Shown here: in pieces, positions 1 to 64,000 of the stretch | How positions within the stretch are numbered: position 1 is the stretch's first letter | Layout of the letters: each line of letters opens with the position of its first letter | Assembly: GCA_964511345.1 (NCBI GenBank) | Contig: CAZEEV010000004.1 | Coordinates: forward strand, 19,802-83,801 | From: an uncultured Pseudomonadales bacterium | GTDB lineage: Bacteria > Patescibacteriota > Microgenomatia > UBA1400 > PJMF01 | Reading direction: 5' to 3' | Length of the DNA stretch: 64,000 nt | The notes under the pieces: generated by a model | Told to the model about the DNA's origin: nothing | What the model saw: only the letters and a program-made list of their open reading frames with translations | Databases searched by the model: none | Made by a program: the position numbers and the translations under genes

Positions 1-2297
1 TAAATAATTTTACCTTCTTCATCAGTTGGTCTAGCGCAATCAGCACAGTACAGCTTAGTCAGCGGGTCGTAATAGAAACTATGTTCTTGTAAACTTAAAT
101 CCGTTGCTTCTTCTCCTTCTTTTGGAGGTAAACCAGTTTCAGCACGAATCCAATATTCTTTACGAAATGTACCGGAATAACTGGGTTTAGAGCTCTCCCA
201 GTACAATTCTTGACCTTTGGATTCACAGCTGGCAATGGGGTCAGTATCAGTGTTAGTGGAGGTAATACTAGTTTCATCATCGCCACTACTGACCAAAAGG
301 GTACCTAATCCTGCTTCTGAAGGCATGCCAGTGAGACAGACATTGCCGATTTTAACGTCACTGGGTTTATCTAACCAAATAGTTTCTTGATCTTGCAAAA
401 TATATGCCATGATATCGTGCCAAATGGGTGCTGCGCCAGTGATACCAGAGGCCAAATAGCTCATAGGTTTACTATTGTTATTACCAACCCAAACGATAGT
501 CAAATACTCTGGAGTATAGCCTACGGTCCAGTTATCTTTCAGATCGTTAGTAGTGCCTGTTTTAGCTGAGACGACTTTATTTTTGATGACTAATTCTGAA
601 TTAGTACCAAAGGCATTTTGGCGGGCATTATTATCTTGCAAAATGTGACTAGTCAGATATGCAGGGGCCCTTTCCATCACTCTTTTTGCAACACCATGCG
701 TATCAACTAAATCATTCTCTGTTAAATATAACAGGTCGTTTTTAGCTGACTCTGAATCATATTTTTCTAAAATTTCTCCCTTATAGTTACTAATTTCCAA
801 AATGCCGGTTAAAGGCACTCTGACGCCTTGGTTGGCTAGAACCCCAAAGGCCTCTGCCAATTCAATCATTTTGACCTCGCCTCCGCCCAAAGTTAGGGAC
901 AAACCATAATTGGCAGGGTCAGTCCAGGTGTTAATACCCATGAGTTTGGCTTGATTAATAAAAGTCTCAATACCAATGGTAGCCAGAGCCTTAACAGCAG
1001 GAATGTTAAGAGAGTTACCTAGAGATTGACGAATCGTCACTGGTCCCATGAAAGCACCTGTGTAATTTTTTGGACAATAATCTTTTTGACCGATCACTCT
1101 AAAACAAGTGGGCACATCTAGCAACATTGATCCAGGATTAAGAGTTTTTTGGGCAAAAGCTGTTGCGTACATAATAGGTTTGATAGATGAACCAGGTTGA
1201 CGGAGAGCTAGAGTGACATTGACTTGACCATCTCCTTCATTATCAAAATAGTCTTTTGAGCCAATCATGGCTAAAATTTCTCCGCTATTGGGTTTAGCTA
1301 CTATTGCGGCGCCGTTTCCCACTTTCATGTTGGTTAATTTTTTCACTTCACTTGATAAAGAGGCTTGAGCGGCCTCTTGTAGATCCAAGTCCAGAGTAGT
1401 CTTGACGCGCAAGCCACCGGTTTCAACCATCTTTTCACCATATTTAGTGTAGAGCAGGTCTTTGATATAAAAAACAAAATGAGGAGCTTTGATATCATCT
1501 TTTTTAATAGCGAAGTTAAGTACTTCGTTGCCTGCAGTTTCTGCTTCTGCTGTAGTAATGTATTTATCTTCTACCATGCGTCTTAACACTTCTTTTTGGC
1601 GGTTCTTACCTTTTTCTGGATTAGATCCAAATGGTGAATAAACAGTAGGAGCTTGAGGCAGACCAGCCAAAAGACTGGCTTCTGCCAAACTTAAATCTTT
1701 GGCCGACTTATTAAAGTATTTATTGGCGGCTGCTTCGACGCCCACTGCAGTGCCACCATAAGAAATATAATTGAGATACATTTCCAAAATTTCTTTTTTA
1801 CTATAAAGAACTTCTGTCATGACGGCTAAGACCGCTTCTTTGATTTTTCTTTGAAAAGTTTTCTCTTTGGTGAGTAAGGCATTTTTGACTAATTGCTGAG
1901 TGATGGTGGAGCCACCCTGCAGACTGCCACTTTTGAAGTTTTTCAAACCAGCACGTACTAAACCACTTAAATCTAAACCGTGATGTGAATAAAATTTTTT
2001 ATCTTCTATAGCGACCGTTGCTTGTAAAACATGGGCAGGTAAATCGTCTATATTGATAGGAATGCGATTTTCGTTACCATAAATCTCATAAAGAAGAGTG
2101 CCATTGCGATCGAAAATTTGGGTGCTGACTGGAAAATTTTCGTTAGCAGTTAAATTATTAGGAGAAGGAAGCTGCTTGTATAAATAGATCAAAATAGCTA
2201 CAAAAATGAATAAGCTTATCCACAGAATAAACTGATAAGAACGTTTATTTTTAGTTCTCTTATTTCTTTTTTTTTCGAATAAAAGAAAGGGATTCAT
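1..2297 (-). CDS. Class A penicillin-binding protein (PBP1A-type transglycosylase/transpeptidase), C-terminus runs off the window start
   Basis: Minus-strand reading frame from the ATG at 2297 stays open to position 1. The ORF track omits it because no stop lies inside the window. Translation begins MNPFLLFEKKRNKR, followed by a TM helix, GT51 motifs (EDKKFYSHHG, QGGSTITQQLVKN) and transpeptidase motifs (SGSSIKP, KTGTTN). It is a paralogue of the PBP at 7622..10066. Confidence 0.8.
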   Translation of the reverse strand, partial: MNPFLLFEKKRNKRTKNKRSYQFILWISLFIFVAILIYLYKQLPSPNNLTANENFPVSTQIFDRNGTLLYEIYGNENRIPINIDDLPAHVLQATVAIEDKKFYSHHGLDLSGLVRAGLKNFKSGSLQGGSTITQQLVKNALLTKEKTFQRKIKEAVLAVMTEVLYSKKEILEMYLNYISYGGTAVGVEAAANKYFNKSAKDLSLAEASLLAGLPQAPTVYSPFGSNPEKGKNRQKEVLRRMVEDKYITTAEAETAGNEVLNFAIKKDDIKAPHFVFYIKDLLYTKYGEKMVETGGLRVKTTLDLDLQEAAQASLSSEVKKLTNMKVGNGAAIVAKPNSGEILAMIGSKDYFDNEGDGQVNVTLALRQPGSSIKPIMYATAFAQKTLNPGSMLLDVPTCFRVIGQKDYCPKNYTGAFMGPVTIRQSLGNSLNIPAVKALATIGIETFINQAKLMGINTWTDPANYGLSLTLGGGEVKMIELAEAFGVLANQGVRVPLTGILEISNYKGEILEKYDSESAKNDLLYLTENDLVDTHGVAKRVMERAPAYLTSHILQDNNARQNAFGTNSELVIKNKVVSAKTGTTNDLKDNWTVGYTPEYLTIVWVGNNNSKPMSYLASGITGAAPIWHDIMAYILQDQETIWLDKPSDVKIGNVCLTGMPSEAGLGTLLVSSGDDETSITSTNTDTDPIASCESKGQELYWESSKPSYSGTFRKEYWIRAETGLPPKEGEEATDLSLQEHSFYYDPLTKLYCADCARPTDEEGKII

Positions 2298-2356
2298 CGT
2301 TTCATTATACCTCACCAGCTATTTTTATTTATTGAGAATTCTATTATAATCACCTC

Positions 2357-2836
2357 ATGGATTCACCTCAACAAACTATTTGGTACAGTTATTTAGACTC
2401 CCAGCAAAAAGACTTAGTTGATGTTAGTTTCGCCTTATTGCAGAAAAAAAATTTATTAACTGATTTAAAAGATTTTTCTTTTTTAGTTTTCCCTATGTCT
2501 AAAGCCTATGAAGGTTTTCTAAAAAAAGTTTTTTACGATTTACAATTAATTAGTAAAGACACTTATCAAGGTCGTCGCTTTCGTATTGGACGTGCTTTTA
2601 ATCCAGATATTCGTGAATATCAGAGAGATGAAGATTGGCTTTATGATGATGTAGAGCGTAAATTTGGTAAAGACGTTGCTAGACAATTATGGGAAACTTG
2701 GCTGCAATGTCGCAATCGAGTTTTCCACTTTTTTATTGCTGAGAGACAAACCCTGAGCTTTGATGAAGCGGTGGTAAAGATTAGAATGATTACCAACTCT
2801 ATACAATTAGTAGCAGAACAACTACAGAAAAACTAA
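2357..2836 (+). CDS. Hypothetical protein, possible HEPN-like fold
   Basis: 159-aa ORF of predicted all-alpha character. It has an R-x4-H signature (RNRVFH) near the C-terminus, as in HEPN RNase domains. No other recognisable family. Confidence 0.45.
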   Translation: MDSPQQTIWYSYLDSQQKDLVDVSFALLQKKNLLTDLKDFSFLVFPMSKAYEGFLKKVFYDLQLISKDTYQGRRFRIGRAFNPDIREYQRDEDWLYDDVERKFGKDVARQLWETWLQCRNRVFHFFIAERQTLSFDEAVVKIRMITNSIQLVAEQLQKN

Positions 2837-2867
2837 AGCAAATAACAAATAAGAAGAAAGACAATCT

Positions 2868-3485
2868 ATGCAATATAAATACCAAAACATCACTATTTCT
2901 GGCCTGCCAGGCTGCGGTTCAACGACTTTGCTGAGTTTACTAAGAGAAGAACTGGAAAAAGACCAATGGGTAGGTTTTTCTGGCGGTGAATTTATGCGAG
3001 CTTATGCTGTCGAGAAAGGTTTATTTAATCCTGCTCAATCTACTCACCATAGCGCCACTGTTTATAATGATGACTTTGATCGTCAAGTGGATTATGGTAT
3101 CAGAGAAAAAGTTAGTACAGGAGAGAAATGGATTATCGAATCTTGGTTATCTGGTTTTATGGCACAAAATGTTCCCGGTACACTAAAAGTACTCATGACT
3201 TGTAGTGATGATGCGGTCAGAATCGATCGTATTGTCAATCGAGATGACGTGGATGTTGAAGAAGCTAAAAAAAGTATCCACGATCGTTATCAGGGTAATT
3301 TAAACAAATGGCAACGCATGTATCATCAAGAATGGGAAGAATGGGTGGTTAAGACAGGTAAATTGCCAGCAACTGAGCCAATTGATTTTTGGCGTAGCGA
3401 GCTTTACGATTTAGTCATAGATACTTTTTCAAACAATAAAGAAAAGACTCTGCAACTAGTTTTAGATGCCATCAAAAAAAGCTAA
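2868..3485 (+). CDS. P-loop nucleoside monophosphate kinase, archaeal-type cytidylate kinase-like (Cytidylate_kin2-like)
   Basis: Walker A sequence ITISGLPGCGSTT at the N-terminus. The AVRIDRIVNRD ... EEAKKSIHDR segment resembles the lid region of archaeal-type CMP kinases. A canonical cmk is also present at 10230..10934. Confidence 0.55.
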   Translation: MQYKYQNITISGLPGCGSTTLLSLLREELEKDQWVGFSGGEFMRAYAVEKGLFNPAQSTHHSATVYNDDFDRQVDYGIREKVSTGEKWIIESWLSGFMAQNVPGTLKVLMTCSDDAVRIDRIVNRDDVDVEEAKKSIHDRYQGNLNKWQRMYHQEWEEWVVKTGKLPATEPIDFWRSELYDLVIDTFSNNKEKTLQLVLDAIKKS

Positions 3486-4140
3486 AAAAAGTACCATTAA
3501 TAGCAAAAGACATGAGGTATTTCTACCTCTTTTAGTTTTAACTTTTTTGTTGTGGATTTTTTATCGTTCTATTTTTCATTTTCCTATTTGGTTCGATGAA
3601 AGCATTGGTAAGCTAGTTTTTTTTGCTTTGCCAGTTTTGCTTTATGTTTCCATATCAGGAAATACTTCAATCTTTGCTACTTTTTCTTTCAAAAAATTGA
3701 AACCTGGCTTGTTGTTGGGTTTGGCGATAGGAGGTATTTTTGGTTTTGTAGGTGCTTTAGTTGGAGCCTTAAGTAAAGGTGGAGAAGTGATCTTTTTACC
3801 TCATTATTTTGCTGATTGGTTTTGGCGAGAAATGTTTTTAGCAGTAATGACTGGTTTTTGGGAAACTTTATTTTTCTTTAGTTTTGTCATGATTATTATT
3901 GAAGAGAAATTTCATTATTTTTCTGTGATGAAACAAGTGGCTCTAGTGGCTTTGATTTTTCTCTTATTTCATTTACCTAATACTATCACTCGGTTTGAAT
4001 CCACTAACTTATTTTTTCAAATCTTTTTACTTTTTGTTTTTGCTTGTGGTCAGGCTTTAATTTTTTATCAAAGACGTAACGCTTATTTGCTAGTTATGGT
4101 CCAGGCAATTTGGGGTATGGTTTTGTTAACCAATTTTTAA
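3466..4140 (+). CDS. Polytopic membrane protein (6-7 predicted TM helices), function unknown
   Basis: ORF rich in hydrophobic helices. A weak FxxxH/HxxxN-like pattern (FHYFS, FHLPN) is only suggestive of a CPBP-type protease. It overlaps the upstream gene by 20 nt. Confidence 0.45.
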   Translation: MPSKKAKKSTINSKRHEVFLPLLVLTFLLWIFYRSIFHFPIWFDESIGKLVFFALPVLLYVSISGNTSIFATFSFKKLKPGLLLGLAIGGIFGFVGALVGALSKGGEVIFLPHYFADWFWREMFLAVMTGFWETLFFFSFVMIIIEEKFHYFSVMKQVALVALIFLLFHLPNTITRFESTNLFFQIFLLFVFACGQALIFYQRRNAYLLVMVQAIWGMVLLTNF

Positions 4141-4146
4141 TTACTT

Positions 4147-4719
4147 ATGAAAAGAATTCATTATTTATTTATTTTGTTTGCTATGGGTTTTGCCAGTTTA
4201 ATTATTTTTGTTTCTTTGCAATCTGCTAATAAAAATAAAATGATTAGCAATGGTAAATTAATGTCGGGTAAATTTTATATAGCGAAAGAAATTTTGCCAG
4301 ATCACTCTTTTTATCCTTTTTTAATGATATTGGACCGTTTACGTTTGGAGTTGGCCGATGCAGAAAAGAGAATAGATCTGTTGGTTTCCAATGCTAACCG
4401 TCGTTTATTTTATAGTAAAAAGTTATTAGAAAAAAATAATCAAGATTTAGCCTTTATCACTTTTAGTAAGGCTATTAAATATATCAATCAGGCTTTAGAG
4501 GAGAATATTTTTCTACTAGAAAAAGCTAGTTTAAATAAAAAACAAGAATATCAAACTACTGCCTTTTTTGTTTTGGAAAATTTTGATAAACAAGCTAGTT
4601 TTTATACAGAATATCAAGCGCAATTTAGTGATGAAGAAAAATCCTTTTTGGATGCGCTCTTTTCTCAGGGTTCTGCTTTGCAAGATAATTTATGTAGTCT
4701 GATGAATCAATCAATTTAA
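4147..4719 (+). CDS. N-terminally membrane-anchored hypothetical protein
   Basis: 190-aa ORF with a single N-terminal TM helix followed by a predicted helical soluble domain. Confidence 0.45.
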   Translation: MKRIHYLFILFAMGFASLIIFVSLQSANKNKMISNGKLMSGKFYIAKEILPDHSFYPFLMILDRLRLELADAEKRIDLLVSNANRRLFYSKKLLEKNNQDLAFITFSKAIKYINQALEENIFLLEKASLNKKQEYQTTAFFVLENFDKQASFYTEYQAQFSDEEKSFLDALFSQGSALQDNLCSLMNQSI

Positions 4720-4790
4720 AATTGATATTGTTTGTTATAGTTGACAAGTAACCTGCCCCCGTGAGATTCTTTTAGTCCTGCTTTTATTAA

Positions 4791-4838
4791 CCACAAGATT
4801 TTGTGTTTTAATAGGCCATAAAACACTATAGGTTGGGA
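4791..4838 (+). promoter_or_regulatory. Two candidate NrdR boxes in tandem (ccacaagattttgtgt at 4791..4806; acactataggttggga at 4823..4838), about 32 bp apart
   Basis: Each is a partial match (about 12-13 of 16) to the acaCwAtATaTwGtgt NrdR-box consensus. They lie directly upstream of nrdR-nrdJ, and the 3-helical-turn spacing is typical of tandem NrdR boxes. Confidence 0.35.
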
Positions 4839-4850
4839 CTTGATAAATTT

Positions 4851-5303
4851 ATGCAATGTCCGTTTTGTAAGAGTAATGAAACAGCAGTTATTGATTCACG
4901 AGAGACGGAAAATGGTGATAGTGTGAGACGTAGAAGGGTGTGTGAAGCATGTAAACAACGTTTCACTACTTACGAAAGAGTTGAAGGTGTGGATTTAAAA
5001 GTAATTAAGAAAGATGGAGCGCAAGAGAACTTTGACAGAGAGAAAATTAAGAGAGGTTTGATTAAGGCTACCTGGAAACGTCCGGTTAGTATGCTACAAA
5101 TAGAACTCTTAATAGAAGATGTGGAAGCTAAATTACGTCAAAGAGAGGTTTTTGAGGTTAAGAGTTGGGAAATTGGTAACTTGGTACTCAATCGCCTCAA
5201 AAAGCTCGATCCACTTTCCTATCTGCTTTTCGCCAGTGTTTATCGAGATTTTGGCGAATTAGAGGATTTTGAAAATGAAATTAAAAAATTGAAAGAGGAT
5301 TAA
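4851..5303 (+). CDS. nrdR: Transcriptional repressor NrdR (zinc ribbon plus ATP-cone)
   Basis: MQCPFCKSNETAVIDSRE...RRRRVCEACKQRFTTYE zinc-ribbon, then an ATP-cone. The ORF track begins at a TTG at 4833; the ATG at 4851 matches the canonical NrdR N-terminus. Confidence 0.85.
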   Translation: MQCPFCKSNETAVIDSRETENGDSVRRRRVCEACKQRFTTYERVEGVDLKVIKKDGAQENFDREKIKRGLIKATWKRPVSMLQIELLIEDVEAKLRQREVFEVKSWEIGNLVLNRLKKLDPLSYLLFASVYRDFGELEDFENEIKKLKED

Positions 5304-5386
5304 CTCAGTCGCAAATGGTCTTATGTTAAAGAATTGAGTTAATTCCTAATATCAATAAAGGAATTAAAAAAAGGAAAGATTTATAT

Positions 5387-7576
5387 ATGACGCAAAAAGT
5401 CACTAGCAATCAGTTGCCTAAAAAGAAAATGAAATTTGTTGATCGTAAACTTTCTAAAGGTTTGGGGGAAGCTGTGGCTAAGCGTACTATTTTACGTACT
5501 AAAGAGAATGGTGAATTAGAAACTTGGGCTGATGTAGCTCGTCGCGTAGCTTTGGGTAACGCTGCTTTATTGCCAGAGAAATTCAAAAAAGATCGCAAGG
5601 GCGAATATGAATTATTGCGTAAGCATATTGCTAATGCTTCGCTTTTAATGAGTGGTCGCCACTTGCAACATGGTGATGAGAGTCAACCAGAGCGCAACAT
5701 GGAAGTTTTTACCAATTGTAGCACTGCTTCCTCTTCATTCTTGCTTTTTTATTTGCTTTTAAATGGTTCTGGCGTCGGTCGTGCTTATGATGACGCTTTG
5801 ATGGTGGTTGATTGGGATTACATGCCCATTGTTCGTTGCGTCTTAAGTGATGAGCACGCTGACTTTGTGTGGGGTGATGATGAAAGTACCCGTGAAGCTC
5901 ACCATAAATATGAAAATGCCCATTGGTTTGAAATTCCTGATACGAGAGAAGGTTGGGCTCAAGCGGTCGAAAAAATCGAAGAGATGGCTTACGAACGCAA
6001 ATTTAAAAATGACACTCTAATCTTAGATTTTACCAAAGTGAGAGCAAAAGGTTCGCCGATTGGTGGTATGCAAGGACGCCCAGCTTCTGGCCCACGTCCT
6101 TTAATTAAAGCCATTCAAAAAGTAGCAACAATCAAAGGTTCTGGCATGAAACCTTGGAAACAAGCTCTTTATGTCGATCATTATTTATCTGAATGTGTTT
6201 TAGTCGGTGGCGCTCGTCGTGCGGCTCGTATTGCCGTTAAAACTTGGACTGATCCAGATATTTTTGATTTTATCAGTATTAAAAAAGGTGGCTTTTTATG
6301 GTCAGCTAACAACAGTGTGGCAGTGGATGAGAAGTTTTGGAAACAACGTAGTTTGCATTCGATGAAGGTTTTAGATGCTGTGATGCGCGCTTCTTACTTT
6401 GATAAAACTGGTGAACCTGGTTTTGTGAATCAGCATAAATTGGTGCAAAACGACGATGGTTTTGATGGCTATTTAGATGGTGCTTATGCACGCAGTAAGA
6501 AGTTTGCTCCCATGAAGAAAACAGTCAAAATGCTAGCCGAAGTGGCGAGACATGCTGGAGCTAAATATTACACTCAAATCCCCAATCCCTGTGGTGAAAT
6601 TACTCTTAATATGTTAGGTGGTTATTGCGTGATTGCTGACGTGGTGCCTTATCATGCCCCAGATGTTGAAGCAGCTGAAGAAGCTTTTCGTGTGGCTACT
6701 CGGGCGCTGATGAGAGTCAATACTTATATGGACAGTTTATATTCTCGTGAAGTGAAGAGAACCAATCGTATTGGCGTTGGCATGACTGGGATTCACGAAT
6801 ATGCTTGGAATGCCTTTGGTTTGGCTTTTAGAGACTTAATTGATGAAGAAAAAGCTAAGGATTTCTGGATGACGATTGCTAGATTTAAACGAGCTGTTCA
6901 GGAAGAATCTATTAGTTATGCTAAGAAAATTGGGGCGAACGTTCCTCATACTAATACTACTATTAAACCAGCTGGTACAACTTCTAAGCTTTTCAGTCTT
7001 TCTGAAGGAGCTCATTTACCAGCCATGCGCGAATATATTCGTTGGGTGCAATTTAGTAGCGATGATCCATTAGTTAAAAAATATCAAAAATTAGGCTATC
7101 CAAGTAAAGAACTAAAAAGCTATCAGGGCACTACGGTAATTGGTTTTCCTACTCAGCCAGAAATTTGTAGTTTAGGGATGAATAGTAAATTGGTGACGGC
7201 CAGTGAGGCTACACCAGAAGAACAATATAAATGGTTGATGTTAATCGAAAAATACTGGATTGTAGGTGTTAATGAACAGGGCAAACCTTTAGCTGAAGAC
7301 AAAGGTAATCAAGTTTCTTACACTCTCAAATATGATCCAGAAAAGGTATCTTATCGTAAGTTTTCTAGTATGATTCGAAAATATCAGCCTTTAATTAAAA
7401 CTTGCAGTGTGATGCCAAAAATTGATGTCACAGCCTATGAGTATCAACCTGAAGAGGCTGTCACTATTGGGCAATTTATGCAAGTGATTAATGAAATTAG
7501 TGACGAAGACAACGAATTATTAGAAGATATTAACTTAGAACATTTGAAGTGCGATAGTGGTGCTTGTCCGATCTAA
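5387..7576 (+). CDS. nrdJ: Class II (adenosylcobalamin-dependent) ribonucleotide reductase
   Basis: 729-aa protein with the RNR active-site motif NPCGEI, a glycyl-radical-free architecture and a C-terminal Cys pair. Immediately downstream of nrdR. Confidence 0.75.
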   Translation: MTQKVTSNQLPKKKMKFVDRKLSKGLGEAVAKRTILRTKENGELETWADVARRVALGNAALLPEKFKKDRKGEYELLRKHIANASLLMSGRHLQHGDESQPERNMEVFTNCSTASSSFLLFYLLLNGSGVGRAYDDALMVVDWDYMPIVRCVLSDEHADFVWGDDESTREAHHKYENAHWFEIPDTREGWAQAVEKIEEMAYERKFKNDTLILDFTKVRAKGSPIGGMQGRPASGPRPLIKAIQKVATIKGSGMKPWKQALYVDHYLSECVLVGGARRAARIAVKTWTDPDIFDFISIKKGGFLWSANNSVAVDEKFWKQRSLHSMKVLDAVMRASYFDKTGEPGFVNQHKLVQNDDGFDGYLDGAYARSKKFAPMKKTVKMLAEVARHAGAKYYTQIPNPCGEITLNMLGGYCVIADVVPYHAPDVEAAEEAFRVATRALMRVNTYMDSLYSREVKRTNRIGVGMTGIHEYAWNAFGLAFRDLIDEEKAKDFWMTIARFKRAVQEESISYAKKIGANVPHTNTTIKPAGTTSKLFSLSEGAHLPAMREYIRWVQFSSDDPLVKKYQKLGYPSKELKSYQGTTVIGFPTQPEICSLGMNSKLVTASEATPEEQYKWLMLIEKYWIVGVNEQGKPLAEDKGNQVSYTLKYDPEKVSYRKFSSMIRKYQPLIKTCSVMPKIDVTAYEYQPEEAVTIGQFMQVINEISDEDNELLEDINLEHLKCDSGACPI

Positions 7577-7621
7577 TTTGACTACTTGTGAATGATTTTT
7601 TCATGCTAAAATATCGCCATT

Positions 7622-10066
7622 GTGGCTACTAAGAAAAAATTAAAAAAAACCAAAAAAAATAAAATAAAACGAGAAAAAAAAGTTTTAGTAGCACAGAATT
7701 CGGTTAAGTTAATTAAGCGTGGTCGCCCTAAGTTACCATTCCATATCAAGCTTAAAAGAACAGTCACAAAATATTTTTTCAACTTAAATAAAAAAATAGA
7801 TAAATCAATAAAAAAATTGATTTATCAATATATTTCTATTTTAAAAGCTCTTAGAATTAAAAAAGGCCGTGGGCGTAAAAAATTGCCTTTTTACATTAAA
7901 TGGCAAAGATTTTTTCTTAATCTCAAAGAACAATTTGGTAAAAAGAGAAAAAAAATTTTTGAAAATTTGCGTCTTTTCAAACTAAGGTTTTTAAAGATTT
8001 TACATTTGAACAAAAAAGTTGGCCGACCTAAAAAGAAACCAATTTTTTACTCCTATTTAACTTCGATTTTTTTAACAATTTTATTTTTAGCTTTTTCTTA
8101 TTTGACTTATGATGTGGCAATTAGAGATTTACCTTCACCAACAGATTTATCTAATAAGGCACAGAGTCTAACTACTAGGATTTTAGATAGAAATGGTAAT
8201 TTGCTTTACCGTATATATGAAGATGAAAACCGTACTCTAATTGCTTTACCCAATGTTTCGCAATATGCCAAAGATGCCACTATTGCTATTGAAGATCAAA
8301 ATTTTTACAAACACATTGGCTTTTCATTTAAGGGCATTTTTAGGGCGATTTTGAAAAATTTCTCAGGAGATACTGTACAGGGTGGTTCTACAATTACTCA
8401 ACAATTGGTTAAAAACCGTTTGCTTAGTAAGGAAAAAACCTATCGTCGTAAAGTTCGTGAATTGATGTTATCTCTCATTGCAGAGCGGATTTACAGCAAA
8501 GAACAAATCTTGGAAATGTATCTTAATACAGTACCTTATGGTGGTTCGACTTATGGCATAGAAGAGGCTTCGTGGCGTTATTTTAATAAATCAGCTCGAG
8601 ATTTAAGTTTGGCAGAATCAGCACTTTTAGCTGGTTTACCACAGGCTCCATCAACTTACACGCCGTTTGGTTCTAATCCAGAGCTGGCTTATGAACGCCA
8701 AGCCGAAGTACTGCGACGCATGGTGGAGGATGGTTATATTAGTCAATTACAAGCTGATCAGGCTAGACAAGAAAAATTGATTTTTAATCAAGATAGAATT
8801 GATATTCAAGCACCACACTTCGTGATGTACGTACGCAAACTTTTAGCTCTTAAGTATGGGGAAGAAATGTTATCCAAAGGAGGGTTAGAAGTAAGAACTA
8901 CTCTCGATTTATCACTACAAAATCAGGCCCAAGAAATTGTGAGCAGCGAGGTTGGCAAGTTAAAGGTGTTTAAAATTAGTAATGGGGCTGCTTTAGTTGC
9001 TAATCCTAAAACAGGTGAGATTTTAGCCATGGTCGGTGGAGCCGACTATTATGATTTTCTTCATGATGGACAAGTCAATGTGACAATTAGACCGCGTCAG
9101 CCAGGATCATCTATTAAACCATTGACTTATGCTACGGCTTTTGAGCGAGGTAAAACTGCTGCTTCCATCGTTGATGACTCACCGGTAGTTTATCAAATTC
9201 CTGGTAGCAAGCCCTATGCCCCAAAGAATTATGACGGTCGTTTTCATGGCAGAGTGACCCTGCGTGAAGCCTTAGCTTCTTCTTATAATGTTCCAGCGGT
9301 TAAATTATTGGCTGAAATAGGAGTAAATAATTTAATTGATAAAGCTGAATCTTTTGGTATTAGTACCTGGCAAGATAGAAATCGTTTTGGCTTATCTTTG
9401 ACTTTAGGTGCTGGTGAGGTACTAATGACAGATTTAGTAACTGCTTATAGCACCTTTGCTAATCTTGGCTATCCAGTAACTTTAAATCCATTTTTAGAGA
9501 TTAGTAATCAAAAAGGTGAGCGACTTTATCGTAATGATTGTGCCTTGGATAATGACAATTGTTATGAAGACTTAAAACTCAGTCCTAAGGCAGCTTATCT
9601 AATTACAGATATTTTGTCTGATAATAAAGCCAGAACACCAGCCTTTGGTGCCTTTAGCGTACTTAATATTCCCAACCAACAAGTGGCAGTTAAAACCGGA
9701 ACCACTAATAACATGAAGGATAACTGGACGATTGGTTATACCACCAATCGTTTGGTAGCGACTTGGGTGGGTAATAATGACAATACACCAATGAGTTATG
9801 TGGCCTCAGGTATAACTGGAGCTTCGCCGATTTGGAATAAAATTATGCTTTTGCTTTTGGATGATCAAAATCCACATCGTTTTGCTGTTCCTGAAAACAT
9901 GATTAAAGTTAAAATTTGTACTGTTACTGGTACTTTGCCTTGTGCTAAATGCCCTCGAGTTGCGGAGGAAATTTTTGTCAAAGGTACAGAGCCACAAAAT
10001 TTTTGTAATGATGAATCTTTTGCTGATTTAGCGGTTGAAAATCAAGGAAACCAAAAACCCCAATAG
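7622..10066 (+). CDS. Class A penicillin-binding protein (PBP1A-type) with a ~135-aa lysine-rich cytoplasmic N-terminal extension containing AT-hook-like repeats
   Basis: GT51 motifs (EDQNFYKHIG, QGGSTITQQLVKN) and transpeptidase motifs (SGSSIKP, SYN, KTGTTN). The N-terminal tail carries KRGRPKLPFHIK, KGRGRKKLPFYIK and KVGRPKKKPIFY before the TM helix. GTG start at 7622. Confidence 0.8.
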   Translation: MATKKKLKKTKKNKIKREKKVLVAQNSVKLIKRGRPKLPFHIKLKRTVTKYFFNLNKKIDKSIKKLIYQYISILKALRIKKGRGRKKLPFYIKWQRFFLNLKEQFGKKRKKIFENLRLFKLRFLKILHLNKKVGRPKKKPIFYSYLTSIFLTILFLAFSYLTYDVAIRDLPSPTDLSNKAQSLTTRILDRNGNLLYRIYEDENRTLIALPNVSQYAKDATIAIEDQNFYKHIGFSFKGIFRAILKNFSGDTVQGGSTITQQLVKNRLLSKEKTYRRKVRELMLSLIAERIYSKEQILEMYLNTVPYGGSTYGIEEASWRYFNKSARDLSLAESALLAGLPQAPSTYTPFGSNPELAYERQAEVLRRMVEDGYISQLQADQARQEKLIFNQDRIDIQAPHFVMYVRKLLALKYGEEMLSKGGLEVRTTLDLSLQNQAQEIVSSEVGKLKVFKISNGAALVANPKTGEILAMVGGADYYDFLHDGQVNVTIRPRQPGSSIKPLTYATAFERGKTAASIVDDSPVVYQIPGSKPYAPKNYDGRFHGRVTLREALASSYNVPAVKLLAEIGVNNLIDKAESFGISTWQDRNRFGLSLTLGAGEVLMTDLVTAYSTFANLGYPVTLNPFLEISNQKGERLYRNDCALDNDNCYEDLKLSPKAAYLITDILSDNKARTPAFGAFSVLNIPNQQVAVKTGTTNNMKDNWTIGYTTNRLVATWVGNNDNTPMSYVASGITGASPIWNKIMLLLLDDQNPHRFAVPENMIKVKICTVTGTLPCAKCPRVAEEIFVKGTEPQNFCNDESFADLAVENQGNQKPQ

Positions 10067-10237
10067 GAGAGTAATTAGTAGAAGTAATGGTGCCACCCAT
10101 CTTTGACTTAGTTCTTCTTTTTCAATTTTTCTTTGACGTTTTTTGGCTTGTTTAGCTAAATAGTTTTGTTCGATTTTATCTGTTTTTTTAGCTACATCTT
10201 TAATCAGATTAGGATCAGGTTGATAAAATTTATTCAT
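10028..10237 (-). CDS. Small C-terminally TM-anchored protein (69 aa), hypothetical
   Basis: ORF immediately downstream of cmk on the same strand, overlapping its stop by 8 nt. Basic N-terminus and a C-terminal hydrophobic helix. It overlaps the 3' end of the convergent PBP gene by 39 nt. Confidence 0.3.
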   Translation of the reverse strand: MNKFYQPDPNLIKDVAKKTDKIEQNYLAKQAKKRQRKIEKEELSQRWVAPLLLLITLLLGFLVSLIFNR

Positions 10238-10934
10238 TGTTTTTTTGAATTTGTTTTACTTTTTCGATAATTAAGTTAACTACTTCTTCAATTTCTAGAT
10301 GACTAGTGTCTAAAACCCAAGCTTCTGGCACAATCTGCAGAGGATCGGTGTCTCTTTGCAAATCTCTTTGATCTCTTTCTTTGATTTCTGCAATCACTTC
10401 TTCAACAGTGACGTTCATGCCTTTAGTTAAATACTGCATATGTCTTCTATTGGCGCGTGATTCCACATCAGCAGTTAAAAAGATTTTTAAATCAGCCTTT
10501 GGTAAAACACGAAAAGTAATGTCTCTGCCTTCCATCACCACATTTTGATTATTGGCAATTTCTTGTTGTTTTTTGACTAGCACGTGTCTGAGTTTAGGCA
10601 GAGTAGCTACTTTGGAAGAACCATCACTACATTTTTGGGTACGAATAGCCCAAGAGACATCTTCTCCGTTTAAGATTACAGTGGTTAATCTGCCGTCTGT
10701 TTCTTTAGGAGGGAGAGGATTACGCATCTCTAATTTGCTTTTTTCAAGTAAAGCCACTACTTGATCTTCATCAGTTAAATCAATTTCTTGGCGTAGAGCT
10801 AATAAAGCTGTGGCTCTGTACATGGCTCCAGTATCGACATAGAGGAAGCCTAATTTTTGTGCTAATAAACGAGAAATTGTGCCTTTTCCTGCCGCTATAG
10901 GACCATCAATGGCAATTTGAAAGGATTTGCTCAT
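10230..10934 (-). CDS. cmk: Cytidylate kinase
   Basis: IAIDGPIAAGKGT P-loop with the characteristic Cmk NMP-binding and lid regions. Confidence 0.85.
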   Translation of the reverse strand: MSKSFQIAIDGPIAAGKGTISRLLAQKLGFLYVDTGAMYRATALLALRQEIDLTDEDQVVALLEKSKLEMRNPLPPKETDGRLTTVILNGEDVSWAIRTQKCSDGSSKVATLPKLRHVLVKKQQEIANNQNVVMEGRDITFRVLPKADLKIFLTADVESRANRRHMQYLTKGMNVTVEEVIAEIKERDQRDLQRDTDPLQIVPEAWVLDTSHLEIEEVVNLIIEKVKQIQKNNE

Positions 10935-10947
10935 AAAAAACTTCTAT

Positions 10948-11181
10948 TTATTTCTTGCTGGTTTTTTTCTTTTTAGGGGCAGTTTTTTTAGTAACAGTTT
11001 TTTTCTTGGTAATTACCATCCACTCGTCTCTATCGGCAGTGATTAAGCCACCTAAGCCAACAATAACGAGAATCAGTGGCCATAGATTCCAAAATGCTTT
11101 GGGTAAATATCCCATATTGGAAGCCATGAAAATGAGTCCCATAACTACTAAAGTAACTGGCCAGAAAACTTTTTTAGGCAT
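10948..11181 (-). CDS. Small membrane protein with lysine-rich C-terminal tail (77 aa)
   Basis: Two predicted TM helices followed by KKKTVTKKTAPKKKKTSKK. It sits between smpB and cmk on the same strand. Confidence 0.4.
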   Translation of the reverse strand: MPKKVFWPVTLVVMGLIFMASNMGYLPKAFWNLWPLILVIVGLGGLITADRDEWMVITKKKTVTKKTAPKKKKTSKK

Positions 11182-11240
11182 AACTTAATTAAAGCGTAAT
11201 TTTTGTGAGAGAACAAGTGCAAAAAATGAAATTTATTCAA

Positions 11241-11693
11241 TTATATTTTGAGTTTCGCTTTTTTATTTTGTGAAGCTAGTTCTCTCTGCAGATCTTTTTT
11301 CTTGATGTTAGCTCTTTTTTCGTATTCTTTTTTACCCTTAGCTAAGGCAAACTCCAATTTGATCAGATTGTGCGATAGAAAGAAAGCCAGAGGTATAATA
11401 GCAAAACCTTTTTGTTGACTGGTTTCTACCAATTCATTCAATTCACTTTTTTTGATTAATAATTTGCGAGATCGTTTAGGATCGTAATCTTCTTGTTTGG
11501 CAAAAGCATAGGCATTAATCTGTGCATTAATTAAAAAAAGTTCACCGCTAATTTCTTTGATATAGCTGCCATTAAGACTGGCATGTCCCAAACGCAAACT
11601 TTTCACTTCACTGCCGCTCAAAACTACACCAGCTACAAATTTCTTGCTGATCGAGTATTCGTATTGAGCTTTTTTGTTGAAAACGAGTGACAT
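11241..11693 (-). CDS. smpB: SsrA-binding protein SmpB
   Basis: 150-aa protein with conserved SmpB core (KKAQYEYSI...GSEVKS..., C-terminal basic tail). Confidence 0.85.
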   Translation of the reverse strand: MSLVFNKKAQYEYSISKKFVAGVVLSGSEVKSLRLGHASLNGSYIKEISGELFLINAQINAYAFAKQEDYDPKRSRKLLIKKSELNELVETSQQKGFAIIPLAFFLSHNLIKLEFALAKGKKEYEKRANIKKKDLQRELASQNKKAKLKI

Positions 11694-11730
11694 GAGTAAG
11701 GCTTATTTTAACATTGTTTAGCTGATTTAG

Positions 11731-13545
11731 TTATAGCTCTACCTCATAGACCACTGAGCCACTCAGAGCATAGATTTTTTGATTATCTGTGTTAAAAGCA
11801 ATGCTACTTACACCAGCCAACTCGTTACTTTTAATTTCATTGATGAGTTGGCCATCTTTAGTAATAACAACTAGTCTTTTGTTTTGTTTTTCTAGGATTG
11901 CCAGAGAATTGTTATTTTCACCAGTGCTTAGAGAAACGGTGCTAGTAAGTAAATTACTAAGGCCAGCGATTTGGAAATCAGTCGCGTAACCTTTACTAAA
12001 TTTCAATAGTCTGCCAGATTTATCTCCCAACCATAAATCGCCATCAACTACCAAATCACTAATGTTTTCAAAATTAATACCTTGCTTGTCTACTAACCAA
12101 CCGATTGGTTCACTAAGTTGATCAGCATTGTAATAGTACCGATAAATATTTCTTTTTTCCTTATTAACCAGATATAAATATGGTCCAAAGCTACTGAAAT
12201 GCTCAGCATTTTTATCTGATTCTCCTGCCACTTTAATTTCTTTAAATTCTTTTTCGTTTTTTTGCAAATCCAGCATTTGTATACCGTTGCTCAAGATAAA
12301 TAATTTGCCGTCGCTAACGGTAAAATCTCTAATTTGCTGATTACTATTTAAACTTAATTTTTCTTGACTACGATCCGCATTAATCTTCAAAATTTCCTGA
12401 CCACTATTTTCTAAAATAAAAATTTGCTGATTTGCAACTACAATTTTATTGCCCAAAAAGTTTTCCAAATTAAAAGCGATAGATAAACGATCTAAAGAAT
12501 TTTCTCCAGATATTTGGTTGATAGTGGTTTGCAATTTTTGGATTTCTTGATCAATTAATTGCAGACTATCTCGATTGTTTTTTTCTTTTTTCAAAGCTTC
12601 TAATGCCTGTAAACTTTTTTGCGCTTTTTCTCTGGCAGTTAAAGGCTGTTTCAAAACTAGCTGGTCAATATTTTCTATTTCAGAATTGATTGCAATAATT
12701 TGGTTTTGAATGTTGTGAATGATTTGTTGTTTTTGTCTGTTCAATAGAGTGAATGTGCCAAAAACTCCTCCAAGCAATACTAGAAAAATTATTAAACTAA
12801 TTAATAGCTTTTTCTTATTTTGGTTTTTTAGCCATATATAGATTTTTTTTAAAAATAAATGAATTTTTTTGCCAAAAAAATAAATTTTTGCAATTACTTT
12901 TTTAAGATAAGACAAGACCTGAGTGATCAATGGCACGAGTTTGTTGATTTCAAATTTTGTTTTTGCAGGGTTTTGACTGATTTTTTCTTGATAATTAAGA
13001 ATAGCTAAACTAGTGCCGAGATTTTTTATTTCTTCTTGCATCAAACTCAATTCACTAACAATTTTTTCCAAACTATTTTCTTTGGCATTCAAACTTGCTG
13101 AAGCAAGAATTTTCTCGGCTAAAACTGCACCAGCTTGATTGACTAAAATAATCTGATCACCTGTGCGAAATGGACCAAGAATGATTTTTACCTCAGCTCT
13201 ACTAGAGAGGATTGGCCTGACTTGTCCATTTCTTTGCAAGATTACTTGTCCAGAATAAGTGACAAAAACAATTTGTTCTTGGTGAAGCCAGCTAGCAGCA
13301 AGCTCTATTTCCAAGTCTTTTTGACGAGTAAAGACCAATAAATCTAAAATTTTTTGGTGGAGTTGTTCTGGATTATTGATTTGCCAGCTGGTAAATTCGC
13401 TGGCTAAATCTTTACAAAAACTGGTAGCATTTTGACCTTTGAGAGAATAAGCGACGACCAATTGTTTGTTTTGACTTGCAATCACTTCGGAGCAGAAATC
13501 TAAACGAGGATGAGCTAAGATTGATACAAATTGAGCCTCTTTCAC
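11731..13545 (-). CDS. Large hypothetical membrane protein (604 aa): cytoplasmic N-domain, single TM, extracytoplasmic coiled-coil and beta-rich C-terminal region
   Basis: Long ORF with an internal hydrophobic helix (LISLIIFLVLLGGVFGTFTLL), a heptad-rich region, and a C-terminal region with repeated beta-strand-like segments. Confidence 0.5.
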   Translation of the reverse strand: MKEAQFVSILAHPRLDFCSEVIASQNKQLVVAYSLKGQNATSFCKDLASEFTSWQINNPEQLHQKILDLLVFTRQKDLEIELAASWLHQEQIVFVTYSGQVILQRNGQVRPILSSRAEVKIILGPFRTGDQIILVNQAGAVLAEKILASASLNAKENSLEKIVSELSLMQEEIKNLGTSLAILNYQEKISQNPAKTKFEINKLVPLITQVLSYLKKVIAKIYFFGKKIHLFLKKIYIWLKNQNKKKLLISLIIFLVLLGGVFGTFTLLNRQKQQIIHNIQNQIIAINSEIENIDQLVLKQPLTAREKAQKSLQALEALKKEKNNRDSLQLIDQEIQKLQTTINQISGENSLDRLSIAFNLENFLGNKIVVANQQIFILENSGQEILKINADRSQEKLSLNSNQQIRDFTVSDGKLFILSNGIQMLDLQKNEKEFKEIKVAGESDKNAEHFSSFGPYLYLVNKEKRNIYRYYYNADQLSEPIGWLVDKQGINFENISDLVVDGDLWLGDKSGRLLKFSKGYATDFQIAGLSNLLTSTVSLSTGENNNSLAILEKQNKRLVVITKDGQLINEIKSNELAGVSSIAFNTDNQKIYALSGSVVYEVEL

Positions 13546-13555
13546 TGAGTTTATC

Positions 13556-14689
13556 TTAACACAGAATAGCTAAGTTAGGTTGACGATCAAGTTGATCTAG
13601 ATTAGCAAATTCACTCTTAGAATATTTAAAATTAGCTACCAGGCCAATCATGGCCGCATTATCACCACAGAGCTTTTTACTGTAAGGTACTTTGAGTATA
13701 ATTTTTTTACCACTCAATTGTTGGTATTTGGTCAAGGTTTTTCTGACAATTTTACGTAAACTAATGTTGGCGGCTACGCCGCCACCAAGCCAAATCTCAT
13801 TAATTTTTGTAGGAATAGCCTGGCCTTTTTTAAGATGTTTCATAAAATTTCGGCTAGGATAAAGCATTTGCTCTAGATTCTGGCTAAATAAAATTCTTTC
13901 TAATTTGTAGGCAATTTGTTCAAAAACTGTTGTTTGTAGAGCTAAGGCTAAATCATAAATAGTTTGTTGATCTAATTTATTTTGTTTCTCTAAATCGGCA
14001 ATTAAATTACGGGCAGCAGTTTTCAGACCAGAGAAACTTAAATCAAAATTAGCTTGTGAAGTCATGGCTTTGGGAAAGGTAAATTTGCCGGGATGACCTT
14101 TCTTGGCGAATTTTTCTAAAAGTGGCCCAGCTGGATAACCTAAATTTAGTAAGCGTCCTACTTTATCTAGGCATTCTCCAGCGGCATCATCGATAGTTTG
14201 GCCGATTTTTTGATAATGACCAATTTTATCTATTAAAATAAATTCGCTGTGTCCGCCAGAAATAACCAGCGCTAAACTAGGCAGTTGAGATGCTAGGATA
14301 TTATTGCTTTTTTTGCCATTATTAACAGCTAATGCAGACAAGGCATGAGCTTCGATGTGATTAATGGCAATGACTTTTTTATGATGCTCTAGAGCCAATT
14401 CTTTAGTTCTCTCAACACCCACTTCCAAAGCTGGTGCTAAACCTGGCCCAACTGTGACGGCAATGGCTTCGATTTCTGCCCAATTCACCCTGGCTTGTTT
14501 CATGGCTAAATGGATAGTTGGATCAAGGTTTTTTTGATGTTCACTTTTAGCCACAGTGGGGAAAACGCCACCATATTGTTTATGAATTTGGTTTTGCGAA
14601 GCCACAATATTGCTTAACACCACTGAGCCATCCACAACGGCGGCGCTGCTATCATCACAACTGGTATCAATAGCTAGAATTTTTGGCAT
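13556..14689 (-). CDS. tsaD: tRNA N6-adenosine threonylcarbamoyltransferase TsaD (Kae1/Gcp family)
   Basis: ILAIDTSCDDSSAAVV ... GGVF ASKH-fold motifs. The likely start is MPKILAID at 14689, shorter than the ORF-track start at 14734. Confidence 0.85.
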   Translation of the reverse strand: MPKILAIDTSCDDSSAAVVDGSVVLSNIVASQNQIHKQYGGVFPTVAKSEHQKNLDPTIHLAMKQARVNWAEIEAIAVTVGPGLAPALEVGVERTKELALEHHKKVIAINHIEAHALSALAVNNGKKSNNILASQLPSLALVISGGHSEFILIDKIGHYQKIGQTIDDAAGECLDKVGRLLNLGYPAGPLLEKFAKKGHPGKFTFPKAMTSQANFDLSFSGLKTAARNLIADLEKQNKLDQQTIYDLALALQTTVFEQIAYKLERILFSQNLEQMLYPSRNFMKHLKKGQAIPTKINEIWLGGGVAANISLRKIVRKTLTKYQQLSGKKIILKVPYSKKLCGDNAAMIGLVANFKYSKSEFANLDQLDRQPNLAILC

Positions 14690-14690
14690 T

Positions 14691-15755
14691 TTATTTTTTA
14701 CTAATAATAATTTTTCTTCGCTGATTTTCTTCACTAAAATCTAAAGTTAATAAAGGGATTTCTTTGTCTAATTTAAGCCACTTAGCAATTTGCTCAAACC
14801 ACTCAATGACTACAAGGTTATTTTTTTGAATTAGTTTTTCAATGGCTAAAAAGTTTATTTCTTCTTGGCTATCAATTTTCCAGGCATCGATATGATAAAA
14901 AGTGCCCTTAGTGCTCGAACGTTTATATGAATATTCATTCATATATGAATAGGTAGGAGAACTAATGGTTTCTTTAATGCCTAAGAACCTAGCGACGCCT
15001 TTGGCAAAAATGGTTTTGCCCATACCAAGTGGCCCATTAAGAGCAATCACTAAACCGTTTTTTTGTAAGTCATTTAAGTGATTAAGCAATAAGCGCCCAG
15101 CCAATTCAATGGTTTCATTTTCATCATTGCTCCACAAAACCTCACCTTTTTTATTTTGGAGTGAGCCACGCAGAGCAATCGGTGTGGAAAGAGTGGTATC
15201 GACAACAATTGATGGTTCATTTTTAGGTAGTTCACCAGCGTCAATGATTAGATCAACTAAGTCCTTTTGTTTTGCTGATAAGCCAGTAAAAATATCCTGA
15301 ATAGTGTAAGGTCGTTTTTTACCAGAGGCATTTGCCGAAGTGCTGGTGATGGCTTGACCAAGATTTTTGATAAGATCAGTAATTAAAGGATAAGCTGGAA
15401 TACGAATCCCCAAGGTGCCAAATTCAGAATTAACTCTAGGATCAGTTTGATTTTTGCTTTTAGAAATGACTGTAAATGGACCAGGCAAGAAATTGTTGTA
15501 AAATTTCAGAGCTTGTTCATTAATGTCGACATATTTTTCTGCCATTTCTTGATCAGTGACAGCAATCGATAGAGGCTTGCCTTCGCGGCGACCTTTATAC
15601 TGCAAGAGTTTATCAATGGCTCCAGCATGATTAGCCATTGCCCCAATGCCATAGACAGTTTCAGTGGGGTAAATTACCAAACCGCCATTTTTCAAACAGC
15701 TGGTTGCTTCACTAATAACTTGCTCTCGATTAGAATTGAGCTTTAATATTTTCAT
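14691..15755 (-). CDS. Fusion protein: threonylcarbamoyl-AMP synthase (TsaC/YrdC domain) N-terminal, TsaE (YjeE P-loop ATPase) C-terminal
   Basis: N-terminal half has YrdC motifs (VIYPTETVYGIGAMA, KGRREGKPLSI). C-terminal half has the TsaE signature (ALNGPLGMGKT...GIKETISSPTYSYMNEYSY). The likely start is MKILKL at 15755; the ORF track extends to 15800. Confidence 0.7.
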   Translation of the reverse strand: MKILKLNSNREQVISEATSCLKNGGLVIYPTETVYGIGAMANHAGAIDKLLQYKGRREGKPLSIAVTDQEMAEKYVDINEQALKFYNNFLPGPFTVISKSKNQTDPRVNSEFGTLGIRIPAYPLITDLIKNLGQAITSTSANASGKKRPYTIQDIFTGLSAKQKDLVDLIIDAGELPKNEPSIVVDTTLSTPIALRGSLQNKKGEVLWSNDENETIELAGRLLLNHLNDLQKNGLVIALNGPLGMGKTIFAKGVARFLGIKETISSPTYSYMNEYSYKRSSTKGTFYHIDAWKIDSQEEINFLAIEKLIQKNNLVVIEWFEQIAKWLKLDKEIPLLTLDFSEENQRRKIIISKK

Positions 15756-15786
15756 ATTTTTCTGTAAGATATAGGCCCATATTATA

Positions 15787-16155
15787 ATGCCAAAAGACAA
15801 TAATCGTTACCAACTTTTAAATAATCTTGATTTGCTCACTCCGATTGCTGTGGATGATGGGGCCAATCTTAAATTTAGTCTTTATTTAAGGTCTAGAGAA
15901 ATGAGGGAAATTGTTTTAAATTTGGAAAAAGTAATGTTGAAGAAGAAAACTGAGCGTGACTTATTTGTGGCAGAAAACAAAACTTTTATTGATGCACTGA
16001 TGAAAACTTTCGTCGATGATTCCAACTTAACCTTGGAAGGCATGCAGATGGATCAAGAGACAGCGCAAATGTCTATGCAATTAGCTATGGATTTGCGTAA
16101 ATCCATTTCTTTGGTTAATGCGCTGTTTTACGGAGTTGAAGGCCTAAAGAGTTGA
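15787..16155 (+). CDS. Hypothetical protein (122 aa)
   Basis: ORF divergent from the tsaC-tsaE gene. No recognisable domain. Confidence 0.35.
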   Translation: MPKDNNRYQLLNNLDLLTPIAVDDGANLKFSLYLRSREMREIVLNLEKVMLKKKTERDLFVAENKTFIDALMKTFVDDSNLTLEGMQMDQETAQMSMQLAMDLRKSISLVNALFYGVEGLKS

Positions 16156-16159
16156 GTAT

Positions 16160-16186
16160 TTAGCAATCAATACTGCTTATTGCTAA
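16160..16186 (+). promoter_or_regulatory. CIRCE-like HrcA operator (TTAGCA-N15-TGCTAA) upstream of groES-groEL
   Basis: The sequence ttagcaatcaatactgcttattgctaa matches the outer arms and spacing of the CIRCE consensus TTAGCACTC-N9-GAGTGCTAA. It lies about 70 nt upstream of groES. Confidence 0.6.
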
Positions 16187-16256
16187 GTAAATTTTTTTGT
16201 GGTAAATTTTGCGCAGTAAAGTATTTAACTTAATTTCCTAAAAAGAAAGGAGAACC

Positions 16257-16682
16257 ATGCAAACTCTCAATATTAAGAAAATCCAACCAACTAAAGGTTA
16301 TGTTTTAGTTGAACCAGCCAAAGCTGAAGAGAAAACTGTCTCTGGCATTATTTTACCTGAGAATGAAAGTGAAAAACCCCAATATGGAGTAGTTTTAGCA
16401 GTTGGCGAGGCTTGTGATTGTGGAGATAGTTGCAGTTGCGAGGATGGTTGCGATTGCGGCTGCGGTTGCGAAGAGAAAAAAGAAACCGACGTTGCAAGAA
16501 CATATAAGAAACAAGTTAAAGAGAATTGGTCCTCTTGTAATTGCGACTCTTGTACCTGTGAAGCTCCAGTCAAAGTTGGTGACAAAGTCATTTATAAAAA
16601 ATGGGGTGGTAATGAATTCAAGATTGATGATATTGAGTATCAATTTTTAAAATTTGAAGATATTTTGGCAATTATTAAATAA
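16257..16682 (+). CDS. groES: Co-chaperonin GroES carrying a ~45-aa cysteine-rich (metallothionein-like) insertion in the roof-hairpin region
   Basis: N-terminus (KIQPTKGYVLVEP...SGIILPE...GVVLAVGEA) and C-terminus (VKVGDKVIYKK...EYQFLKFEDILAIIK) are canonical GroES. Between them lies CDCGDSCSCEDGCDCGCGCEEKKETDVARTYKKQVKENWSSCNCDSCTCEAP, with 14 Cys. Total 141 aa against the usual ~95. Confidence 0.8.
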   Translation: MQTLNIKKIQPTKGYVLVEPAKAEEKTVSGIILPENESEKPQYGVVLAVGEACDCGDSCSCEDGCDCGCGCEEKKETDVARTYKKQVKENWSSCNCDSCTCEAPVKVGDKVIYKKWGGNEFKIDDIEYQFLKFEDILAIIK

Positions 16683-16712
16683 TTTTTAAAACAAAAATAA
16701 AAAGGAAATTAA

Positions 16713-18347
<1,635 letters not shown>

Positions 18348-18370
18348 AAATTATTTTGTTTTTAACTAAA

Positions 18371-18400
18371 AAAGCCTCTCTTAAAAAGGAGGCTTTTTTA
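18371..18400 (+). terminator. Rho-independent terminator after groEL
   Basis: aaagcctc-tcttaaaaag-gaggcttt followed by a T-run. Confidence 0.5.
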
Positions 18401-18441
18401 TTGATTATCAATCAGAAAAATTTAATTTAAAATCAAAGTAT

Positions 18442-18861
18442 ATGCAAGAATTTGATCAATCAAAAAGTGAAAAACCTAGGTTTTTAGCTCTTCCTCCTTG
18501 GAGTGAAGAAATGGAAAGTGTTTTGCAAATTATTCAAAATTCTTTTCCCATAGATAATCCGCGTTTTGAACATGTTGACTCTAAAGATATTAACAGGGCT
18601 AAAATCCAAATTCATTTAAATGAGACGAATGAATTAGTATTATCTTGTCTAGGTAAAAATGAACTCACAAATTCATTGGTTTTTAAAATATTCATTGCAA
18701 CTAGGGGCACTGATTTTCAAATACATCGATTTAATCAAAATATTCAAGTTCCAATAAATGATGATGGAAGTCCACAGGAGGGAATTTTATTTACAAGAAT
18801 AGGTGCAACGCTTAATGATCTTGTGCGAGATTTTTTCCAAAAAGAAACTCTTCTAAAGTAG
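18442..18861 (+). CDS. Hypothetical protein (139 aa)
   Basis: ORF with no recognisable motif. Its stop codon overlaps the 3' end of the convergent tRNA. Confidence 0.4.
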   Translation: MQEFDQSKSEKPRFLALPPWSEEMESVLQIIQNSFPIDNPRFEHVDSKDINRAKIQIHLNETNELVLSCLGKNELTNSLVFKIFIATRGTDFQIHRFNQNIQVPINDDGSPQEGILFTRIGATLNDLVRDFFQKETLLK

Positions 18862-18932
18862 CGGGACTGAGAGTCGAACTCAGGACCTTCGGTTTATGAA
18901 TCCGATGCTCTAACCAACTGAGCTATCCCGCC
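18859..18932 (-). tRNA. tRNA with CAT anticodon (elongator tRNA-Met type; lysidine tRNA-Ile2 cannot be excluded)
   Basis: Minus-strand sequence GGCGGGAUAGCUCAGUUGGUUAGAGCAUCGGAUUCAUAAACCGAAGGUCCUGAGUUCGACUCUCAGUCCCGCUA folds as a cloverleaf. It has a 7-bp acceptor stem (G1-U72), D-arm GCUC/GAGC, anticodon loop UUCAUAA and T-arm CUGAG-UUCGACU-CUCAG. No CCA is encoded. Confidence 0.7.
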
Positions 18933-18970
18933 TTACTTTATGGACAACTCTGTATTTTATCGTAGCTTGC

Positions 18971-18999
18971 TTGATAATGCTAGCTTATTTTGTTACAAT
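18971..18999 (+). promoter_or_regulatory. Sigma70-type promoter (TTGATA-17-TACAAT) for the plus-strand tRNA
   Basis: ttgataatgctagcttattttgttacaat ends 12 nt before the tRNA 5' end. Confidence 0.45.
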
Positions 19000-19011
19000 A
19001 GTTCCCTAACA

Positions 19012-19080
19012 CGCGGGATAGTGTACGGTGCACGTGGGGCTCATAATCCCACAGGCTAGGTTCGACTCCTAGTTCCGCAA
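19012..19080 (+). tRNA. tRNA with CAT anticodon, initiator (fMet)-like features
   Basis: CGCGGGAUAGUGUACGGUGCACGUGGGGCUCAUAAUCCCACAGGCUAGGUUCGACUCCUAGUUCCGCAA. It has a C1 x A72 acceptor-end mismatch, a G-rich anticodon stem (G29-G31), anticodon loop CUCAUAA and T-arm CUAGG-UUCGACU-CCUAG. The D-arm and variable loop are short, so tRNAscan confirmation is needed. Confidence 0.55.
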
Positions 19081-19090
19081 CATTATAAAA

Positions 19091-19118
19091 AGATCTGGTA
19101 TTTGCCAGATTTTTTTTA
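19091..19118 (+). terminator. Rho-independent terminator after the plus-strand tRNA
   Basis: agatctgg-tatttg-ccagat followed by tttttttt. Confidence 0.5.
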
Positions 19119-19140
19119 TTGTAATGCTAGAATTAAAAGC

Positions 19141-20202
19141 ATGTTTAAACAAAAGGAAATCTTGCTTCTTATTTCGATTGTTTTAGTTGGTTTCTGTTTT
19201 AGGTTATTTTTGGTTTTAGATTTACCTATTTGGATAGATGAAACTTTTACCTTAAATCACATTAAGTTGTCTCTTCTAGACTTAGTAAGTGGCAAATTTG
19301 ATGCAACACATCCATTTGGTTATTATCTTTTTTTGAAACTTTGGTCCCTGATCTCTAGCAATTTGCTTTGGTTAAGATGCAGCACTTTGATCTTTTATCT
19401 TCTGAATTCCTTTTTATTTTATAAACTTGCAGTTTTAACTAAGCAAAAAAACTTAACCTATCTTTTATTAATTTTATACGCTTTCTCTGGATACTTCATA
19501 GTTTTTGATTGGCAAGCTCGTATGTACACTGGCGTGCTGACTTTAATATTAGTTTCTTGGTACAGTTTCAAAGCACGGAAAAATTTGTTGTTTTCAATAA
19601 TTAATATTTATGGTTTGTATTTTGACTATGCATTTGTGTGGTATTTGATTCCTTTAACTTTATTGATTCTCTACCAAACCTTTAAGAAAATTAAAAATAG
19701 CAAGCTCACCTTAATTTATATTGTTTCTACTTGGTTAGTTTTTGCTCTTTGGATACCAACATTTTTAACAACTTATAAAAATGGTATAGAAGCAATTAAT
19801 TGGACTGCGCGCTTTACGACTCCAACTTTTTTCCTGCCTTATTTTTTGGGTTCACACAATAATATTTTTATTACGATTTTTATTATGTTTTTTAGTTTGT
19901 ATGGAATATTTATTACTTTTCTCAAAGATAAAACTTCTGCTCAGTTTTTTATTAGTGCGAGACTCAGCTCTGGATTTTTAGCTTTTGTTCTTTCTTTTTT
20001 TGTGGGGTCAATTTTCCATGTCAGAAATTTACAAATTGTGGCTTTAATGTTTTTGATTACAATAGCGATTTGTTTAGATTGGCTGTGGAAATGCAAACAT
20101 CGATATTTAGTTTTAATTTTTCTATTAATATATTTTATTAGCTTTTTATTAACGATACGATTACACTATATTTTGCCAAGTTCATTGCTTTTAAAATTTT
20201 AA
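19141..20202 (+). CDS. Polytopic membrane protein, GT-C fold glycosyltransferase-like (ArnT/PMT-like)
   Basis: About 10 TM helices. A conserved acidic DE pair in the first extracytoplasmic loop (PIWIDETFT) is typical of GT-C glycosyltransferases. The ORF-track start at 19102 lies inside the upstream terminator; the ATG at 19141 is preferred. Confidence 0.4.
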   Translation: MFKQKEILLLISIVLVGFCFRLFLVLDLPIWIDETFTLNHIKLSLLDLVSGKFDATHPFGYYLFLKLWSLISSNLLWLRCSTLIFYLLNSFLFYKLAVLTKQKNLTYLLLILYAFSGYFIVFDWQARMYTGVLTLILVSWYSFKARKNLLFSIINIYGLYFDYAFVWYLIPLTLLILYQTFKKIKNSKLTLIYIVSTWLVFALWIPTFLTTYKNGIEAINWTARFTTPTFFLPYFLGSHNNIFITIFIMFFSLYGIFITFLKDKTSAQFFISARLSSGFLAFVLSFFVGSIFHVRNLQIVALMFLITIAICLDWLWKCKHRYLVLIFLLIYFISFLLTIRLHYILPSSLLLKF

Positions 20203-20304
20203 AAATAGTATTGAATTGAATTTAGCAAAATATTAGTTTTTTTTAAAATAGCAACATTTTCAATTTAGGATTATAATGAAATAAATTCATATCGAAAGGA
20301 GAAT

Positions 20305-20523
20305 ATGAGTGAATTGTTTCCAGATAGTCCAAGTAGTCAACAAAACTCCCCACTTATTAATCCTGATCTGAAGACACCTAACAGTTTGGCTCATCTAACC
20401 AACGCCTTAAGAAAAACAATGGAGCTTGCTAACAGTAGTGTCGCAGAAAAGTCTCAAGAAGGCGCAGTAGATGACAGCACAAATAACGATTCTGCAAGCA
20501 CTGATATATCTGAAAATAAATAG
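20305..20523 (+). CDS. Small acidic, serine/asparagine-rich hypothetical protein (72 aa)
   Basis: ORF preceded by a GGAG RBS (aaggagaatATG). Low-complexity, likely disordered. Confidence 0.3.
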   Translation: MSELFPDSPSSQQNSPLINPDLKTPNSLAHLTNALRKTMELANSSVAEKSQEGAVDDSTNNDSASTDISENK

Positions 20524-20573
20524 TTTTTGACAAATTGACTTAAACCGTTATTTTAAAACGAAAGTCTTAATAA

Positions 20574-20909
20574 TTGGGTATCGGTAAGGAGAAAAATGTT
20601 ATGACAGAAATGCCACCAAAATTGCAAGAAACAGAAGTTTTTACTAAAGAAGTAGTTATTACTCTGTCGACTCCGCCCAGTAAGATCAAAGCTTTATTAC
20701 CAGCTCTGTATCGTATTTTTGGTACTATTCCCATTTCCAATTCAGAAGATACGAAAATTACTTATTATTTAACTGGCAATGCGGTCAAGATTGATGACGA
20801 TTTAATTAGACAATATATTACGGCTACTATTGGTGCGCATGTGATTGATGTGAAAATTGGTGAGAAAAAAGCCGAACCAAGACCTAATTTATTTAGTGTC
20901 TATAAATAG
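20574..20909 (+). CDS. Hypothetical protein (about 100 aa)
   Basis: ORF with an aaggag RBS. No recognisable domain. The start may be the internal ATG at 20601. Confidence 0.35.
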   Translation: MGIGKEKNVMTEMPPKLQETEVFTKEVVITLSTPPSKIKALLPALYRIFGTIPISNSEDTKITYYLTGNAVKIDDDLIRQYITATIGAHVIDVKIGEKKAEPRPNLFSVYK

Positions 20910-21293
20910 ATTTTTCCACTCGTTAATTGGTTGATTTTGCTTGATTGTGGTATTTTTGTCGAGCTGGCTATTGAAGCTTTCTTCATCTGGAATTTGCAAA
21001 ATAATATCATTTTCTTTTTTTAGTAAGAGTTCATTACGCTTGATTTTTTCCAAACTAACTTCAGCTTGATTTTCATTCATTTTTTTTTGTTCTTTCAGCA
21101 ATTCTTTTTCAGTCTCTGCAACACTTTTCTCTAGTTTTTCAATACTTTCTTTAGAAATTAGAGCTTGTTTGCTGCTTTTTTGGAGAGAGAAGATGCTAAT
21201 CAGGCTCACAATAGTCACAATTACCACAAAAAATGGGTGACTCAATATTTTTTGCAATTGTTTTTTATCCATTTTGATACTTTTATAAATCAA
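20889..21293 (-). CDS. Membrane-anchored coiled-coil protein, septum-formation-initiator (FtsB/DivIC)-like
   Basis: N-terminal TM helix (FFVVIVTIVSLISIFSL) followed by a lysine/glutamate-rich heptad region. Confidence 0.4.
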   Translation of the reverse strand: MIYKSIKMDKKQLQKILSHPFFVVIVTIVSLISIFSLQKSSKQALISKESIEKLEKSVAETEKELLKEQKKMNENQAEVSLEKIKRNELLLKKENDIILQIPDEESFNSQLDKNTTIKQNQPINEWKNLFIDTK

Positions 21294-21385
21294 TGGCGCT
21301 TGTTTATAAACCTAGTTTATGATATTATAAGACCTTATTATTCGAGAAAAACAAACTTATTCTGTCCTAATAGGTTAGATCAATT

Positions 21386-22252
21386 ATGCACACAAATTTA
21401 CTTGACGCGCAAGCAAAGTTTACTGAGAGCTTAAGAGCTAATGGCAAAGCTCATGCGACTGTAATTGCTTATGGAAAAGATATCGAGCAATTGGCAGATT
21501 TTTTAAGTAAAAGATCAAAGAATTTATTATCTGAAGTAGTGGCAGAAGATTTAGAAGATTTTAAAGAATTGCTTAAAAAGCAAAGATACACCAGTAAATC
21601 TATTTCCAGAAAAATTAATTCAATTAAAGCTTTCTTTCGCTTTTGCATTAGTGAAGGTTTGGTCGAAGGCAATCCTACCGAGGATATTAGTCAGCCTAAA
21701 TTTGACCAAACTCCTCCTAGAATTTTATCTCGTTTAGAATATCGTGCCTTGCGTGATTCCTGTCGTGCTGATGCTCGTATGCATGCGATCGTAGAAATTT
21801 TATTGCAGACTGGTATGCGTATCAGCGAATTGGCTTACTTACAAATGACTGATATCGATTTGGAAAGAGAGTTAATTTACATTCAGGCTCAAAATTCCAG
21901 AGAAGCCCGTCGCATTCCTCTCAATACTGCTGCTAAAAAAGCTATTTTGGATTATTTAAGACTTCGTCCACGAGCTAAAGAAAAAACTTTGTTTTTAACT
22001 AAAACATGCCGACCATTTTTAGTGCGTAATATTCGTACTGCTATCGATCGTTATTTCCGTTTAGCTGGTATTAAAGATGCCAAGGTTAATGATTTGCGCC
22101 ACACTTTTATCGTTGAGCAACTCAAAGCTGGTACTCCTTTGGTTTATGTTTCCCAATTAGTGGGGCATAAACGCATTACCACCACTGAAAAATATCTTCA
22201 TTTAATTGAGGCTCCAGAAATGCAGCCGAATATTAAAATTGAAGAGCTTTAA
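21386..22252 (+). CDS. Tyrosine site-specific recombinase, XerC/XerD family
   Basis: N-terminal SAM-like domain. Catalytic R...HxxR...Y residues are present (ARRIPL, LRHTF, GHKRITTTEKYLHL). Confidence 0.8.
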   Translation: MHTNLLDAQAKFTESLRANGKAHATVIAYGKDIEQLADFLSKRSKNLLSEVVAEDLEDFKELLKKQRYTSKSISRKINSIKAFFRFCISEGLVEGNPTEDISQPKFDQTPPRILSRLEYRALRDSCRADARMHAIVEILLQTGMRISELAYLQMTDIDLERELIYIQAQNSREARRIPLNTAAKKAILDYLRLRPRAKEKTLFLTKTCRPFLVRNIRTAIDRYFRLAGIKDAKVNDLRHTFIVEQLKAGTPLVYVSQLVGHKRITTTEKYLHLIEAPEMQPNIKIEEL

Positions 22253-22253
22253 A

Positions 22254-23306
22254 TCAAGCTTGATGGTAAATAGCCATCAATTCTTCTAAGCTGTGGCCTT
22301 TTTCAACTGCCACATAAATACTTGAATAAGGCACGATATCGTCGAAACTATAGCCCAATTCTTTTAATTGTTTAATCGAAATTTCAGTGAGAGGTGGTTT
22401 GTTTTTTGTCCAACCTAAAGCCTTAGTTTGTTCTTGCCATACAGCTTTGGCCTGATATTTGCCATAAATATTGGCAGTGAAATCTCCGCCCAAGCAGATG
22501 CGATTATAATTTTCTCCGTACACCAGTTTTAATAATTTTTGATCTCGAAGATCGTGATGATTCTGAGGGAAAAAACAATCATATTCGTTAATTGGATTGA
22601 CCGATAATAATTCATGAAAAACAAAAAACTCACTTTTTAGTTGAAAATTATTTTTACAATTTTGAATAATCCTTTGGATGCCTTGTTTTGTGGCAAAAGT
22701 AGAGATAATGGTAATTTTTTTTAGATTTGGAAATAATTTTTTTAGTTCGGCTATCGCTGTAATTAGATTTCTTCCAGCGGCAATAGAATCGGTTAGGATT
22801 ACGTGCTTCACTTGTTTCTTAATTCTGTTGGCAGTAACTTTGTTTTTAGGAATATCCAGACGATAATAACTAAGTTCACTGCTTTTACCCTTAATACCAT
22901 TTTTATCTTCAATGTGATGAGCATCTAAGATCATGTACAGTGTGCTATTGATGTTGGCCAAAGAAGCATTTAAAAAAGGATTTTGAGCAATTGGCTCACG
23001 TAATAACATAGCTCCAACTGTTTCGCCTCGGTGTTGGAATTCTTCGATAGACCGTTTAAATTCTGGACTCAACATTAAGAGATGAGTAGTAATATCTAAA
23101 TCTAGATTGCGCAAACCATTGAAATGTAAGCGACCAAGACGAAAATTGAATTGCTGATTTTCATATTTTAAACTTCCGATAACTAAAGCTCTAGTTTCAG
23201 CTGTTTTGAAAAGATGGATTTTACTGGAGTTAATGGTGAGTGAGTGATATTGATAAAAATTGTTTAAACGGGGATAAGTACGAGGAGAAAAAAGAGTTTT
23301 GCTCAT
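22254..23306 (-). CDS. Hypothetical protein with phosphoribosyltransferase (PRTase type I)-like nucleotide-binding motif
   Basis: 350-aa ORF. An internal VKHVILTDSIAAGRNLITAI resembles the PRPP-binding loop (hydrophobic-DD/DS-small-GxT) of type I PRTases. Flanking regions are unassigned. Confidence 0.45.
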   Translation of the reverse strand: MSKTLFSPRTYPRLNNFYQYHSLTINSSKIHLFKTAETRALVIGSLKYENQQFNFRLGRLHFNGLRNLDLDITTHLLMLSPEFKRSIEEFQHRGETVGAMLLREPIAQNPFLNASLANINSTLYMILDAHHIEDKNGIKGKSSELSYYRLDIPKNKVTANRIKKQVKHVILTDSIAAGRNLITAIAELKKLFPNLKKITIISTFATKQGIQRIIQNCKNNFQLKSEFFVFHELLSVNPINEYDCFFPQNHHDLRDQKLLKLVYGENYNRICLGGDFTANIYGKYQAKAVWQEQTKALGWTKNKPPLTEISIKQLKELGYSFDDIVPYSSIYVAVEKGHSLEELMAIYHQA

Positions 23307-23426
23307 AACAAATCGAAGCTTTCAATTAGCTAGATTTTGGCTTTTTACCTAGGGTTTTGTCAACTAGAAAAATAAAACTATTAATTTATATCTGCTGTGC
23401 TAAGATATTCTCTAGAGGAGATCTGT

Positions 23427-24548
23427 ATGTCTATGTCCAAAATTAATCTAGCTTTAATTTGTGGTGGCAAATCTGTAGAGCATGAGGTGTCTTTGATTTC
23501 AGCAAAAAATGTTATTGCTGCCTTGGACTTTTCAAAGTATGACTTGTCTCTGTTTGCAGTAGCCAAAGATGGTTCATTTCGTTTTTATGAGAATCATGAG
23601 GATTTTCTAAATAATGAAAATGATCCAGATATTGTTTCGCTCAAAGAAACTGGTTTTGTAAATGTTTCTTGGAGCGTCATTGCCGGTGTTGGTCAAGCAG
23701 TTTTACCAAGTGGTAATAAAAAGCTTGACGTAGTTTTTCCAATTATGCACGGTTCTTTTGCTGAAGATGGCAAAATGCAAGGTTTCTTAGAAATGCTTAA
23801 TTTGCCCTATGTTGGCCCAGATGTTTTAGGTTCAGCGATTGCTATGGATAAAGAAATCACTAAGAAATTAGTCGAAATGCATGACATCAAAATTGCTAAA
23901 TATTTATCTTTTAGTACGCTTTCCAAAAATGAGATTAATTTCACTAAAGTTAAAGAAGAATTGGGTTTACCAATTTTTGTTAAACCAGCTAACTCTGGTT
24001 CTTCAGTAGGGATTAATAAAGTAGACAATGAAGCAGATTTTATTCAAGCTATTAATGAAGCATTTTCGGTTGACCATAAGATTATTATTGAAACAGCTAT
24101 CATTGGCAGAGAACTGGAATGCTCTGTACTTGGTAATAGAGATCATCTAACAGCCGGGGAAGTTGGTGAAATTATTCCAAGCGCCAAACATGGCTTCTAT
24201 TCTTATGATGCTAAATATCTTGATGAGTCAGGCGCAGCTTTATTGATTCCAGCACAGTTGGAATCGGCTAAGAAGAAAGAAATTCAAGAAATCGCCAAGA
24301 AAATTTTCTTAACTTGTCAGTGTGAGGGGATGTCTAGAGTAGATTTCTTTATGACTGAAAATGGTGAAGTCATATTTAACGAAATCAATACTATTCCAGG
24401 ATTTACCAAAATCAGTATGTATCCAAAATTGATTATGCATGAAACAGGTATGACTTATAGTGCTTTAATAGATAATTTAATTGCTTTGGCCATCGCTCGC
24501 TACACCAGAAATTCTCGACTATTCTTTGAGAAAAAAATGGTAGAATAA
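23427..24548 (+). CDS. ddl: D-alanine--D-alanine ligase
   Basis: KINLALICGGKSVEHEVSL...ATP-grasp motifs. The ATG at 23427 is preferred over the upstream ORF-track start. Confidence 0.85.
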   Translation: MSMSKINLALICGGKSVEHEVSLISAKNVIAALDFSKYDLSLFAVAKDGSFRFYENHEDFLNNENDPDIVSLKETGFVNVSWSVIAGVGQAVLPSGNKKLDVVFPIMHGSFAEDGKMQGFLEMLNLPYVGPDVLGSAIAMDKEITKKLVEMHDIKIAKYLSFSTLSKNEINFTKVKEELGLPIFVKPANSGSSVGINKVDNEADFIQAINEAFSVDHKIIIETAIIGRELECSVLGNRDHLTAGEVGEIIPSAKHGFYSYDAKYLDESGAALLIPAQLESAKKKEIQEIAKKIFLTCQCEGMSRVDFFMTENGEVIFNEINTIPGFTKISMYPKLIMHETGMTYSALIDNLIALAIARYTRNSRLFFEKKMVE

Positions 24549-24556
24549 GACCTCTT

Positions 24557-24892
24557 ATGGCTGAAACTATTCAATTTAATGATTTTTTAAAAGTTGAGAT
24601 GCGTGTCGGCATGGTGATAAAAGTGAACGTGCCAGAATGGAGCGAAAAACTCTTGGAATTTAAAGTGAATTTTGGTTCAGAAATTGGTGAAAAAACAATT
24701 TTCTCCGGAGTAAAAAAATGGTATAGTGAGGCAGATTTTTTGAATAAAAAATTTCCATTCGTAGTTAATTTAGCCGAGCGCAAAATGGGTCCTGCCATTA
24801 GTCAGGGTATGATGATGGTGGTAGATAGTCAAGACAAGCCACTTTTAATTAATTTAGATGACCAAGCCGAACTTGGCGCAATCTTGTGCTAA
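24557..24892 (+). CDS. tRNA-binding protein (CsaA/Trbp111, EMAP-like OB fold)
   Basis: FLKVEMRVGMVIKV...KLLEFKVNFGSE...FSGVKKWY, characteristic of the tRNA-binding OB domain. Confidence 0.75.
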   Translation: MAETIQFNDFLKVEMRVGMVIKVNVPEWSEKLLEFKVNFGSEIGEKTIFSGVKKWYSEADFLNKKFPFVVNLAERKMGPAISQGMMMVVDSQDKPLLINLDDQAELGAILC

Positions 24893-24929
24893 ACTAAGCA
24901 TGAATATTTGCAACAGAAAGTTTTAATCT

Positions 24930-26870
24930 ATGAATGATAAAAAAGCTGAGTCAAAAGCTCCTCAACAAAATCCAAGTACTCCTCCGGCTTCTAAACAAAA
25001 TCCAAGTCAACCTAGTAAAGCCAATGGTCCATATAAAAGAGTTGAGTTGAGAATTAATTTAAATAAATTCTTTAATAAAACCTTGATTTATCTGATTATT
25101 TTATTTTTATTTGTACCTTCTTTGTTAGGTGCTTTTGGGGCTAACAAAGGTCGTGAGCAAATTACCATGAGCCAAATGGTTAATGACATCCGCAGCGAAA
25201 AAGTAAGCAAAATGGAAGTTTATGGTCAAGAGTTGCGCCTCACTTATAAAGATGAATCGAAGAAAGTGGCTAAAAAAGAAGAGGGTCAACAAGCATTACA
25301 AGTACTTACTGCTGCTGGCATAGATCTAGCTAGTGTTGATACAGAAATTCATGATGCAACTTTTCTGCAAATGCTGTGGGAATTAGTGATTAATTTCTTA
25401 CCAATCATTTTGATGTTCGTATTTTTAATGATCGTTTTTAGACAAGCTCGTGGTGGTACAGATGCAATGTTTGGCATGGGCAAAAGTAAAGCCAAAGTTT
25501 TTGTCAAAGGCAAGCAAAATATTTCTTTCAAAGATGTGGGTGGCATGAATGAAGCTAAGAAAGAATTAGAAGAAATTGTTGATTTTTTGAAACATCCAAA
25601 AAAATATACTAAAGTTGGCGCTCGTACTCCCAAAGGTGTTTTGTTAGTTGGTCCGGCTGGTACAGGTAAGACTTTATTGGCAAGAGCAGTAGCCGGTGAA
25701 GCTGGTGTACAGTTTCTTTCTATTGCTGGCAGTGAATTTATGGAAATGTTAGTTGGTGTTGGAGCTTCTCGTGTTAGAGATTTATTTGATACAGCCAAAA
25801 AGATTGCTCCATCCATTATTTTTATTGATGAAATCGATGCTATCGGTCGTATGAGAGGACGCAATAGTATGTCATCTCATGATGAACGTGAACAGACTTT
25901 GAATCAAATTTTAGTTGAAATGGATGGCTTTACACAGAATGATAATGTCATTGTAATGGCTGCTACTAATCGTGGGGATATGCTTGATCCAGCTTTAGTG
26001 CGTCCAGGTCGTTTTGATCGTCGTGTCCAAGTCAATTTACCTGATTTAGAAGAACGTAAATTTATCTTGAACATCCATGCTCGAAATAAGACTTTTACCA
26101 AGGGTTTAGATTGGGTCAAAGTTGCTAAACGTACGGTAGGTTTTTCTGGAGCTGATCTTGAAAATATGCTCAATGAAGCAGCAATCGCGATTGCCAGAGA
26201 AAGTCGCGAAGAAATTACCTTAGAAGACATTGAGGAAGCGTCTCTCAAGGTTAAATATGGTCCAAGTAAAAAGCGTTTGCAAGACGATGAAGAAAAGAAA
26301 ATGACTGCTTATCATGAGGCTGGCCACGCTGTTTTGGCTCATGTTTTACCTTATGCTGATCCAGTACATCGTATTTCAATTGTTTCCAGAGGTCAGGCTT
26401 TGGGCTATACCTTCACTCCTCCAGAAAAAGATAAATTGCAAATTCTTAAGTCCGAATTACTTGATGATATGACCGTGATGCTTGGTGGCAGAGCCGCTGA
26501 AATGTTAGTTTTCAATGAGCAGACGGCTGGTGCCAGCAATGATATTGATCGTGTAACTAGAATTGCTCGCAGTATGGTCGTGCGTTTTGGAATGAGTAAA
26601 TTAGGTCCAATGAATTTCGGTCCTCAATATGAAGGTGAGGATTACAGCCGAGCTTGGGGTGAAGCAGATCGACCCTCAACTAAGGTTTTAGAAAAAGTGG
26701 ATGAAGAAATGATAAATTATGTCAGCGAGGCGGAGAAAAGAGCTATGGACTTGTTAACTAAGTATCGCAAAAACTTAGACAAAATTGCTGAAAATTTGTT
26801 GGAAAAAGAAACTTTAGATGCAGATGAATTTGCCAAACTCATGGACATGCCAAAAGCTAAAGCTATATAA
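24930..26870 (+). CDS. ftsH: ATP-dependent zinc metalloprotease FtsH
   Basis: Two TM helices, an AAA+ module ([21 protein letters not shown]) and a HEAGHA zinc site. Confidence 0.95.
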
Positions 26871-26873
26871 TAG

Positions 26874-27305
26874 TTGATTGTGAGAAACATCCTTATTCAA
26901 TTATTTAAGCAACGCACTTTGCGCAAGATTTTGGCTTCCTTGTTTTTTCTTTCTATTTCTTTGGCAATTTTAGTGGTTCCTTTAGAGATTGGTAAACCGG
27001 GAGCAAAAATCAACAATTTGGGAGATTCTATCTGGTGGGCAGTTTCAACGATTACTTCAGTTGGCTATGGTGATGTGGTGCCAATAACCTTTTCAGGTCG
27101 TGTTCTTGGTATGCTCTTACAAATAATTGGAGTAGTAATGACGAGCAGTGTAATTGGTAGTTTGGTGGTGCAATTACACCGCAAACGAGATAACTACGAA
27201 TGGGAAAAAATTTCTCAGAAATTAGACAAAATAAACGAAGATTTAGAAGAGACTAAAAAAAAGACTGATTTTATTATTTTGTGTAATGGAGAAAAGAAAA
27301 AGTAA
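26874..27305 (+). CDS. Two-TM potassium channel (KcsA-like pore, TVGYGD selectivity filter)
   Basis: WWAVSTITSVGYGDVVP pore helix and filter. 143 aa. It starts 4 nt after the ftsH stop. Confidence 0.7.
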   Translation: MIVRNILIQLFKQRTLRKILASLFFLSISLAILVVPLEIGKPGAKINNLGDSIWWAVSTITSVGYGDVVPITFSGRVLGMLLQIIGVVMTSSVIGSLVVQLHRKRDNYEWEKISQKLDKINEDLEETKKKTDFIILCNGEKKK

Positions 27306-27308
27306 TTT

Positions 27309-28238
27309 ATGTCTCGTAAAAAATTTCTTTTAGTTGATGCTCACGCCTTAATCTATCGTGCCTATTACGCTATTCCAAATTTGACTGATCCAGACGGCCA
27401 TTTAGTTAATGCAGTTTATGGTTTTAGTAAGATGGTGCTTAATGCCATTAGTTACTTTGAACCAGAATATGCTGCAGTTTGTTTTGACCATCCAAAGCCA
27501 ACCTTTCGTCATAAGAAATTTGATGGCTACAAAGCTCAAAGAGCTAAAATGCCAGATGATTTAATTCCGCAAATTCAGATTGTTAAAGATGTAGTAGAAG
27601 CACTGGGCATTCCTAAATTTGAGATTGAGGGTTTTGAAGCCGATGATTTAATTGGCACAGTTAACTGCATGGTTGAAGCAATGGATCGTCAATTATTAAC
27701 AGTAATAGTTACTGGTGACCAAGATGCCTTTCAATTAGTTGATAATGACACACACATTTGGATGCCAGCGCGTGGTAAACAAAAAGGTGATATTGAATAT
27801 GATAGCGTTTTGGTAGAAAAGAAACTTGGTATTACACCCAAGCAAGTGATCGATCTGAAGGCTCTAATGGGTGATAATTCTGACAATATTCCTGGTGTAA
27901 GAGGTATTGGTCCAAAAACGGCCGCCACTTTGATTCAGGAATTTGGTGCAATTGAAAAAATTTATGATTTTTTGGAAAAAAATCCAGAGGGGAATAAATT
28001 GATCAAAGGAGCTTTGCTATCAAAATTAATTGATGGTAAACAGTTAGCTTTTCTCAGTAAAGAATTAGCGACTATTGAGTGTGAAGCGCCGATCGATTTT
28101 AATCTCGAAAATTGTCGAGTGACCGCTTATGATAAAAATAGGGTAATTGAAATTTTTAAAACTTTAAATTTTAAATCTTTAATAAATGCTTTACCCAAAG
28201 ATGCTTTTGAAACTTCAGTTCAGGAGGCTTTATTTTAA
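27309..28238 (+). CDS. 5'-3' exonuclease (DNA polymerase I N-terminal / FEN-like nuclease), stand-alone
   Basis: KKFLLVDAHALIYRAYYA, GFEADDLIGT and a helix-hairpin-helix (GIGPKTA). Confidence 0.8.
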   Translation: MSRKKFLLVDAHALIYRAYYAIPNLTDPDGHLVNAVYGFSKMVLNAISYFEPEYAAVCFDHPKPTFRHKKFDGYKAQRAKMPDDLIPQIQIVKDVVEALGIPKFEIEGFEADDLIGTVNCMVEAMDRQLLTVIVTGDQDAFQLVDNDTHIWMPARGKQKGDIEYDSVLVEKKLGITPKQVIDLKALMGDNSDNIPGVRGIGPKTAATLIQEFGAIEKIYDFLEKNPEGNKLIKGALLSKLIDGKQLAFLSKELATIECEAPIDFNLENCRVTAYDKNRVIEIFKTLNFKSLINALPKDAFETSVQEALF

Positions 28239-28243
28239 TTATA

Positions 28244-29394
28244 TGGCAAAAAAATCTTTAAAAATCGCTCTTGTTCACGATTATCTTCGGGAATATGGTG
28301 GTGCAGAACGTGTTTTGGAAGCACTGCACGAAATGTTTCCACAAGCTCCAGTTTATACAGCTTTTGTCGATGAAAAAGCTATGGGTCAAAATTGGCAACG
28401 TTTCGTTGATTGGAACATTCGTCAAAGTAAACTTACTCAGTTGCCTCTATATAAAAAACTTTTTTCACCAATGCGTATTTTTGCCAAATGGGCTTTTGAA
28501 CAATTTGATTTAAGTGAATATGATCTGGTGATTAGCTCTTCCAACGCTTATTTTGCCAAGAGCGTCAAAGTGCCAAATGGTGTTCATTATTGTTATTGTC
28601 ATACTCCGCCGAGAGTTTTATATGGTTATAGCGCCAAAAGCAATTGGCAGGCAAATCCATTTACTCGTTTTGCTGGTAATTTGCTGAATCATTTCGTCAG
28701 ACAAATGGATTTTCAAGCAGGGCAAAATCCAGATTTTATGATTGCCAATTCCAATGAAACTGCCATGCGTATTCAGAAATTTTACAAAAGAAAAAGTGTG
28801 GTAATTAATCCACCAATCAAAATTTATGACAATGCTAAAACTTTTTTTGATCAATTAAATAAAAAAGAATTAACTGATTTTACCAAGCAAAAAAATAACT
28901 CTTATTATCTTTATGTTAATCGTTTGGCTTTAGCGAAACATCCAGAATTGGCGATTCAAGCGGCCAATCAATTAGGAATTAAACTAAAGGTAGTAGGTGA
29001 TGGAGCAATGTTGGAGACTTTGAAAAAAATGGCTCAGGCAAACATAGAATTTTTAGGAGCGGTTGATGACCAACAATTAACAGAGCTTTATAAAAATGCT
29101 CGTGCGCTTATTTATCCCGTGGAAGATGAAGACTTTGGTATGGTGCCGATTGAAGCCATGGCTTTTGGCACACCAGTAATTGCGCACTATTCTGGTGGTC
29201 CCAAAGAAACGATTAAAGAAAAAGAAACTGGTCTTTTTTTCCGAAACTTAACCGTAGAAAGTCTAGCTGAAGCGATTAAAAATTTCCAAGATAATTTTAT
29301 ACTCGATTCATTCAAAATACACGAAACCACCAACATCTATTCATACGCATCTTTTAAGAAAAAACTCAGATTTCTGTTCGGGATTAATTCTTGA
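28244..29394 (+). CDS. Glycosyltransferase family 4 (GT-B, group 1)
   Basis: KIALVHDYLREYGGAERV N-terminal domain and a C-terminal EDFGMVPIEAMAFGTPVIA motif. The ATG at 28244 is preferred. Confidence 0.75.
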
Positions 29395-30811
29395 TTAATT
29401 GTATTTTTGCCACTTCGTTAGTTGCCATAAAAACTTCTGTTTTTAACACAGCAGCATCAGTAGCAATTTGTTGCACTTGTTTATTACCACCCAATGATTC
29501 TTTATTTAAAGTGTAAGCACCCGGTTCTATATTTAGAAAAGTAATCGGTACCATTTCACTGTGCGAAGATTTAGCATCAAAATTAGCGATCACTAATTCT
29601 GTGGCTCCACTATCGTTTTTAGCCGCCAAAGCTTTGACCCAGGAACCTAGGCCAGTAATTTGTAAACGTTGGTCAGCAATGCTATCTAGCATTTTCAAAG
29701 CACGATAGCGTGGTTTGCTGTTAGCGCCAAAGTCATTGTGAGTGAACATACCCCAGCGTCCCCAATAGTTTTTACCTTCTGGATCTTTGCCGTCTTGGAT
29801 TTCAAAAGCAAAAGCTCTCTCCACACGATTGCTCATGGCAATTGCGCCAGCCACAGTGTGAGCTGCTCCATACTGAGAGTCGTAGCCAGCGTTATTATTA
29901 CTGTCATGCCCCCATTCAGTAATTTGAAATTCCAAGGTAGGTTCTAATTGTGGATAGGCTTGTACCCAGCTTTTTGCAGAAGCCATGTCTTCAGCAAATT
30001 GATCTAAGTTAGTACTATAGCGATGCCAGGAGAAAAAATCACAGCGCCATTTATTAGCAACACAAGCTTTAGCCCAGGCGTCAAACCAATTTTTGTAGAG
30101 TGCAGTAATGGCAGGCCCACCCAATTTAAATGGCAAAGCACCACGTGCATTTTTAGCACCAGCACTTGCATAACTATATAGAGTCAAATAATTTTTATCG
30201 CCGTAATATTTAAAGGAACCAAATAGATCTGGTTCATTCCATACCTCGTAATAAACATCGCGAATACCTTTGGTACCACTGACGTGCTCAATAGTTTTTT
30301 GTACAACCAATTGCCAATCGGCCCAATTAGTCGGGTAAGCCAAGATATCTCCGGAGGAAATGGCCGGCGGCATATAACTTAAGGCAATGTAAGGTTTGGC
30401 TCCAGTTTTAACAATGTCATCAATAATTAAATCAAACTTGGTCCAATCAAAAGTAATGTTTCCTGGGTTACCCTGGACAATGTCATAAAAATCATAAATA
30501 TGATCCAAACGAATATATTCCGGTTTAAGAGCGGCAATTTGTCCGGTTAATTGATCAATGCGCCAACTATGATCTTCACCACCTTGGGCTAAGTTGCGCC
30601 ATGGTCTAGGCATTGGTCCTAAAATGGCAGTTGTGTCAACAATTAAGTTAGCTGGCACACCGCTGGCTTGACCAAAAAACTCTCTTACGACTTTAATTTG
30701 CCAAGCTCCAGCCATAATACCTACAACTAAAAATAGGACAATTAAAAAAGAAAAGGAAGTTTTTCTTCTTTTTTGAAGTCTGGGGTTAATAGGGTATTTT
30801 TGCATATTCAA
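29384..30811 (-). CDS. Membrane-anchored glycoside hydrolase, clan GH-A (GH5/GH39-like TIM barrel)
   Basis: N-terminal TM anchor. The VWNEPDL acid/base motif and ITEWG nucleophile motif are typical of clan GH-A (8-fold beta/alpha barrel) hydrolases. Confidence 0.5.
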   Translation of the reverse strand: MNMQKYPINPRLQKRRKTSFSFLIVLFLVVGIMAGAWQIKVVREFFGQASGVPANLIVDTTAILGPMPRPWRNLAQGGEDHSWRIDQLTGQIAALKPEYIRLDHIYDFYDIVQGNPGNITFDWTKFDLIIDDIVKTGAKPYIALSYMPPAISSGDILAYPTNWADWQLVVQKTIEHVSGTKGIRDVYYEVWNEPDLFGSFKYYGDKNYLTLYSYASAGAKNARGALPFKLGGPAITALYKNWFDAWAKACVANKWRCDFFSWHRYSTNLDQFAEDMASAKSWVQAYPQLEPTLEFQITEWGHDSNNNAGYDSQYGAAHTVAGAIAMSNRVERAFAFEIQDGKDPEGKNYWGRWGMFTHNDFGANSKPRYRALKMLDSIADQRLQITGLGSWVKALAAKNDSGATELVIANFDAKSSHSEMVPITFLNIEPGAYTLNKESLGGNKQVQQIATDAAVLKTEVFMATNEVAKIQLIKN

Positions 30812-30851
30812 TTTAATACTAGCAAAAAACCAGGGGGTTGTCTTATCGACT

Positions 30852-31721
30852 TTGTCTATTTATAATGCTCATCGTATGAGCGATCAAGCATTACATGTTT
30901 CGATATCCGCTGAACCAATCTTCCGCATTTTTGGACTAGAAATTAGTAATTCAATTTTTACCAGTCTAGTTGTGAGCTTTTTACTGATTAGTTTTGCGAT
31001 TTTTTTCAAAAAATATAAGTTTAAGGAAACTGACAAGCCGAGTTCTCTACAAAATGTTGTCGAAATGATTGTTGATGCTTTGTACAATTTTGTTTATTCG
31101 ATCACCGAGAATACTAAGAAAACTGTTTTATTCTTTCCCATTATTGCCACTTTCTTTCTTTTTATCATCTTAAATAACTACGTAGGTTTATTGCCTGGAG
31201 TTGGCTCGATTTTGACCCATGAGGCAAACACTACTTCCATGATGCCAGCGCCAGCGATGGCCAGCGAAGAGGTGGCAGTTGCAGAAGCACCTTTGCACGC
31301 AGCGATGGTGCCTTTATTTAGAGCCGCTACTGCAGATCTAAATACCACTTTAGCTTTGGCAATTATTTCGGTTACTCTGACTCAAATTTTTGGTATTTCC
31401 CATCTTGGCTTATCTTATTTCAAAAAGTTTTTGGATTTTTCTAGTCCCATCAATTTTATTGTGGGTATTTTAGAGACAGTTTTGGAATTTGCCAAAATTA
31501 TTTCTTTTGCCTTCAGATTATTTGGTAATATTTTTGCTGGCGAAGTTTTGTTGGTAGTAATGACTTATCTAATTTCAGTCGTCGTACCAGCGCCATTTTA
31601 TGCACTTGAGCTTTTCGTCGGTTTCATCCAAGCTTTAGTGTTCTCAATGCTATCTTTGATTTTCTTTAATTTGGCGACCAGAGGCCATCATGAGGAAAGT
31701 CATGAGGTAGCCACTAATTAA
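30852..31721 (+). CDS. atpB: F-type ATP synthase subunit a
   Basis: RLFGNIFAGE with the conserved Arg. Polytopic. Confidence 0.85.
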   Translation: MSIYNAHRMSDQALHVSISAEPIFRIFGLEISNSIFTSLVVSFLLISFAIFFKKYKFKETDKPSSLQNVVEMIVDALYNFVYSITENTKKTVLFFPIIATFFLFIILNNYVGLLPGVGSILTHEANTTSMMPAPAMASEEVAVAEAPLHAAMVPLFRAATADLNTTLALAIISVTLTQIFGISHLGLSYFKKFLDFSSPINFIVGILETVLEFAKIISFAFRLFGNIFAGEVLLVVMTYLISVVVPAPFYALELFVGFIQALVFSMLSLIFFNLATRGHHEESHEVATN

Positions 31722-31752
31722 GTAATTAAGTAGTAATTAAATTAACAAATAA

Positions 31753-31977
<225 letters not shown>

Positions 31978-32002
31978 TGCTATTTAGCAAAGGAGTTAAC
32001 CT

Positions 32003-32488
32003 ATGGATATACAATTAGCACAAATCATTTTTCAAATTATTAACTTTGGTTTAGTTGTATTTGTTTTGACTCGTTTTATTTATAAGCCAGTGCTGAAGTT
32101 GCTCAATGAGCGCAAAGCGAAAGTGGCAGAAGCCGCCAAAGCTTCTAATGAAATTTTGCGAGAAAAAGAAGATTTAGAAAAAGTTAAAGCCGATGTTTTA
32201 CTCAAAGCCAATCAAAATGCTAAGAAGATAGAAACTGAAATTAAGAATGAGGCACAAAAATCAGCCAAAGCATTGATTGAAAAAAATAACAAGGATTTAT
32301 CTATTAGAGAAGCAAAATTTTCAGCTGAATTAGCTAAGTTGAAAAAAGAAAAACTCCAGTCAATGGATAAAGAACTAAAACAAGCCGTGATCGTCATGGC
32401 AGAAAAAGTTTTAGGAGAGTCAATTGATGCTAAAAAGCATCAAAAACTCATTGATAGCCAAATTGATGAAATTATTGAAAGTTTGTAA
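32003..32488 (+). CDS. atpF: F-type ATP synthase subunit b
   Basis: N-terminal TM helix followed by a long charged helix. Confidence 0.75.
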   Translation: MDIQLAQIIFQIINFGLVVFVLTRFIYKPVLKLLNERKAKVAEAAKASNEILREKEDLEKVKADVLLKANQNAKKIETEIKNEAQKSAKALIEKNNKDLSIREAKFSAELAKLKKEKLQSMDKELKQAVIVMAEKVLGESIDAKKHQKLIDSQIDEIIESL

Positions 32489-32490
32489 AT

Positions 32491-32706
32491 ATGTTGCAAA
32501 TCAATGTTACTAGCGCAGTTGCTCTTAGTGTTCAACAAAAAAGTAAATTAGAGCAAGCTTTGCAGAAAAAATATGCTAAGGAAGAATTAGTTTTTGATTA
32601 TCAGGTCAAAACAGAGTTGATTGCTGGTCTCAGCGTAAGTGTGGCCGGTAAATTGCATGACGCTAGTCTCAAAGCTCGCCTTAACCAATTAGCTAGCAAA
32701 ATTTAA
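32491..32706 (+). CDS. atpH: F-type ATP synthase subunit delta, C-terminal domain only (71 aa)
   Basis: Aligns along its length to the C-terminal ~70 residues of bacterial delta/OSCP ([18 protein letters not shown]...[26 protein letters not shown]). There is no coding room for the N-terminal six-helix domain between atpF and atpA. Confidence 0.6.
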
Positions 32707-32707
32707 T

Positions 32708-34225
32708 ATGTCAAAATCAGATTTATTTGCCAATTTAAAATCAATTAAAAATACAGATTTAGGAATTAAAGCTGTCTCTATTGGTAAAGTTATTTCTTAT
32801 GCTGATGGGATTGTTTTTGCGGATGAATTAAATGATGTGCAAGCTGGAGAGTTAGTGACTTTTGGCAGCGATGCTTTTGGTTTAGCTCTTAATTTAGAAA
32901 AAGATAGAGTAGGTATCATTGTTTTGTCTGGTACTGAGAAAATTAAAACTGGTGATTTGGTCTATCGCACTAATCAAATTTTATCAATTGATGTCTCGGA
33001 TGAGATTATTGGCAGAGTAGTTAATCCTCTTGGTCAATCTGAAGATGGTAAAGCTGCTATCAAAAAAGACAAGTCAATGTTGTTAGAGAAAATTGCCCCA
33101 GGAGTTATTGTTCGTGAGGGAGTTAATCAGCCTCTTCAGACTGGCATTAAGGCTATAGACGCTTTGATTCCGATTGGTCGTGGACAGAGAGAATTAATTA
33201 TTGGTGATCGTAACACTGGTAAATCATCGATTGCTTTAGCGACAATTTTAAATCAAAAAGATCAAAATGTAGTTTGTATTTATGTGGCAATTGGTCAGAA
33301 GAAATCAACTCTAGCTCAGTTTGTGCAAGTATTAGATGACAAAGGAGCTTTGGACTACACTACAGTAGTTGCTGCTTCTGCCAGTGAACCAGCTTCTTTG
33401 CAATTTTTAGCTCCTTATGCTGGTCAAGCCGTTGCTGAATACTTTTTGGACAAAGGCAAAGATGTTTTAGTGATTTTTGATGATCTAAGTAAACATGCTC
33501 AGGCCTATCGTGAGATTTCTTTATTATTGAAGCGTCCGTCAGGACGCGAAGCTTATCCTGGAGATGTTTTTTATTTACACTCTCGTTTATTGGAGAGAGC
33601 TTGCAAGTTAAATAAAGAAAATGGCGGTGGCTCGATCACTGCTTTGCCAATTATTGAAACTCAAGCCAATGATGTTTCTGCCTACATTCCTACCAATGTC
33701 ATTTCGATTACTGATGGTCAGATTTATTTGGAAACAGATTTGTTTAACTCTGGCATGAGACCAGCTATTAACATTGGTTTGTCAGTTTCTCGTGTTGGTT
33801 CAGCTGCTCAGCTCAAAGCTATGAAACAGGTAGCCGGTAGTTTAAAGTTAGACTTGGCGCAATTCAGAGAACTAGAAGCTTTTGCCCAATTTAGTTCTGA
33901 TCTCGATAGTGCGACTAAAAAACAATTAGATCGAGGTAAAAGAGTCAGTGAAATTCTTAAACAGCCATGGGACTTGCAAATGTCAGTCGCTGAGCAGGTT
34001 TTAATTATTTATGCTGCAGTCAATGGTTTGCTTGATGGAATTGAAGTAGCTGATTTGGTGGAATGGGAAACTGAATATTTGAATTTTGCCAAAAATAAAC
34101 AGCCTGCTTTAGTGAAAACTCTTTTGACTGGAGCAAAAATAGAAGGTCCTCAAGATGAAGCTTTAAGAAAATTGGCTAAAGATTTTGAAATAGCTCATCC
34201 TCGTTTTTATAAGAAGGAAGCCTGA
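32708..34225 (+). CDS. atpA: F-type ATP synthase subunit alpha
   Basis: [12 protein letters not shown]-loop and conserved alpha-subunit core. Confidence 0.95.
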
Positions 34226-34229
34226 GTTT

Positions 34230-36955
<2,726 letters not shown>

Positions 36956-36968
36956 ATCAATTTTCCAA

Positions 36969-37003
36969 TTGACAGTTTAGCAAACTCTAGCTATGATTGC
37001 TAA
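36969..37003 (+). promoter_or_regulatory. Sigma70-type promoter (TTGACA-17-TATGAT) overlapped by a CIRCE-like HrcA operator (TTAGCA-N15-TGCTAA at 36977..37003) upstream of hrcA
   Basis: ttgacagtttagcaaactctagctatgattgctaa. The inverted-repeat arms and 15-nt spacing match CIRCE. Confidence 0.6.
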
Positions 37004-37027
37004 TAGCTTATCAAGGAGTTTAAACCT

Positions 37028-37744
37028 ATGATCGATTTAGTTGCCCGCCAAATCCAAATTTTACGCGCTATTATCGAGGAATTTATCGAAACTGGCATGC
37101 CAGTGGGCTCTGAAACAATTGATAAAAAATATAACATTGGTGTTTCTCCAGCTACCATTCGCAATGAAATGGTTTATTTGACTAAGCAAGGATATTTAAT
37201 CAAGTCTCACATTAGTGCTGGTCGCGTGCCAACTGCTTTAGCCATGCGTTTGTACATCAATGAACTGGTGAAGGAAAAAGAACTTTCAGTGGCTGATGAA
37301 GTTAGCGTTAAAGAAAAAATCTGGCGCTATCGTGACAAAATGGAGGATTTACTTTATGAAACCTCTAGAGTTTTAGCTGATAAGTCTCATGCTTTGGGAA
37401 TTGCTATGACTCCTGATGGAAAACTTTACCATTCTGGTTATTCTAATCTTTTACAAATGCCAGAATTCTATGATATTAATTTGACCAGACAAGTTTTGCA
37501 AATGATTGAAGAAGAACAAGTCATGGATCAGATTTTTGAAAGTAGTCATAGTGAGAACGCAGTTAAAGTTGTTTTTGGTCAAGATTTAGGTAATCGAGAC
37601 TTAGATCAAATCAGTATTATGTTTGTTGAATTGCCCAATAACAATTGTCGCTTTGGTGTTTTGGGCTCAACTAGGTTTGACTATTCTTATGTTTTACCAA
37701 TCATGAAGTATTTTAAGGGTCTGATAGAGAGCATGGTGGATTAA
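37028..37744 (+). CDS. hrcA: Heat-inducible transcription repressor HrcA (short form, 238 aa)
   Basis: N-terminal winged-helix with PVGSETI ... SPATIRNEM ... SAGRVPT signature. It lies upstream of grpE-dnaK-dnaJ. Confidence 0.75.
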   Translation: MIDLVARQIQILRAIIEEFIETGMPVGSETIDKKYNIGVSPATIRNEMVYLTKQGYLIKSHISAGRVPTALAMRLYINELVKEKELSVADEVSVKEKIWRYRDKMEDLLYETSRVLADKSHALGIAMTPDGKLYHSGYSNLLQMPEFYDINLTRQVLQMIEEEQVMDQIFESSHSENAVKVVFGQDLGNRDLDQISIMFVELPNNNCRFGVLGSTRFDYSYVLPIMKYFKGLIESMVD

Positions 37745-37953
37745 GTTTTTTATAATTTGCACTTTAAACAAGTCACGCTTCACTAAAACTTTTGCTTTAG
37801 TTTAGTTGACAATCTTCGTTTCGCTCAGTGAGCTCACTGTTTATATACATAAACTTTTTTTATGTTTGTTGATCAGTTCGCTCAATGGACTTTTATTAAA
37901 GCGCAAATTATAAAAAACTTAATATTAGACATGAATTAGAAATTATGTAAAAG

Positions 37954-38442
37954 ATGAAAATTAATATGAAAAATAAACAAAATCAACAAGATATTACTCA
38001 AAACCAGTCTGAAGAAGTAATCAGTGAAGAGCAAAGAAAGATCAGCGATTTGCAATTGCTACTAGGTGCGTCTTTGGAGAGAGAAAAACGGGCTTTAGCT
38101 GATTATCAAAATCTACAACGCCGCAGTCAAGAAGAACGTATGGCTTTTATCAAAATGGCCAATAAAGACTTCTGTCAGGCGCTGTTACAACCCCTAGAAC
38201 ATCTTTCGATGGCAGCGGCAAATATTAATAATCAAGGTTTGGATATGGTCATTGAACAGTTTTGGAAAGAACTAAAAGAATTTGGTTTAGAAGAATTGGA
38301 GGTTTTGGATCAGAAGTTTGATGTAAACCTGATGGAGGTGGTGGATAAAAAAGGTGAGGGTGAGCGAGTAGTAGAAGTAGTGCGTAAAGGCTACAAATTA
38401 AATGGTGAAGTAATCCAGCACGCGCAAGTGATTTTAGCTTAA
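37954..38442 (+). CDS. grpE: Nucleotide exchange factor GrpE
   Basis: LADYQNLQRRSQEE coiled-coil and a C-terminal beta domain. Confidence 0.8.
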   Translation: MKINMKNKQNQQDITQNQSEEVISEEQRKISDLQLLLGASLEREKRALADYQNLQRRSQEERMAFIKMANKDFCQALLQPLEHLSMAAANINNQGLDMVIEQFWKELKEFGLEELEVLDQKFDVNLMEVVDKKGEGERVVEVVRKGYKLNGEVIQHAQVILA

Positions 38443-38561
38443 AATTGCTACTAGCAGTCGTTAGCGCTGTCTGCTAAAATAGTCGCATAATTAATCAAAA
38501 AGGGCAAGGTTTTTTGCCCAAAAATATTAAAAAATAAATAAAAGAATAGAAAAGGAAAACT

Positions 38562-40493
38562 ATGTCAAAAATCATTGGAATTGATTTAGGAACTACTAAC
38601 TCTGCGATTGCAGTGATGCAGGGTGGCAGCTCGGTTATTATTCCTACAAGCGAGGGTCGCAACACTTTTCCTTCAATTGTTGGTTTTAAAAATAGCGATG
38701 TGATCGTCGGTGATCCAGCCAAACGTCAAATGGTTTTAAATGCCAAAAAGACTGTTAATTCTGTCAAAAGATTTATGGGTCGTAAGCTTAATGATGATGC
38801 TGTTAAACAAGCTATTAAACACGTTTCTTACGAAGTGGTTGAAGGTAAAGATGGCATGGCTGTGGTTAATATTGATGGTAAAAAATATACTCCACAAGAA
38901 ATTTCTGCCAAAATTTTGGCCAAAGCTAAGGCCGATGCTGAGAGTTTCTTGGGTGAAAAAGTCGATCGTGCCGTCATCACTGTGCCAGCTTATTTTAATG
39001 ATGCTCAACGCCAGGCGACTAAGCAAGCTGGTGAGATTGCTGGTTTAAAAGTAGAAAGAATTGTTAACGAGCCAACTGCTGCCGCTTTGGCTTATGGTTT
39101 AGATAAAAAAGGCTCTCAAACCATTGCGGTTTATGATCTTGGTGGTGGTACTTTTGATATTTCTATTTTGGAAATTGGCGATGGTGTTTTTGAAGTTAAA
39201 TCCACCAATGGCGATACTTTCTTAGGTGGTGATGATTTTGACAGTGTTATTATTGAATGGATTGTCAGTGAATTTAAGAAAGATCAAGGCAAAGATTTAA
39301 ACAAAGATCCTCAGGCCATGCAACGTATTAAAGATGCTGCTGAAAAAGCTAAGATTGAATTGTCTGCCAGTGCCAGCACCGAGATCAATCAACCTTTTAT
39401 TACTCAAGGTGATGATGGACAACCTTTGCATTTAACCTTGACTCTAACTAGAGCAAAATTGGAAGAATTGGTTGATGATTTGATTAAAAAATCTATTGAA
39501 CCAGTCAAAAAAGCTCTCAGTGATGCTAAATTAACAACCAAAGATATCGATGAAGTAGTTTTGGTGGGTGGTATGACCAGAATGCCAAAAGTACAAAAAG
39601 TGGTTGAAGAATTTTTTGGCAAAGAACCTCACAAAGGTGTTAATCCAGATGAAGTAGTGGCCATTGGCGCTGCTGTTCAGGCAGGTGTTATTTCTGGAGA
39701 TGTTAACGATGTAGTGTTGTTAGATGTCACACCTTTAACTTTGGGTATTGAAACCTTAGGCGGAATTCGTACTCCTTTAATTGACAGAAATACCACAATC
39801 CCAACCAGCAAATCTCAAGTTTTTTCTACCGCAGCTGATAATCAAACTCAGGTAGAAATCAACGTTTTGCAAGGTGAACGTGAAATGGCAGTCGACAATA
39901 AGAGTTTAGGTCGTTTTATTCTTGATGGCATTCCCGCTGCTATGCGTGGCGTACCTCAAATTGAAGTTACTTTCGACATTGATAGTAATGGTATTTTAAA
40001 TGTGACTGCTAAAGATAAAACTTCAGGTAAAGAACAAAAAATTACAATTGCTAATAGCACTAATTTATCTGAAGAAGAAGTCGAAAAAATGAAGGCTGAA
40101 GCAGAGAAATTTGCTGAAGCTGATAAAGCCAAAAAAGAGTTAATTGAAAGCAAAAATAAAGCTAACAGCATTGTTTTTGAAATGGAAAAACAGCTCAAAG
40201 AATATGGGGACAAATTAGAATCAGCTGACAGGGAAAAGATCGAAGAAGATCTGAAGAAACTCAAAGAAATGGCTGAAAAAGAAGATGTTAGTAAAGAGGA
40301 TTTAGATAAAGCGATTGAAGCAACTCTTACCTCCAGTCAAAAAATTGGCGAAGCTATGCAAAAAGCACAAGCTGCTAAAGCTCAAGCTGATGCTAAAACT
40401 AGTGATACTAAAAATGAAGATAAAAAAGACGATAAAAATACTGCTGAAGCTGACAAAAAAGATGCAGAAGAAGGCGAAGTAGTTAAGGAATAA
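38562..40493 (+). CDS. dnaK: Chaperone DnaK (Hsp70)
   Basis: [18 protein letters not shown]. 643 aa with an acidic/lysine-rich C-terminal tail. Confidence 0.95.
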
Positions 40494-40558
40494 AATTAGA
40501 AGTTAATGAGGCGCTGGCCGCGGCCAGCGCCTCTTATGTTAATTAAATAATTTAAATT

Positions 40559-41428
40559 ATGTCAGCTAAACGCGATTATTACGAAGTTTTGGGAGTGAGT
40601 AAGACTGCGAGTGCCGCAGAAATCAAAGCTGCTTATCGCAAGTTAGCTCTTAAAAATCACCCTGATCGTAATAAGGAAGCTGGCGCTGAGGCCAAGTTTA
40701 AAGAAATTAATGAGGCTTATCAAGTTTTATCAGATCCCAAAAAAAAACAGACTTACGATCAATTTGGCCATGCAGCTTTTGATCCTTCCTCTGGCATGGG
40801 TGGTGGACAAGGGCCATTTGGTGGCTTTGGAGGTTTTGGTGGACAAGCTGGTGGTTTTAATTGGTCTTCTTATTCAAGTAGTGGTCAGGGTGCTGAATTT
40901 GATTTTGGTGATCCTTTTGAAATTTTTGAACAATTTTTTGGCGGTGGATTTGGCGGTCGCGCCAAGCGTCGCCCGCATTATTCTTTACAAATAGATTTCA
41001 TGGAAGCTGTTAGTGGCGTAACTAAAGACGTCGAAATTGAGGGTAAAAGACAAAAAATTAAAGTACCAGCTGGTGCCAATAATGGCACTCGCATTCGTTT
41101 TACTGATTTTGATGTTTCGATCGATGTTGGCACTCATTCTCGTTTCAAGCGTGATGGCTATGATGTTTTTGTTGATGAAAAGATTAATTTCAGCACAGCT
41201 GCTTTGGGCGGACAAATCGAAGTAGAAACTTTGCAAGGTAAAATTAAATTGAAAGTTAGGCCTGGTACACCTTCTCATTCTCTAATTCGTTTGCGCGATG
41301 AGGGCATTAAACATTTACAAGGTCGTGGCAAAGGTGATTTGTATGTGAGATTAATCATTGATGTGCCAGAAAAACTTAGTAGAGATCAAAAATCAGTTTT
41401 AGAAGATCTAAAAGATTTAGATCTCTAA
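40559..41428 (+). CDS. J-domain co-chaperone, DnaJ-like but lacking the CxxCxGxG zinc-finger domain (CbpA/type II-like)
   Basis: J domain with HPD (KNHPDRN), a G/F-rich region and C-terminal substrate-binding domains. No Cys repeats. 289 aa. Confidence 0.75.
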
Positions 41429-41578
41429 TTTGATTGTTTTTAGTCCAAACTTGGCTTTTTTTCTTTTGTTTGTTATAATAACTAATAGTTGTTTTGTAAG
41501 AGGAGGACTGTTGAAAGACAAGTCCTTTTTTCTTATCAGACACTTTTTGGTTAAAATTTATATAAATAGAAAGAATTT

Positions 41579-42826
41579 ATGTCTACAGTACAGAATGCTA
41601 ACCTAGTTAGAACAGAATTTGCAGCTGCAATTACCCAAATTGCTACAGAGCGCAAAATTGATCCAGAAGATATTTACGAAGCGATTCGTCAGGCTTTAGT
41701 TTCTGCTTATCGTAAGCAAATTGGCGATCTGGATGAAAGTTTTTATTACTACGTCGACCTCGATAAAAATAATGGTTCAGCTCGCATTCTCAAAGCTCCG
41801 GTCACCAAGATGAATGAAGAAACCCTTGAGCCTTTAGAGTGGGATGAGAAAAAATCTGAAGATGTGACTCCAGCAGGTTTTGGTCGCATTGCTGCCCAAA
41901 CTGCTAAGCAAGTCATTTTGCAACGTATTCGAAGAAGTGAAAAAGATACCATCATCGCCGCTTATCGTGATCGCATTGGTGAAGTAGTGACTGGTCAAGT
42001 TTTACGTATGCAAGGTCGCAGTGTCATTTTAGACATTGGCCGTGGTCAGGCATTCATGCCCCCAGAAGAGCAAATGCGTGGCGAGTTTTATCGTCTTAAT
42101 CAACGTTTAGCTGTTTTGATTAAAGAAATTAGTGAGACAGTGCGCGGTGAGCAAATTATTGTTACCCGTGCCAGTGCCGAATTGGTCAGCAAACTTTTTG
42201 AACGTGAAGTCCCTGAAGTTTCTTCTGGCGCAGTTGAGATTGTTGCCATCGCTCGTGAAGCTGGTGTGCGTACCAAATTAACTGTTAAATCTACTCAAGA
42301 AGGAGTTGATCCAGTTGGTTCATGTGTCGGTCAACGTGGTGTTCGTGTGCAGAAGGTTATTGAAGAATTAAACAACGAAAAAGTTGATATTATTCCTTAC
42401 TCTGCTGACGCTAGACTTTTATTACAAGCTGCTTTAGCCCCAGCCGAAGGTTTGCAATTAGAAATTAATGATAAAAATAGAGTAGTAATAGTCACTGCTC
42501 CAGATGATCAATTATCTTTGGTGATTGGTCGTGGCGGCCAAAATGTGCGTTTGGCAGCCAAGTTGACTGGTTATCAAATTACCGTTAAGTCTGCTGCTGG
42601 TGAAGTGCAATCGGCTGTGACTGGCAAGGAAGATTACGAGATCGACACCTTTGGTTTATCAGCTGACACTAGAGAAGTTTTGATTCAACACAAACTAACT
42701 ACTTTGGCTGACTTAGTTAGATTTAGAGAGAAATGGGTAAACATGAATGAAGTGATTGAAGCAGATCAAAAAATCTTATTAGTCAAAGTAGATGAGTACT
42801 TAGCCGAAGAAGCAAAGCGCGAATAA
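41579..42826 (+). CDS. nusA: Transcription termination/antitermination factor NusA
   Basis: N-terminal domain, S1 and two KH domains (VTGQVLRMQGRSVILDIG ...). Confidence 0.9.
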   Translation: MSTVQNANLVRTEFAAAITQIATERKIDPEDIYEAIRQALVSAYRKQIGDLDESFYYYVDLDKNNGSARILKAPVTKMNEETLEPLEWDEKKSEDVTPAGFGRIAAQTAKQVILQRIRRSEKDTIIAAYRDRIGEVVTGQVLRMQGRSVILDIGRGQAFMPPEEQMRGEFYRLNQRLAVLIKEISETVRGEQIIVTRASAELVSKLFEREVPEVSSGAVEIVAIAREAGVRTKLTVKSTQEGVDPVGSCVGQRGVRVQKVIEELNNEKVDIIPYSADARLLLQAALAPAEGLQLEINDKNRVVIVTAPDDQLSLVIGRGGQNVRLAAKLTGYQITVKSAAGEVQSAVTGKEDYEIDTFGLSADTREVLIQHKLTTLADLVRFREKWVNMNEVIEADQKILLVKVDEYLAEEAKRE

Positions 42827-42845
42827 GCAAAAATCGAAATAAATT

Positions 42846-44330
42846 ATGTTACAAAAAAGAGCGCCAATTATTACCATTATGGGTCATGTCGATCACGGCA
42901 AGACTTCGCTCTTAGATTTTATTCGTCATTCTAATTTAGCTGCCCGTGAAGCTGGTGGCATCACTCAACATATCGGTGCCTACCAAATTGATTTTCAAGG
43001 TCAAAAAGTGACCTTCATTGATACTCCTGGACACGCTGCCTTTAATAAAATGCGTCAGCGTGGAGCTCAGGTTACCGATTTAGTGATTTTAGTGGTAGCC
43101 GCCAATGATGGCGTGAAACCACAAACATTAGAATCGATTCGCTTTATTAAAGAAAGCAAAGTGCCTTTTATTGTAGCGATTAATAAAATTGATTTACCTG
43201 ACTTACATTTAGAGGTAGTCAAAGGTCAATTAGCTGAGGCTGATGTTTTACTGCAAGAATATGGTGGCGATATTGAAGCTGTTGAAATTTCTGCCAAAAC
43301 TGGATTGGGCGTAGATAAATTACTTGAAACAATTACTGTTATGGCTGATTTACTAGAACTCAAGGCTGATCCCAGTGCTCCTCTTGAAGCCGTAGTGATT
43401 GAATCAACTATGGAAAAAAATAAAGGTCCAGTCGCTCGTGTAATTGTGCGTTCAGGTACACTGCAAACTCGTCAGGATTTAATTGTTGACGAGATTACTG
43501 GTCGTGTTCGTTTACTTGAAAATGAAAAAGGTCAGGCTATGGATCAGGTTTTACCTGGTGAACCAGCAGAAATTATTGGTTTGAGTGACGTGCCTGAAGT
43601 GGGTAGCGTTATCAGAGATGCTAATGCTAATTATGATGAGGATTTAACTGCTGAGTTTAGTAAAACTGGAGATCTTGAAAAATCTTTCCGCTTGAGTGAT
43701 GAAGTTAATTGGGACGCTTTGGATGTGGATTTTATGTTGGGTGAAAAAGAAAAAATTAAGCTCGTGATTAAAGCTGATGTTAAAGGCACTCTTGAAGCAA
43801 TTTTACAAAGTCTAGATAAAGAAACTGTGGAAGTGATTGCTTGTGGTGTGGGTCAAATTACTGAACAAGACATGGAGTTAGCTCGTGATAGTCAGGTTTT
43901 ATTAATTGCCTTTAATGTCAAAGTCAACAACACTCAGAAGAAAATCGCCAAGAGCATAGGGGTTAAAATTAAAGAATATAACATTATTTATCACCTCATC
44001 GAGGATTTGCAGCAAAGTATGCTCAAGTTAATGGATGCGACTTTTGATGAAGTAGTGACTGGCGAAGCTGAAATTTTGCAGATTTTTGAGATGAAAGGTG
44101 AAACCATTGCTGGAGTGAGAGTTAAAACTGGTGAACTGAAGAAAACAGATTTATTGCATTTAAAAAGAGGTGAAGAAATTATCGCCAATCCAGTTCTTAA
44201 AAGTATGAGACATGGTAAAGATGAAATTGATCGCATTGGTACCAAGAATGAAGGTGGTCTCACTTTTAAAAATAAAAAACTCGATTTTCAAATTGGTGAT
44301 CTTATTGTGGCCTATAAAAAAGAGAGCTAG
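42846..44330 (+). CDS. infB: Translation initiation factor IF-2 (short form beginning at the G domain)
   Basis: IITIMGHVDHGKTSLLD, DTPGHAAF, NKID. 494 aa. Confidence 0.9.
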   Translation: MLQKRAPIITIMGHVDHGKTSLLDFIRHSNLAAREAGGITQHIGAYQIDFQGQKVTFIDTPGHAAFNKMRQRGAQVTDLVILVVAANDGVKPQTLESIRFIKESKVPFIVAINKIDLPDLHLEVVKGQLAEADVLLQEYGGDIEAVEISAKTGLGVDKLLETITVMADLLELKADPSAPLEAVVIESTMEKNKGPVARVIVRSGTLQTRQDLIVDEITGRVRLLENEKGQAMDQVLPGEPAEIIGLSDVPEVGSVIRDANANYDEDLTAEFSKTGDLEKSFRLSDEVNWDALDVDFMLGEKEKIKLVIKADVKGTLEAILQSLDKETVEVIACGVGQITEQDMELARDSQVLLIAFNVKVNNTQKKIAKSIGVKIKEYNIIYHLIEDLQQSMLKLMDATFDEVVTGEAEILQIFEMKGETIAGVRVKTGELKKTDLLHLKRGEEIIANPVLKSMRHGKDEIDRIGTKNEGGLTFKNKKLDFQIGDLIVAYKKES

Positions 44331-44427
44331 ACTTTTTACCAGATAAGACTTATGCACAGCATCTTTCATACCAAAGGGTCTGAAATTCGCTAATGCATCT
44401 TTCATACCAGCTGCTTTTTGCAATAGA

Positions 44428-44456
44428 TTGCAAAAAGACAGGGTCTGAAATATAAT
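44428..44456 (+). promoter_or_regulatory. Sigma70-type promoter (TTGCAA-17-TATAAT) upstream of rpsO
   Basis: ttgcaaaaagacagggtctgaaatataat. The -35 box lies within the right arm of a hairpin. Confidence 0.45.
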
Positions 44457-44529
44457 ATCCTCCTTATTAATTAATGCTTACTTTTCTGTTTGGTTTGAAG
44501 CACTAGATAGATAAAGGTGAAAGGAAATT

Positions 44530-44799
44530 ATGGCATTAGCAAAACAAGGCAAAGCTTCTATTATTAAAGACTTCGCTCTTTTTGAAGGCGACACTGGATC
44601 TCCAGAAGTACAGGTAGCTCTTTTAACCGCTTCCATCGAACAGTTAACCGAACACTTAAAATTACACAAGAAAGATAACCACTCTCGCAAGGGCTTGCTC
44701 AAACAAGTTTCCAAGAGACGTCGTTTACTCAATTTCTTGCTTTCCAGAAGTGAAGACAGATATCGTAAATTGATTGAAAAATTGGGTTTGAGTAAATAA
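44530..44799 (+). CDS. rpsO: 30S ribosomal protein S15
   Basis: 89 aa: [14 protein letters not shown]...[16 protein letters not shown]. Confidence 0.9.
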
Positions 44800-44898
44800 C
44801 TCAAGTTCTCATATTGCAAAGCGCAAAAAATTCTTTTACACTAGTTAAAGTGTTGTTTTTTAGTTCTTAAAATACAAGAAAGCAAAAAAAAGGAATAA

Positions 44899-46527
44899 AT
44901 GCCAGAAGAATTCTCTCCTCAAGTTACCAGCGAAATGAGCGGTATTAATACCGTGGCTCGTCGTAGTGAAAATTTAAGTGATCAAACCAAGGATGTTGCG
45001 ACTAATCTTGGGAAAATAGATAAGTCTGAGGATGCAATTCGACAAGAAGGTGTTCTGACAGACGATGAAAAAGACAATAAAAATTCATACACTGAACAAG
45101 AATTTCAAGCTATGAGTTTAGAAGATAAGAGAAATTTCTTATCTGAATTGCAATCTATGGCTAAAGAAAAAAGCCCTATGTTTGCTTTGGAATTGCAGAA
45201 AAATAAAAAAGAGGGTGAGTTATTTAAATTAGCTATGGCTTTTAGCAAAACCGAACAGGCTCTCCAACAGAAAATGGAAGCTTTTAAATATAAGAAAGCT
45301 GAAATAGAAGAAAAGCATGCTGAGCAAGCCGCTAAAGCTACTGAAAAATATGAAAAGGATAGCGAAAAAATTAAGGCAAAATCAAAAGGTAAGATTCGTA
45401 AACTAGCTAGCAAATTGAAAAAGAATTCTACAGTTAAGGAGTTTAGAGGCAAGACTCAAGAACTAAATTCTTTAGGAAACTATTTTGGTTTTCAAAGAAA
45501 TGAGGATGTAAACCAGGGCATAGCCTCTAAAAGAGATGAGATAAAAGAAGATGAGGGTGTAGCAAGTTTAATTGAGCAGATTAGCGCTGAAAAAAGTGAC
45601 ATGGATAACAAGTTGCAAGAAAGAAAGCAGCAGCTTTTAACTGAACTGGCAACTATAGAACAAAACACCAAACATGAGCTAAGCCAGTTAAAAGGTTCTA
45701 CTCTAACTGAAGTTAGCGAACTTAAACAACAATTGACACAAATTGAACAAAATCGTGATCGAGCTGAACAAGAATTCACTGATTTAGAAGCACAAATTGA
45801 AGACAAACAACGTCTTCAGGATTCCGTAGATCTTCTAAAAGATGAACTGCGTGAGTTTAGTTTTGCTGACGGTCAAAAGATAATGGCTGATATGGAAAAC
45901 CGAGCTGCTAACACCTTAAGTATGGAAACTTTATCTGTTGATAAAGAAAACCTTGAAGGCCAATTGGACGTTATTTCTAATGAAATCACTAAGTTAAATG
46001 CTGATTTAGAAGAAGCTGAAACTTTGGCAATCAATGCTAATGAGGCTTCTTACGTCGAGCAATTTAATAATCTATCTAACGAAGAAGATAGATTATTGGA
46101 GGAAAGATTAGCTGTTCATAAAGATTTAGAAGAAGAGCTGTACAAACCATATGTAGAATATTATAAGGAACCTCAAACTGTTGATTTAAGTATAGGCGCA
46201 AATGCATTCAATAGAGCTGAGAATGAAGTTGAAATAATGTCTAAAAGTGCAAGAAACAGAGTAAAAAAGGAAATCTCTAAATCTAAAGAAGCTTTGGAAA
46301 AGTTTACTAACAAACTTACAGATAGATTTACTAAGTTAAATAATAGGTTGAATATTTCGAAAGCTGATGCCAACAGTGAAGTCTATTCAACTACAAATGC
46401 AATCGATAACGATCTTTATGTAGCCCAAACGATTATTGATCAGGCCAAAGAAGGTGACTTCAGTCAAGTTGCGGGAAAAGAAAACTGGTTGAAGGCAACT
46501 TTTTCTAAATTATTTTCTAAAAAATAG
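44899..46527 (+). CDS. Large acidic coiled-coil hypothetical protein (542 aa)
   Basis: Glutamate/lysine/glutamine-rich heptad repeats throughout. No TM helix. It lies between rpsO and pnp. Confidence 0.5.
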   Translation: MPEEFSPQVTSEMSGINTVARRSENLSDQTKDVATNLGKIDKSEDAIRQEGVLTDDEKDNKNSYTEQEFQAMSLEDKRNFLSELQSMAKEKSPMFALELQKNKKEGELFKLAMAFSKTEQALQQKMEAFKYKKAEIEEKHAEQAAKATEKYEKDSEKIKAKSKGKIRKLASKLKKNSTVKEFRGKTQELNSLGNYFGFQRNEDVNQGIASKRDEIKEDEGVASLIEQISAEKSDMDNKLQERKQQLLTELATIEQNTKHELSQLKGSTLTEVSELKQQLTQIEQNRDRAEQEFTDLEAQIEDKQRLQDSVDLLKDELREFSFADGQKIMADMENRAANTLSMETLSVDKENLEGQLDVISNEITKLNADLEEAETLAINANEASYVEQFNNLSNEEDRLLEERLAVHKDLEEELYKPYVEYYKEPQTVDLSIGANAFNRAENEVEIMSKSARNRVKKEISKSKEALEKFTNKLTDRFTKLNNRLNISKADANSEVYSTTNAIDNDLYVAQTIIDQAKEGDFSQVAGKENWLKATFSKLFSKK

Positions 46528-46558
46528 ACTGTTTGTTAAATTGAATTAAATCTTAAAA

Positions 46559-46589
46559 CCCGGCTCTTGAGCCGGGTTTTTGTTTATTC
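46559..46589 (+). terminator. Rho-independent terminator
   Basis: cccggct-cttg-agccggg followed by tttttgttt. Confidence 0.7.
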
Positions 46590-46739
46590 CATGCTATAAT
46601 AGCCCCATATTAATTAGGAAACTCAAGGAGGATTCTTGAGGATTCAAAAAAGATGAGAATAACTTCTCTTCTTTTCAGAATACTCGCTCCCTTTGAATTT
46701 CCAAAAACGCTCTTAATAAAAGAGCAAGAAAGTAAAAAT

Positions 46740-49067
46740 ATGTCTTATCCAAAGTATGGAAATACTTATAAGAAAGATCTTCTAGTGGGTGACAAAGTCA
46801 TTCATTTAGAAATTGGTAAATTTAGTGAACAGGTCAGCGCTGCTGTCTTGGCCACTTGTGGTGAAACCATCGTTCACACCACTGTTGCTTTGGGCAGAAG
46901 AGTCAATCTTGGCTACTTCCCATTATCAGTCGAATTTGTGGAAAAACTTTTCGCTGGTGGAATTATTAAAGGTTCTCGTTGGGTCAAACGTGATGGTCGC
47001 CCTACTGATGACAGCGTGCTTCGTGCTCGCGTGATCGATCGCACTATGCGTCCACTGTTCCCAGATGGAATTACTAATGAAGTGCAAGTCATCAGTACTG
47101 TTTTATCTTATGATGGTGAAAATGAGCCAGATATGATTGCTTTGGTAAGCACTGGTTTAGCGCTGCAAATTTCTGACATTCCTTTCGATGGTCCAGTGGC
47201 TGGAATGCGTTTTGGTTTAGATGAAAATAAACAATTCATCATTAACCCACTACGTAGCCAAATCGAAAAGAACGATTTAGATTTGATTGTTTCAGCTTCC
47301 AAGAATTCTATCGTTATGGTTGAAGCTGGTGCCAATGAAGTAGCTGAAGAAGTCATGATCGAAGCACTTTTAAAGGCTCAAGACGAAGCTACTAAGATTT
47401 GTGAACAGGTTGAAAGTATCGTCGCTGAAGTCGGCAAAGAAAAGCTTGTTTTGGTAGACGCTGAAGATCCAGAAAAAGTCGCTGCCAAGCAAGCCATTGT
47501 TGATCGTATGGCTAGTACTTACAAAAAAGAAATCAACGAGATGGTTAACAAAGAGGGTCGTTTAGAGCCAACTGGTTTGAAAGAATTAATCGCTCAAATT
47601 TTAGAAGAGGATAAAACCAAACTAGCCGAAGGCGAAGTCAGTGAATTAAACGAAGGAATGCTTAATGGTATTTTCCACGATTTAATGAAATCTGAAGCTC
47701 GTCGTATGATTCTAGAAGATGGTATTCGTCCAGATGGTCGCAATACCACCGAAATCAGACCAATCTGGTGTGAAGTTGATTTGCTACCTAGAGTTCATGG
47801 TAGTGCTATGTTCAAACGTGGCGCCACTCAAGCTTTGACAGTCGTCACTCTTGGTGATCCTTCTCTTGGACAATTAGTGGAAGACATGGCTGGTGAGCAA
47901 ACTCATCACTATTTCCACCACTATGACATGCCTCCATATGCTTCTGGTGAAGCTGGACGCATTGGTTATCCTAAGAGACGTGAAATTGGCCATGGTGCTC
48001 TCGCACAACGCGCCTTGATGCCTATGATCCCAAGTCAAGAAGTTTTCCCTTATACCATTCACGTGGTGAGTGAAATTATGTCTTCAAATGGTTCAACCTC
48101 TCAGGCTTCAGTTTGTGGTTCCACCATGGCTTTAATGGCCGCTGGTGTTCCAATCAAAAAACCAGTAGCAGGTATTGCTATGGGTTTGATGTCTGATGGC
48201 GAGAAACTTGTTGTCCTTTCAGATATTCAAGGCTTAGAAGATCACGTCGGTGATATGGACTTTAAAGTAGCTGGTACCAAGGAAGGCATCACTGCTATTC
48301 AAATGGATATTAAACTTAAGGGTATTCCAAAAGAAATTTTAGTTCAGGCTTTAGGTCAAGCTCGCGAAGGTCGCTTGCATATTATGGGCGAAATGATGAA
48401 ATGCATTTCAGAGCCAAGAACTTCTTTAAGTCCTTATGCTCCAAAAGTTGCTCAAATTACTATTCCAGCTGAAAAGATTGGTGCTGTGATTGGTTCAGGT
48501 GGCTCAGTGATTAAAGATATCATTGAAAAATCTGGTGCAGAAGTCAATGTCGAAGAAGACAAAGAAAACAAGACTGGTGTTATCAATGTGTCTTCTCCAG
48601 ATCAAGCTGCGATCGATAAAGCAGTTAAAATGATCGAAGACATTACTAGAGAAATCAACGTCGATGACGAATTTGATGGTACTATCACTCGTGTTGAGGG
48701 TTACGGCGCTTTCGTCGAATTCTTACCAGGACGTGAAGGCCTTGTGCATGTTTCCAACATGTCTTCTGAATATGTTAAAGACGCTAATGATCTTTATAAA
48801 GTTGGTGATAGCGTTCATGTTCGTGTCAAAGAATATAACCCAGAGGGTAAGATTGCTTTGACCATGCTAACCAAAGAACAAGAAGACGCCCAAAAAGCTG
48901 CCAAGGCTGCTCGCGGCGAAAGCGATGATAATGGTCGCGGTCGCAGTGGTGGCTACAATGGTGGCCGTCCAGCTTTTGGTAGTCGTGATGGCGACAGAGG
49001 TGGCGATCGTTATGAAAGACGTCCTTCCTTTGGAGGTCGTGATAACGGCGGCGGTAGAAGATATTAA
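46740..49067 (+). CDS. pnp: Polyribonucleotide nucleotidyltransferase (PNPase) with RGG/RG-rich C-terminal tail
   Basis: Two RNase PH domains, KH and S1 domains. C-terminal GRGRSGGYNGGRPAFGSRDGDRGGDRYERRPSFGGRDNGGGRRY. The MSYPKY start at 46740 is preferred over the ORF-track start. Confidence 0.9.
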   Translation: MSYPKYGNTYKKDLLVGDKVIHLEIGKFSEQVSAAVLATCGETIVHTTVALGRRVNLGYFPLSVEFVEKLFAGGIIKGSRWVKRDGRPTDDSVLRARVIDRTMRPLFPDGITNEVQVISTVLSYDGENEPDMIALVSTGLALQISDIPFDGPVAGMRFGLDENKQFIINPLRSQIEKNDLDLIVSASKNSIVMVEAGANEVAEEVMIEALLKAQDEATKICEQVESIVAEVGKEKLVLVDAEDPEKVAAKQAIVDRMASTYKKEINEMVNKEGRLEPTGLKELIAQILEEDKTKLAEGEVSELNEGMLNGIFHDLMKSEARRMILEDGIRPDGRNTTEIRPIWCEVDLLPRVHGSAMFKRGATQALTVVTLGDPSLGQLVEDMAGEQTHHYFHHYDMPPYASGEAGRIGYPKRREIGHGALAQRALMPMIPSQEVFPYTIHVVSEIMSSNGSTSQASVCGSTMALMAAGVPIKKPVAGIAMGLMSDGEKLVVLSDIQGLEDHVGDMDFKVAGTKEGITAIQMDIKLKGIPKEILVQALGQAREGRLHIMGEMMKCISEPRTSLSPYAPKVAQITIPAEKIGAVIGSGGSVIKDIIEKSGAEVNVEEDKENKTGVINVSSPDQAAIDKAVKMIEDITREINVDDEFDGTITRVEGYGAFVEFLPGREGLVHVSNMSSEYVKDANDLYKVGDSVHVRVKEYNPEGKIALTMLTKEQEDAQKAAKAARGESDDNGRGRSGGYNGGRPAFGSRDGDRGGDRYERRPSFGGRDNGGGRRY

Positions 49068-49090
49068 TCTTCTTTAAATAGAAAATTTGA

Positions 49091-49127
49091 AAAGCCCCAG
49101 CCTAAAAACTGGAGCTTTTTTATTTAT
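49091..49127 (+). terminator. Rho-independent terminator after pnp
   Basis: aagccccag-cctaaaaa-ctggagctt (one mismatch) followed by a T-run. Confidence 0.5.
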
Positions 49128-49530
49128 TTTATGAATATTTTGTTAGATCTAATACTATTTGAATCAGTTTAGCTAAATTAATCAAAATTATTGACCATTC
49201 TAGTAAATTGTTTTTCTTTTGTTTTTTAAACATAGGCCATTTACCCCTAAATAATAATTTATAAACTTCCAGTCCCTTGATAGGGGTTAGGCCTAAATAC
49301 AATTTTAGAGAGTGATTTTAGTTCAACACAATAGGCAGTTTTTAAATAAAAAGCTACACACCTCAAACAGACCGTAGAAGGAGCTGAAATAGAGGTTTGA
49401 TTTTTCAAATTGCATGGAACAGCGACTTCTCCGAATGAGACAAAGATTGTTTAATTTAATTAATAAACAGTTTTAGTTGAATGTGGCTTGATTGAGGTGC
49501 GTAGCTTTTGTATCGTGTATACTAATCTTT

Positions 49531-50397
49531 ATGCGCGTCAGTAATTTATTAGATTCTGCTGGTTTCATTGGTATTTTAGAACTTGATAATAATCGTGATT
49601 TAGCTGAGAGTTTGGGTTTGGATTTAACTTTGCAAGACAACACTCAATTATTAGATGAAATTAATAGTTATATTTTGCAATTAAGTAAAGAAGTGACTGG
49701 AGTGATTTATGATCCGATTTATACTTTTAAATTTTTATCCCAAAATAATCAACAGACCAGCGCTTTGATTCGTTTAGAACAAGATAGAGAAACTTTGCCA
49801 GATAGTTTGCCATTGTTATTTCCCAGCTTTAGTTTGGAAGAAATTAGCAGTAACTATGCTTTGGCTAAATTAGAATTAAATTATCATCCCAGAGAACAAA
49901 AGGCATTGGAAAAGAAACAATTATTGGCGGAAATCAGAGAATATTCAAAAATTCTTAACATAGATGTTTTACTGAAGCTAAATGTTTACGATCCTAATCA
50001 ATTACTTGTGCAAAAGGATGCGCAAATTAAGTTTTCTTTTGATGATGATCAATTGTTGGCAATTCAAGAATTAAGGTCTTTTAGTGACGTTCTAGTCATC
50101 CAAAATCCCTCTGATCCACTAGCAATGGCGACTATCATCAGTGAGTTGGATATTCCTTGTTTAATTATGGCTAATGAAACAGATAGCTATGAACAATTCA
50201 AAGATAAATTTCGCATGGCAATGGAGAATGGAGCCAAGGGTTATTGCTTGTCTCAAGTTTTGTGGCAAGAATTAAGTACTTATCGTCAAGAAAATCAAAG
50301 TTTAGATCTGACAAATATACAGAAATTTTTCCAAACCACTGTCAGAGATCGCTTGCTTGAACTTAATCGCATTGCTTCAGAAAGTCTAGCTTCATGA
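49531..50397 (+). CDS. Class I aldolase-like TIM-barrel protein, LacD (tagatose-1,6-bisphosphate aldolase)-like
   Basis: Segmental similarity to the LacD family (GFIGILELDNNRDL / ISALAFDQRGAL; VIYDPIY / ILLDPEYG; IDVLLKLNVYDP with candidate Schiff-base Lys; AMENGAKGYCLSQVLWQ / AAESGAKFNGVLCGRATW). The start is placed at an internal Met. Confidence 0.4.
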   Translation: MRVSNLLDSAGFIGILELDNNRDLAESLGLDLTLQDNTQLLDEINSYILQLSKEVTGVIYDPIYTFKFLSQNNQQTSALIRLEQDRETLPDSLPLLFPSFSLEEISSNYALAKLELNYHPREQKALEKKQLLAEIREYSKILNIDVLLKLNVYDPNQLLVQKDAQIKFSFDDDQLLAIQELRSFSDVLVIQNPSDPLAMATIISELDIPCLIMANETDSYEQFKDKFRMAMENGAKGYCLSQVLWQELSTYRQENQSLDLTNIQKFFQTTVRDRLLELNRIASESLAS

Positions 50398-51269
50398 AAA
50401 TAAGAAAAGCACTTATCACTTGTGCTGGCTTTGGGACTCGTTTTTTGCCTATTAGCAAAACCATTCAGAAGGAAATGCTACCTGTTTTAGATAGACCGAT
50501 CATTGATTATGTGGTGGAAGATTGTGTGAGAGCGGGTATTGAAGAAATAATTTTTGTAGTGAGCGAGTACAACCGCCAATTAGCGCACTTTTATAGTGAA
50601 AATCAGCGCATTCACAACTATTTAGTAGCAAATCAAAAACTAGATTTATATGAAAAAATTGCCAATTTACATACCAGGGCCAATTATCATTTCGTAAGAC
50701 AAAAAGATAGTGATCCTTATGGTACGGCTGTGCCAGTTATTTTAGCTAAAGATTATCTTAAAGATGAAGAAGCCTTTTTAGTTTTAATGGGTGATGATTT
50801 TATTTATCAACCTGGAGAAAGAAGCGAAATATCAATGATGGTTGAAGCCTTTGAAAAATCTCAAGCTAAAGGTTTAATTACCTGTATTGAAAGACCGACT
50901 GAGCTATTGCACAAATATGGAGTAATCAAAAGCAAAGTAGACGGTAACTTTAAATTTATGGAAGAAATTATAGAAAAACCAGCATTGGGTGAGGCACCGT
51001 CTAATTTAGCAAATATTAGTAAATATATCGTTGGTCCAGAAATTTGGCCGATTCTGGAGGGACAAAAAGCAGATCCTAAGTCTGGAGAATTTTATATAAC
51101 TGATACCATTCAAACTTTAGCCAAATCAGAAAAAGTGCTAGTTTATACCCCTCAAGGTGAATACTTTGATGGTGGCTATTTACTTGGTTGGTTGCTCGCT
51201 AATTTAAGAATTGCCAAAGATCAGCCAGAACTTTGGTCAGAGATAAAAAACTTTGTAAATCAAGCTTGA
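50394..51269 (+). CDS. galU: UTP--glucose-1-phosphate uridylyltransferase
   Basis: KALITCAGFGTRFLPISK nucleotidyltransferase motif. 4-nt overlap with the upstream gene. Confidence 0.8.
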   Translation: MKIRKALITCAGFGTRFLPISKTIQKEMLPVLDRPIIDYVVEDCVRAGIEEIIFVVSEYNRQLAHFYSENQRIHNYLVANQKLDLYEKIANLHTRANYHFVRQKDSDPYGTAVPVILAKDYLKDEEAFLVLMGDDFIYQPGERSEISMMVEAFEKSQAKGLITCIERPTELLHKYGVIKSKVDGNFKFMEEIIEKPALGEAPSNLANISKYIVGPEIWPILEGQKADPKSGEFYITDTIQTLAKSEKVLVYTPQGEYFDGGYLLGWLLANLRIAKDQPELWSEIKNFVNQA

Positions 51270-51332
51270 TTTAAATAAACATATAGATTACTATCTATAT
51301 GTAATTAACATTAATCAGTAAAGGATTTACTT

Positions 51333-51962
51333 ATGCATCAGTTAGCCAATTTACCCTATGCTTATGAAGCTTTAGAGCCATATTTTGATCAAGCAACTAT
51401 GAAGCTTCATCATGACAAACATCATCAAGCTTATTTAGACAAATTCAATGCGGCTTTAGCTGATTATCCACAGTTAGCAGCTATGCCAGCAGAAGATTTG
51501 CTTTGGCAGTTTGCAGATTTAGCTAAACAAAATGTACCAGCAGATATTCAAACTGCACTTAAAAATCATGGCGGCGGCTACGTACACCACAATATTTTGT
51601 GGGAAACTTTGTCGCCCAGCGGACCGAGAGAGGCAGTTGGCGAACTAGCCGCCGCCATCTCTTCACAATTTACTTCTTTTGCTGCATTTAGACAGCAATT
51701 CACAGATTTAGCTTCAAAGCATTTTGGAGCTGGTTGGGCGTGGTTGGTTTTAGACGAAAATAAACAATTAGCCATGTATTCATTACCCAATCAAGACTCA
51801 CCGCTACTTAAGCAACATTACCCGCTGATGGGGATTGATGTTTGGGAACATGCTTATTATTTGAAATACCAAAACCGTCGTCCAGAATATTTGAAAGCAG
51901 TTTGGCAAGTTCTCGATTGGCAAAAAATTGCAGAGCGCTATCAGCTGGCTTTGAATAAATAA
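51333..51962 (+). CDS. sodA: Fe/Mn superoxide dismutase
   Basis: LPYAYEALEPY...HHDKHHQAYL...DVWEHAYY. Confidence 0.9.
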   Translation: MHQLANLPYAYEALEPYFDQATMKLHHDKHHQAYLDKFNAALADYPQLAAMPAEDLLWQFADLAKQNVPADIQTALKNHGGGYVHHNILWETLSPSGPREAVGELAAAISSQFTSFAAFRQQFTDLASKHFGAGWAWLVLDENKQLAMYSLPNQDSPLLKQHYPLMGIDVWEHAYYLKYQNRRPEYLKAVWQVLDWQKIAERYQLALNK

Positions 51963-52007
51963 TTTTAAAGAAATCATAGACTTTGCTGATAAATTGTTTT
52001 AGTATGT

Positions 52008-52598
52008 TTGTTTATGCTCGAAGTTATTCTCGACGTTGAAACCAAGCAGATTTTTGATGATGTTGGTGGTTATTTTCCTGAGAAGTTGGGGATTTCTTTT
52101 GTGGGAGTTTGTGTGCGTAGCGATCGTTCTCAAAAAGGTGAGATGCAATCTTATTTTGAAAAGGATTTGCCCAAATTATTTCCTCTTTTAGAAAGAGCGG
52201 ATGTAGTAGTTGGTTTCAATATTGATGGCTTTGATATGCCGACTTTTATTCCTTATTATCAAGCGGATATTAGTCGCATTCCCACTTTGGACGTCATGGA
52301 TCGTATTAAAAAAAGCACTGGTCATCGCATTGGCCTCGATGCAGTAGCCAAAGAAACTTTAGGATCTGGTAAAAGTGGCGATGGTTTGGATGCGATTAAG
52401 TATTATAAATCCGGTAACTTCGAAGCCTTGGAAAAGTACTGTTTGCGTGACGTTGAAGTCACCAGGGATGTTTATGATTATGGTTTGAAAAATGGCAAAG
52501 TGAAATTTCGCAATAAATGGAATCGTTTAATTGAAGCACCAGTTGATTTTTCTTTTGTTAGCTCCAAAGCCAATGGCACACAAATGAGTCTGATATAA
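52008..52598 (+). CDS. RNase H-fold 3'-5' exonuclease, PolB-exonuclease-domain-like (YprB-like)
   Basis: ILDVET...GFNIDGFD ... YCLRDVEVT motif arrangement resembles the DEDDy exonuclease family related to PolB proofreading domains. Confidence 0.45.
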   Translation: MFMLEVILDVETKQIFDDVGGYFPEKLGISFVGVCVRSDRSQKGEMQSYFEKDLPKLFPLLERADVVVGFNIDGFDMPTFIPYYQADISRIPTLDVMDRIKKSTGHRIGLDAVAKETLGSGKSGDGLDAIKYYKSGNFEALEKYCLRDVEVTRDVYDYGLKNGKVKFRNKWNRLIEAPVDFSFVSSKANGTQMSLI

Positions 52599-52607
52599 TC
52601 CATTGGA

Positions 52608-53156
52608 ATGATTCCTAAAATTTGTTTAACAGCCTCAGCCCATTTGATTTATCAAGAAAAGATTCTTTTGATTAAGCATAAAAAGCTAAATAAATGGCTT
52701 AGTCCTGGTGGACATATCGACGAAAACGAACTTCCTCATTTTGCAGCAGAAAGAGAATTTTTAGAAGAAACTGGACTTAAAGTTAAAGTTTACAGCGCTT
52801 ATGAAAAGTTATCTGATTTTTCAAATGATCAGGATTCATTTCATCCATTGCCTTTTGCCATCAATGAACATTGGATTTGTAAAGAAAATTATGAAAGACG
52901 TTTATCTGCTCAAAAAAATGAAAAAAACTTTACTCCTCATAATTTGTGGCCAAAAGGTTGTGAAAAACACTTAAATTTTTGTTATCTAGTCAAGCTAGTT
53001 GGTCCTTTAGAAATTCAGCCACAAGAGGGTGAATCTAGGGAAATTTCTTGGTTTTCTTTAGTTGATTTAAAAGAAAAATATAAAAAAGAAATGTTGCAAG
53101 ACGTTTTTAAAGAATCAATTAAGGCTTTTGAACTTGCCAAGCTAAACCATTCTTGA
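52608..53156 (+). CDS. NUDIX hydrolase
   Basis: Nudix box SPGGHIDENELPHFAAEREFLEETGL. Confidence 0.75.
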   Translation: MIPKICLTASAHLIYQEKILLIKHKKLNKWLSPGGHIDENELPHFAAEREFLEETGLKVKVYSAYEKLSDFSNDQDSFHPLPFAINEHWICKENYERRLSAQKNEKNFTPHNLWPKGCEKHLNFCYLVKLVGPLEIQPQEGESREISWFSLVDLKEKYKKEMLQDVFKESIKAFELAKLNHS

Positions 53157-53168
53157 GAGAATAAAATT

Positions 53169-53678
53169 ATGTTTATCAAAAATCAATTAACCGAAAATGT
53201 GAAACTTTTACAAAAAGCAGCCATTTTGCGCGAAGGAGAATTTGGTGCAGAAGTTTTGCTTTTAAAACGTAGCGCAAATTCTTTTTCTAGACCTTCTTGT
53301 TGGGATTTACCTGGAGGAAATAGTGAATGGCCAGATCAAAATCAAGCATCTTCCGCTAATCTTCATTTAGGAGACATTAAAAGAGAGATTTTTGAAGAAA
53401 CTTCCTTAGTAATAGATACAAATACTTTAAATTTAAATAAATTGGCGCATTTCTCTACATATTTTGATCAAGAGAAACAAATCTTTTCCATTATTTGTGG
53501 TTGGTTAATTAATTATGATGCAACCAATCAAAATGAGATTAAAATTTCTGATGAGCATCAGGAACAAGCTTGGGTTAAAGAAGCTGATCTAGTTAATTAT
53601 GATTTCGGTGGTGTTAAAGGTACTTTTGTTTTAGACATCATTAAGCAAGCTTTCATAAAATTTAAAAATTATTCATGA
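53169..53678 (+). CDS. NUDIX hydrolase (divergent)
   Basis: LPGGNSEW...GDIKREIFEETSL, a degenerate Nudix box. Confidence 0.55.
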   Translation: MFIKNQLTENVKLLQKAAILREGEFGAEVLLLKRSANSFSRPSCWDLPGGNSEWPDQNQASSANLHLGDIKREIFEETSLVIDTNTLNLNKLAHFSTYFDQEKQIFSIICGWLINYDATNQNEIKISDEHQEQAWVKEADLVNYDFGGVKGTFVLDIIKQAFIKFKNYS

Positions 53679-54265
53679 AATTTTTAGTTGCTTCCAAAAA
53701 TCCTGTCAAAATTAATGCCGTCGCCCATGCTATTAAGGATTTTTTTCCAAACTCCGCAGTTAAAGGTTTAGAAGTAAACAGCGGTGTATCTGCTCAACCA
53801 ATGAGCGATGAGGAAACTAAACAAGGCGCTTTTAATCGTGCAGAAGCAATTCGTTCTTTTGCTTTGAAACAAAAATTAATTAATGCTAATGAGGACGTTT
53901 TATGTATAGGTTTAGAGGGGGGAGTTTTTCAACCTTCTTTTGCGCAGAATGATCAAGAGCTTTGGTCAACTGTTTGGGCAGTTGCCATCGATAAAAACAA
54001 TCAAAGCTATTTTAGTAATGGAGCACGTTTTCCCTTGCCAGAGTTTCTAACTAAGTTGTTATTATCTGGTGAAGAAATGGGTCCTGTTTTGGGTAAACAT
54101 TTAAATGATCCTGATTTACGTAAAAAAGCAGGTATGATCGGTTTTTTAACTAATAATTTTACCAATCGTACTGATGAATATGAAAACATTGCCAAGGTCG
54201 CCATCGGTCTCTGGTATAAAGTTTATAAAGAAAATATTGGTCCAGACTGTGACTTGACAAAGTAA
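53675..54265 (+). CDS. Inosine/xanthosine triphosphatase (YjjX family non-canonical NTP pyrophosphatase)
   Basis: MKFLVASKNPVKINAV ... VNSGVSAQPMSDEETKQGAFNRA aligns with E. coli YjjX. Overlaps the upstream gene by 4 nt. Confidence 0.65.
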   Translation: MKFLVASKNPVKINAVAHAIKDFFPNSAVKGLEVNSGVSAQPMSDEETKQGAFNRAEAIRSFALKQKLINANEDVLCIGLEGGVFQPSFAQNDQELWSTVWAVAIDKNNQSYFSNGARFPLPEFLTKLLLSGEEMGPVLGKHLNDPDLRKKAGMIGFLTNNFTNRTDEYENIAKVAIGLWYKVYKENIGPDCDLTK

Positions 54266-54301
54266 AACTTTCTCGGCAAAATGGGATCATAGTATTACTT
54301 A

Positions 54302-54823
54302 TTGCAAGGAAATATGTCAAAAAAACTGCAAAGTCTTCTCCCTTATCTTTTTCCACTTATTGCCGTCATTTTGGTAGTAGTGATGTTCGCTCGCTGGTAT
54401 AAAGGTAAAACCGCTGATGCTCCAGTTAGTTTACTAGATTCACAATTAGAGGTAGAAAGCCTACCAGCTCAAATGCAAGATAGCATTATCAAAGGAGCTA
54501 CTGATTATAAAATGCTAAATATGGTTGGTGTCGATCAAGCTGTTGGAGAATTGCGTTACCAAATTAAAGATGACAAATTAAGTTTTACTGTGACTGCTAA
54601 TTTACCAAATGCCAAAGAAGATTATGCTGTTTGGTTATCAAATATGGATGGAGCAGCTAAAAAGAGAGTTTTTAACCTGAAATATTCTAAGGCTGGTTAT
54701 GTAGGCAGTGCTATGGTTTCTGATGATATTTTGCCAGTAAAAGTTTTGGTGAGTAAGGCCTCTGATTTAATGTTGGAAGACATTTTGTTGCAGGCAGAAA
54801 TTCTTGTGCCAGAGACAAATTAA
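54302..54823 (+). CDS. N-terminally anchored or secreted hypothetical protein (173 aa)
   Basis: A single N-terminal hydrophobic helix, then a soluble domain. Confidence 0.4.
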   Translation: MQGNMSKKLQSLLPYLFPLIAVILVVVMFARWYKGKTADAPVSLLDSQLEVESLPAQMQDSIIKGATDYKMLNMVGVDQAVGELRYQIKDDKLSFTVTANLPNAKEDYAVWLSNMDGAAKKRVFNLKYSKAGYVGSAMVSDDILPVKVLVSKASDLMLEDILLQAEILVPETN

Positions 54824-54981
54824 AGTAAGTTTTTGACTTGTTTTGATGTACATTGATATATAAAACTTGAAATTGCTTCTTGATTAGCTAGTCAAGTGTG
54901 CTAATCTAAAAGCAGACTTAAATAATAAGTCTATTAATAAAAATTATTCTCTATGATTCATAGAGAAAGAAGGGTTACCAT

Positions 54982-55185
54982 ATGGCTAGTGCCTATAGTT
55001 ACACAAACTCCAAAGGTCAGACCTATTACCTTCACACCAGAGACGTCACCTTGAAGAATGGTAGAGTTCAAACCATCTACTTCTTCGCTCGCGATGTCCG
55101 TGATGGTTCTTTAAGTGCTGTACCAGCTGCTTACCAAGTAGTTGAAACCAGCAGAACTGGCATGCCAGTTTTGAAGAAGAAGTAA
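54982..55185 (+). CDS. Small conserved-looking hypothetical protein (67 aa)
   Basis: Strong RBS (gaaagaagggttaccatATG) and a strong intrinsic terminator immediately downstream. The sequence is beta-rich and non-repetitive. Confidence 0.45.
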   Translation: MASAYSYTNSKGQTYYLHTRDVTLKNGRVQTIYFFARDVRDGSLSAVPAAYQVVETSRTGMPVLKKK

Positions 55186-55211
55186 TCTCTTTTACTTTTT
55201 TGTGAAAAAAT

Positions 55212-55238
55212 AGCCCCGCTTAAACGCGGGGCTTTTTA
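55212..55238 (+). terminator. Rho-independent terminator
   Basis: agccccgc-ttaaac-gcggggct followed by ttttt. Confidence 0.7.
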
Positions 55239-55263
55239 TTGCCTATAATGTTATATTAAAGCT

Positions 55264-55725
55264 ATGAAAATTTATTTAGGCAGTGATCATGGAGGTTTTG
55301 AACTCAAAGAAAAATTTAAGGAATATATTGGTCGCAATGATCAAACTTTAGAGATAGAAGATTGCGGTGCTTTTATCAATGATCCTGCAGATGATTATCC
55401 ACCAATTGCTTTTCGTGTTGCAGAAAAAGTTGTAGCTGATTTAGCTACTGATAGCTTGGGAGTTTTACTGTGTCGTTCTGGTTCCGGCGTAGTGATTGCA
55501 GCTAATAAGGTTAAAGGTGTCAGAGCGGTGGAACTTTATAATGAAAAAATTGCTGCTCATGCTAAGAGCCATAATCATGCTAATATGATTGCTTTTAGTG
55601 GCGATCAATTATCTCTTACAGAAATGATCAATTTGTTTGAGATTTTTATCAAAACCCCTCAAGATTCAAATGATAGACATGAACGTAGAATTAGGCAAAT
55701 TATAAATTACGAAAATCAAAAATAA
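55264..55725 (+). CDS. rpiB: Ribose-5-phosphate isomerase B
   Basis: MKIYLGSDHGGFELKE N-terminus of the RpiB/LacAB family. Confidence 0.8.
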   Translation: MKIYLGSDHGGFELKEKFKEYIGRNDQTLEIEDCGAFINDPADDYPPIAFRVAEKVVADLATDSLGVLLCRSGSGVVIAANKVKGVRAVELYNEKIAAHAKSHNHANMIAFSGDQLSLTEMINLFEIFIKTPQDSNDRHERRIRQIINYENQK

Positions 55726-55740
55726 TCTAAAAAAGGAACA

Positions 55741-56409
55741 ATGAACTTAGACGTTAGCGCCAATGTTTTGACTGGCAATTTAGAACTAGCCAAAAAACAA
55801 ATTGAATTGGCTAAGAGCACAAATTTATTAGAGGCGATTCAAATCGATATTGTTGATGGAGTTTTTGCAGATAATCATACTTTTACTCCTCAAGATTTGG
55901 TGGATATAGATTTTGGCGATTTGCAAATTGATTTTCATTTAATGACCGAGGAACCAATGGATTATGTATGGGAGCTTGAGGAATACTGTCGTCATTTGCC
56001 AATTAGGGCAGTTTTCGGACAGATTGAAAAAATGACTTACCAAGAAGCTTTTTTGGAAGAAGTGAAAAAACAAGAATGGCGAGCTGGCTTGGCTTTGAAT
56101 TTGTTTACCCCCATTGAATCAATTGATGAAAATAGTTGGGAATGGATGGATGTAGTACTACTTTTAGGAGTTGAAGCTGGTGCTTCTGGTCAACAACAGA
56201 GTCCATTTTTATTTGACAAAATTCATGCTGTTAGAGAAAAAATTCTCAAAGGTGAGCCAATGAAAATTTTTATTGATGGTGGAGTTAATCAGCAAAATAT
56301 TGAACAATTACAAAGAAGTGGAGTCGATGGCGTGACAGTTAATTCTGCCTTTAACAACGCCGTAAATTACAAACAAGCTGTGGAGGAATTCTTGTCTTAT
56401 GTCAAATAA
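55741..56409 (+). CDS. rpe: Ribulose-phosphate 3-epimerase-like TIM barrel
   Basis: IQIDIVDGVFADNHTF and IDFHLM motifs correspond to the MDG-F-x-N and DxHLM motifs of Rpe. Confidence 0.55.
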   Translation: MNLDVSANVLTGNLELAKKQIELAKSTNLLEAIQIDIVDGVFADNHTFTPQDLVDIDFGDLQIDFHLMTEEPMDYVWELEEYCRHLPIRAVFGQIEKMTYQEAFLEEVKKQEWRAGLALNLFTPIESIDENSWEWMDVVLLLGVEAGASGQQQSPFLFDKIHAVREKILKGEPMKIFIDGGVNQQNIEQLQRSGVDGVTVNSAFNNAVNYKQAVEEFLSYVK

Positions 56410-57019
56410 AAAAGTTTCTATTCCTAAAGCTAACCATTTTTATAGAATCAATAAAATTGCTTTTTATGGTAGTGCTGATTTAAGTGAGACTGACCCAATT
56501 TATGAAGCTGCCTATGAGGCTGCTAAATATGTAGCCAAAAAAGGCAAAACAGTCATTAATGGTGGCGGTCCGGGAGTCATGGAGGCTGCGACCAAAGGTG
56601 CCAAAGCTGGTAAAGGCAAAACTCTAGTAGTGACTTTTTATCCAGAAAACTTGCCAGAATTTGAAGGTCGAGCTGAACAAAATGTCGCAGATAAAGAGAT
56701 TAAAACAGCTAATTATATCGAAAGAATGTTTAGTTTAATGGACAATGCAGATTTGTTTGTTTGTTTCAAAGGCGGAACTGGAACTCTCAGTGAATGGGCG
56801 ACTGCTTGGTTATTGGCTCATCTTTATTATGGCAACCACAAGCCATTAATTTTGTATGGTGATTTTTGGCATGAATTTATGGATGTGGTGCACAAACATT
56901 TTTTAATTGGTTATAAAGAAGCTCAGGTTTATCGCATCGTAAATAGTTTAGAAGAATTTAAAATAGCTTTGCGTATTTTTGAAGAGGAAATGTCAGCTCG
57001 TCGCTTGAAATTGACTTAA
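56399..57019 (+). CDS. LOG-family (TIGR00730) Rossmann-fold nucleotide-binding protein / putative nucleotide 5'-monophosphate nucleosidase
   Basis: GGGPGVMEA and KGGTGTLSE motifs. Confidence 0.7.
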   Translation: MSNKKVSIPKANHFYRINKIAFYGSADLSETDPIYEAAYEAAKYVAKKGKTVINGGGPGVMEAATKGAKAGKGKTLVVTFYPENLPEFEGRAEQNVADKEIKTANYIERMFSLMDNADLFVCFKGGTGTLSEWATAWLLAHLYYGNHKPLILYGDFWHEFMDVVHKHFLIGYKEAQVYRIVNSLEEFKIALRIFEEEMSARRLKLT

Positions 57020-57036
57020 CTTTTAAGTTAAGATGA

Positions 57037-57993
57037 ATGAAAGAAAGTCTGCCCATTATGTTTGATATTATTTCTATCGGCTCTTCACTTTTGGATATTT
57101 TTATCAGATCCGATGATTTGGAAGCTGATCGTGATGGTGATCGTCAAATTTTGACTTATGGCGATAAATTAGAGTTATCTGATTTTCAAATTGTCACTGG
57201 TGGTGGTGCTAGTAACACTGCCGTAGCCTTTGCTCGCTTGGGTTTACATGCGGCTGTTATTTCAGAAACTGGTCGCGATGCTTTTGCTAGTTTGATCACA
57301 GATGATTTTCAAAAAGAAGGTGTTGCCACTAATTTATTGATTCAAGAAAAATTGGAAAAAACTGGAGGTTCTGTGGCCTTGGTGGCTAAAAATGCCGAGC
57401 GAGTTATCATGGTACATCGCGGGGCTGCTTCCATGTTGGATCCATTTGATATTCCGGCTTTTTGGTTAGTGAAAAGTAAATGGATACACCTATCTAGTAT
57501 TGGTGGTAATGTGGAAACTTTGGCTAAAATTTTTAAAATTTTAAACAACAATCAAACCACCAAAATGTCTTGGAATCCTGGCAAAAAAGAGCTGCAGTTG
57601 TTACTCGAAGAAAATTTTGAAATAGCTAAAATTCCTTGTGAAATCTTTTTCGTTAATCAGGAAGAATGGGCAATGATTGAACCTTTGCATGAAGAAATTC
57701 TTCTTAACTTTCCTCAAGTAGTAATTACTAAGGGCAAAGCAGGCGGAGAAGTGCATACTTTTGGTAAAAAAACTTTTGAATTTGTGGGTGAAGCTGAATC
57801 GTTTACAGATAGCACTGGAGCTGGTGATGCTTTTGCAGCTGCTTATACAGCGGCTATTCTAGATGGTTGCGATGTTGCGACTGCTATCACCTGGGGTGTT
57901 AAGAATGCAGGTAATGTAGTAGCTTATTTTGGAGCAAAATTAGGTTTGTTGCGTAAAACCCAAATTTTAGAGTTAACAAAGACCAAAAATTAG
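57037..57993 (+). CDS. PfkB-family carbohydrate/nucleoside kinase (ribokinase-like)
   Basis: TGGGASNTAVAFARLG and DSTGAGDAFAAAY (the PfkB signatures). Confidence 0.75.
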   Translation: MKESLPIMFDIISIGSSLLDIFIRSDDLEADRDGDRQILTYGDKLELSDFQIVTGGGASNTAVAFARLGLHAAVISETGRDAFASLITDDFQKEGVATNLLIQEKLEKTGGSVALVAKNAERVIMVHRGAASMLDPFDIPAFWLVKSKWIHLSSIGGNVETLAKIFKILNNNQTTKMSWNPGKKELQLLLEENFEIAKIPCEIFFVNQEEWAMIEPLHEEILLNFPQVVITKGKAGGEVHTFGKKTFEFVGEAESFTDSTGAGDAFAAAYTAAILDGCDVATAITWGVKNAGNVVAYFGAKLGLLRKTQILELTKTKN

Positions 57994-58012
57994 TGTTTAA
58001 TAGATTAGCTAT

Positions 58013-58519
58013 ATGAAAAAACTATTTTTTCTTTTATCTTTTTTGTCGTTTGCCTTTTTATTTGCAGGTACAGCTCGCGCTTTGGAATTAACTAAAATGG
58101 GAACCACAGACCTAACTGGTAAAGGGATAGGTTCAACTGTGTCAGCTTATACTTACAATTTACGTTCTTTTAGTCTTTATGGTTTAGCGACAGCATCTAG
58201 CTCAGTAGCTATTAAGATTGATGACGTGACTTACAACGCTACGGCCAATGCAGCCGGTGAGTGGTCTACCTATTTATCTAATTTAACTTATGACGACCAC
58301 ACTGCCGTGATTAGCGCTCCAAGTCAGACGAGTTTAAATTTTACTTTGACTATTAGCTCTGCTTCGGCTACTACAGCCTCTACTCCAACTGTTACGCCTA
58401 CTTTAGCCACTACTACTAGCACTTTACCTAGTGCTGGCACTACAGAGAATACTTTTGTGATTTTTGCCCTGGCTTTGCTGTCCCTTGGACTGGGCGTGGC
58501 AATTAAATATAGAGATTAA
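58013..58519 (+). CDS. Secreted cell-surface protein with Ser/Thr-rich stalk and sortase-like C-terminal sorting signal (LPSAG + hydrophobic helix + KYRD)
   Basis: N-terminal signal peptide (LSFLSFAFLFAGTARA), T/S-rich linker, and a C-terminal LPSAGTTENTFVIFALALLSLGLGVAIKYRD. Confidence 0.5.
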   Translation: MKKLFFLLSFLSFAFLFAGTARALELTKMGTTDLTGKGIGSTVSAYTYNLRSFSLYGLATASSSVAIKIDDVTYNATANAAGEWSTYLSNLTYDDHTAVISAPSQTSLNFTLTISSASATTASTPTVTPTLATTTSTLPSAGTTENTFVIFALALLSLGLGVAIKYRD

Positions 58520-58530
58520 TTTTTATAACT

Positions 58531-59589
58531 ATGTCAGATTTTCGCGAACTTCTCAATCAAGAGATTGCTGCTTTGTCAGCAAAAATTGAGCAGGGGGAAT
58601 TGCCTGATGAAATGCGCTATCAATTAAAAAAAGAGGTAGTCGCCTTAGAACGTAGTGTGGAATTAGGTAATTACGACGAGAAATACGAAAAAGTTTCTCG
58701 TTACATAGACTGGTGTTTACGCATCCCTTTTGGTAAAAAAACAGAAGACACGTTAGATGTAGCTAAAGCTCAAGAAATTTTCGATCGATATCATTACGGG
58801 ATGCAAGAAGTGAAAAATCGTTTTTTGGAATATTTAGCGGTACTTAACTTGCAGAAAAGTAATTTTCAGGATGAACAGTTTTCTGCTCCGATTTTGTTTT
58901 TAGTAGGATTAGTGGGAACGGGTAAGACAACCTTTGCTTATTCTTTAGCCGAAGCTTTGGGTCGTAAATTGGTGCGTATTCCTTTTGGTGGTATGGGTAG
59001 CGCTAAAGAACTAAGAGGTAGCTCGCGTTTATTGCTTGGTTCTGAGCCAGGAAAAGTGCTTAAAGGTGTTTGTGAAGCCGGGGTGATGAATCCGATTATT
59101 TTGCTTGATGAAATTGACCGTGCTACTGATGACGCCAATATGGACATCATGGGTGTTTTAGTTGAGTTGTTAGATCCTGCTCAAAATCATGCTTTTACTG
59201 ATGACTACATTAATTATCCGATTGATTTATCTCAAACAATTTTTCTAGCTACTGCCAATAACACTCGTAAAATCGCTACGGCAGTTATGGATCGTATGGA
59301 AAAGATTGACATGCCTTCTTACACTGATGAAGAAAAAGTTGTTATTGCTAAAAAGTACGTGATGCCTCAAGTTTTGAAAGAAGTAGGCTTAAAGCCAGAA
59401 CAGTTTGTGATTCATGAAGAAATGTGGCCCAAAATGGTTCGTCCATTAGGTTTTGATGCAGGTATTCGTACGCTGCAGCGCACTATTCAAGGTGCGGCTC
59501 GTAAGGCAGCACGCATCATTGTTGAGGGTAAGTACGACAAGGTGGAAATTGGTCCAGACAATTATAAAATTTTCCTGCCATCTTACTAA
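58531..59589 (+). CDS. Lon-derived AAA+ ATPase lacking both the N-terminal LON substrate-binding domain and the C-terminal S16 protease domain
   Basis: Aligns to the Lon region from the pre-AAA helix through the AAA+ alpha-subdomain (DRYHYGMQEVKNRFLEYLAV, Walker A GLVGTGKTTFAYSLA, Walker B ILLDEID, VLVELLDPAQNHAFTDDY, DRMEKIDMPSYT). It ends at 352 aa, just before where the Ser-Lys protease domain would begin. Confidence 0.7.
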   Translation: MSDFRELLNQEIAALSAKIEQGELPDEMRYQLKKEVVALERSVELGNYDEKYEKVSRYIDWCLRIPFGKKTEDTLDVAKAQEIFDRYHYGMQEVKNRFLEYLAVLNLQKSNFQDEQFSAPILFLVGLVGTGKTTFAYSLAEALGRKLVRIPFGGMGSAKELRGSSRLLLGSEPGKVLKGVCEAGVMNPIILLDEIDRATDDANMDIMGVLVELLDPAQNHAFTDDYINYPIDLSQTIFLATANNTRKIATAVMDRMEKIDMPSYTDEEKVVIAKKYVMPQVLKEVGLKPEQFVIHEEMWPKMVRPLGFDAGIRTLQRTIQGAARKAARIIVEGKYDKVEIGPDNYKIFLPSY

Positions 59590-59615
59590 GTTTTTTCTTG
59601 GTATAATCTTTTTTA

Positions 59616-60239
59616 ATGTATTTTACTGATTTAAACACACTCAAAACTGATCTAGAAAAAAATTTTCAAAAGTTTCCCCTAGTAGAAAAAGTAACAGATT
59701 TGGTTCATGGTGAAGGCAATGAGTCAGCTGACGTCATGTTGATTGGTGAGGCACCTGGCTATTATGAAAGCGTTGAACGAAGGCCATTTGTTGGTCGATC
59801 AGGACAACTCTTGCGTAAAGTTTTAGCAGAAAGCGGTTTGCAGGCAAGTCAAGTTTACATTAGCAATATTATTAAAGTTAGACCTCCGGATAACCGCGAT
59901 CCGCTTCCTCATGAAATTTTAGCCTTCAAACCTTATTTAGATGCGGAAATTGACCTGATTAAGCCAAAATTAATTGTCACTTTAGGTCGTTTTAGTATGG
60001 CTAAATTTTTGCCAGATGTAAAAGTTTCTCAAGTACATGGACGCTTACATAAAATCAAGTGGAATGACAGAACTCTTTTCATTTTGCCAATGTATCATCC
60101 AGCAGCTGCTTTGCGAGCGACAAAAATCAAAGAGTCTTTTGTCAATGATTTTGCTAAAATTGAGAAGATCATTGCTTTTGTACAAACATCCAAAGACAAC
60201 GAAGTTTTTAAAGAAACTGTTAAAGAAGCTTTGTTATGA
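59616..60239 (+). CDS. Uracil-DNA glycosylase, family 4
   Basis: MLIGEAPGYYESVERRPFVGRSGQLL, the family 4 UDG motif A region. Confidence 0.8.
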   Translation: MYFTDLNTLKTDLEKNFQKFPLVEKVTDLVHGEGNESADVMLIGEAPGYYESVERRPFVGRSGQLLRKVLAESGLQASQVYISNIIKVRPPDNRDPLPHEILAFKPYLDAEIDLIKPKLIVTLGRFSMAKFLPDVKVSQVHGRLHKIKWNDRTLFILPMYHPAAALRATKIKESFVNDFAKIEKIIAFVQTSKDNEVFKETVKEALL

Positions 60240-60270
60240 AGATTATTAAAACAAGAAAGTAAAAAAAATT

Positions 60271-61944
60271 ATGATGGAAAATATGAACAAATTAAAACTT
60301 CTCCCACTGGGTGGTATGGGCGGCGTTACTCAAAACATGTATCTTTATCAATATGAAGAAGAAATTTTACTGGTGGACTGTGGTATTGGTTTTCCAGATA
60401 TGTACATGCCAGGAGTGGATACTTTGATTCCAGATATTACTTATTTACAAGATCAGTTGGAAAAAGGTGCCAAGATTGTTGGTATGATTCTGAGTCATGG
60501 TCATGACGATCACATTGGGGCTCTGCCTTATTTGTTAGATGAATTACCAGTATTTCCAATTTATGCTTCTCCGCTGACAGCTGGTTTTGCGCGAGATCGT
60601 CTTTTGGATAAAAAACTTGACCGAGAGATTAAAGTAGCACCTGATAAAGAAATGATTCAAATTGGTCAGTATTTTTCTTTTGAATTAATTGCCATGACTC
60701 ATTCGGTGCCGGATACGCGCCATATCGTGATTCAAACCCCAGTGGGTAGAATCTATCACGGCAGTGATTTTAAGCTTGATAAGTCTCCAGTAGATGGAGT
60801 GTTATCAGATCTTGATGAAGTAAAAAGAGTGGCTGATCAAGGAATTTTGTTAGGCTTAATTGATTGTTTGCGAGTAGAACAAGAAACTTGGACCAAGTCT
60901 GAATCTTCCATCAAATTATCACTTGAAGAAGAAATGGCGAATGTTAAAGGTAAAATCTTGGTGACCCTGATGAGTTCACACATTCACCGTATTCAGCAAG
61001 TCATTGATGTTTGTGAACAAATTGGTCGCCAAGTAGTTTTTGTTGGTCGCAGTGTAGAACAAAATGTCGTAGCAGCTACTTTGCTCAAAAAGCTTCATAT
61101 TAAACCGGGGACACAGGTAGATAAAAATCATATTAGTGAAGTGCCAGATAGTCGCTTATGTATAATCATCGCTGGTAGTCAGGGACAGGAGGGTTCTTCG
61201 CTAGTGCGAGCCGTTTACGGCGAGCACAGAATTATTCAGATTGCTCCAGAAGACAAAGTGATTTTTTCCGCTAATGTGATTCCTGGCAATGAGATTAACT
61301 ATTATGCAGCTATTGATGAATTATCTGCTAATAATGTGGATGTAGTTTATCCAGAAATTAATCATGGTATTCATGCTTCTGGTCACGCTAGTAGTCCTGA
61401 ACAAAAAGAACTTGCTCAGCTTTTACAAGCCAAGTACTTGATGCCCATTGGTGGTGCTGATCGTCATCGCGCATTTTTTGAGAAAAGAGTAGCTGAGGCT
61501 CTGAATTATGATCATCGCCATGTTTTATTGCCTAAATCTGGAGAAGTCTTGGGTTTTGATGAAACTGAAGTCAAAGTGATTGATGAGGTTTTGCTCAATG
61601 CTAAAGCAGTTGATGGTCTAGGCATTGGTGATGTCGGTCCAGTGGTTTTGTCTGATCGTTTATCACTTTCCAAAGCTGGAATCATCGTTTTGGTTATTCC
61701 CAGAATTGCTGGAGAATTCGATTTTATGGAAATGAAAGTGGTTTCTAGAGGTTTTGTCTTTATGAAAGAGGCTGATGAAGTAATCCAATTTATCAAGCAA
61801 AAGACCGCTGAAATTGTTGGTGAAGAAAAGCAAAAAATCAAAGATGATGAATTGAAGAAAAAAATCGAGCGCCGTTTGGCAAAGAAACTTTACAAGGTCA
61901 TTCGTCGAGAACCCATCATCGTTCCAGTCTTTATCGAAATGTAA
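60271..61944 (+). CDS. rnj: Ribonuclease J (metallo-beta-lactamase / beta-CASP)
   Basis: LSHGHDDHIGALPYL (HxHxDH), beta-CASP motifs and a C-terminal domain. 557 aa. Confidence 0.85.
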   Translation: MMENMNKLKLLPLGGMGGVTQNMYLYQYEEEILLVDCGIGFPDMYMPGVDTLIPDITYLQDQLEKGAKIVGMILSHGHDDHIGALPYLLDELPVFPIYASPLTAGFARDRLLDKKLDREIKVAPDKEMIQIGQYFSFELIAMTHSVPDTRHIVIQTPVGRIYHGSDFKLDKSPVDGVLSDLDEVKRVADQGILLGLIDCLRVEQETWTKSESSIKLSLEEEMANVKGKILVTLMSSHIHRIQQVIDVCEQIGRQVVFVGRSVEQNVVAATLLKKLHIKPGTQVDKNHISEVPDSRLCIIIAGSQGQEGSSLVRAVYGEHRIIQIAPEDKVIFSANVIPGNEINYYAAIDELSANNVDVVYPEINHGIHASGHASSPEQKELAQLLQAKYLMPIGGADRHRAFFEKRVAEALNYDHRHVLLPKSGEVLGFDETEVKVIDEVLLNAKAVDGLGIGDVGPVVLSDRLSLSKAGIIVLVIPRIAGEFDFMEMKVVSRGFVFMKEADEVIQFIKQKTAEIVGEEKQKIKDDELKKKIERRLAKKLYKVIRREPIIVPVFIEM

Positions 61945-62037
61945 GTTCGCTTGCTACTTGATGAAGATTGTGTGATACTTGACTTGTATAAGTGTTTTAT
62001 GTTATATCCTATAATAATATAAATAAAGTCTTTATTT

Positions 62038-64000
62038 ATGGCAAAATTGTTTAAATCAAGAAAAAGAAAAAAGCGTCAAGCTATACGCCTTAAAATGCGT
62101 ACGGATACGAGCTATTCTATAGTGGCAGTCCTGTTAATATTGCTAGGTTTATTAGTAGTGATTTCTTTCACTGGCCAAGGTCAATTACTAGTTTTTATCA
62201 ATGATTTTTTATCTTTAAAATTTGGTTTATCGATGTTTTTTTTGCCTTTTGTTTTTATTTCTGCCGGATTGGTTATGTTGCGTAGCAAGCACGCCTGGTC
62301 TAAACCAACCATTCTTTTGGGCACAATTTTATTAATGATGGGTACGATGGGTATGACCAAGAGTGGCCAAATTGGTAATAACGTTTTTCACAACTTTTCC
62401 AGACTTATTACTGAATCTGGAGCTTACGCTTTCTTTTTAGCAGTAGCTCTGATTGGGATTTTGATTTTATCCCAGTCTTCTTTATTAGAAATTTTTACCC
62501 TTTTGGGTAAATTATTTAAGCGTAGTGAGAAAGTCAAGTTACCACAAAAAGACCTTTTTGCTGATCAAGTCTCTGAAAAAGAAATTGCCAAGGCCAAAGG
62601 TTTTTCGATTCCAAGCTTTGGCTTTGGCTTGAATAAAAATAAAGAGTTGAAGGCAGGCGAAGCTTTTAATAAAGAAATTGAGCAAGACAATACTTCTGCT
62701 AAAGCAATTATTGAAGATGAGGTTAAAAGAGAAGTTGGTACGGGTTTAGATCAAAAAGAAACTCTCAATGTTTCTTCAGTGCCAATGATGTGGGATTATC
62801 CACCTTTGTCCTTGTTATCCCAGAAATCTGGTGGCAAAGCTGATCGTGGCGATGTGAAGGGTAATGCGTCGATTATTGAAAACACTTTGGAATCATTTGG
62901 TATTCAGGCCAAGGTAGTGGAATATAATCCTGGTCCAGCAGTGACGCAGTATGCTTTGGAAATTAACAAAGGTACTCGTTTAGCTAAAATTACCGCCCTT
63001 TCCACTGATTTAGCTTTGGCTTTATCTGCACCTACTGGGCAGATTCGTATTGAAGCTCCAATTCCTGGTCGTAATTTGGTCGGTGTAGAAGTGCCAAACC
63101 GCAGTGCTGAATATGTAACCCTTAAAACCATGCTATCAGCTCCAGCGATGAAGAAGCATAAATCCAAATTAGCTGTGGCTTTGGGTATTGATGTGGCTGG
63201 TAATCCAGCAATTGTAGATATTGCTACTATGCCTCATTTACTGATTGCCGGTTCGACTGGTTCTGGTAAATCAGTCTGTATTAACTCTTTCATGTGTTCG
63301 ATTCTTTTTAGAGCTACTCCTGAAGAAGTTAAATTTATTTTAGTTGATCCTAAACGTGTTGAATTGACTGGTTATAACGATATTCCTCATCTTTTGACTC
63401 CAGTTATTGTCGAGCCTAATAAAGTCGTTTCTTCTCTGAAATGGGCTTGTCAAGAAATGGATAAGCGCTACAAAATGCTTTCTGAAGTTGGGGTTAAAAA
63501 TATTAGTGAATATAACGAATTAGCTGGTTTAGCTACCATGCCAAGCATCGTAATTGTAATTGATGAGTTGGCTGATGTGATGCTGTTTGCTCCAGCTGAG
63601 GTGGAAGAGAGTGTGACTCGTATTGCACAAATGGCTCGCGCCGTGGGTATTCACCTGGTTTTGGCCACTCAGCGTCCTTCAGTTGATGTTTTGACAGGTT
63701 TGATCAAAGCTAACGTGCCAACTCGTATCGCCTTTAATGTGGCTTCGATGATGGACAGTCGTGTGATTTTGGACAGTCCAGGAGCAGAAAAATTACTTGG
63801 TCGTGGTGATATGCTTTTCCAGGCCCCAGACAAACCAAAACCATCTCGTGTACAAGGCACTTTTGTCAGTGCTGGAGAGACTAATAATTTAATTAGCTTT
63901 TTGAAATCTCAAGGTCAAAAGCCACATTATGAAGAAGAAATTTTAAATAAGTTTCAATCTGGTAAAGTTAGCGGAGGCAGTATGGGTATGGATGCTAGCG
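62038..64000 (+). CDS. ftsK: DNA translocase FtsK (N-terminal membrane domain, linker and start of motor domain; continues beyond window end)
   Basis: ATG at 62038. 4-5 TM helices, then the gamma/alpha/beta motor with Walker A GSTGSGKS. The reading frame remains open to position 64000, so the ORF track does not list it. Confidence 0.85.
   Translation, partial: MAKLFKSRKRKKRQAIRLKMRTDTSYSIVAVLLILLGLLVVISFTGQGQLLVFINDFLSLKFGLSMFFLPFVFISAGLVMLRSKHAWSKPTILLGTILLMMGTMGMTKSGQIGNNVFHNFSRLITESGAYAFFLAVALIGILILSQSSLLEIFTLLGKLFKRSEKVKLPQKDLFADQVSEKEIAKAKGFSIPSFGFGLNKNKELKAGEAFNKEIEQDNTSAKAIIEDEVKREVGTGLDQKETLNVSSVPMMWDYPPLSLLSQKSGGKADRGDVKGNASIIENTLESFGIQAKVVEYNPGPAVTQYALEINKGTRLAKITALSTDLALALSAPTGQIRIEAPIPGRNLVGVEVPNRSAEYVTLKTMLSAPAMKKHKSKLAVALGIDVAGNPAIVDIATMPHLLIAGSTGSGKSVCINSFMCSILFRATPEEVKFILVDPKRVELTGYNDIPHLLTPVIVEPNKVVSSLKWACQEMDKRYKMLSEVGVKNISEYNELAGLATMPSIVIVIDELADVMLFAPAEVEESVTRIAQMARAVGIHLVLATQRPSVDVLTGLIKANVPTRIAFNVASMMDSRVILDSPGAEKLLGRGDMLFQAPDKPKPSRVQGTFVSAGETNNLISFLKSQGQKPHYEEEILNKFQSGKVSGGSMGMDAS

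Follow-up and report, generated by a model that had tools for sequence, protein, structure and literature searches.

A class A PBP encoded in the window (the whole stretch of 64,000 nucleotides that was analysed) carries, ahead of its membrane anchor, a conserved, strongly basic cytoplasmic tail with three AT-hook-like motifs, which suggests a direct link between the chromosome and cell wall synthesis. The tail may be a clade-specific AT-hook array that would tether the synthase to AT-rich DNA, a tentative assignment from sequence that we place not far short of an even chance. The features on which this rests are the following.

7604..7612, plus strand: candidate extended -10-like element, TGCTAAAAT, 9 nt upstream of the start codon
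7622..10066, plus strand: whole gene of the class A (bifunctional) PBP, 814 aa, GTG start
7622..7714, plus strand: basic N-terminal segment, aa 1-31 (MATKKKLKKTKKNKIKREKK...), with a low-confidence helix at aa 3-21 (AF2)
7715..7732, plus strand: hook 1, K-R-G-R-P-K, aa 32-37, a canonical RGRP core in a flexible linker
7739..7849, plus strand: helix A, aa 40-76, a 37-residue cationic amphipathic helix, net charge +9
7859..7882, plus strand: hook 2, K-K-G-R-G-R-K-K, aa 80-87, a GRGR core with Lys in place of Pro
7889..7999, plus strand: helix B, aa 90-126, a 37-residue cationic helix, net charge +10 (AF2)
8012..8038, plus strand: hook 3, K-K-V-G-R-P-K-K-K, aa 131-139, a GRP core directly before the transmembrane (TM) helix
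8042..8122, plus strand: single transmembrane anchor, aa 141-167, AF2 helix, mean Eisenberg hydrophobicity 0.64
8195..8722, plus strand: GT51 glycosyltransferase domain, aa 192-367 (Pfam PF00912 Transgly, E 1.5e-62)
8984..9847, plus strand: transpeptidase domain, aa 455-742 (Pfam PF00905, E 1.1e-23)

The anchor lies N-terminal to the GT domain, as expected for a class A PBP. Across 77 orthologues, the GT51 residues E224, D225, GGSTITQQ (aa 254-261), R276, K277 and E280 are invariant, as are S496-x-x-K499 (SxxK), S554-x-N556 (SxN) and K691-T-G-T694 (KTG) of the transpeptidase. As predicted from these domains, the protein is a working, catalytically intact bifunctional peptidoglycan synthase of the PBP1A family; it passes the NCBIfam model TIGR02074 (PBP_1a_fam) narrowly, with 510.3 bits against a cut-off of 508.75, and its paralogue in the window scores 516. 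A 100% identical protein is present in the public collection (P0002), and orthologues with 56-92% identity were retrieved by means of the full-length query, since the word index is blind to the low-complexity tail: used alone, the tail of the window returned a single 163-aa fragment and that of one orthologue (P0085) a single weak match (E 0.5), and neither search recovered its source protein. The gene belongs to a conserved neighbourhood composed of NrdR, class II RNR, the PBP, a 69-aa TM protein, Cmk, a LiaF-like TM protein and SmpB, in a genome of about 36% GC. The paralogue (1..2297, minus strand) is 49% identical to this PBP in an alignment that begins at the TM helix, ahead of which it has only about 22 residues.

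The tail comprises about 140 aa before the TM helix and ends at about 8041. Its composition (143 aa with 40 K, 12 R, 3 E and 1 D) gives a net charge of +48, and its order is a basic N-terminus, hook 1, a 37-aa helix, hook 2, a second 37-aa helix, hook 3 and the TM helix. The three motifs are KRGRPKLPFHIK (aa 32-43), KGRGRKKLPFYIK (aa 81-93) and KVGRPKKKPIFY (aa 132-143), and their G-R cores recur exactly every 50 aa, at residues 34, 84 and 134. By hhalign, the pair of hook 1 and helix A is homologous to the pair of hook 2 and helix B along 50 columns (probability 98%, E 2.5e-13), and the tail is thus two tandem homologous 50-residue units of hook and helix, followed by a third hook that adjoins the TM helix. 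In the AF2 models the hook regions are coil with pLDDT below 50 (aa 19-34, 82-85 and 133-136) flanked by confident helices (for helix A, pLDDT rises from about 82 in the model of the whole protein to 94-98 in that of the tail alone), which would fit motifs that become ordered only upon binding. Much of this had been anticipated: the preliminary description of the locus had noted a very basic tail of about 135 residues with three repeated motifs, as well as a paralogue with about 20 residues ahead of its TM helix, and the AF2 position of the anchor, the charge, the motifs and the count in the paralogue all agree with it. Its end point for the tail, 8030, does fall just past the core of hook 3, but the tail in fact runs on to about 8041. 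The two 37-residue helices and the internal 50-aa duplication had no place in that description. A weak terminator-like hairpin (7871-7888) lies within the coding region and was taken as chance, and the tail contains no twin-Arg S/T-R-R-x-F-L-K pattern, so that a Tat signal was rejected.

Three hooks, at spacings of 49-50 and 47-53 aa, are found in 69 of 112 full-length orthologues (Patescibacteria/"Pacebacteria"); the tail is shared by orthologous PBPs, a point that the preliminary description had left to be checked. Another 23 of the 112 have no hook at all, though their tails are equally long and basic, and part of the role of the tail therefore cannot depend on the hooks. The conservation alignments were drawn from hook-bearing orthologues and the invariance that they display is partly circular: in 77 sequences the columns G84, R85, G134, R135 and P136 are invariant, and at least 90% of the sequences retain R33, G34, R35, P36 and R83. 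For hook 1 (76 orthologues) the counts are 74/76 for R33, 72/76 for G34 and 76/76 for both R35 and P36, and Lys never occurs at the Arg positions. Hook 2 has G84 and R85 in 77/77, R83 as R in 73 and as K in 3, and a Pro in only 13/77, which is replaced by Lys in the lineage of the window. Hook 3 has G134, R135 and P136 in 77/77 and a Lys at K138 in 73/77. The core Arg is thus never Lys in a K-rich tail, save for the 3/77 at R83, whereas the other basic columns of the tail are dominated by K (R/(K+R) 0-0.49). Columns that flank the hooks are at least 80% basic, and in the window these flanks read IKRGRPKL, KKGRGRKK and KKVGRPKKK. No other feature of the tail is as well conserved in these alignments as the Gly-Arg(-Pro) cores and the distances between them.

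Such motifs are rarely expected from composition, as in 500,000 shuffles of the tail the probability of at least two GRP was 7.4e-5 and that of at least three hook-like motifs was 1.8e-5. The other long ORFs of the 64-kb window contain no hook-like motif in any frame. Among the 80 loci listed by a genome scan with the full-length alignment, all of them more distant PBP1A (identity of 62% or less) that served as a negative control, none has hooks in its tail, and some of these tails are just as basic. Hook number does not follow genomic AT content as judged by an amino-acid proxy, and this counts against a DNA tether.

Pfam AT_hook (PF02178) does not match the window's own tail even at E <= 10, whereas it matches 14 of 31 orthologue tails at E <= 1 (best E 2.2e-6). 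The P0085 tail obtains 22.8 bits, in three stretches, against a gathering score of 17.4; a human HMGA1 sequence, used as a control, reached only 16.2 bits, which marks the model as weak. Compared with the RGRP consensus, hook 1 of the window is complete (RGRP), hook 3 has the core only (VGRP) and hook 2 is without Pro (GRGRK); in many orthologues all three hooks are canonical, for example KRGRGRPRK and KKRGRPKK. Run against 1.84 billion representatives, a profile of the tail matched its own family and, beyond that, multi-AT-hook proteins only. Among these matches there was no bacterial protein in which the domain context differs, an absence that is weakly supported; full-length PBPs were missing too, probably as one representative at 50% identity covers them. 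The AT-hook match proposed in the preliminary description is thus sustained at the level of the family, by the orthologue tails, the tail profile and the retention of Arg. It is less secure for the window's own tail, where the lack of a Pfam match, the change of Pro to Lys in hook 2 and that of the first Arg to Val in hook 3 also count against a DNA tether.

RGRP is the AT-hook consensus, and HMGA1 has three hooks that bind the AATT minor groove (PMC8476142). RGRP or RGR inserts into the AT-rich minor groove, a change of RGR to AGA abolishes binding by Lsr2 and H-NS, and the Lsr2 motif is SGRGR, with no proline (PMC8476142). In bacteria, CarD of Myxococcus xanthus has four RGRP hooks in an HMGA-like, intrinsically unfolded basic region (PMC4374960). 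Like HMGA1 and HMGA2, the PBP has three hooks with Gly-Arg-Pro cores flanked by Lys/Arg, in stretches predicted to lack structure. Its hooks differ in belonging to the cytoplasmic tail of an enzyme anchored in a bacterial membrane and in being parted by fixed-length 37-residue helices, whereas HMGA linkers are disordered; moreover, the PBP has no acidic C-terminal tail and in the window hooks 2 and 3 are degenerate (GRGRK and VGRP). Membership of the HMGA family of small soluble proteins was ruled out for an 814-aa membrane enzyme with 4 acidic residues in the 143 of its tail, since only the hooks are common to both. With CarD the PBP has in common a bacterial array of RGRP hooks in a basic region, but CarD, a transcription factor that binds RNA polymerase and CarG, is soluble and has its hooks after an acidic segment, while the PBP is a membrane-anchored peptidoglycan synthase without such a segment. 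Hook 2 (KGRGRKK) is of the GRGR form without proline, as in Lsr2; in the Lsr2/H-NS/Bv3F group (SGRGR / QGR), however, the motif is a loop in the folded DNA-binding domain of a nucleoid-associated protein rather than part of a membrane-protein linker.

We infer that the tail may bind DNA or another polyanion. In the mechanism that we propose, a cytoplasmic module of about 140 residues would have been gained ahead of the membrane anchor in one lineage of Patescibacteria, and the Arg-Gly-Arg of its three hooks would enter the AT-rich minor groove in the manner of HMGA, CarD and Lsr2-type motifs. The synthase would then be held at the interface of membrane and nucleoid or, equivalently, DNA would be held at sites of wall synthesis. 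The helices could be fixed-length spacers, or could lie on the inner leaflet so that the tail would bridge membrane and DNA, and with such a tether, wall growth or septation in these small cells could be tied to where the chromosome lies. The fullest version, a PBP hooked to the chromosome whose hooks hold AT-rich DNA at the membrane while its amphipathic helices rest on the inner leaflet, would constitute a bridge from wall to membrane to nucleoid, and we regard it as doubtful. In Bacillus subtilis, Noc has both a DNA-binding element and an amphipathic helix that binds the membrane; it thereby recruits DNA to the membrane and affects where division takes place. The analogy is functional only: Noc is a peripheral protein of the ParB family, uses a helix-turn-helix at specific sites, is no enzyme and has no AT hooks. 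A literature search found no report of a class A PBP and AT hooks on one polypeptide, and no experiment or paper that bears on DNA binding by the tail. A juxtamembrane stretch rich in Gly/Arg/Lys/Pro also occurs in E. coli PBP1B, where it is not known to have a DNA role, and this counts against the tether.

Since the hooks adjoin the membrane and strongly cationic amphipathic helices, binding to anionic lipids would suit them equally well. The main rival to the DNA tether is accordingly a membrane-surface module, in which the amphipathic helices would lie on the inner leaflet, the Gly-Arg-Pro motifs would be basic turns with Arg gripping lipid phosphates (phosphatidylglycerol, cardiolipin and the pyrophosphate of lipid II are candidates) and the likeness to AT hooks would be convergent. 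It could serve to fix topology, to sense anionic or curved membranes or to concentrate the enzyme in lipid domains. The two amphipathic helices and the 50-aa duplication keep membrane binding a serious rival, though an unlikely one in our estimation. Helix A, with its charge of +9, has a muH of 0.46 (shuffle p = 0.001), and this amphipathicity is kept across orthologues (median z 2.5, with z >2 in 71% of sequences); helix B is more weakly amphipathic (muH 0.38, p = 0.066, median z 1.4 across orthologues), which speaks against the module. The combination of aromatic and basic residues in helix A (LPFHIK, LPFYIKWQRFF) is typical of interfacial helices, and the position of hook 3 next to the TM helix, the long basic tails retained in hookless orthologues and the failure of the window's own tail to match Pfam AT_hook point the same way. 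Simple electrostatic binding to lipids would accept Lys, yet the core Arg is not replaced by it, and a turn would not call for anything as specific as an invariant G-R-P with a fixed spacing of 50 aa. The 80 other PBP1A tails listed, some of them equally basic, likewise do without the hook motif.

A quite improbable alternative is a protein-interaction scaffold, with the hooks as short linear binding motifs in a tail that would bind FtsA, FtsZ, MreB or a lineage-specific partner, or would dimerise the synthase via its helices. Two confidently predicted helices with a constant length of 37 residues could form coiled coils or helical bundles, and there is a precedent in mycobacterial PonA1, a class A PBP in which the cytoplasmic tail at the N-terminus is functional in its own right and is regulated by phosphorylation (PMC4483258). 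The PonA1 tail acts via this phosphorylation and, unlike ours, lacks an array of hooks and 50-aa repeats and is not extremely basic. Further, the conserved neighbourhood from NrdR to SmpB contains no evident partner, specific protein interfaces seldom have a charge of +48 with hardly any acidic residues, and the tail-only AF2 model has a pTM of 0.45 and no Foldseek match in the PDB.

We give a poor chance to RNA binding, in which the array of hooks, with its widespread basic residues, would contact rRNA, ribosomes or mRNA and might, for instance, link the synthase to translation or to membrane insertion. Eukaryotic 'extended' AT hooks bind RNA, the basic residues of the tail reach far past the GRP cores and the sequence evidence is identical to that for DNA. 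Nothing specifically indicates RNA, however. Rfam detected no family and no structured RNA at the locus (7300..8300), and the orthologues carry canonical hooks (KRGRGRPRK, KKRGRPKK).

The start at 7622 is of the leaderless type, with no Shine-Dalgarno sequence. The element TGCTAAAAT and its spacing are identical in the window and six orthologous loci (7/7), while the flanking intergenic sequence differs, and the start codon across the seven is GTG or ATG (ATG at the equivalent place in L005). A consensus two-hexamer promoter scan found none upstream of 7622, and the call of a -10-like element therefore rests on this conservation and on reading of the sequence. In comparison with the six loci, dN/dS is 0.16-0.27 for the tail and 0.03-0.09 for the catalytic domains; aa 1-31 are the least constrained part of the tail (0.25-0.78), and their start and sequence are kept in close orthologues. 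Given the dN/dS of the tail and the conserved leaderless-type start, these comparisons indicate that the tail is translated and under purifying selection. We therefore attach next to no probability to an annotation artefact, with the true start near the TM helix and the 'tail' an untranslated leader: although the GTG start without a Shine-Dalgarno sequence, an in-frame TTG at Leu129 and the lack of a two-hexamer promoter in the scan would favour it, it is opposed by 143 codons of 36%-GC DNA without a stop, by the dN/dS of the tail and length differences among orthologues that remain in frame, by the conservation of the start (ATG in L005) and of the -10-like element, and by motifs that are still conserved in protein sequences with an overall identity as low as about 56%. 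The downstream start that the preliminary description had considered is thus not supported, and an internal TTG start at Leu129 was rejected on the same evidence. An antisense ORF (7606..7782) was also rejected as a real gene, being merely the reverse-strand shadow of the conserved coding region.

Few bacterial enzymes have been studied as closely as class A PBPs, and the AT hook, a textbook motif of eukaryotic chromatin, has only a handful of bacterial examples (CarD, Lsr2/H-NS-like loops). If the tail binds DNA, a single protein would link the nucleoid to wall synthesis in a large and hard-to-culture group of bacteria, the Patescibacteria, in which the coordination of growth, division and chromosome handling is almost wholly obscure. 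Were the bridge between wall, membrane and nucleoid true, wall growth or septation could be coupled to chromosome position or segregation in these ultra-small cells, in a direct form of the envelope attachment envisaged by the replicon model. If the tail binds the membrane instead, it would still be a conserved, repeat-built regulatory module of a PBP, relevant to how the envelope of Patescibacteria is modelled.

The class A PBP encoded at 7622..10066 is an apparently intact enzyme that carries a translated, conserved and clade-specific cytoplasmic module, made of three Arg-specific hooks in flexible linkers and two fixed-length cationic helices between them.

Layout of the class A PBP (aa numbering of the protein; AF2, AlphaFold2 prediction)
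7622..10066, plus strand: class A PBP ORF, 814 aa, GTG start
aa 3-21: weak helix (AF2)
aa 22-39: coil with hook 1 (AF2, pLDDT <50)
aa 40-76: helix A (AF2, pLDDT ~82)
aa 77-89: coil with hook 2 (AF2)
aa 90-126: helix B (AF2, pLDDT ~84)
aa 127-140: coil with hook 3 (AF2)
aa 141-167: TM helix (AF2)
aa 192-367: transglycosylase domain (Pfam, E 1.5e-62)
aa 455-742: transpeptidase domain (Pfam, E 1.1e-23)

The three repeats reported in the preliminary description lie at aa 32-43, 81-93 and 132-143, with Gly-Arg cores at aa 34, 84 and 134 and thus at an exact 50-residue spacing. Its estimate of ~135 residues before the membrane comes close to the prediction, since AF2 places the sole TM helix at aa 141-167 and leaves ~140 residues in the cytoplasm. 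The extreme basicity it described is borne out by 40 Lys, 12 Arg and 4 acidic residues in aa 1-143 (net charge +48). The paralogue in the window (1..2297, minus strand) indeed has a short tail, with ~22 residues before its TM helix (about 20 had been given).

The AF2 model from the full-length alignment has a mean pLDDT of 79.7; predicted alone, the tail forms the same two 37-residue helices at pLDDT 94-98, with a pTM of only 0.45, and Foldseek found no similar structure in the PDB for the tail model. In a profile-profile comparison the unit of hook 1 and helix A aligns as a homologue with that of hook 2 and helix B along the full 50 columns (hhalign probability 98%, E 2.5e-13), and the third unit matches in the hook alone (11 columns). 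These profiles argue that a "hook + helix" unit was duplicated in tandem to form the tail, which has one more hook beside the membrane. Chance origin of the motifs is excluded, with P(>=2 GRP) = 7.4e-5 and P(>=3 hook-like motifs) = 1.8e-5 in 500,000 tail shuffles, and the other long open frames of the 64-kb window contain no hook-like motif. The coding sequence of hook 2 also holds a weak terminator-like hairpin (7871-7888, plus strand; 5-bp stem then a T run), probably by chance (1 site found vs 0.3 expected).

The AT-hook likeness stated in the preliminary description holds for the family, in which the Pfam AT_hook model (PF02178; 13 positions, gathering score 17.4 bits) matches 14 of 31 orthologous tails at E <= 1 (best 2.2e-6), but not for the window's own tail, which gave no match even at E <= 10. 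The tail of one orthologue, P0085, scored 22.8 bits over three stretches. As a control, human HMGA1 reached only 16.2 bits, below the gathering score; the model is therefore weak and a miss means little. Many orthologues have textbook hooks (KRGRGRPRK, KKRGRPKK, RRRRGRPKKK). In the window's lineage hook 1 is the canonical KRGRPK, hook 3 (KVGRPKKK) keeps the GRP core and hook 2 (KGRGRKK) has Lys in place of Pro. Among 1.84 billion representative proteins a tail profile matched 22, which were N-terminal pieces of PBPs from this family and long proteins with 3 to 17 KRGRGRPK-type hooks; none was a bacterial protein with a different domain. By sequence, the module is classed at family level as AT-hook-type motifs, and the window's tail reads as a slightly degenerate member below the formal Pfam threshold.

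The full-length search returned one public protein 100% identical to the PBP and >100 orthologues at 56-92% identity, named, where names are given, as Patescibacteria or "Candidatus Pacebacteria" PBP1A. Orthologous PBPs do share the tail, as the preliminary description had proposed to check: it is long (76-335 aa, hook-less proteins included) in all 112 full-length top matches, over which we counted three hooks in 69/112 proteins, two in 6/112, one in 14/112 and none in 23/112. Mean K+R is 0.28-0.34 and mean D+E ~0.03 in each hook class, and three-hook proteins space their hooks by 49-50 aa, then 47-53 aa. The 23 hook-less tails (such as P0067, P0072, P0074, P0076, P0078, P0079, P0089, P0095 and P0105-P0108) are 99-335 aa long and just as basic (mean K+R 0.28), so that a long polycationic tail either predates the hooks or is more widespread than they are.

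In 31 diverse aligned tails the spacers drop to 16-27% identity with the window and the sole invariant columns are RGRP, GR and GRP; in the 77-sequence full-length alignment G84, R85, G134, R135 and P136 are invariant and R33, G34, R35, P36 and R83 at least 90% conserved, an invariance that is partly circular because the alignment was made from chosen hook-bearing sequences. Less circular is the comparison of Arg with Lys. The hook cores hold Arg in 76/76 (R35), 77/77 (R85), 77/77 (R135) and 74/76 (R33) sequences, with 0 Lys each, and R83 is Arg in 73 and Lys in 3, which points to selection on arginine itself and not on charge. Other basic tail columns are Lys-dominated (R/(K+R) 0-0.49), except R46 (7757-7759; Arg in 54, Lys in 9) and R96 (7907-7909; Arg in 64/77, 0 Lys), each 11 residues past hook 1 or hook 2 in the context KLPFxIKxxR. 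As the sole Arg-preferring columns outside the cores, these two suggest a functional unit longer than the classic hook. Tails of 80 more distant PBP1A loci (<=62% identity, among the matches listed), from Microgenomates, Parcubacteria, Saccharibacteria and Chloroflexota, contain 0 hooks, and some are just as basic; this argues that the hook array is an innovation of one lineage. Several MAG records with Patescibacteria-like PBP1A genes (L010, L011, L015, L016, L019, L025, L082 and others) are titled 'uncultured Gammaproteobacteria', 'Pseudomonadales', 'Bdellovibrionales' or 'Nanoarchaeia', and such titles look unreliable for taxonomy.

The function that we propose for the tail draws on sequence analogy. 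Tentatively, and with a confidence just short of even, we favour that the hooks would bind the minor groove of AT-rich DNA and that the DNA-bound tail would place the synthase at the membrane-nucleoid interface; a further contact of helix A with the inner leaflet would make the tail a bridge between membrane and DNA. Minor-groove binding of AT-rich DNA is established for RGRP and RGR motifs, and RGR-to-AGA substitution abolishes it (PMC8476142). The low-GC setting noted earlier stands (window ~36% GC), so AT-rich targets would be abundant. The number of hooks did not follow AT content as gauged by an amino-acid proxy, a result that is neutral for DNA binding.

The main rival is anionic-lipid binding, with the amphipathic cationic helices on lipid and the GRP segments as basic turns. 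Amphipathicity is strong in helix A (muH 0.46, shuffle p = 0.001; net charge +9) and conserved across orthologues (median z 2.5); helix B shows less of it (muH 0.38, p = 0.066; orthologue median z 1.4). Lipid binding would account for such helices, for the tail's position beside the membrane and for equally basic tails in the 23 hook-less orthologues, but less well for the strict demand for Arg rather than Lys and for an invariant Gly-Arg-Pro, and we consider it rather unlikely. A protein scaffold, for which the PonA1 tail is a precedent (PMC4483258), seems improbable, and RNA binding by the tail slightly more so. Finally, a mis-called start, with the true one downstream, is scarcely credible given a tail dN/dS of 0.16-0.27 and a start conserved in 7/7 loci (the window and six orthologous loci) with TGCTAAAAT exactly 9 nt upstream (window 7604-7624).

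In the same codon alignment (window as reference, against the six loci) dN/dS is 0.03-0.07 for the TG domain and 0.04-0.09 for the remaining protein; by this measure the tail clearly evolves as protein, under weaker constraint than the catalytic domains. The start codon after TGCTAAAAT is GTG (ATG in locus L005), and none of the 7 loci examined has a Shine-Dalgarno sequence upstream of it. We take TGCTAAAAT to be a putative extended -10 element whose mRNA would be leaderless or nearly so; the start regions suggest that this genome makes many such mRNAs, a GTG-started one among them. A two-hexamer consensus scan found no promoter upstream of the PBP, and Rfam had no match at the locus. A -10-like TAnAAT also lies 12-17 nt before the starts at 2357 (plus), 11693 (minus), 18442 (plus), 52608 (plus) and 59616 (plus), without Shine-Dalgarno sequences. 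Three A8 runs (7642-7649, 7652-7659, 7674-7681) lie in the opening 60 nt of the PBP reading frame and encode its Lys-rich N-terminus; A runs this long are slippage-prone. The public fragment P0001 (tail 80% identical) terminates in an apparently frameshifted TM segment, perhaps through an error in sequencing or else genuine variation.

In its catalytic body the PBP is a standard member of the PBP1A family and narrowly passes NCBIfam TIGR02074 (510.3 bits, cut-off 508.75). Catalytic residues of both domains are invariant across 77 aligned orthologues, and the enzyme thus looks intact. Its alignment with the paralogue (49% identity) runs from the TM helix to the end. Six cysteines (C640, C647, C766, C774, C777, C795; aa 640-795, window 9536-10009), located extracytoplasmically around and after the transpeptidase domain, are also invariant in the 77 orthologues and could be disulfide-bonded or bind a metal. 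The paralogue's C-terminal extension is longer, different from that of the PBP, and includes a CADCARP segment.

Six orthologous loci share the gene neighbourhood NrdR, class II ribonucleotide reductase, PBP, 69-aa TM protein, Cmk, LiaF-like TM protein and SmpB.

Conserved ORFs near the PBP gene
10028-10237, minus strand: 69-aa ORF, one TM helix; same place in 6/6 related loci
11731-13545, minus strand: 604-aa ORF, central TM segment; downstream of SmpB, conserved in related loci

The 69-aa ORF converges on the PBP gene, with 39 nt of overlap at the latter's 3' end, and had no Pfam match; nor had syntenic counterparts of the 604-aa ORF lying wholly within their locus.

The hooks resemble those of HMGA, but the PBP, a membrane enzyme whose spacers are helical and which lacks an acidic tail, is not an HMGA family member. 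Similar hooks are present in bacterial CarD, with four of RGRP type (PMC4374960), and the proline-less hook 2 (KGRGRKK) recalls the SGRGR motif with which Lsr2 enters the minor groove (PMC8476142). Full-text searches covering few subscription journals, on AT hooks in PBPs, in peptidoglycan and transmembrane contexts and in the Candidate Phyla Radiation, and on PBP tails of Patescibacteria, found no description of this architecture. The novelty lies in joining a familiar motif array to a familiar enzyme, in a conserved, lineage-specific combination. DNA binding by the tail is a hypothesis that is cheap to test, and canonical AT hooks on a PBP would surprise a specialist.

What the first reader, a model, noticed from the sequence alone, without database searches (positions are those of the whole stretch)
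14691..15800. TsaC-TsaE fusion protein adjacent to TsaD (t6A37 biosynthesis)
A single 355-369 aa ORF joins an N-terminal YrdC/Sua5-type threonylcarbamoyl-AMP synthase domain to a C-terminal TsaE (YjeE) P-loop ATPase domain. It is immediately followed on the same strand by tsaD, with the stop and start 1-2 nt apart. In the established bacterial pathway, TsaC acts independently and TsaE cycles on TsaBD. Fusing TsaC to TsaE would channel TC-AMP directly to the transferase complex. No tsaB is visible in this window. If TsaB is absent from the genome, this fusion may compensate and would define a reduced t6A system.
Basis: partly seen in the sequence, partly recalled or inferred. Interest (0 to 1): 0.5.

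Follow-up and report, generated by a model that had tools for sequence, protein, structure and literature searches.

The report
Fused TsaC–TsaE t6A enzyme in Patescibacteria
One gene here joins two normally separate enzymes of the universal tRNA modification t6A (the TC-AMP synthase TsaC and the ATPase TsaE) next to the transferase TsaD; this real, conserved but apparently undescribed fusion marks a large clade of ultra-small bacteria and supports the idea that TsaE and TsaC act on TsaD together.

Summary
Window 14691-15755(-) encodes a 354-aa protein (369 aa from an upstream TTG). Its N-terminal half is a bona fide TsaC (TIGR00057 166 bits, KRSN tetrad intact). Its C-terminal half is a bona fide TsaE (TIGR00150 84 bits; Walker A, SPTY loop, HxD and EW motifs intact). 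tsaD starts 1 nt after the stop.

The fusion is not an assembly artefact. All 120 best database homologues, 131 of the 150 best 50%-identity cluster representatives, and at least 209 GTDB species genomes carry it. All are Patescibacteria (Pacebacteria/Woesebacteria/Microgenomates). Both halves are under strong purifying selection, and tsaD lies directly downstream in about 80 of 83 loci.

I found no mention of it in the t6A literature; databases name it only "threonylcarbamoyl-AMP synthase".

Other Patescibacteria carry tsaE-tsaC-tsaB operons with a ~100-aa mini-TsaB, a reverse TsaE-TsaC fusion and TsaC-TsaB fusions. TsaC is therefore repeatedly tied to the TsaBDE machinery there.

No tsaB lies in the window or within 10 kb of 82 related fusion loci. 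Genome-wide absence could not be tested, and mini-TsaB is easy to miss, so the "reduced system without TsaB" idea stays open and unlikely (~0.2).

Verdict: a new variant of a known system, of moderate interest.

The parts
14691..15755 (-). tsaC-tsaE fusion gene: 354 aa plus stop TAA at 14693-14691. The ATG at 15755 is the likely start; the TTG at 15800 would add 15 aa not seen in homologues.
15165..15755 (-). TsaC (YrdC-type L-threonylcarbamoyladenylate synthase) domain, aa 1-197, with KRSN tetrad K54, R56, S140, N142.
   Evidence: TIGR00057 166 bits. Residues are invariant in alignments A1/A2/A5. Foldseek to E. coli YrdC 1hru gives TM 0.81.
15123..15164 (-). Interdomain linker, aa 198-211; variable in sequence and length.
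   Evidence: Mean column identity is 0.33 against 0.74 and 0.66 in the domains. pLDDT drops to about 59-80 here. Linker lengths are mostly 11-46 aa in 131 cluster representatives.
14694..15122 (-). TsaE (YjeE) P-loop ATPase domain, aa 212-354. Motifs: S266-P-T-Y loop, H288-x-D290-x-W-K, E318-W319.
   Evidence: TIGR00150 84.3 bits and PF02367 98 bits. Motif residues are invariant. Foldseek to HI0065/TsaE 1htw gives TM 0.79.
15012..15035 (-). Walker A motif G241-P-L-G-M-G-K-T248 of the TsaE domain.
   Evidence: Read. G241, G244, G246, K247 and T248 are invariant in 76 homologues. The motif is present in 129 of 131 fusion cluster representatives.
13556..14689 (-). tsaD (tRNA N6-adenosine threonylcarbamoyltransferase), 377 aa. 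Its ATG lies 1 nt after the fusion gene's stop.
   Evidence: TIGR03723 316 bits. Best PDB matches are E. coli/Salmonella TsaD; the HxxxH and GDN metal-site motifs are present. It lies directly downstream of the fusion in about 80 of 83 loci.
15766..15793 (-). Sigma-70-like promoter match (TTGGCA-16-TATCTT) just upstream of the fusion ATG. This is a consensus match only.
   Evidence: the number of such sites in the region is not above the shuffled expectation
15787..16155 (+). Conserved 122-aa gene 'X' of unknown function, divergent from the fusion gene. It is a predicted three-helix bundle. Its membership of the t6A unit is uncertain.
   Evidence: It sits in the same position in 81 of 83 fusion loci. 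No family was found. AF2 gives pLDDT 73. A CIRCE-like operator lies between it and groES.

Best explanation
The gene encodes a bifunctional t6A37 biosynthesis protein. Its N-terminal TsaC domain makes L-threonylcarbamoyl-AMP (TC-AMP) from threonine, bicarbonate and ATP. Its C-terminal TsaE domain is the P-loop ATPase that docks, with ATP, at the active-site entrance of TsaD and cycles off on hydrolysis. The gene is co-transcribed and probably translationally coupled with tsaD.

Shown here: both domains are intact family members with all catalytic and signature residues. Both are under purifying selection. The architecture and the tsaD linkage are conserved across a deep clade of Patescibacteria (Microgenomates group: Pacebacteria, Woesebacteria).

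Inferred: TsaE binding and tRNA binding to TsaD are mutually exclusive, and TC-AMP is labile. A flexible 14-40-aa tether to TsaE would therefore place the TC-AMP source at the TsaD active-site entrance during the TsaE-bound 'reset/loading' state. TsaD would be loaded, and ATP hydrolysis would then release TsaCE and admit tRNA. This is proximity hand-off plus fixed 1:1 stoichiometry, not a sealed channel. A dimerisation partner for TsaD, most likely a ~100-aa mini-TsaB encoded elsewhere, is probably still needed.
For: Domain identity. Signature residues are invariant across 20-76 homologues and align with E. coli TsaC.

Conservation of the fusion: all 120 best hits have both Pfam domains. At least 209 GTDB species genomes carry it. 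Of the 150 best 50%-identity cluster representatives, 131 are two-domain, 130 of these in C-to-E order, and 129 of 131 keep Walker A.

Selection: dN/dS is 0.06-0.13 in both halves.

tsaD lies directly downstream in about 80 of 83 loci, with a 1-nt spacer in the window.

AF2 gives pLDDT 91.7 and pTM 0.78, with a low-confidence linker.

Independent Rosetta-stone support in other Patescibacteria: a reverse TsaE-TsaC fusion (P0266), TsaC-TsaB fusions (L108, L123), and tight tsaE-tsaC-tsaB operons.

The mechanism matches the hypothesis of Missoury et al. 2018 that TsaE prepares TsaD for TC-AMP transfer from TsaC. That paper also notes that a four-protein complex was seen by gel shift (PMC6009658).
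Against: There is no biochemical evidence for this protein.

In TobZ, the TsaC-like module sits on the opposite side of the TsaD-like module from where TsaE binds. A TobZ-like channel is therefore unlikely with so short a tether.

The natural TsaD-TsaC fusion TsaN forms no channel (PMC10484737).

Both domain orders occur and the linker is unconserved. This argues for loose tethering, or merely co-expression.

In the saccharibacterium Southlakia the four genes are separate and all scored non-essential in Tn-seq (PMC10633639 supplement). The pathway's importance in this phylum may therefore be relaxed.

The TsaD partner (TsaB) was not located for this clade.
Confidence: 0.8

Rival explanations
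1. Neutral or streamlining fusion. The two domains work exactly as in the canonical pathway, with TsaC free-standing in function and TsaE cycling on TsaBD. Fusion is only a by-product of gene compaction in tiny genomes, giving at most co-expression and no kinetic coupling.
For: Patescibacterial t6A genes overlap or abut, and several different pairwise fusions exist (E-C, C-B, C-E), as expected if stop codons between neighbours are easily lost. The linker is variable. TsaN shows that fusion need not create a channel.
Against: The C-to-E order is the reverse of the tsaE-tsaC-tsaB operon order in sister lineages, so it is not a simple read-through. On a neighbour-joining tree of TsaC domains, the E-C-B-type sequences form their own clade apart from all 122 C-E fusions, which fits one ancient fusion kept ever since. 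The fusion persists down to about 32% identity, with almost no splitting back among full-length representatives.
Confidence: 0.3
2. Reduced t6A system. The fusion clade has lost TsaB and runs on TsaCE plus TsaD alone, with a TsaD homodimer or some other protein (such as the conserved neighbour X) taking TsaB's place.
For: No TsaB-like ORF was found in the window or within 10 kb of the fusion in 82 related loci (1.41 Mb). In lineages that have mini-TsaB it is almost always glued to tsaE and/or tsaC. None of the long contigs carrying mini-TsaB hits matches the length of a near-complete fusion-bearing contig. Gene X is conserved next to the fusion in 81 of 83 loci.
Against: Whole genomes could not be searched. 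TsaE is reported to bind only the asymmetric TsaB-TsaD heterodimer, and TsaE without TsaB has not been reported. Orphan mini-tsaB genes with no adjacent tsaE or tsaC do exist in metagenomes (L126, L127), which is what fusion genomes retaining TsaB would look like. The TsaB-contacting alpha-3 helix of the TsaE domain is not noticeably less conserved in fusions than in standalone patescibacterial TsaE (relative information 0.73 against 0.81). X is a generic three-helix bundle with no similarity to TsaB.
Confidence: 0.2
3. Repurposed C-terminal domain. The TsaE-like half no longer acts on TsaD. Instead it regulates or supports the TsaC half, taking the place of the SUA5 domain of two-domain TsaC2/Sua5 enzymes.
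For: It occupies the same C-terminal position as the SUA5 domain. The TsaC half is closer to TsaC2/Sua5 N-domains (T. maritima TsaC2 107 bits) than to E. coli TsaC (54 bits). A pTM of 0.78 hints at a defined interdomain packing.
Against: All TsaE-specific motifs are invariant, including the SPT(F/Y) loop that inserts into the TsaD active site. The linker lacks any conserved Sua5-like motif. No standalone tsaE was seen in any fusion locus, so this domain is the only candidate TsaE seen near these genes. tsaD is invariably adjacent.
Confidence: 0.07
4. Artefact. A sequencing or assembly error removed a stop codon or frameshift between two separate genes.
For: None beyond the prior that MAG assemblies contain errors.
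Against: The same uninterrupted architecture appears in thousands of independently assembled sequences from NCBI, JGI, ENA and Logan, including complete genomes. dN/dS is about 0.1 across both halves.
Confidence: 0.01

Closest known systems
Canonical bacterial t6A pathway: TsaC (or TsaC2) plus the TsaB-TsaD-TsaE complex (E. coli, T. maritima)
   Same: The enzyme families, catalytic motifs and inferred chemistry are the same. TsaD is of the bacterial type, closest to E. coli/Salmonella TsaD.
   Different: TsaC and TsaE are one polypeptide here. In the model organisms they are separate, usually unlinked genes, and no stable TsaC-TsaBDE interaction has been isolated. TsaB was not found near the genes.
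Sua5/TsaC2 (TsaC domain plus C-terminal SUA5 domain)
   Same: It is a two-domain protein of about 340-350 aa with the TsaC domain N-terminal. The TsaC half is most similar to this subgroup.
   Different: The C-terminal domain is a P-loop TsaE, not a SUA5 domain: there is no PF03481 hit, and whole-chain superposition gives rmsd 13-14 A. There is no conserved Sua5-type linker.
TobZ, HypF and pandoravirus TsaN (YrdC-like plus Kae1/TsaD-like domains in one chain)
   Same: These are natural fusions that tie the adenylate-forming step to the transfer machinery.
   Different: In those proteins the synthase is fused to the transferase itself. Here it is fused to the transferase's regulatory ATPase, and TsaD remains a separate gene.
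Archaeal Kae1-Bud32 fusion (PRPK, MJ1130)
   Same: The regulatory ATPase of the t6A transferase is fused to another pathway component, and the fusion is common within one lineage.
   Different: Bud32 is fused to the transferase Kae1, not to Sua5. Bud32 and TsaE are unrelated folds.
Other reported bacterial t6A gene fusions: YeaZ-RimI-YgjD, Alr-YjeE, hydrolase-YeaZ (Oberto 2013), and TsaC/HemK in M. genitalium (Thiaville 2015)
   Same: These show that t6A genes take part in lineage-specific fusions.
   Different: None joins TsaC to TsaE or TsaC to TsaB. The 2013 survey stated that clusters containing yrdC together with the YgjD-complex genes are rare.
Patescibacterial tsaE-tsaC-mini-tsaB operons and the TsaE-TsaC / TsaC-TsaB fusions found here
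   Same: They come from the same phylum and use the same short TsaC and TsaE types, with TsaC physically tied to TsaBDE components.
   Different: Gene or domain order is E then C (then B), mini-TsaB is adjacent, and tsaD is not within 6-10 kb. In the window type the order is C-E, tsaD is adjacent and no tsaB is nearby.

Membership tests
TsaC / YrdC-Sua5 family (COG0009, TIGR00057, PF01300) | Profile score above the curated cutoff | tested here: met
   TIGR00057 166.1 bits against cutoff 123.2; PF01300 154 bits against 25.1.
TsaC / YrdC-Sua5 family (COG0009, TIGR00057, PF01300) | KRSN tetrad, which separates TsaC from the paralogue YciO | tested here: met
   K54, R56, S140 and N142 are present and invariant or nearly so in homologues. 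They align with the K-x-R and S-A-N motifs of E. coli TsaC. The criterion comes from Thiaville 2015.
TsaC / YrdC-Sua5 family (COG0009, TIGR00057, PF01300) | YrdC fold | tested here: met
   The AF2 model against 1hru gives TM 0.81 and rmsd 2.7 A.
TsaC / YrdC-Sua5 family (COG0009, TIGR00057, PF01300) | TC-AMP synthase activity | not testable with these tools
   This needs an enzyme assay.
TsaC2 / Sua5 two-domain subfamily | C-terminal SUA5 domain (PF03481) | tested here: not met
   There is no SUA5 hit; the C-terminal half is TsaE. Whole-chain Foldseek to Sua5/TsaC2 gives rmsd 13-14 A.
TsaE / YjeE (TIGR00150, PF02367) | Profile score above the curated cutoff | tested here: met
   TIGR00150 84.3 bits against 60.1; PF02367 98 bits against 26.6.
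TsaE / YjeE (TIGR00150, PF02367) | Walker A GxxGxGK[TS], the SPT(F/Y)T loop, H-x-D-x-aromatic-basic, and EW | tested here: met
   The protein has G241PLGMGKT248, S266-P-T-Y-S (last T replaced by S), H288-I-D-A-W-K and E318-W319. The key residues are invariant in 76 homologues. The motif's role is described.
TsaE / YjeE (TIGR00150, PF02367) | TsaE fold | tested here: met
   Foldseek gives 1htw TM 0.79 and rmsd 2.4 A; T. maritima TsaE in TsaBDE (6s84, 6n9a) gives TM 0.66-0.70.
TsaE / YjeE (TIGR00150, PF02367) | ATP-dependent binding to the TsaB-TsaD heterodimer and ATPase-driven multi-turnover | not testable with these tools
TsaD (TIGR03723) - the downstream gene | Equivalog score above the cutoff and the metal-site motifs | tested here: met
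   The score is 316 bits against 296.1. H-I-E-A-H and G-D-N-A-A-M align with E. coli/Salmonella TsaD.
Complete bacterial TsaBCDE system | Presence of TsaB (TIGR03725 / PF00814 short form) | tested here: inconclusive
   TsaB is absent from the 64-kb window and from 82 related 20-kb loci. The rest of the genome could not be read. Mini-TsaB exists elsewhere in the phylum.
TobZ/HypF/TsaN-type synthase-transferase fusions | YrdC-like and Kae1/TsaD-like domains in one polypeptide | tested here: not met
   A TAA stop separates the fusion gene from tsaD. The same separation holds in the related loci.

The most novel reading that the evidence does not exclude
The whole C-to-E fusion clade of Patescibacteria has dispensed with TsaB and makes t6A with two genes, tsaCE and tsaD. 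TsaD either homodimerises like mitochondrial Qri7 or uses the universally adjacent three-helix protein X as a Pcc1-like stand-in for TsaB. This would be the first bacterial system that keeps TsaE without TsaB.
Probability: 0.2. Interest if true: 0.75.

Novelty: new variant of a known kind. Interest (0 to 1): 0.5.

Why it matters
How labile TC-AMP gets from TsaC to TsaD, and what TsaE's ATPase cycle is really for, are the main open questions in bacterial t6A synthesis. A natural TsaC-TsaE fusion bears on both. It is ancient and conserved, and it is backed here by an independent reverse-order fusion and by TsaC-TsaB fusions. Together these are comparative-genomic evidence that TsaC works in physical association with the TsaE-bound state of TsaD, as proposed but never shown (PMC6009658).

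The fusion also offers a ready-made, stoichiometric construct for structural and kinetic tests.

There is a practical consequence too. Databases name these proteins only "threonylcarbamoyl-AMP synthase", and mini-TsaB is about 100 aa. Automated reconstructions will therefore wrongly score TsaE, and often TsaB, as missing in Patescibacteria.

Tried and rejected
1. Artefact or frameshift was rejected on the conservation of the architecture.

2. I looked for TsaB in three places.
- In the window, Pfam and NCBIfam scans of essentially all ORFs found none.
- In 82 fusion loci, an HMM of 80 patescibacterial TsaDs, E. coli TsaB, a mini-TsaB seed and a mini-TsaB HMM hit only TsaD.
- Among variant longer fusion proteins, there was no extra TsaB domain.

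3. I tried to prove or disprove TsaB in fusion-bearing genomes.
That search retrieved only 124 candidates.
The question is unresolved.

4. I tested whether the conserved neighbour X is a TsaB relative. It has no family hit, hhalign probability 1.7% against E. coli TsaB, and a generic three-helix bundle with no meaningful fold match. It was rejected as a homologue and is not excluded as an analogue.

5. I compared conservation of the TsaB-contacting alpha-3 helix of TsaE in fusions and in standalone proteins. There was no clear difference.

6. The neighbourhoods of standalone TsaC representatives P0243 and P0235 were on contigs too short to be informative.

7. The afdb50 fold library was unavailable.

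8. Literature searches for any description of the fusion, or of t6A genes in Patescibacteria/CPR, found nothing relevant.
Full report
**What is there.** The minus-strand ORF 14691..15800 is open for 369 codons from a TTG. The first ATG, at 15755, gives 354 aa, and every homologue starts at that position.

Residues 1-197 match the YrdC/Sua5 family: PF01300 E 3e-45, and TIGR00057 166 bits against a cutoff of 123. Residues 212-354 match TsaE: PF02367 E 5e-28, and TIGR00150 84 bits against a cutoff of 60.

The TsaC half carries the KRSN tetrad (K54, R56, S140, N142). This tetrad separates true TsaC from the paralogue YciO (criterion: PMC4615747). The residues align with E. coli TsaC.

The TsaE half has the Walker A loop GPLGMGKT (aa 241-248). 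It also has the SPTY loop, which in the T. maritima TsaBDE structure dips into the TsaD active site (PMC6009658), and the H-x-D-x-W-K and EW motifs. All are invariant in alignments of 20 and 76 homologues.

An AlphaFold2 model is confident (pLDDT 91.7, pTM 0.78) except in the linker. Its halves superpose on E. coli YrdC (TM 0.81) and on H. influenzae TsaE (TM 0.79). No solved structure covers both halves.

The stop TAA (14693-14691) is followed after one base by the ATG of a bacterial-type tsaD (TIGR03723 316 bits). Its closest solved relatives are E. coli and Salmonella TsaD.

**It is real and old.**
- All 120 best hits among 5.8 billion proteins, down to 53% identity, carry both Pfam domains and are 350-394 aa long. 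Named ones are from Patescibacteria, Pacebacteria or Woesebacteria.
- A full HMMER scan of 1.84 billion 50%-identity cluster representatives gave 199 hits at E<=1e-30. Of the best 150, 131 have both domains, 130 of these in the order TsaC then TsaE. Identity falls as low as about 32%, and Walker A is present in 129 of 131.
- At least 209 GTDB species genomes encode it. The 80 loci fetched are Pacebacteria, Woesebacteria, Microgenomatus and unclassified Patescibacteria. Many TPA records are mis-titled 'uncultured Pseudomonadales'.
- dN/dS against four relatives is 0.06-0.13 in both halves. The 14-aa linker is the least conserved segment.
- tsaD follows directly on the same strand in about 80 of 83 loci.

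An assembly artefact is excluded.

**Is it known?** I found no mention of a TsaC-TsaE fusion in any of the following:
- the comparative review of t6A genes (PMC4615747);
- the 2022 review (PMC9654439);
- the TsaN paper, which searched specifically for TsaC-containing fusions with TsaD (PMC10484737);
- the SyntTax survey of t6A gene fusions (PMC3571937), which lists YeaZ-RimI-YgjD, Alr-YjeE and hydrolase-YeaZ and says clusters including yrdC are rare.

No paper links t6A genes with Patescibacteria/CPR. Source databases call the protein simply 'L-threonylcarbamoyladenylate synthase'. The architecture is visible in precomputed Pfam annotation but appears undescribed.

**Wider picture in the phylum.** One cluster representative, P0266, is the reverse fusion TsaE-TsaC (TIGR00150 103 bits plus TIGR00057 180 bits). 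In its locus the next gene, overlapping by 4 nt, encodes a 103-aa protein that passes the TsaB equivalog model (TIGR03725 76.5 bits, cutoff 69.3; motif GPGSFTGLRVG).

This mini-TsaB consists essentially of the N-terminal part of TsaB, with the two interface helices. It seeded a family of 109 proteins of about 100 aa, including one from Ca. Woesebacteria GW2011_GWA1_39_8.

Their neighbourhoods show several arrangements:
- tight tsaE-tsaB pairs;
- tsaE-tsaC-tsaB triplets in at least 13 loci, for example L103:1625-2932;
- two TsaC-TsaB fusion ORFs (L108:3932-4834 and L123).

The supplement of Wang et al. 2023 shows the same theme in the saccharibacterium Southlakia. There tsaD-tsaC are adjacent, tsaE and a 130-aa tsaB are adjacent, and all four scored non-essential (PMC10633639).

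On a neighbour-joining tree of TsaC domains, the E-C-B-type sequences form one clade apart from all 122 C-E fusions (no bootstrap). This fits a single ancient origin of the window-type fusion. In Patescibacteria, then, TsaC has been fused independently to TsaE, in both orders, and to TsaB.

**Mechanism.** The following steps are established for the families involved. TsaC makes TC-AMP. TsaD transfers the threonylcarbamoyl group to A37. TsaE with ATP binds the TsaB-TsaD heterodimer at the active-site entrance and excludes tRNA, and its ATPase is needed for multiple turnovers.

Missoury et al. proposed that the TsaE-bound state is the one that receives TC-AMP from TsaC, and that hydrolysis then releases TsaE and admits tRNA. 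The fusions reported here are the comparative-genomic signature expected under that model. I therefore propose that the tether keeps the TC-AMP source at the TsaD entrance during the TsaE-bound loading/reset state and fixes a 1:1 stoichiometry.

This part is inference. The variable linker, the existence of both domain orders, and the position of the TsaC-like module in TobZ (opposite to TsaE) all argue for loose proximity rather than a sealed channel. A purely neutral, streamlining origin cannot be excluded. I give it about 0.3.

**The TsaB question.** No TsaB-like ORF exists in the window, by Pfam/NCBIfam scans of the ORFs. None exists in 1.41 Mb of window plus 82 fusion loci either. That search used a TsaD HMM, E. 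coli TsaB, the mini-TsaB seed and a mini-TsaB HMM on all ORFs of at least 30 aa. The positive controls gave E 1.3e-10 and 9e-9.

This absence is notable, because where mini-TsaB is known it sits against tsaE or tsaC. Several points argue against concluding that TsaB is lost:
- I could not read whole genomes.
- TsaE is reported to bind only the asymmetric TsaB-TsaD pair.
- TsaE without TsaB has not been described.
- The TsaB-contacting helix of the TsaE domain is not relaxed in fusions.
- Two metagenomic contigs carry orphan mini-tsaB genes with no tsaE or tsaC beside them (L126, L127). Fusion genomes that kept TsaB at its old locus would look like this.

I put TsaB loss at about 0.2.

**Context noticed.** A 122-aa gene (X, 15787-16155) is divergent from the fusion gene in 81 of 83 loci. 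It has no family and is predicted to be a three-helix bundle. A CIRCE-like operator lies between it and groES-groEL, so it is probably not part of the heat-shock unit.

The linkage of t6A genes with groESL recalls the tsaE-tsaB-rimI-tsaD-groES arrangement of actinobacteria (PMC5335608, listed).

**Verdict.** This is a genuine, conserved and apparently undescribed domain fusion of two known t6A enzymes, so a new variant of a known system. Interest is moderate (0.5). The enzymes are ordinary, but the architecture, together with the related fusions and the mini-TsaB found here, gives direct and testable support to an unresolved mechanistic model. It also corrects how t6A genes should be annotated in Patescibacteria.

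Noticed in passing
window 15787-16155 (+): A 122-aa gene of unknown function ('X') is divergent from the fusion gene, with only 31 nt between the two ATGs. It holds the same position in 81 of 83 related loci. It has no Pfam or NCBIfam family. AF2 predicts a three-helix bundle with a disordered N-terminus. It is not homologous to TsaB.
   Followed up: partly
window 16257-16682 (+): GroES is 141 aa because a Cys-rich insert (12 Cys: CDCGDSCSCEDGCDCGCGCE...CNCDSCTCE) splits the Cpn10 domain. Of 77 GroES genes in related loci, 17 have 8-16 Cys; the rest are about 100 aa with 2 Cys. The insert may be metal-binding.
   Followed up: partly
window 16160-16186 and 36977-37003: CIRCE-like inverted repeats (TTAGCAATC-N9-ATTGCTAA type; 3 mismatches to consensus; 0.02 expected by chance) lie just upstream of groES and of hrcA. 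This implies HrcA control of both, and it places gene X outside the groESL heat-shock unit.
   Followed up: partly
L084:10001-11322; L103:1625-2932; L108:3508-4834; L172, L173, L176: Other Patescibacteria carry tsaE-tsaC-tsaB operons with a ~100-aa mini-TsaB (passes TIGR03725), a reverse TsaE-TsaC fusion (P0266) and TsaC-TsaB fusions. tsaD is not within 6-10 kb in these loci.
   Followed up: yes
L126:2845-3168 and L127:6001-6330: Orphan mini-tsaB genes have no adjacent tsaE or tsaC. Each is followed by a CAP-domain membrane protein and rmlA/rmlB. They are candidates for the 'left-behind' TsaB of fusion-type genomes, but I could not link them to that clade.
   Followed up: partly
L003-L082 record titles; L007: Many MAG records of this clade are titled 'uncultured Pseudomonadales'. 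Single loci are titled Micrarchaeota, Limisphaerales or TM6. CP011212.1 is titled TM6 in the collection, while its protein is named Ca. Pacebacteria bacterium GW2011_GWF2_38_9. These look like mislabelled or misbinned records.
   Followed up: no
window 11731-13545 (-): A 604-aa protein with a central transmembrane segment and a repeat-rich C-terminal half lies directly downstream of tsaD. It has no Pfam family and holds the same position in about 40 related loci.
   Followed up: no
window 19102-22252: A tyrosine recombinase (21386-22252) sits next to several unannotated ORFs (19102-21293). One has a faint type II restriction-enzyme hit. This may be a small mobile or defence island.
   Followed up: no
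window 2357-2836 (+): A 159-aa ORF has sub-threshold hits to the RnlA/RNase LS toxin domains (HEPN_RnaseLS and RnlA-toxin_DBD, about 25 bits, below the cutoffs).
   Followed up: no

Follow-up and report, generated by a model that had tools for sequence, protein, structure and literature searches.

A stand-alone Lon-type AAA+ ATPase without a protease domain in the Patescibacteria

The gene and its product

The stretch of DNA analysed here (the window, 64,000 nucleotides) has a GC content of ~36% and carries closely packed housekeeping genes, as is typical of the Patescibacteria (CPR). Among these lies a complete gene for a stand-alone ATPase of the Lon type, beginning with an ATG and closed by a stop codon that ends at 59589. 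It is preceded, across a gap of 11 nt, by the gene of a 168-aa secreted, sortase-anchor-like protein. The features needed for the discussion are these:

46653..49067, + strand: PNPase gene, followed in the window by ~9.5 kb of other genes before the Lon-like gene
58531..59589, + strand: complete gene of the stand-alone Lon-type AAA+ ATPase (352 aa, 39.9 kDa, pI 5.3)
58531..58866, + strand: helical region, aa 1-112, equivalent to the three-helix bundle of LonA (the C-terminal part of HI(CC)) and the NBD linker
58906..58929, + strand: Walker A, G-L-V-G-T-G-K-T, aa 126-133
59017..59052, + strand: pore-loop 1, G-S-S-R-L-L-L-G-S-E-P-G, aa 163-174
59095..59112, + strand: Walker B, I-I-L-L-D-E, aa 189-194
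59257..59295, + strand: sensor-1 N243 to arginine finger R255
59317..59586, + strand: Lon-type lid (alpha subdomain), aa 263-352, containing the Pfam Lon_lid match
59467..59469, + strand: sensor-2 R313, within the lid
59616..60239, + strand: gene of the uracil-DNA glycosylase (UDG) superfamily, 26 nt downstream, a frequent but not constant neighbour
60271..61944, + strand: RNase J gene, downstream of the UDG gene

The 352-aa protein contains two Pfam domains, AAA at aa 123-259 (E = 2e-16) and Lon_lid at aa 283-335 (E = 5e-9), and has no match to Lon_C or LON_substr_bdg. The LonA equivalog of NCBIfam, TIGR00763 ('lon'), aligns only through positions 253-570 of its 795, starting at query aa 10-11 (residue 245 of MtaLonA), and its score of 310 bits is about half the cut-off of 608, below the threshold for the whole protein. 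NF008053 gives 230 bits against a cut-off of 891. Neither Pfam nor NCBIfam holds a model dedicated to a family of protease-less Lon ATPases.

The closest solved structure by sequence is that of B. subtilis Lon (3m6a, E = 2e-70, query aa 10-348). A 344-residue fragment of E. coli Lon (6n2i) aligns to aa 11-348, and PDB entries of isolated Lon alpha subdomains match aa 261-348. An AlphaFold model (pLDDT 77, pTM 0.71) has the helices and strands expected of Lon, with helices predicted at 2-21, 26-45, 48-64, 77-87 and 92-111 in the first 112 residues, and the best 50 Foldseek matches of this model are all Lon AAA+ modules. A Lon-type AAA+ module with its lid and the preceding three-helix bundle is thus found by Pfam, by sequence match to the PDB and by Foldseek. 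The 6n2i fragment, EcLon(235-584), is a stable product of limited proteolysis that comprises the three-helix bundle and the AAA+ module (PMC6722904), and the protein is thus its natural equivalent.

The remaining domains of LonA were sought with two profiles made from 92 canonical Lons, one for the protease domain and one for the N-region. Across all six reading frames of the window their best matches were at E = 6.5 for the protease domain and E = 1.0 for the N-region, both at the level of noise, and neither profile found a match at E≤0.01 in 655 kb from 95 related loci. The protein thus has no S16 (Lon_C) domain, no LON substrate-binding domain and no long coiled-coil part of HI(CC), all of which belong to LonA. 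There is no space for a further domain, because gaps of only 11 and 26 nt separate the gene from its upstream neighbour and from the UDG gene. A single tblastn match to Lon_C at 45173-45403 (E = 6e-4, from one of 92 queries) was rejected; it falls inside a coiled-coil protein and had no support in the profile searches. The only other gene for an AAA+ protease in the window is ftsH (24930-26870). The same gene structure is present in independent assemblies from NCBI, ENA, JGI and Logan.

A preliminary description of this DNA had limited the match with LonA to the AAA+ module, its alpha-subdomain included, and the helix in front of it, and the Pfam, TIGR00763 and PDB matches bear this out. It had also described the Walker A, Walker B, sensor and arginine-finger regions as intact, and they read so in the sequence. 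The absence of the S16 domain and of most of the N-domain, likewise claimed, is confirmed by the six-frame profile searches, and the adjacent gene is indeed an unrelated UDG gene, at a distance of 26 nt. It had passed over the altered pore loop and the conserved pnp/rnj setting, both described below.

ATPase site, pore loops and C-terminal tail

Conservation was assessed by aligning the sequences of 218 members, which represent three CPR classes. In Walker A the residues G126, G129, G131, K132 and T133 are invariant. K132 and T133, together with D193 and E194 of Walker B, N243 of sensor-1, the arginine finger R255 and R313 of sensor-2, are 100% invariant in these members, and a D-P-x-Q-N segment is invariant or nearly so. 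Every element of a AAA+ active site is therefore present: Walker A (GxxGxGK[ST]), Walker B (hhhhDE), the sensor-1 asparagine, the arginine finger and the sensor-2 arginine. The protein is predicted to be a catalytically competent AAA+ ATPase with a complete catalytic site. The Walker A signature nevertheless sets the family apart, as GLxGxGKT rather than the GPPGVGKT of Lon, and this difference is diagnostic.

The pore is a different matter. Pore-loop 1 aligns without gaps to the RGHRRTY[IV]GAMPG of Lon, of which the motif RRTY[IV]GAMPG is near-uniform among canonical Lons; in the window protein it has become SRLLLGSEPG (aa 165-174), and the substrate-gripping tyrosine of Lon is replaced by Leu168. 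Position 168 is the least conserved of the columns examined, the commonest residue reaching 16% and aromatic residues 32% in the 218 members. It is followed in the family by [DEG]-[AS]-E-P-G, where 96% of members have Glu172. The sequence of pore loop 2 is xDIMG; the Trp/Phe/Met of Lon is absent, and the hydrophobic position is not conserved. The pore-loop-1 aromatic and pore-loop-2 hydrophobic residues that serve translocation in Lon are thus both missing from the protein. In MtaLonA the corresponding Tyr397 and Trp431 touch the translocating substrate and are needed for its degradation (PMC8503904). So relaxed a pore loop speaks against an unfoldase that threads its substrates in the classical way. 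Weak threading is possible, given that a third of the family has Tyr or Phe in pore loop 1 and that Leu-Leu-Leu is conserved there in the window's own clade.

The protein ends in a tail, N-x-K-I-F-L-P-x-Y, at the point where the linker to the protease domain starts in Lon. In the Microgenomates the C-terminus is fixed as N-x-K-x-[FY]-[LIM]-P-x-[YW], the last residue being aromatic in 62 of 79 loci; the tail varies in the Dojkabacteria and other distant members, where the terminal aromatic is not kept. Part of the tail corresponds to N-L-x-D-[FY]-[LI]-G, the start of Lon's linker to its protease domain, and it follows that the protease domain was removed cleanly at the domain boundary. By origin the protein would be a LonA without the N-domain, from which the S16 protease domain has been lost with precision.

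Family, distribution and gene order

How widespread is this protein? A word-indexed search yielded 120 clusters (67-100% identity); 117 of them are 351-356 aa long and the other three 325, 358 and 438 aa. Where names are given they are Patescibacteria, Woesebacteria and Pacebacteria, with the product called 'AAA family ATPase' or 'Lon protease'. Scanning species-representative genomes gave 590 confirmed stretches, but NP[VI]ILLDEI, one of the two peptides used for this, is found in ordinary Lon as well, and we therefore count as family members only the 80 loci that were inspected and retained (46-75% identity). Their hosts are Woese-, Shapiro-, Ames-, Collier-, Gottesman-, Davies- and Curtissbacteria, other Microgenomates and WWE3. 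In all 79 loci in which the frame could be traced to a stop, this stop falls 0-6 residues past the last residue of the query. A search with a profile made from the more distant members revealed a second branch of 351-548 aa, assigned to Candidatus Dojkabacteria where named and again without Lon_C. Homologues of 351-470 aa span the Microgenomates, WWE3 and Dojkabacteria and end at the same position in the linker. The additional length of the longer members consists of low-complexity N- or C-terminal tails rich in Q, P and S. These extensions have no Pfam or Lon match, and the idea that they are extra domains was rejected.

In a neighbour-joining tree of 90 modules the family forms a single clade (bootstrap 99/100) that includes neither canonical LonA nor any module of the tandem-AAA Lons. 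The latter, with two or three tandem AAA+ modules and one Lon_C, gave the top matches of an exhaustive search, and we tested whether the family might be a free form of their extra module, in the manner of a Rosetta stone. This was rejected: the tandem modules have the Walker A sequence GPPGVGKT and mostly Lon-like pore loops, unlike the protease-less family, and at a mean distance of 1.44 they are farther from it than is canonical Lon at 1.22.

The gene is under strong constraint. Comparison with two close relatives, 94% and 88% identical, gives a dN/dS of 0.029 and 0.046, below that of each of five neighbouring genes (0.04-0.18). The protein is intact, under very strong purifying selection and monophyletic, and keeps all the residues of ATP binding and hydrolysis while the peptidase is absent. 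That it is a functional protease-less derivative of Lon we regard as almost certain. It appears to have become part of the housekeeping core in the large Microgenomates-WWE3-Dojkabacteria branch of the ultra-small Patescibacteria.

The setting of the gene is conserved in part. In the window's clade the order is RpiB, RPE, SLOG, PfkB, (surface protein), Lon-like gene, UDG, RNase J, FtsK, and no strong intergenic terminator was found between 55264 and 61944. Among the 80 genome loci 76 are informative, and 69 of these have RNase J downstream on the same strand, directly adjacent in 34 and with UDG between in 17. PNPase is the immediate upstream neighbour in 47 of the 80 Microgenomates/WWE3 loci, where the gap between the two genes has a median of 59 nt. 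Both Dojkabacteria genomes examined have nusA-infB-x-rpsO-pnp-[gene]-(NUDIX)-UDG-...-rnj, and the window carries the same string, with nusA at 41579, infB at 42846, rpsO at 44530 and pnp at 46653. The pnp/rnj order is maintained at 37-57% protein identity while other neighbours differ. The Lon-like gene sits in an old gene string, rpsO-pnp-[gene]-(UDG)-rnj-ftsK, and it is probably co-transcribed with genes of RNA turnover, pnp upstream in most lineages and rnj downstream. A pnp ... rnj-ftsK string (nusA-infB-rpsO-pnp ... rnj-ftsK) is also found in Actinobacteria, where it is not known to include a Lon-like gene; Rv2783c ... Rv2752c-Rv2748c of M. tuberculosis is an example. Striking as the linkage is, the gene may for this reason owe its position to inheritance and not to function. 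A linked peptidase gene was found in none of 95 loci (flanks of 3-10 kb).

Possible function and relation to known systems

What might a Lon motor do on its own? The preliminary description had proposed a chaperone or remodelling factor, or a protein that feeds another protease. We favour, while giving it no more than an even chance, a ring-forming, ATP-hydrolysing and non-proteolytic remodeller, chaperone or assembly factor. Hydrolysis of ATP would take place where the subunits of an oligomeric ring, presumably hexameric, meet; this location is probable because the arginine finger, which acts in trans, and sensor-2 are invariant. The energy would drive non-processive remodelling, chaperone or assembly action on bound client proteins, and polypeptides would not be threaded into a protease chamber. 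The conserved function is most likely not processive threading, since the aromatic grip of pore-loop 1 and the hydrophobic grip of pore-loop 2 are both unconstrained. Lon and Pim1 have a chaperone activity that is independent of the protease, and this is comparable to the remodelling proposed for the family. A ring that forms without protease (P) domains is an assumption, because in LonA these domains largely hold the ring together, and the protomers of substrate-free EcLon make no contacts among residues 245-493 (PMC8244335). Two fragments that lack P domains, EcLon(235-584) and MtaLon(207-492), are nevertheless arranged as hexamers in their crystals (PMC6722904).

Could the gene be no more than what is left of lon? 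The preliminary description had allowed for a decaying remnant, for S16 residues in another flanking frame and for relatives that are full-length Lons. A truncated architecture is all that speaks for a pseudogene, and decay is refuted by a dN/dS of 0.03-0.05, lower than in the neighbouring genes, by catalytic residues that are invariant in 218 members, and by lengths and ends that match across three CPR classes; we give it a negligible probability. The same holds for a lon gene that has been split or frameshifted, or broken by misassembly, with its protease domain next door in another frame, in favour of which nothing was found: the gaps of 11 and 26 nt lie between well-defined genes, the Lon_C and Lon-N profiles stay at E≥1 in the six frames of the window and find nothing at E≤0.01 in the 655 kb of the 95 loci, and independent NCBI, ENA, JGI and Logan assemblies agree on the gene structure. 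Nor are the relatives full-length, as the ~240 that were listed measure 325-548 aa without Lon_C, and the genome loci end 0-6 aa past the query.

A dedicated, lineage-specific partner of another machine, as opposed to a general chaperone, is a tentative proposal, and on balance a doubtful one; it would make the protein either the ATPase of a CPR RNA degradosome (with PNPase and RNase J, whose genes have enclosed it throughout three classes) or half of an unseen two-component Lon-type protease that docks by its aromatic tail. Such a protease half, docked on a separate peptidase (an orphan S16, ClpP, HslV or another) or co-assembled with a full-length Lon elsewhere and delivering substrates to it in the manner of ClpX and HslU, seems unlikely. 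In most lineages the end of the protein is constant to the residue, its last residue being aromatic in 62 of 79 Microgenomates loci, and it is similar to docking tails known from other AAA+ partners, such as the HslU C-terminus and HbYX motifs. Part of this motif, however, is just the beginning of the linker inherited from Lon, and the terminal aromatic is lost in Dojkabacteria and other distant members; the threading aromatic of the pore loop is unconstrained, none of the 95 loci has a peptidase gene linked within flanks of 3-10 kb, and the window offers only FtsH, which carries its own ATPase. That the protein serves RNA decay, as a degradosome component specific to the CPR acting with PNPase and/or RNase J or on RNP substrates, we consider distinctly unlikely. 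Here the gene order is the attraction, with pnp directly upstream in 47 of 80 loci and in both Dojkabacteria loci, rnj downstream in 69 of 76 and immediately adjacent in 34, and this order outlasting that of the other neighbours down to 37-57% protein identity. An old string of this kind is nonetheless present in Actinobacteria, where no Lon-like gene is known in it, so that the gene's position is perhaps inherited, and in the window's clade 9.5 kb of unrelated genes intervene between pnp and the Lon-like gene. The fixed glutamate of the pore loop argues against threading of nucleic acid, and there is no shift in charge: the mean pI is 6.4 for the family, 6.8 for Lon modules and 5.3 for the query. 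A gain of nucleic-acid binding was rejected on the grounds that charge is unchanged relative to Lon modules. In some Lons the alpha subdomain is a DNA-binding element. A role as a DNA-binding or regulatory ATPase that works through this lid and is tied to DNA repair by the adjacent UDG would draw on this, on the basic lid (pI 9.2), on the match of aa 261-348 to isolated Lon alpha subdomains, and on a UDG gene that is immediately downstream here and in many other loci. We regard this as very improbable, since at least 34 loci have no UDG gene to separate the Lon-like gene from rnj, the basic residues of the lid are already conserved in ordinary Lon and the protein as a whole is acidic.

The family bears on how Lon itself is viewed. 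Lon is defined as one chain uniting ATPase and protease, and a widespread natural family consisting of the motor only shows that selection can act on a function of the AAA+ module by itself. Within the Microgenomates group at least 80 species-level genomes carry this family, Dojkabacteria have it too, and it is constrained more strongly than the neighbouring genes. It would offer a natural system in which to study what the Lon AAA+ module does by itself; the relaxed pore loop combined with invariant catalytic residues predicts ATP hydrolysis without processive threading. There is a practical side too. Automated annotation (JGI names) labels members 'ATP-dependent Lon protease', and reconstructions of metabolism and proteostasis in the CPR may therefore credit Lon proteolysis that this gene cannot supply. 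The case is widespread and clear-cut, and we found no curated family for it. A search of the literature on Lon in Patescibacteria, CPR or Microgenomates and on protease-less Lon AAA+ proteins found no description, which is not proof that none has been published.

The nearest known system is LonA (MEROPS S16, TIGR00763; EcLon 235-584, PDB 6N2I), which has the same fold and boundaries, with three-helix bundle, NBD and lid. LonA modules are 35-43% identical to the window protein and share its ATPase motifs and the DPxQN segment. LonA also has a LON N-domain and a Ser-Lys protease domain, and the window protein has neither; LonA carries GPPGVGKT, the pore-1 tyrosine and the pore-2 hydrophobic residue, whereas the family has GLxGxGKT, leaves both pore positions unconstrained, fixes a glutamate and forms a separate clade. 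By the published definition all Lons have both ATPase and protease domains (PMC9569914). The protein should not be filed as a Lon protease, as it lacks the S16 domain, the N-domain and the pore-loop signature and falls below the score cut-off. An assignment to LonB or LonBA, marked by a B-type or hybrid protease domain and in LonB by an insertion in the AAA+ module that anchors it to the membrane, was rejected, as the alignment shows no insertion relative to LonA and there is no protease domain. An anti-phage defence ATPase was also rejected, PADLOC giving only weak generic AAA matches of 17-34 bits and the gene lying among housekeeping genes.

Beyond Lon, the stand-alone unfoldases ClpX and HslU, of the same HCLR clade, which dock on a separate peptidase, are single-ring AAA+ proteins, as the window protein is predicted to be, and likewise have a conserved C-terminal tail and no peptidase of their own. 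They differ in that no IGF-type loop was identified in the window protein and the pore-loop aromatic is not conserved in the family. In clpP-clpX and hslVU operons, moreover, the peptidase gene is adjacent to that of the ATPase, whereas the Lon-like gene has no adjacent peptidase gene. Plant FtsHi (PMC8197885) is conceptually close, being a relative of a AAA+ protease with an essential ATPase function in place of proteolysis. It belongs to another family and lineage and keeps an inactivated protease domain, while that of the window protein has been deleted cleanly at the interdomain linker. LonC of Meiothermus taiwanensis, as far as the cited account describes it, is a Lon-like protease without ATP-powered unfolding (PMC3391209), and on that description it too is a natural derivative of Lon in which one of two activities has been given up. 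The two would be reciprocal: LonC has kept the protease with a degenerate ATPase, and the window protein the intact ATPase without the protease.

Genes between rpsO and the Lon-like gene

The pnp gene and the gene for the Lon-like ATPase are separated in the window by a block of about 9.5 kb, and a further gene is inserted between rpsO and pnp.

44530-44799, rpsO
44899-46527, + strand, K/E-rich coiled-coil-like protein of 542 aa, inserted between rpsO and pnp
46653-49067, pnp
49492-58519, gene block lying between pnp and the Lon-like gene
58013-58519, + strand, 168-aa protein, immediate upstream neighbour of the Lon-like gene

The block comprises genes for an NTP-transferase, an Fe/Mn-SOD, two NUDIX proteins, an NTPase, RpiB, RPE, a SLOG/LOG-like protein and PfkB, together with surface-protein genes. 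This separation is limited to the window's clade; pnp and the Lon-like gene are adjacent in most other Microgenomates, WWE3 and Dojkabacteria. No Pfam match was found for the coiled-coil-like protein. In Dojkabacteria a different unannotated gene (420-442 aa) sits between infB and rpsO.

The protein directly upstream of the Lon-like gene has a signal-peptide-like N-terminus and a weak Ig-like match. At its C-terminal end an LPSAG motif is followed by a hydrophobic stretch and then KYRD, an arrangement resembling a sortase-type cell-wall anchor. With a dN/dS of 0.08-0.18, its gene evolves faster than any of the other neighbouring genes, and many related loci lack it.

Synthesis of t6A and GroES

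Genes for t6A synthesis and a GroES homologue are also found in the window.

13556-14734, tsaD, adjoining the following ORF
14691-15800, - strand, Sua5/YciO/YrdC (TsaC-like) and TsaE in one ORF of 369 aa
16257-16682, + strand, GroES homologue of 141 aa

Two t6A-synthesis components are fused in a single ORF. The GroES homologue is long compared with the Cpn10 profile (length 93), which matches it as two separate stretches, and this suggests that the protein carries an insertion.

Related loci and tandem-AAA+ Lon proteases

Among the 80 species-representative loci carrying the Lon-like gene family (L014-L093), many MAG records with the Patescibacteria-type gene string bear one of the titles 'uncultured Pseudomonadales bacterium', 'uncultured Gammaproteobacteria bacterium', 'Candidatus Bathyarchaeia archaeon' or 'Candidatus Methanoperedens sp.'; as taxonomy these titles look unreliable. 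In L095, the locus of a close relative (88% identity), just a 70-aa C-terminal fragment of RNase J is called (6036-6248) where the full gene is expected; either rnj is disrupted there or the assembly is at fault, both being possible causes.

Outside the window, many divergent Lon proteases contain, ahead of a single S16 protease domain, two to three successive AAA+ modules of the Lon type, each of which bears a Lon lid.

P0121-P0128, P0131, P0133-P0135, P0137, P0138 and others, tandem-AAA+ Lon proteins

P0121, named as Candidatus Dependentiae, is an example of 1113 aa. The two modules of P0126 are near-identical, and this protein may be an assembly artefact. The tandem-AAA+ Lons are distinct from the family to which the window's Lon-like protein belongs.
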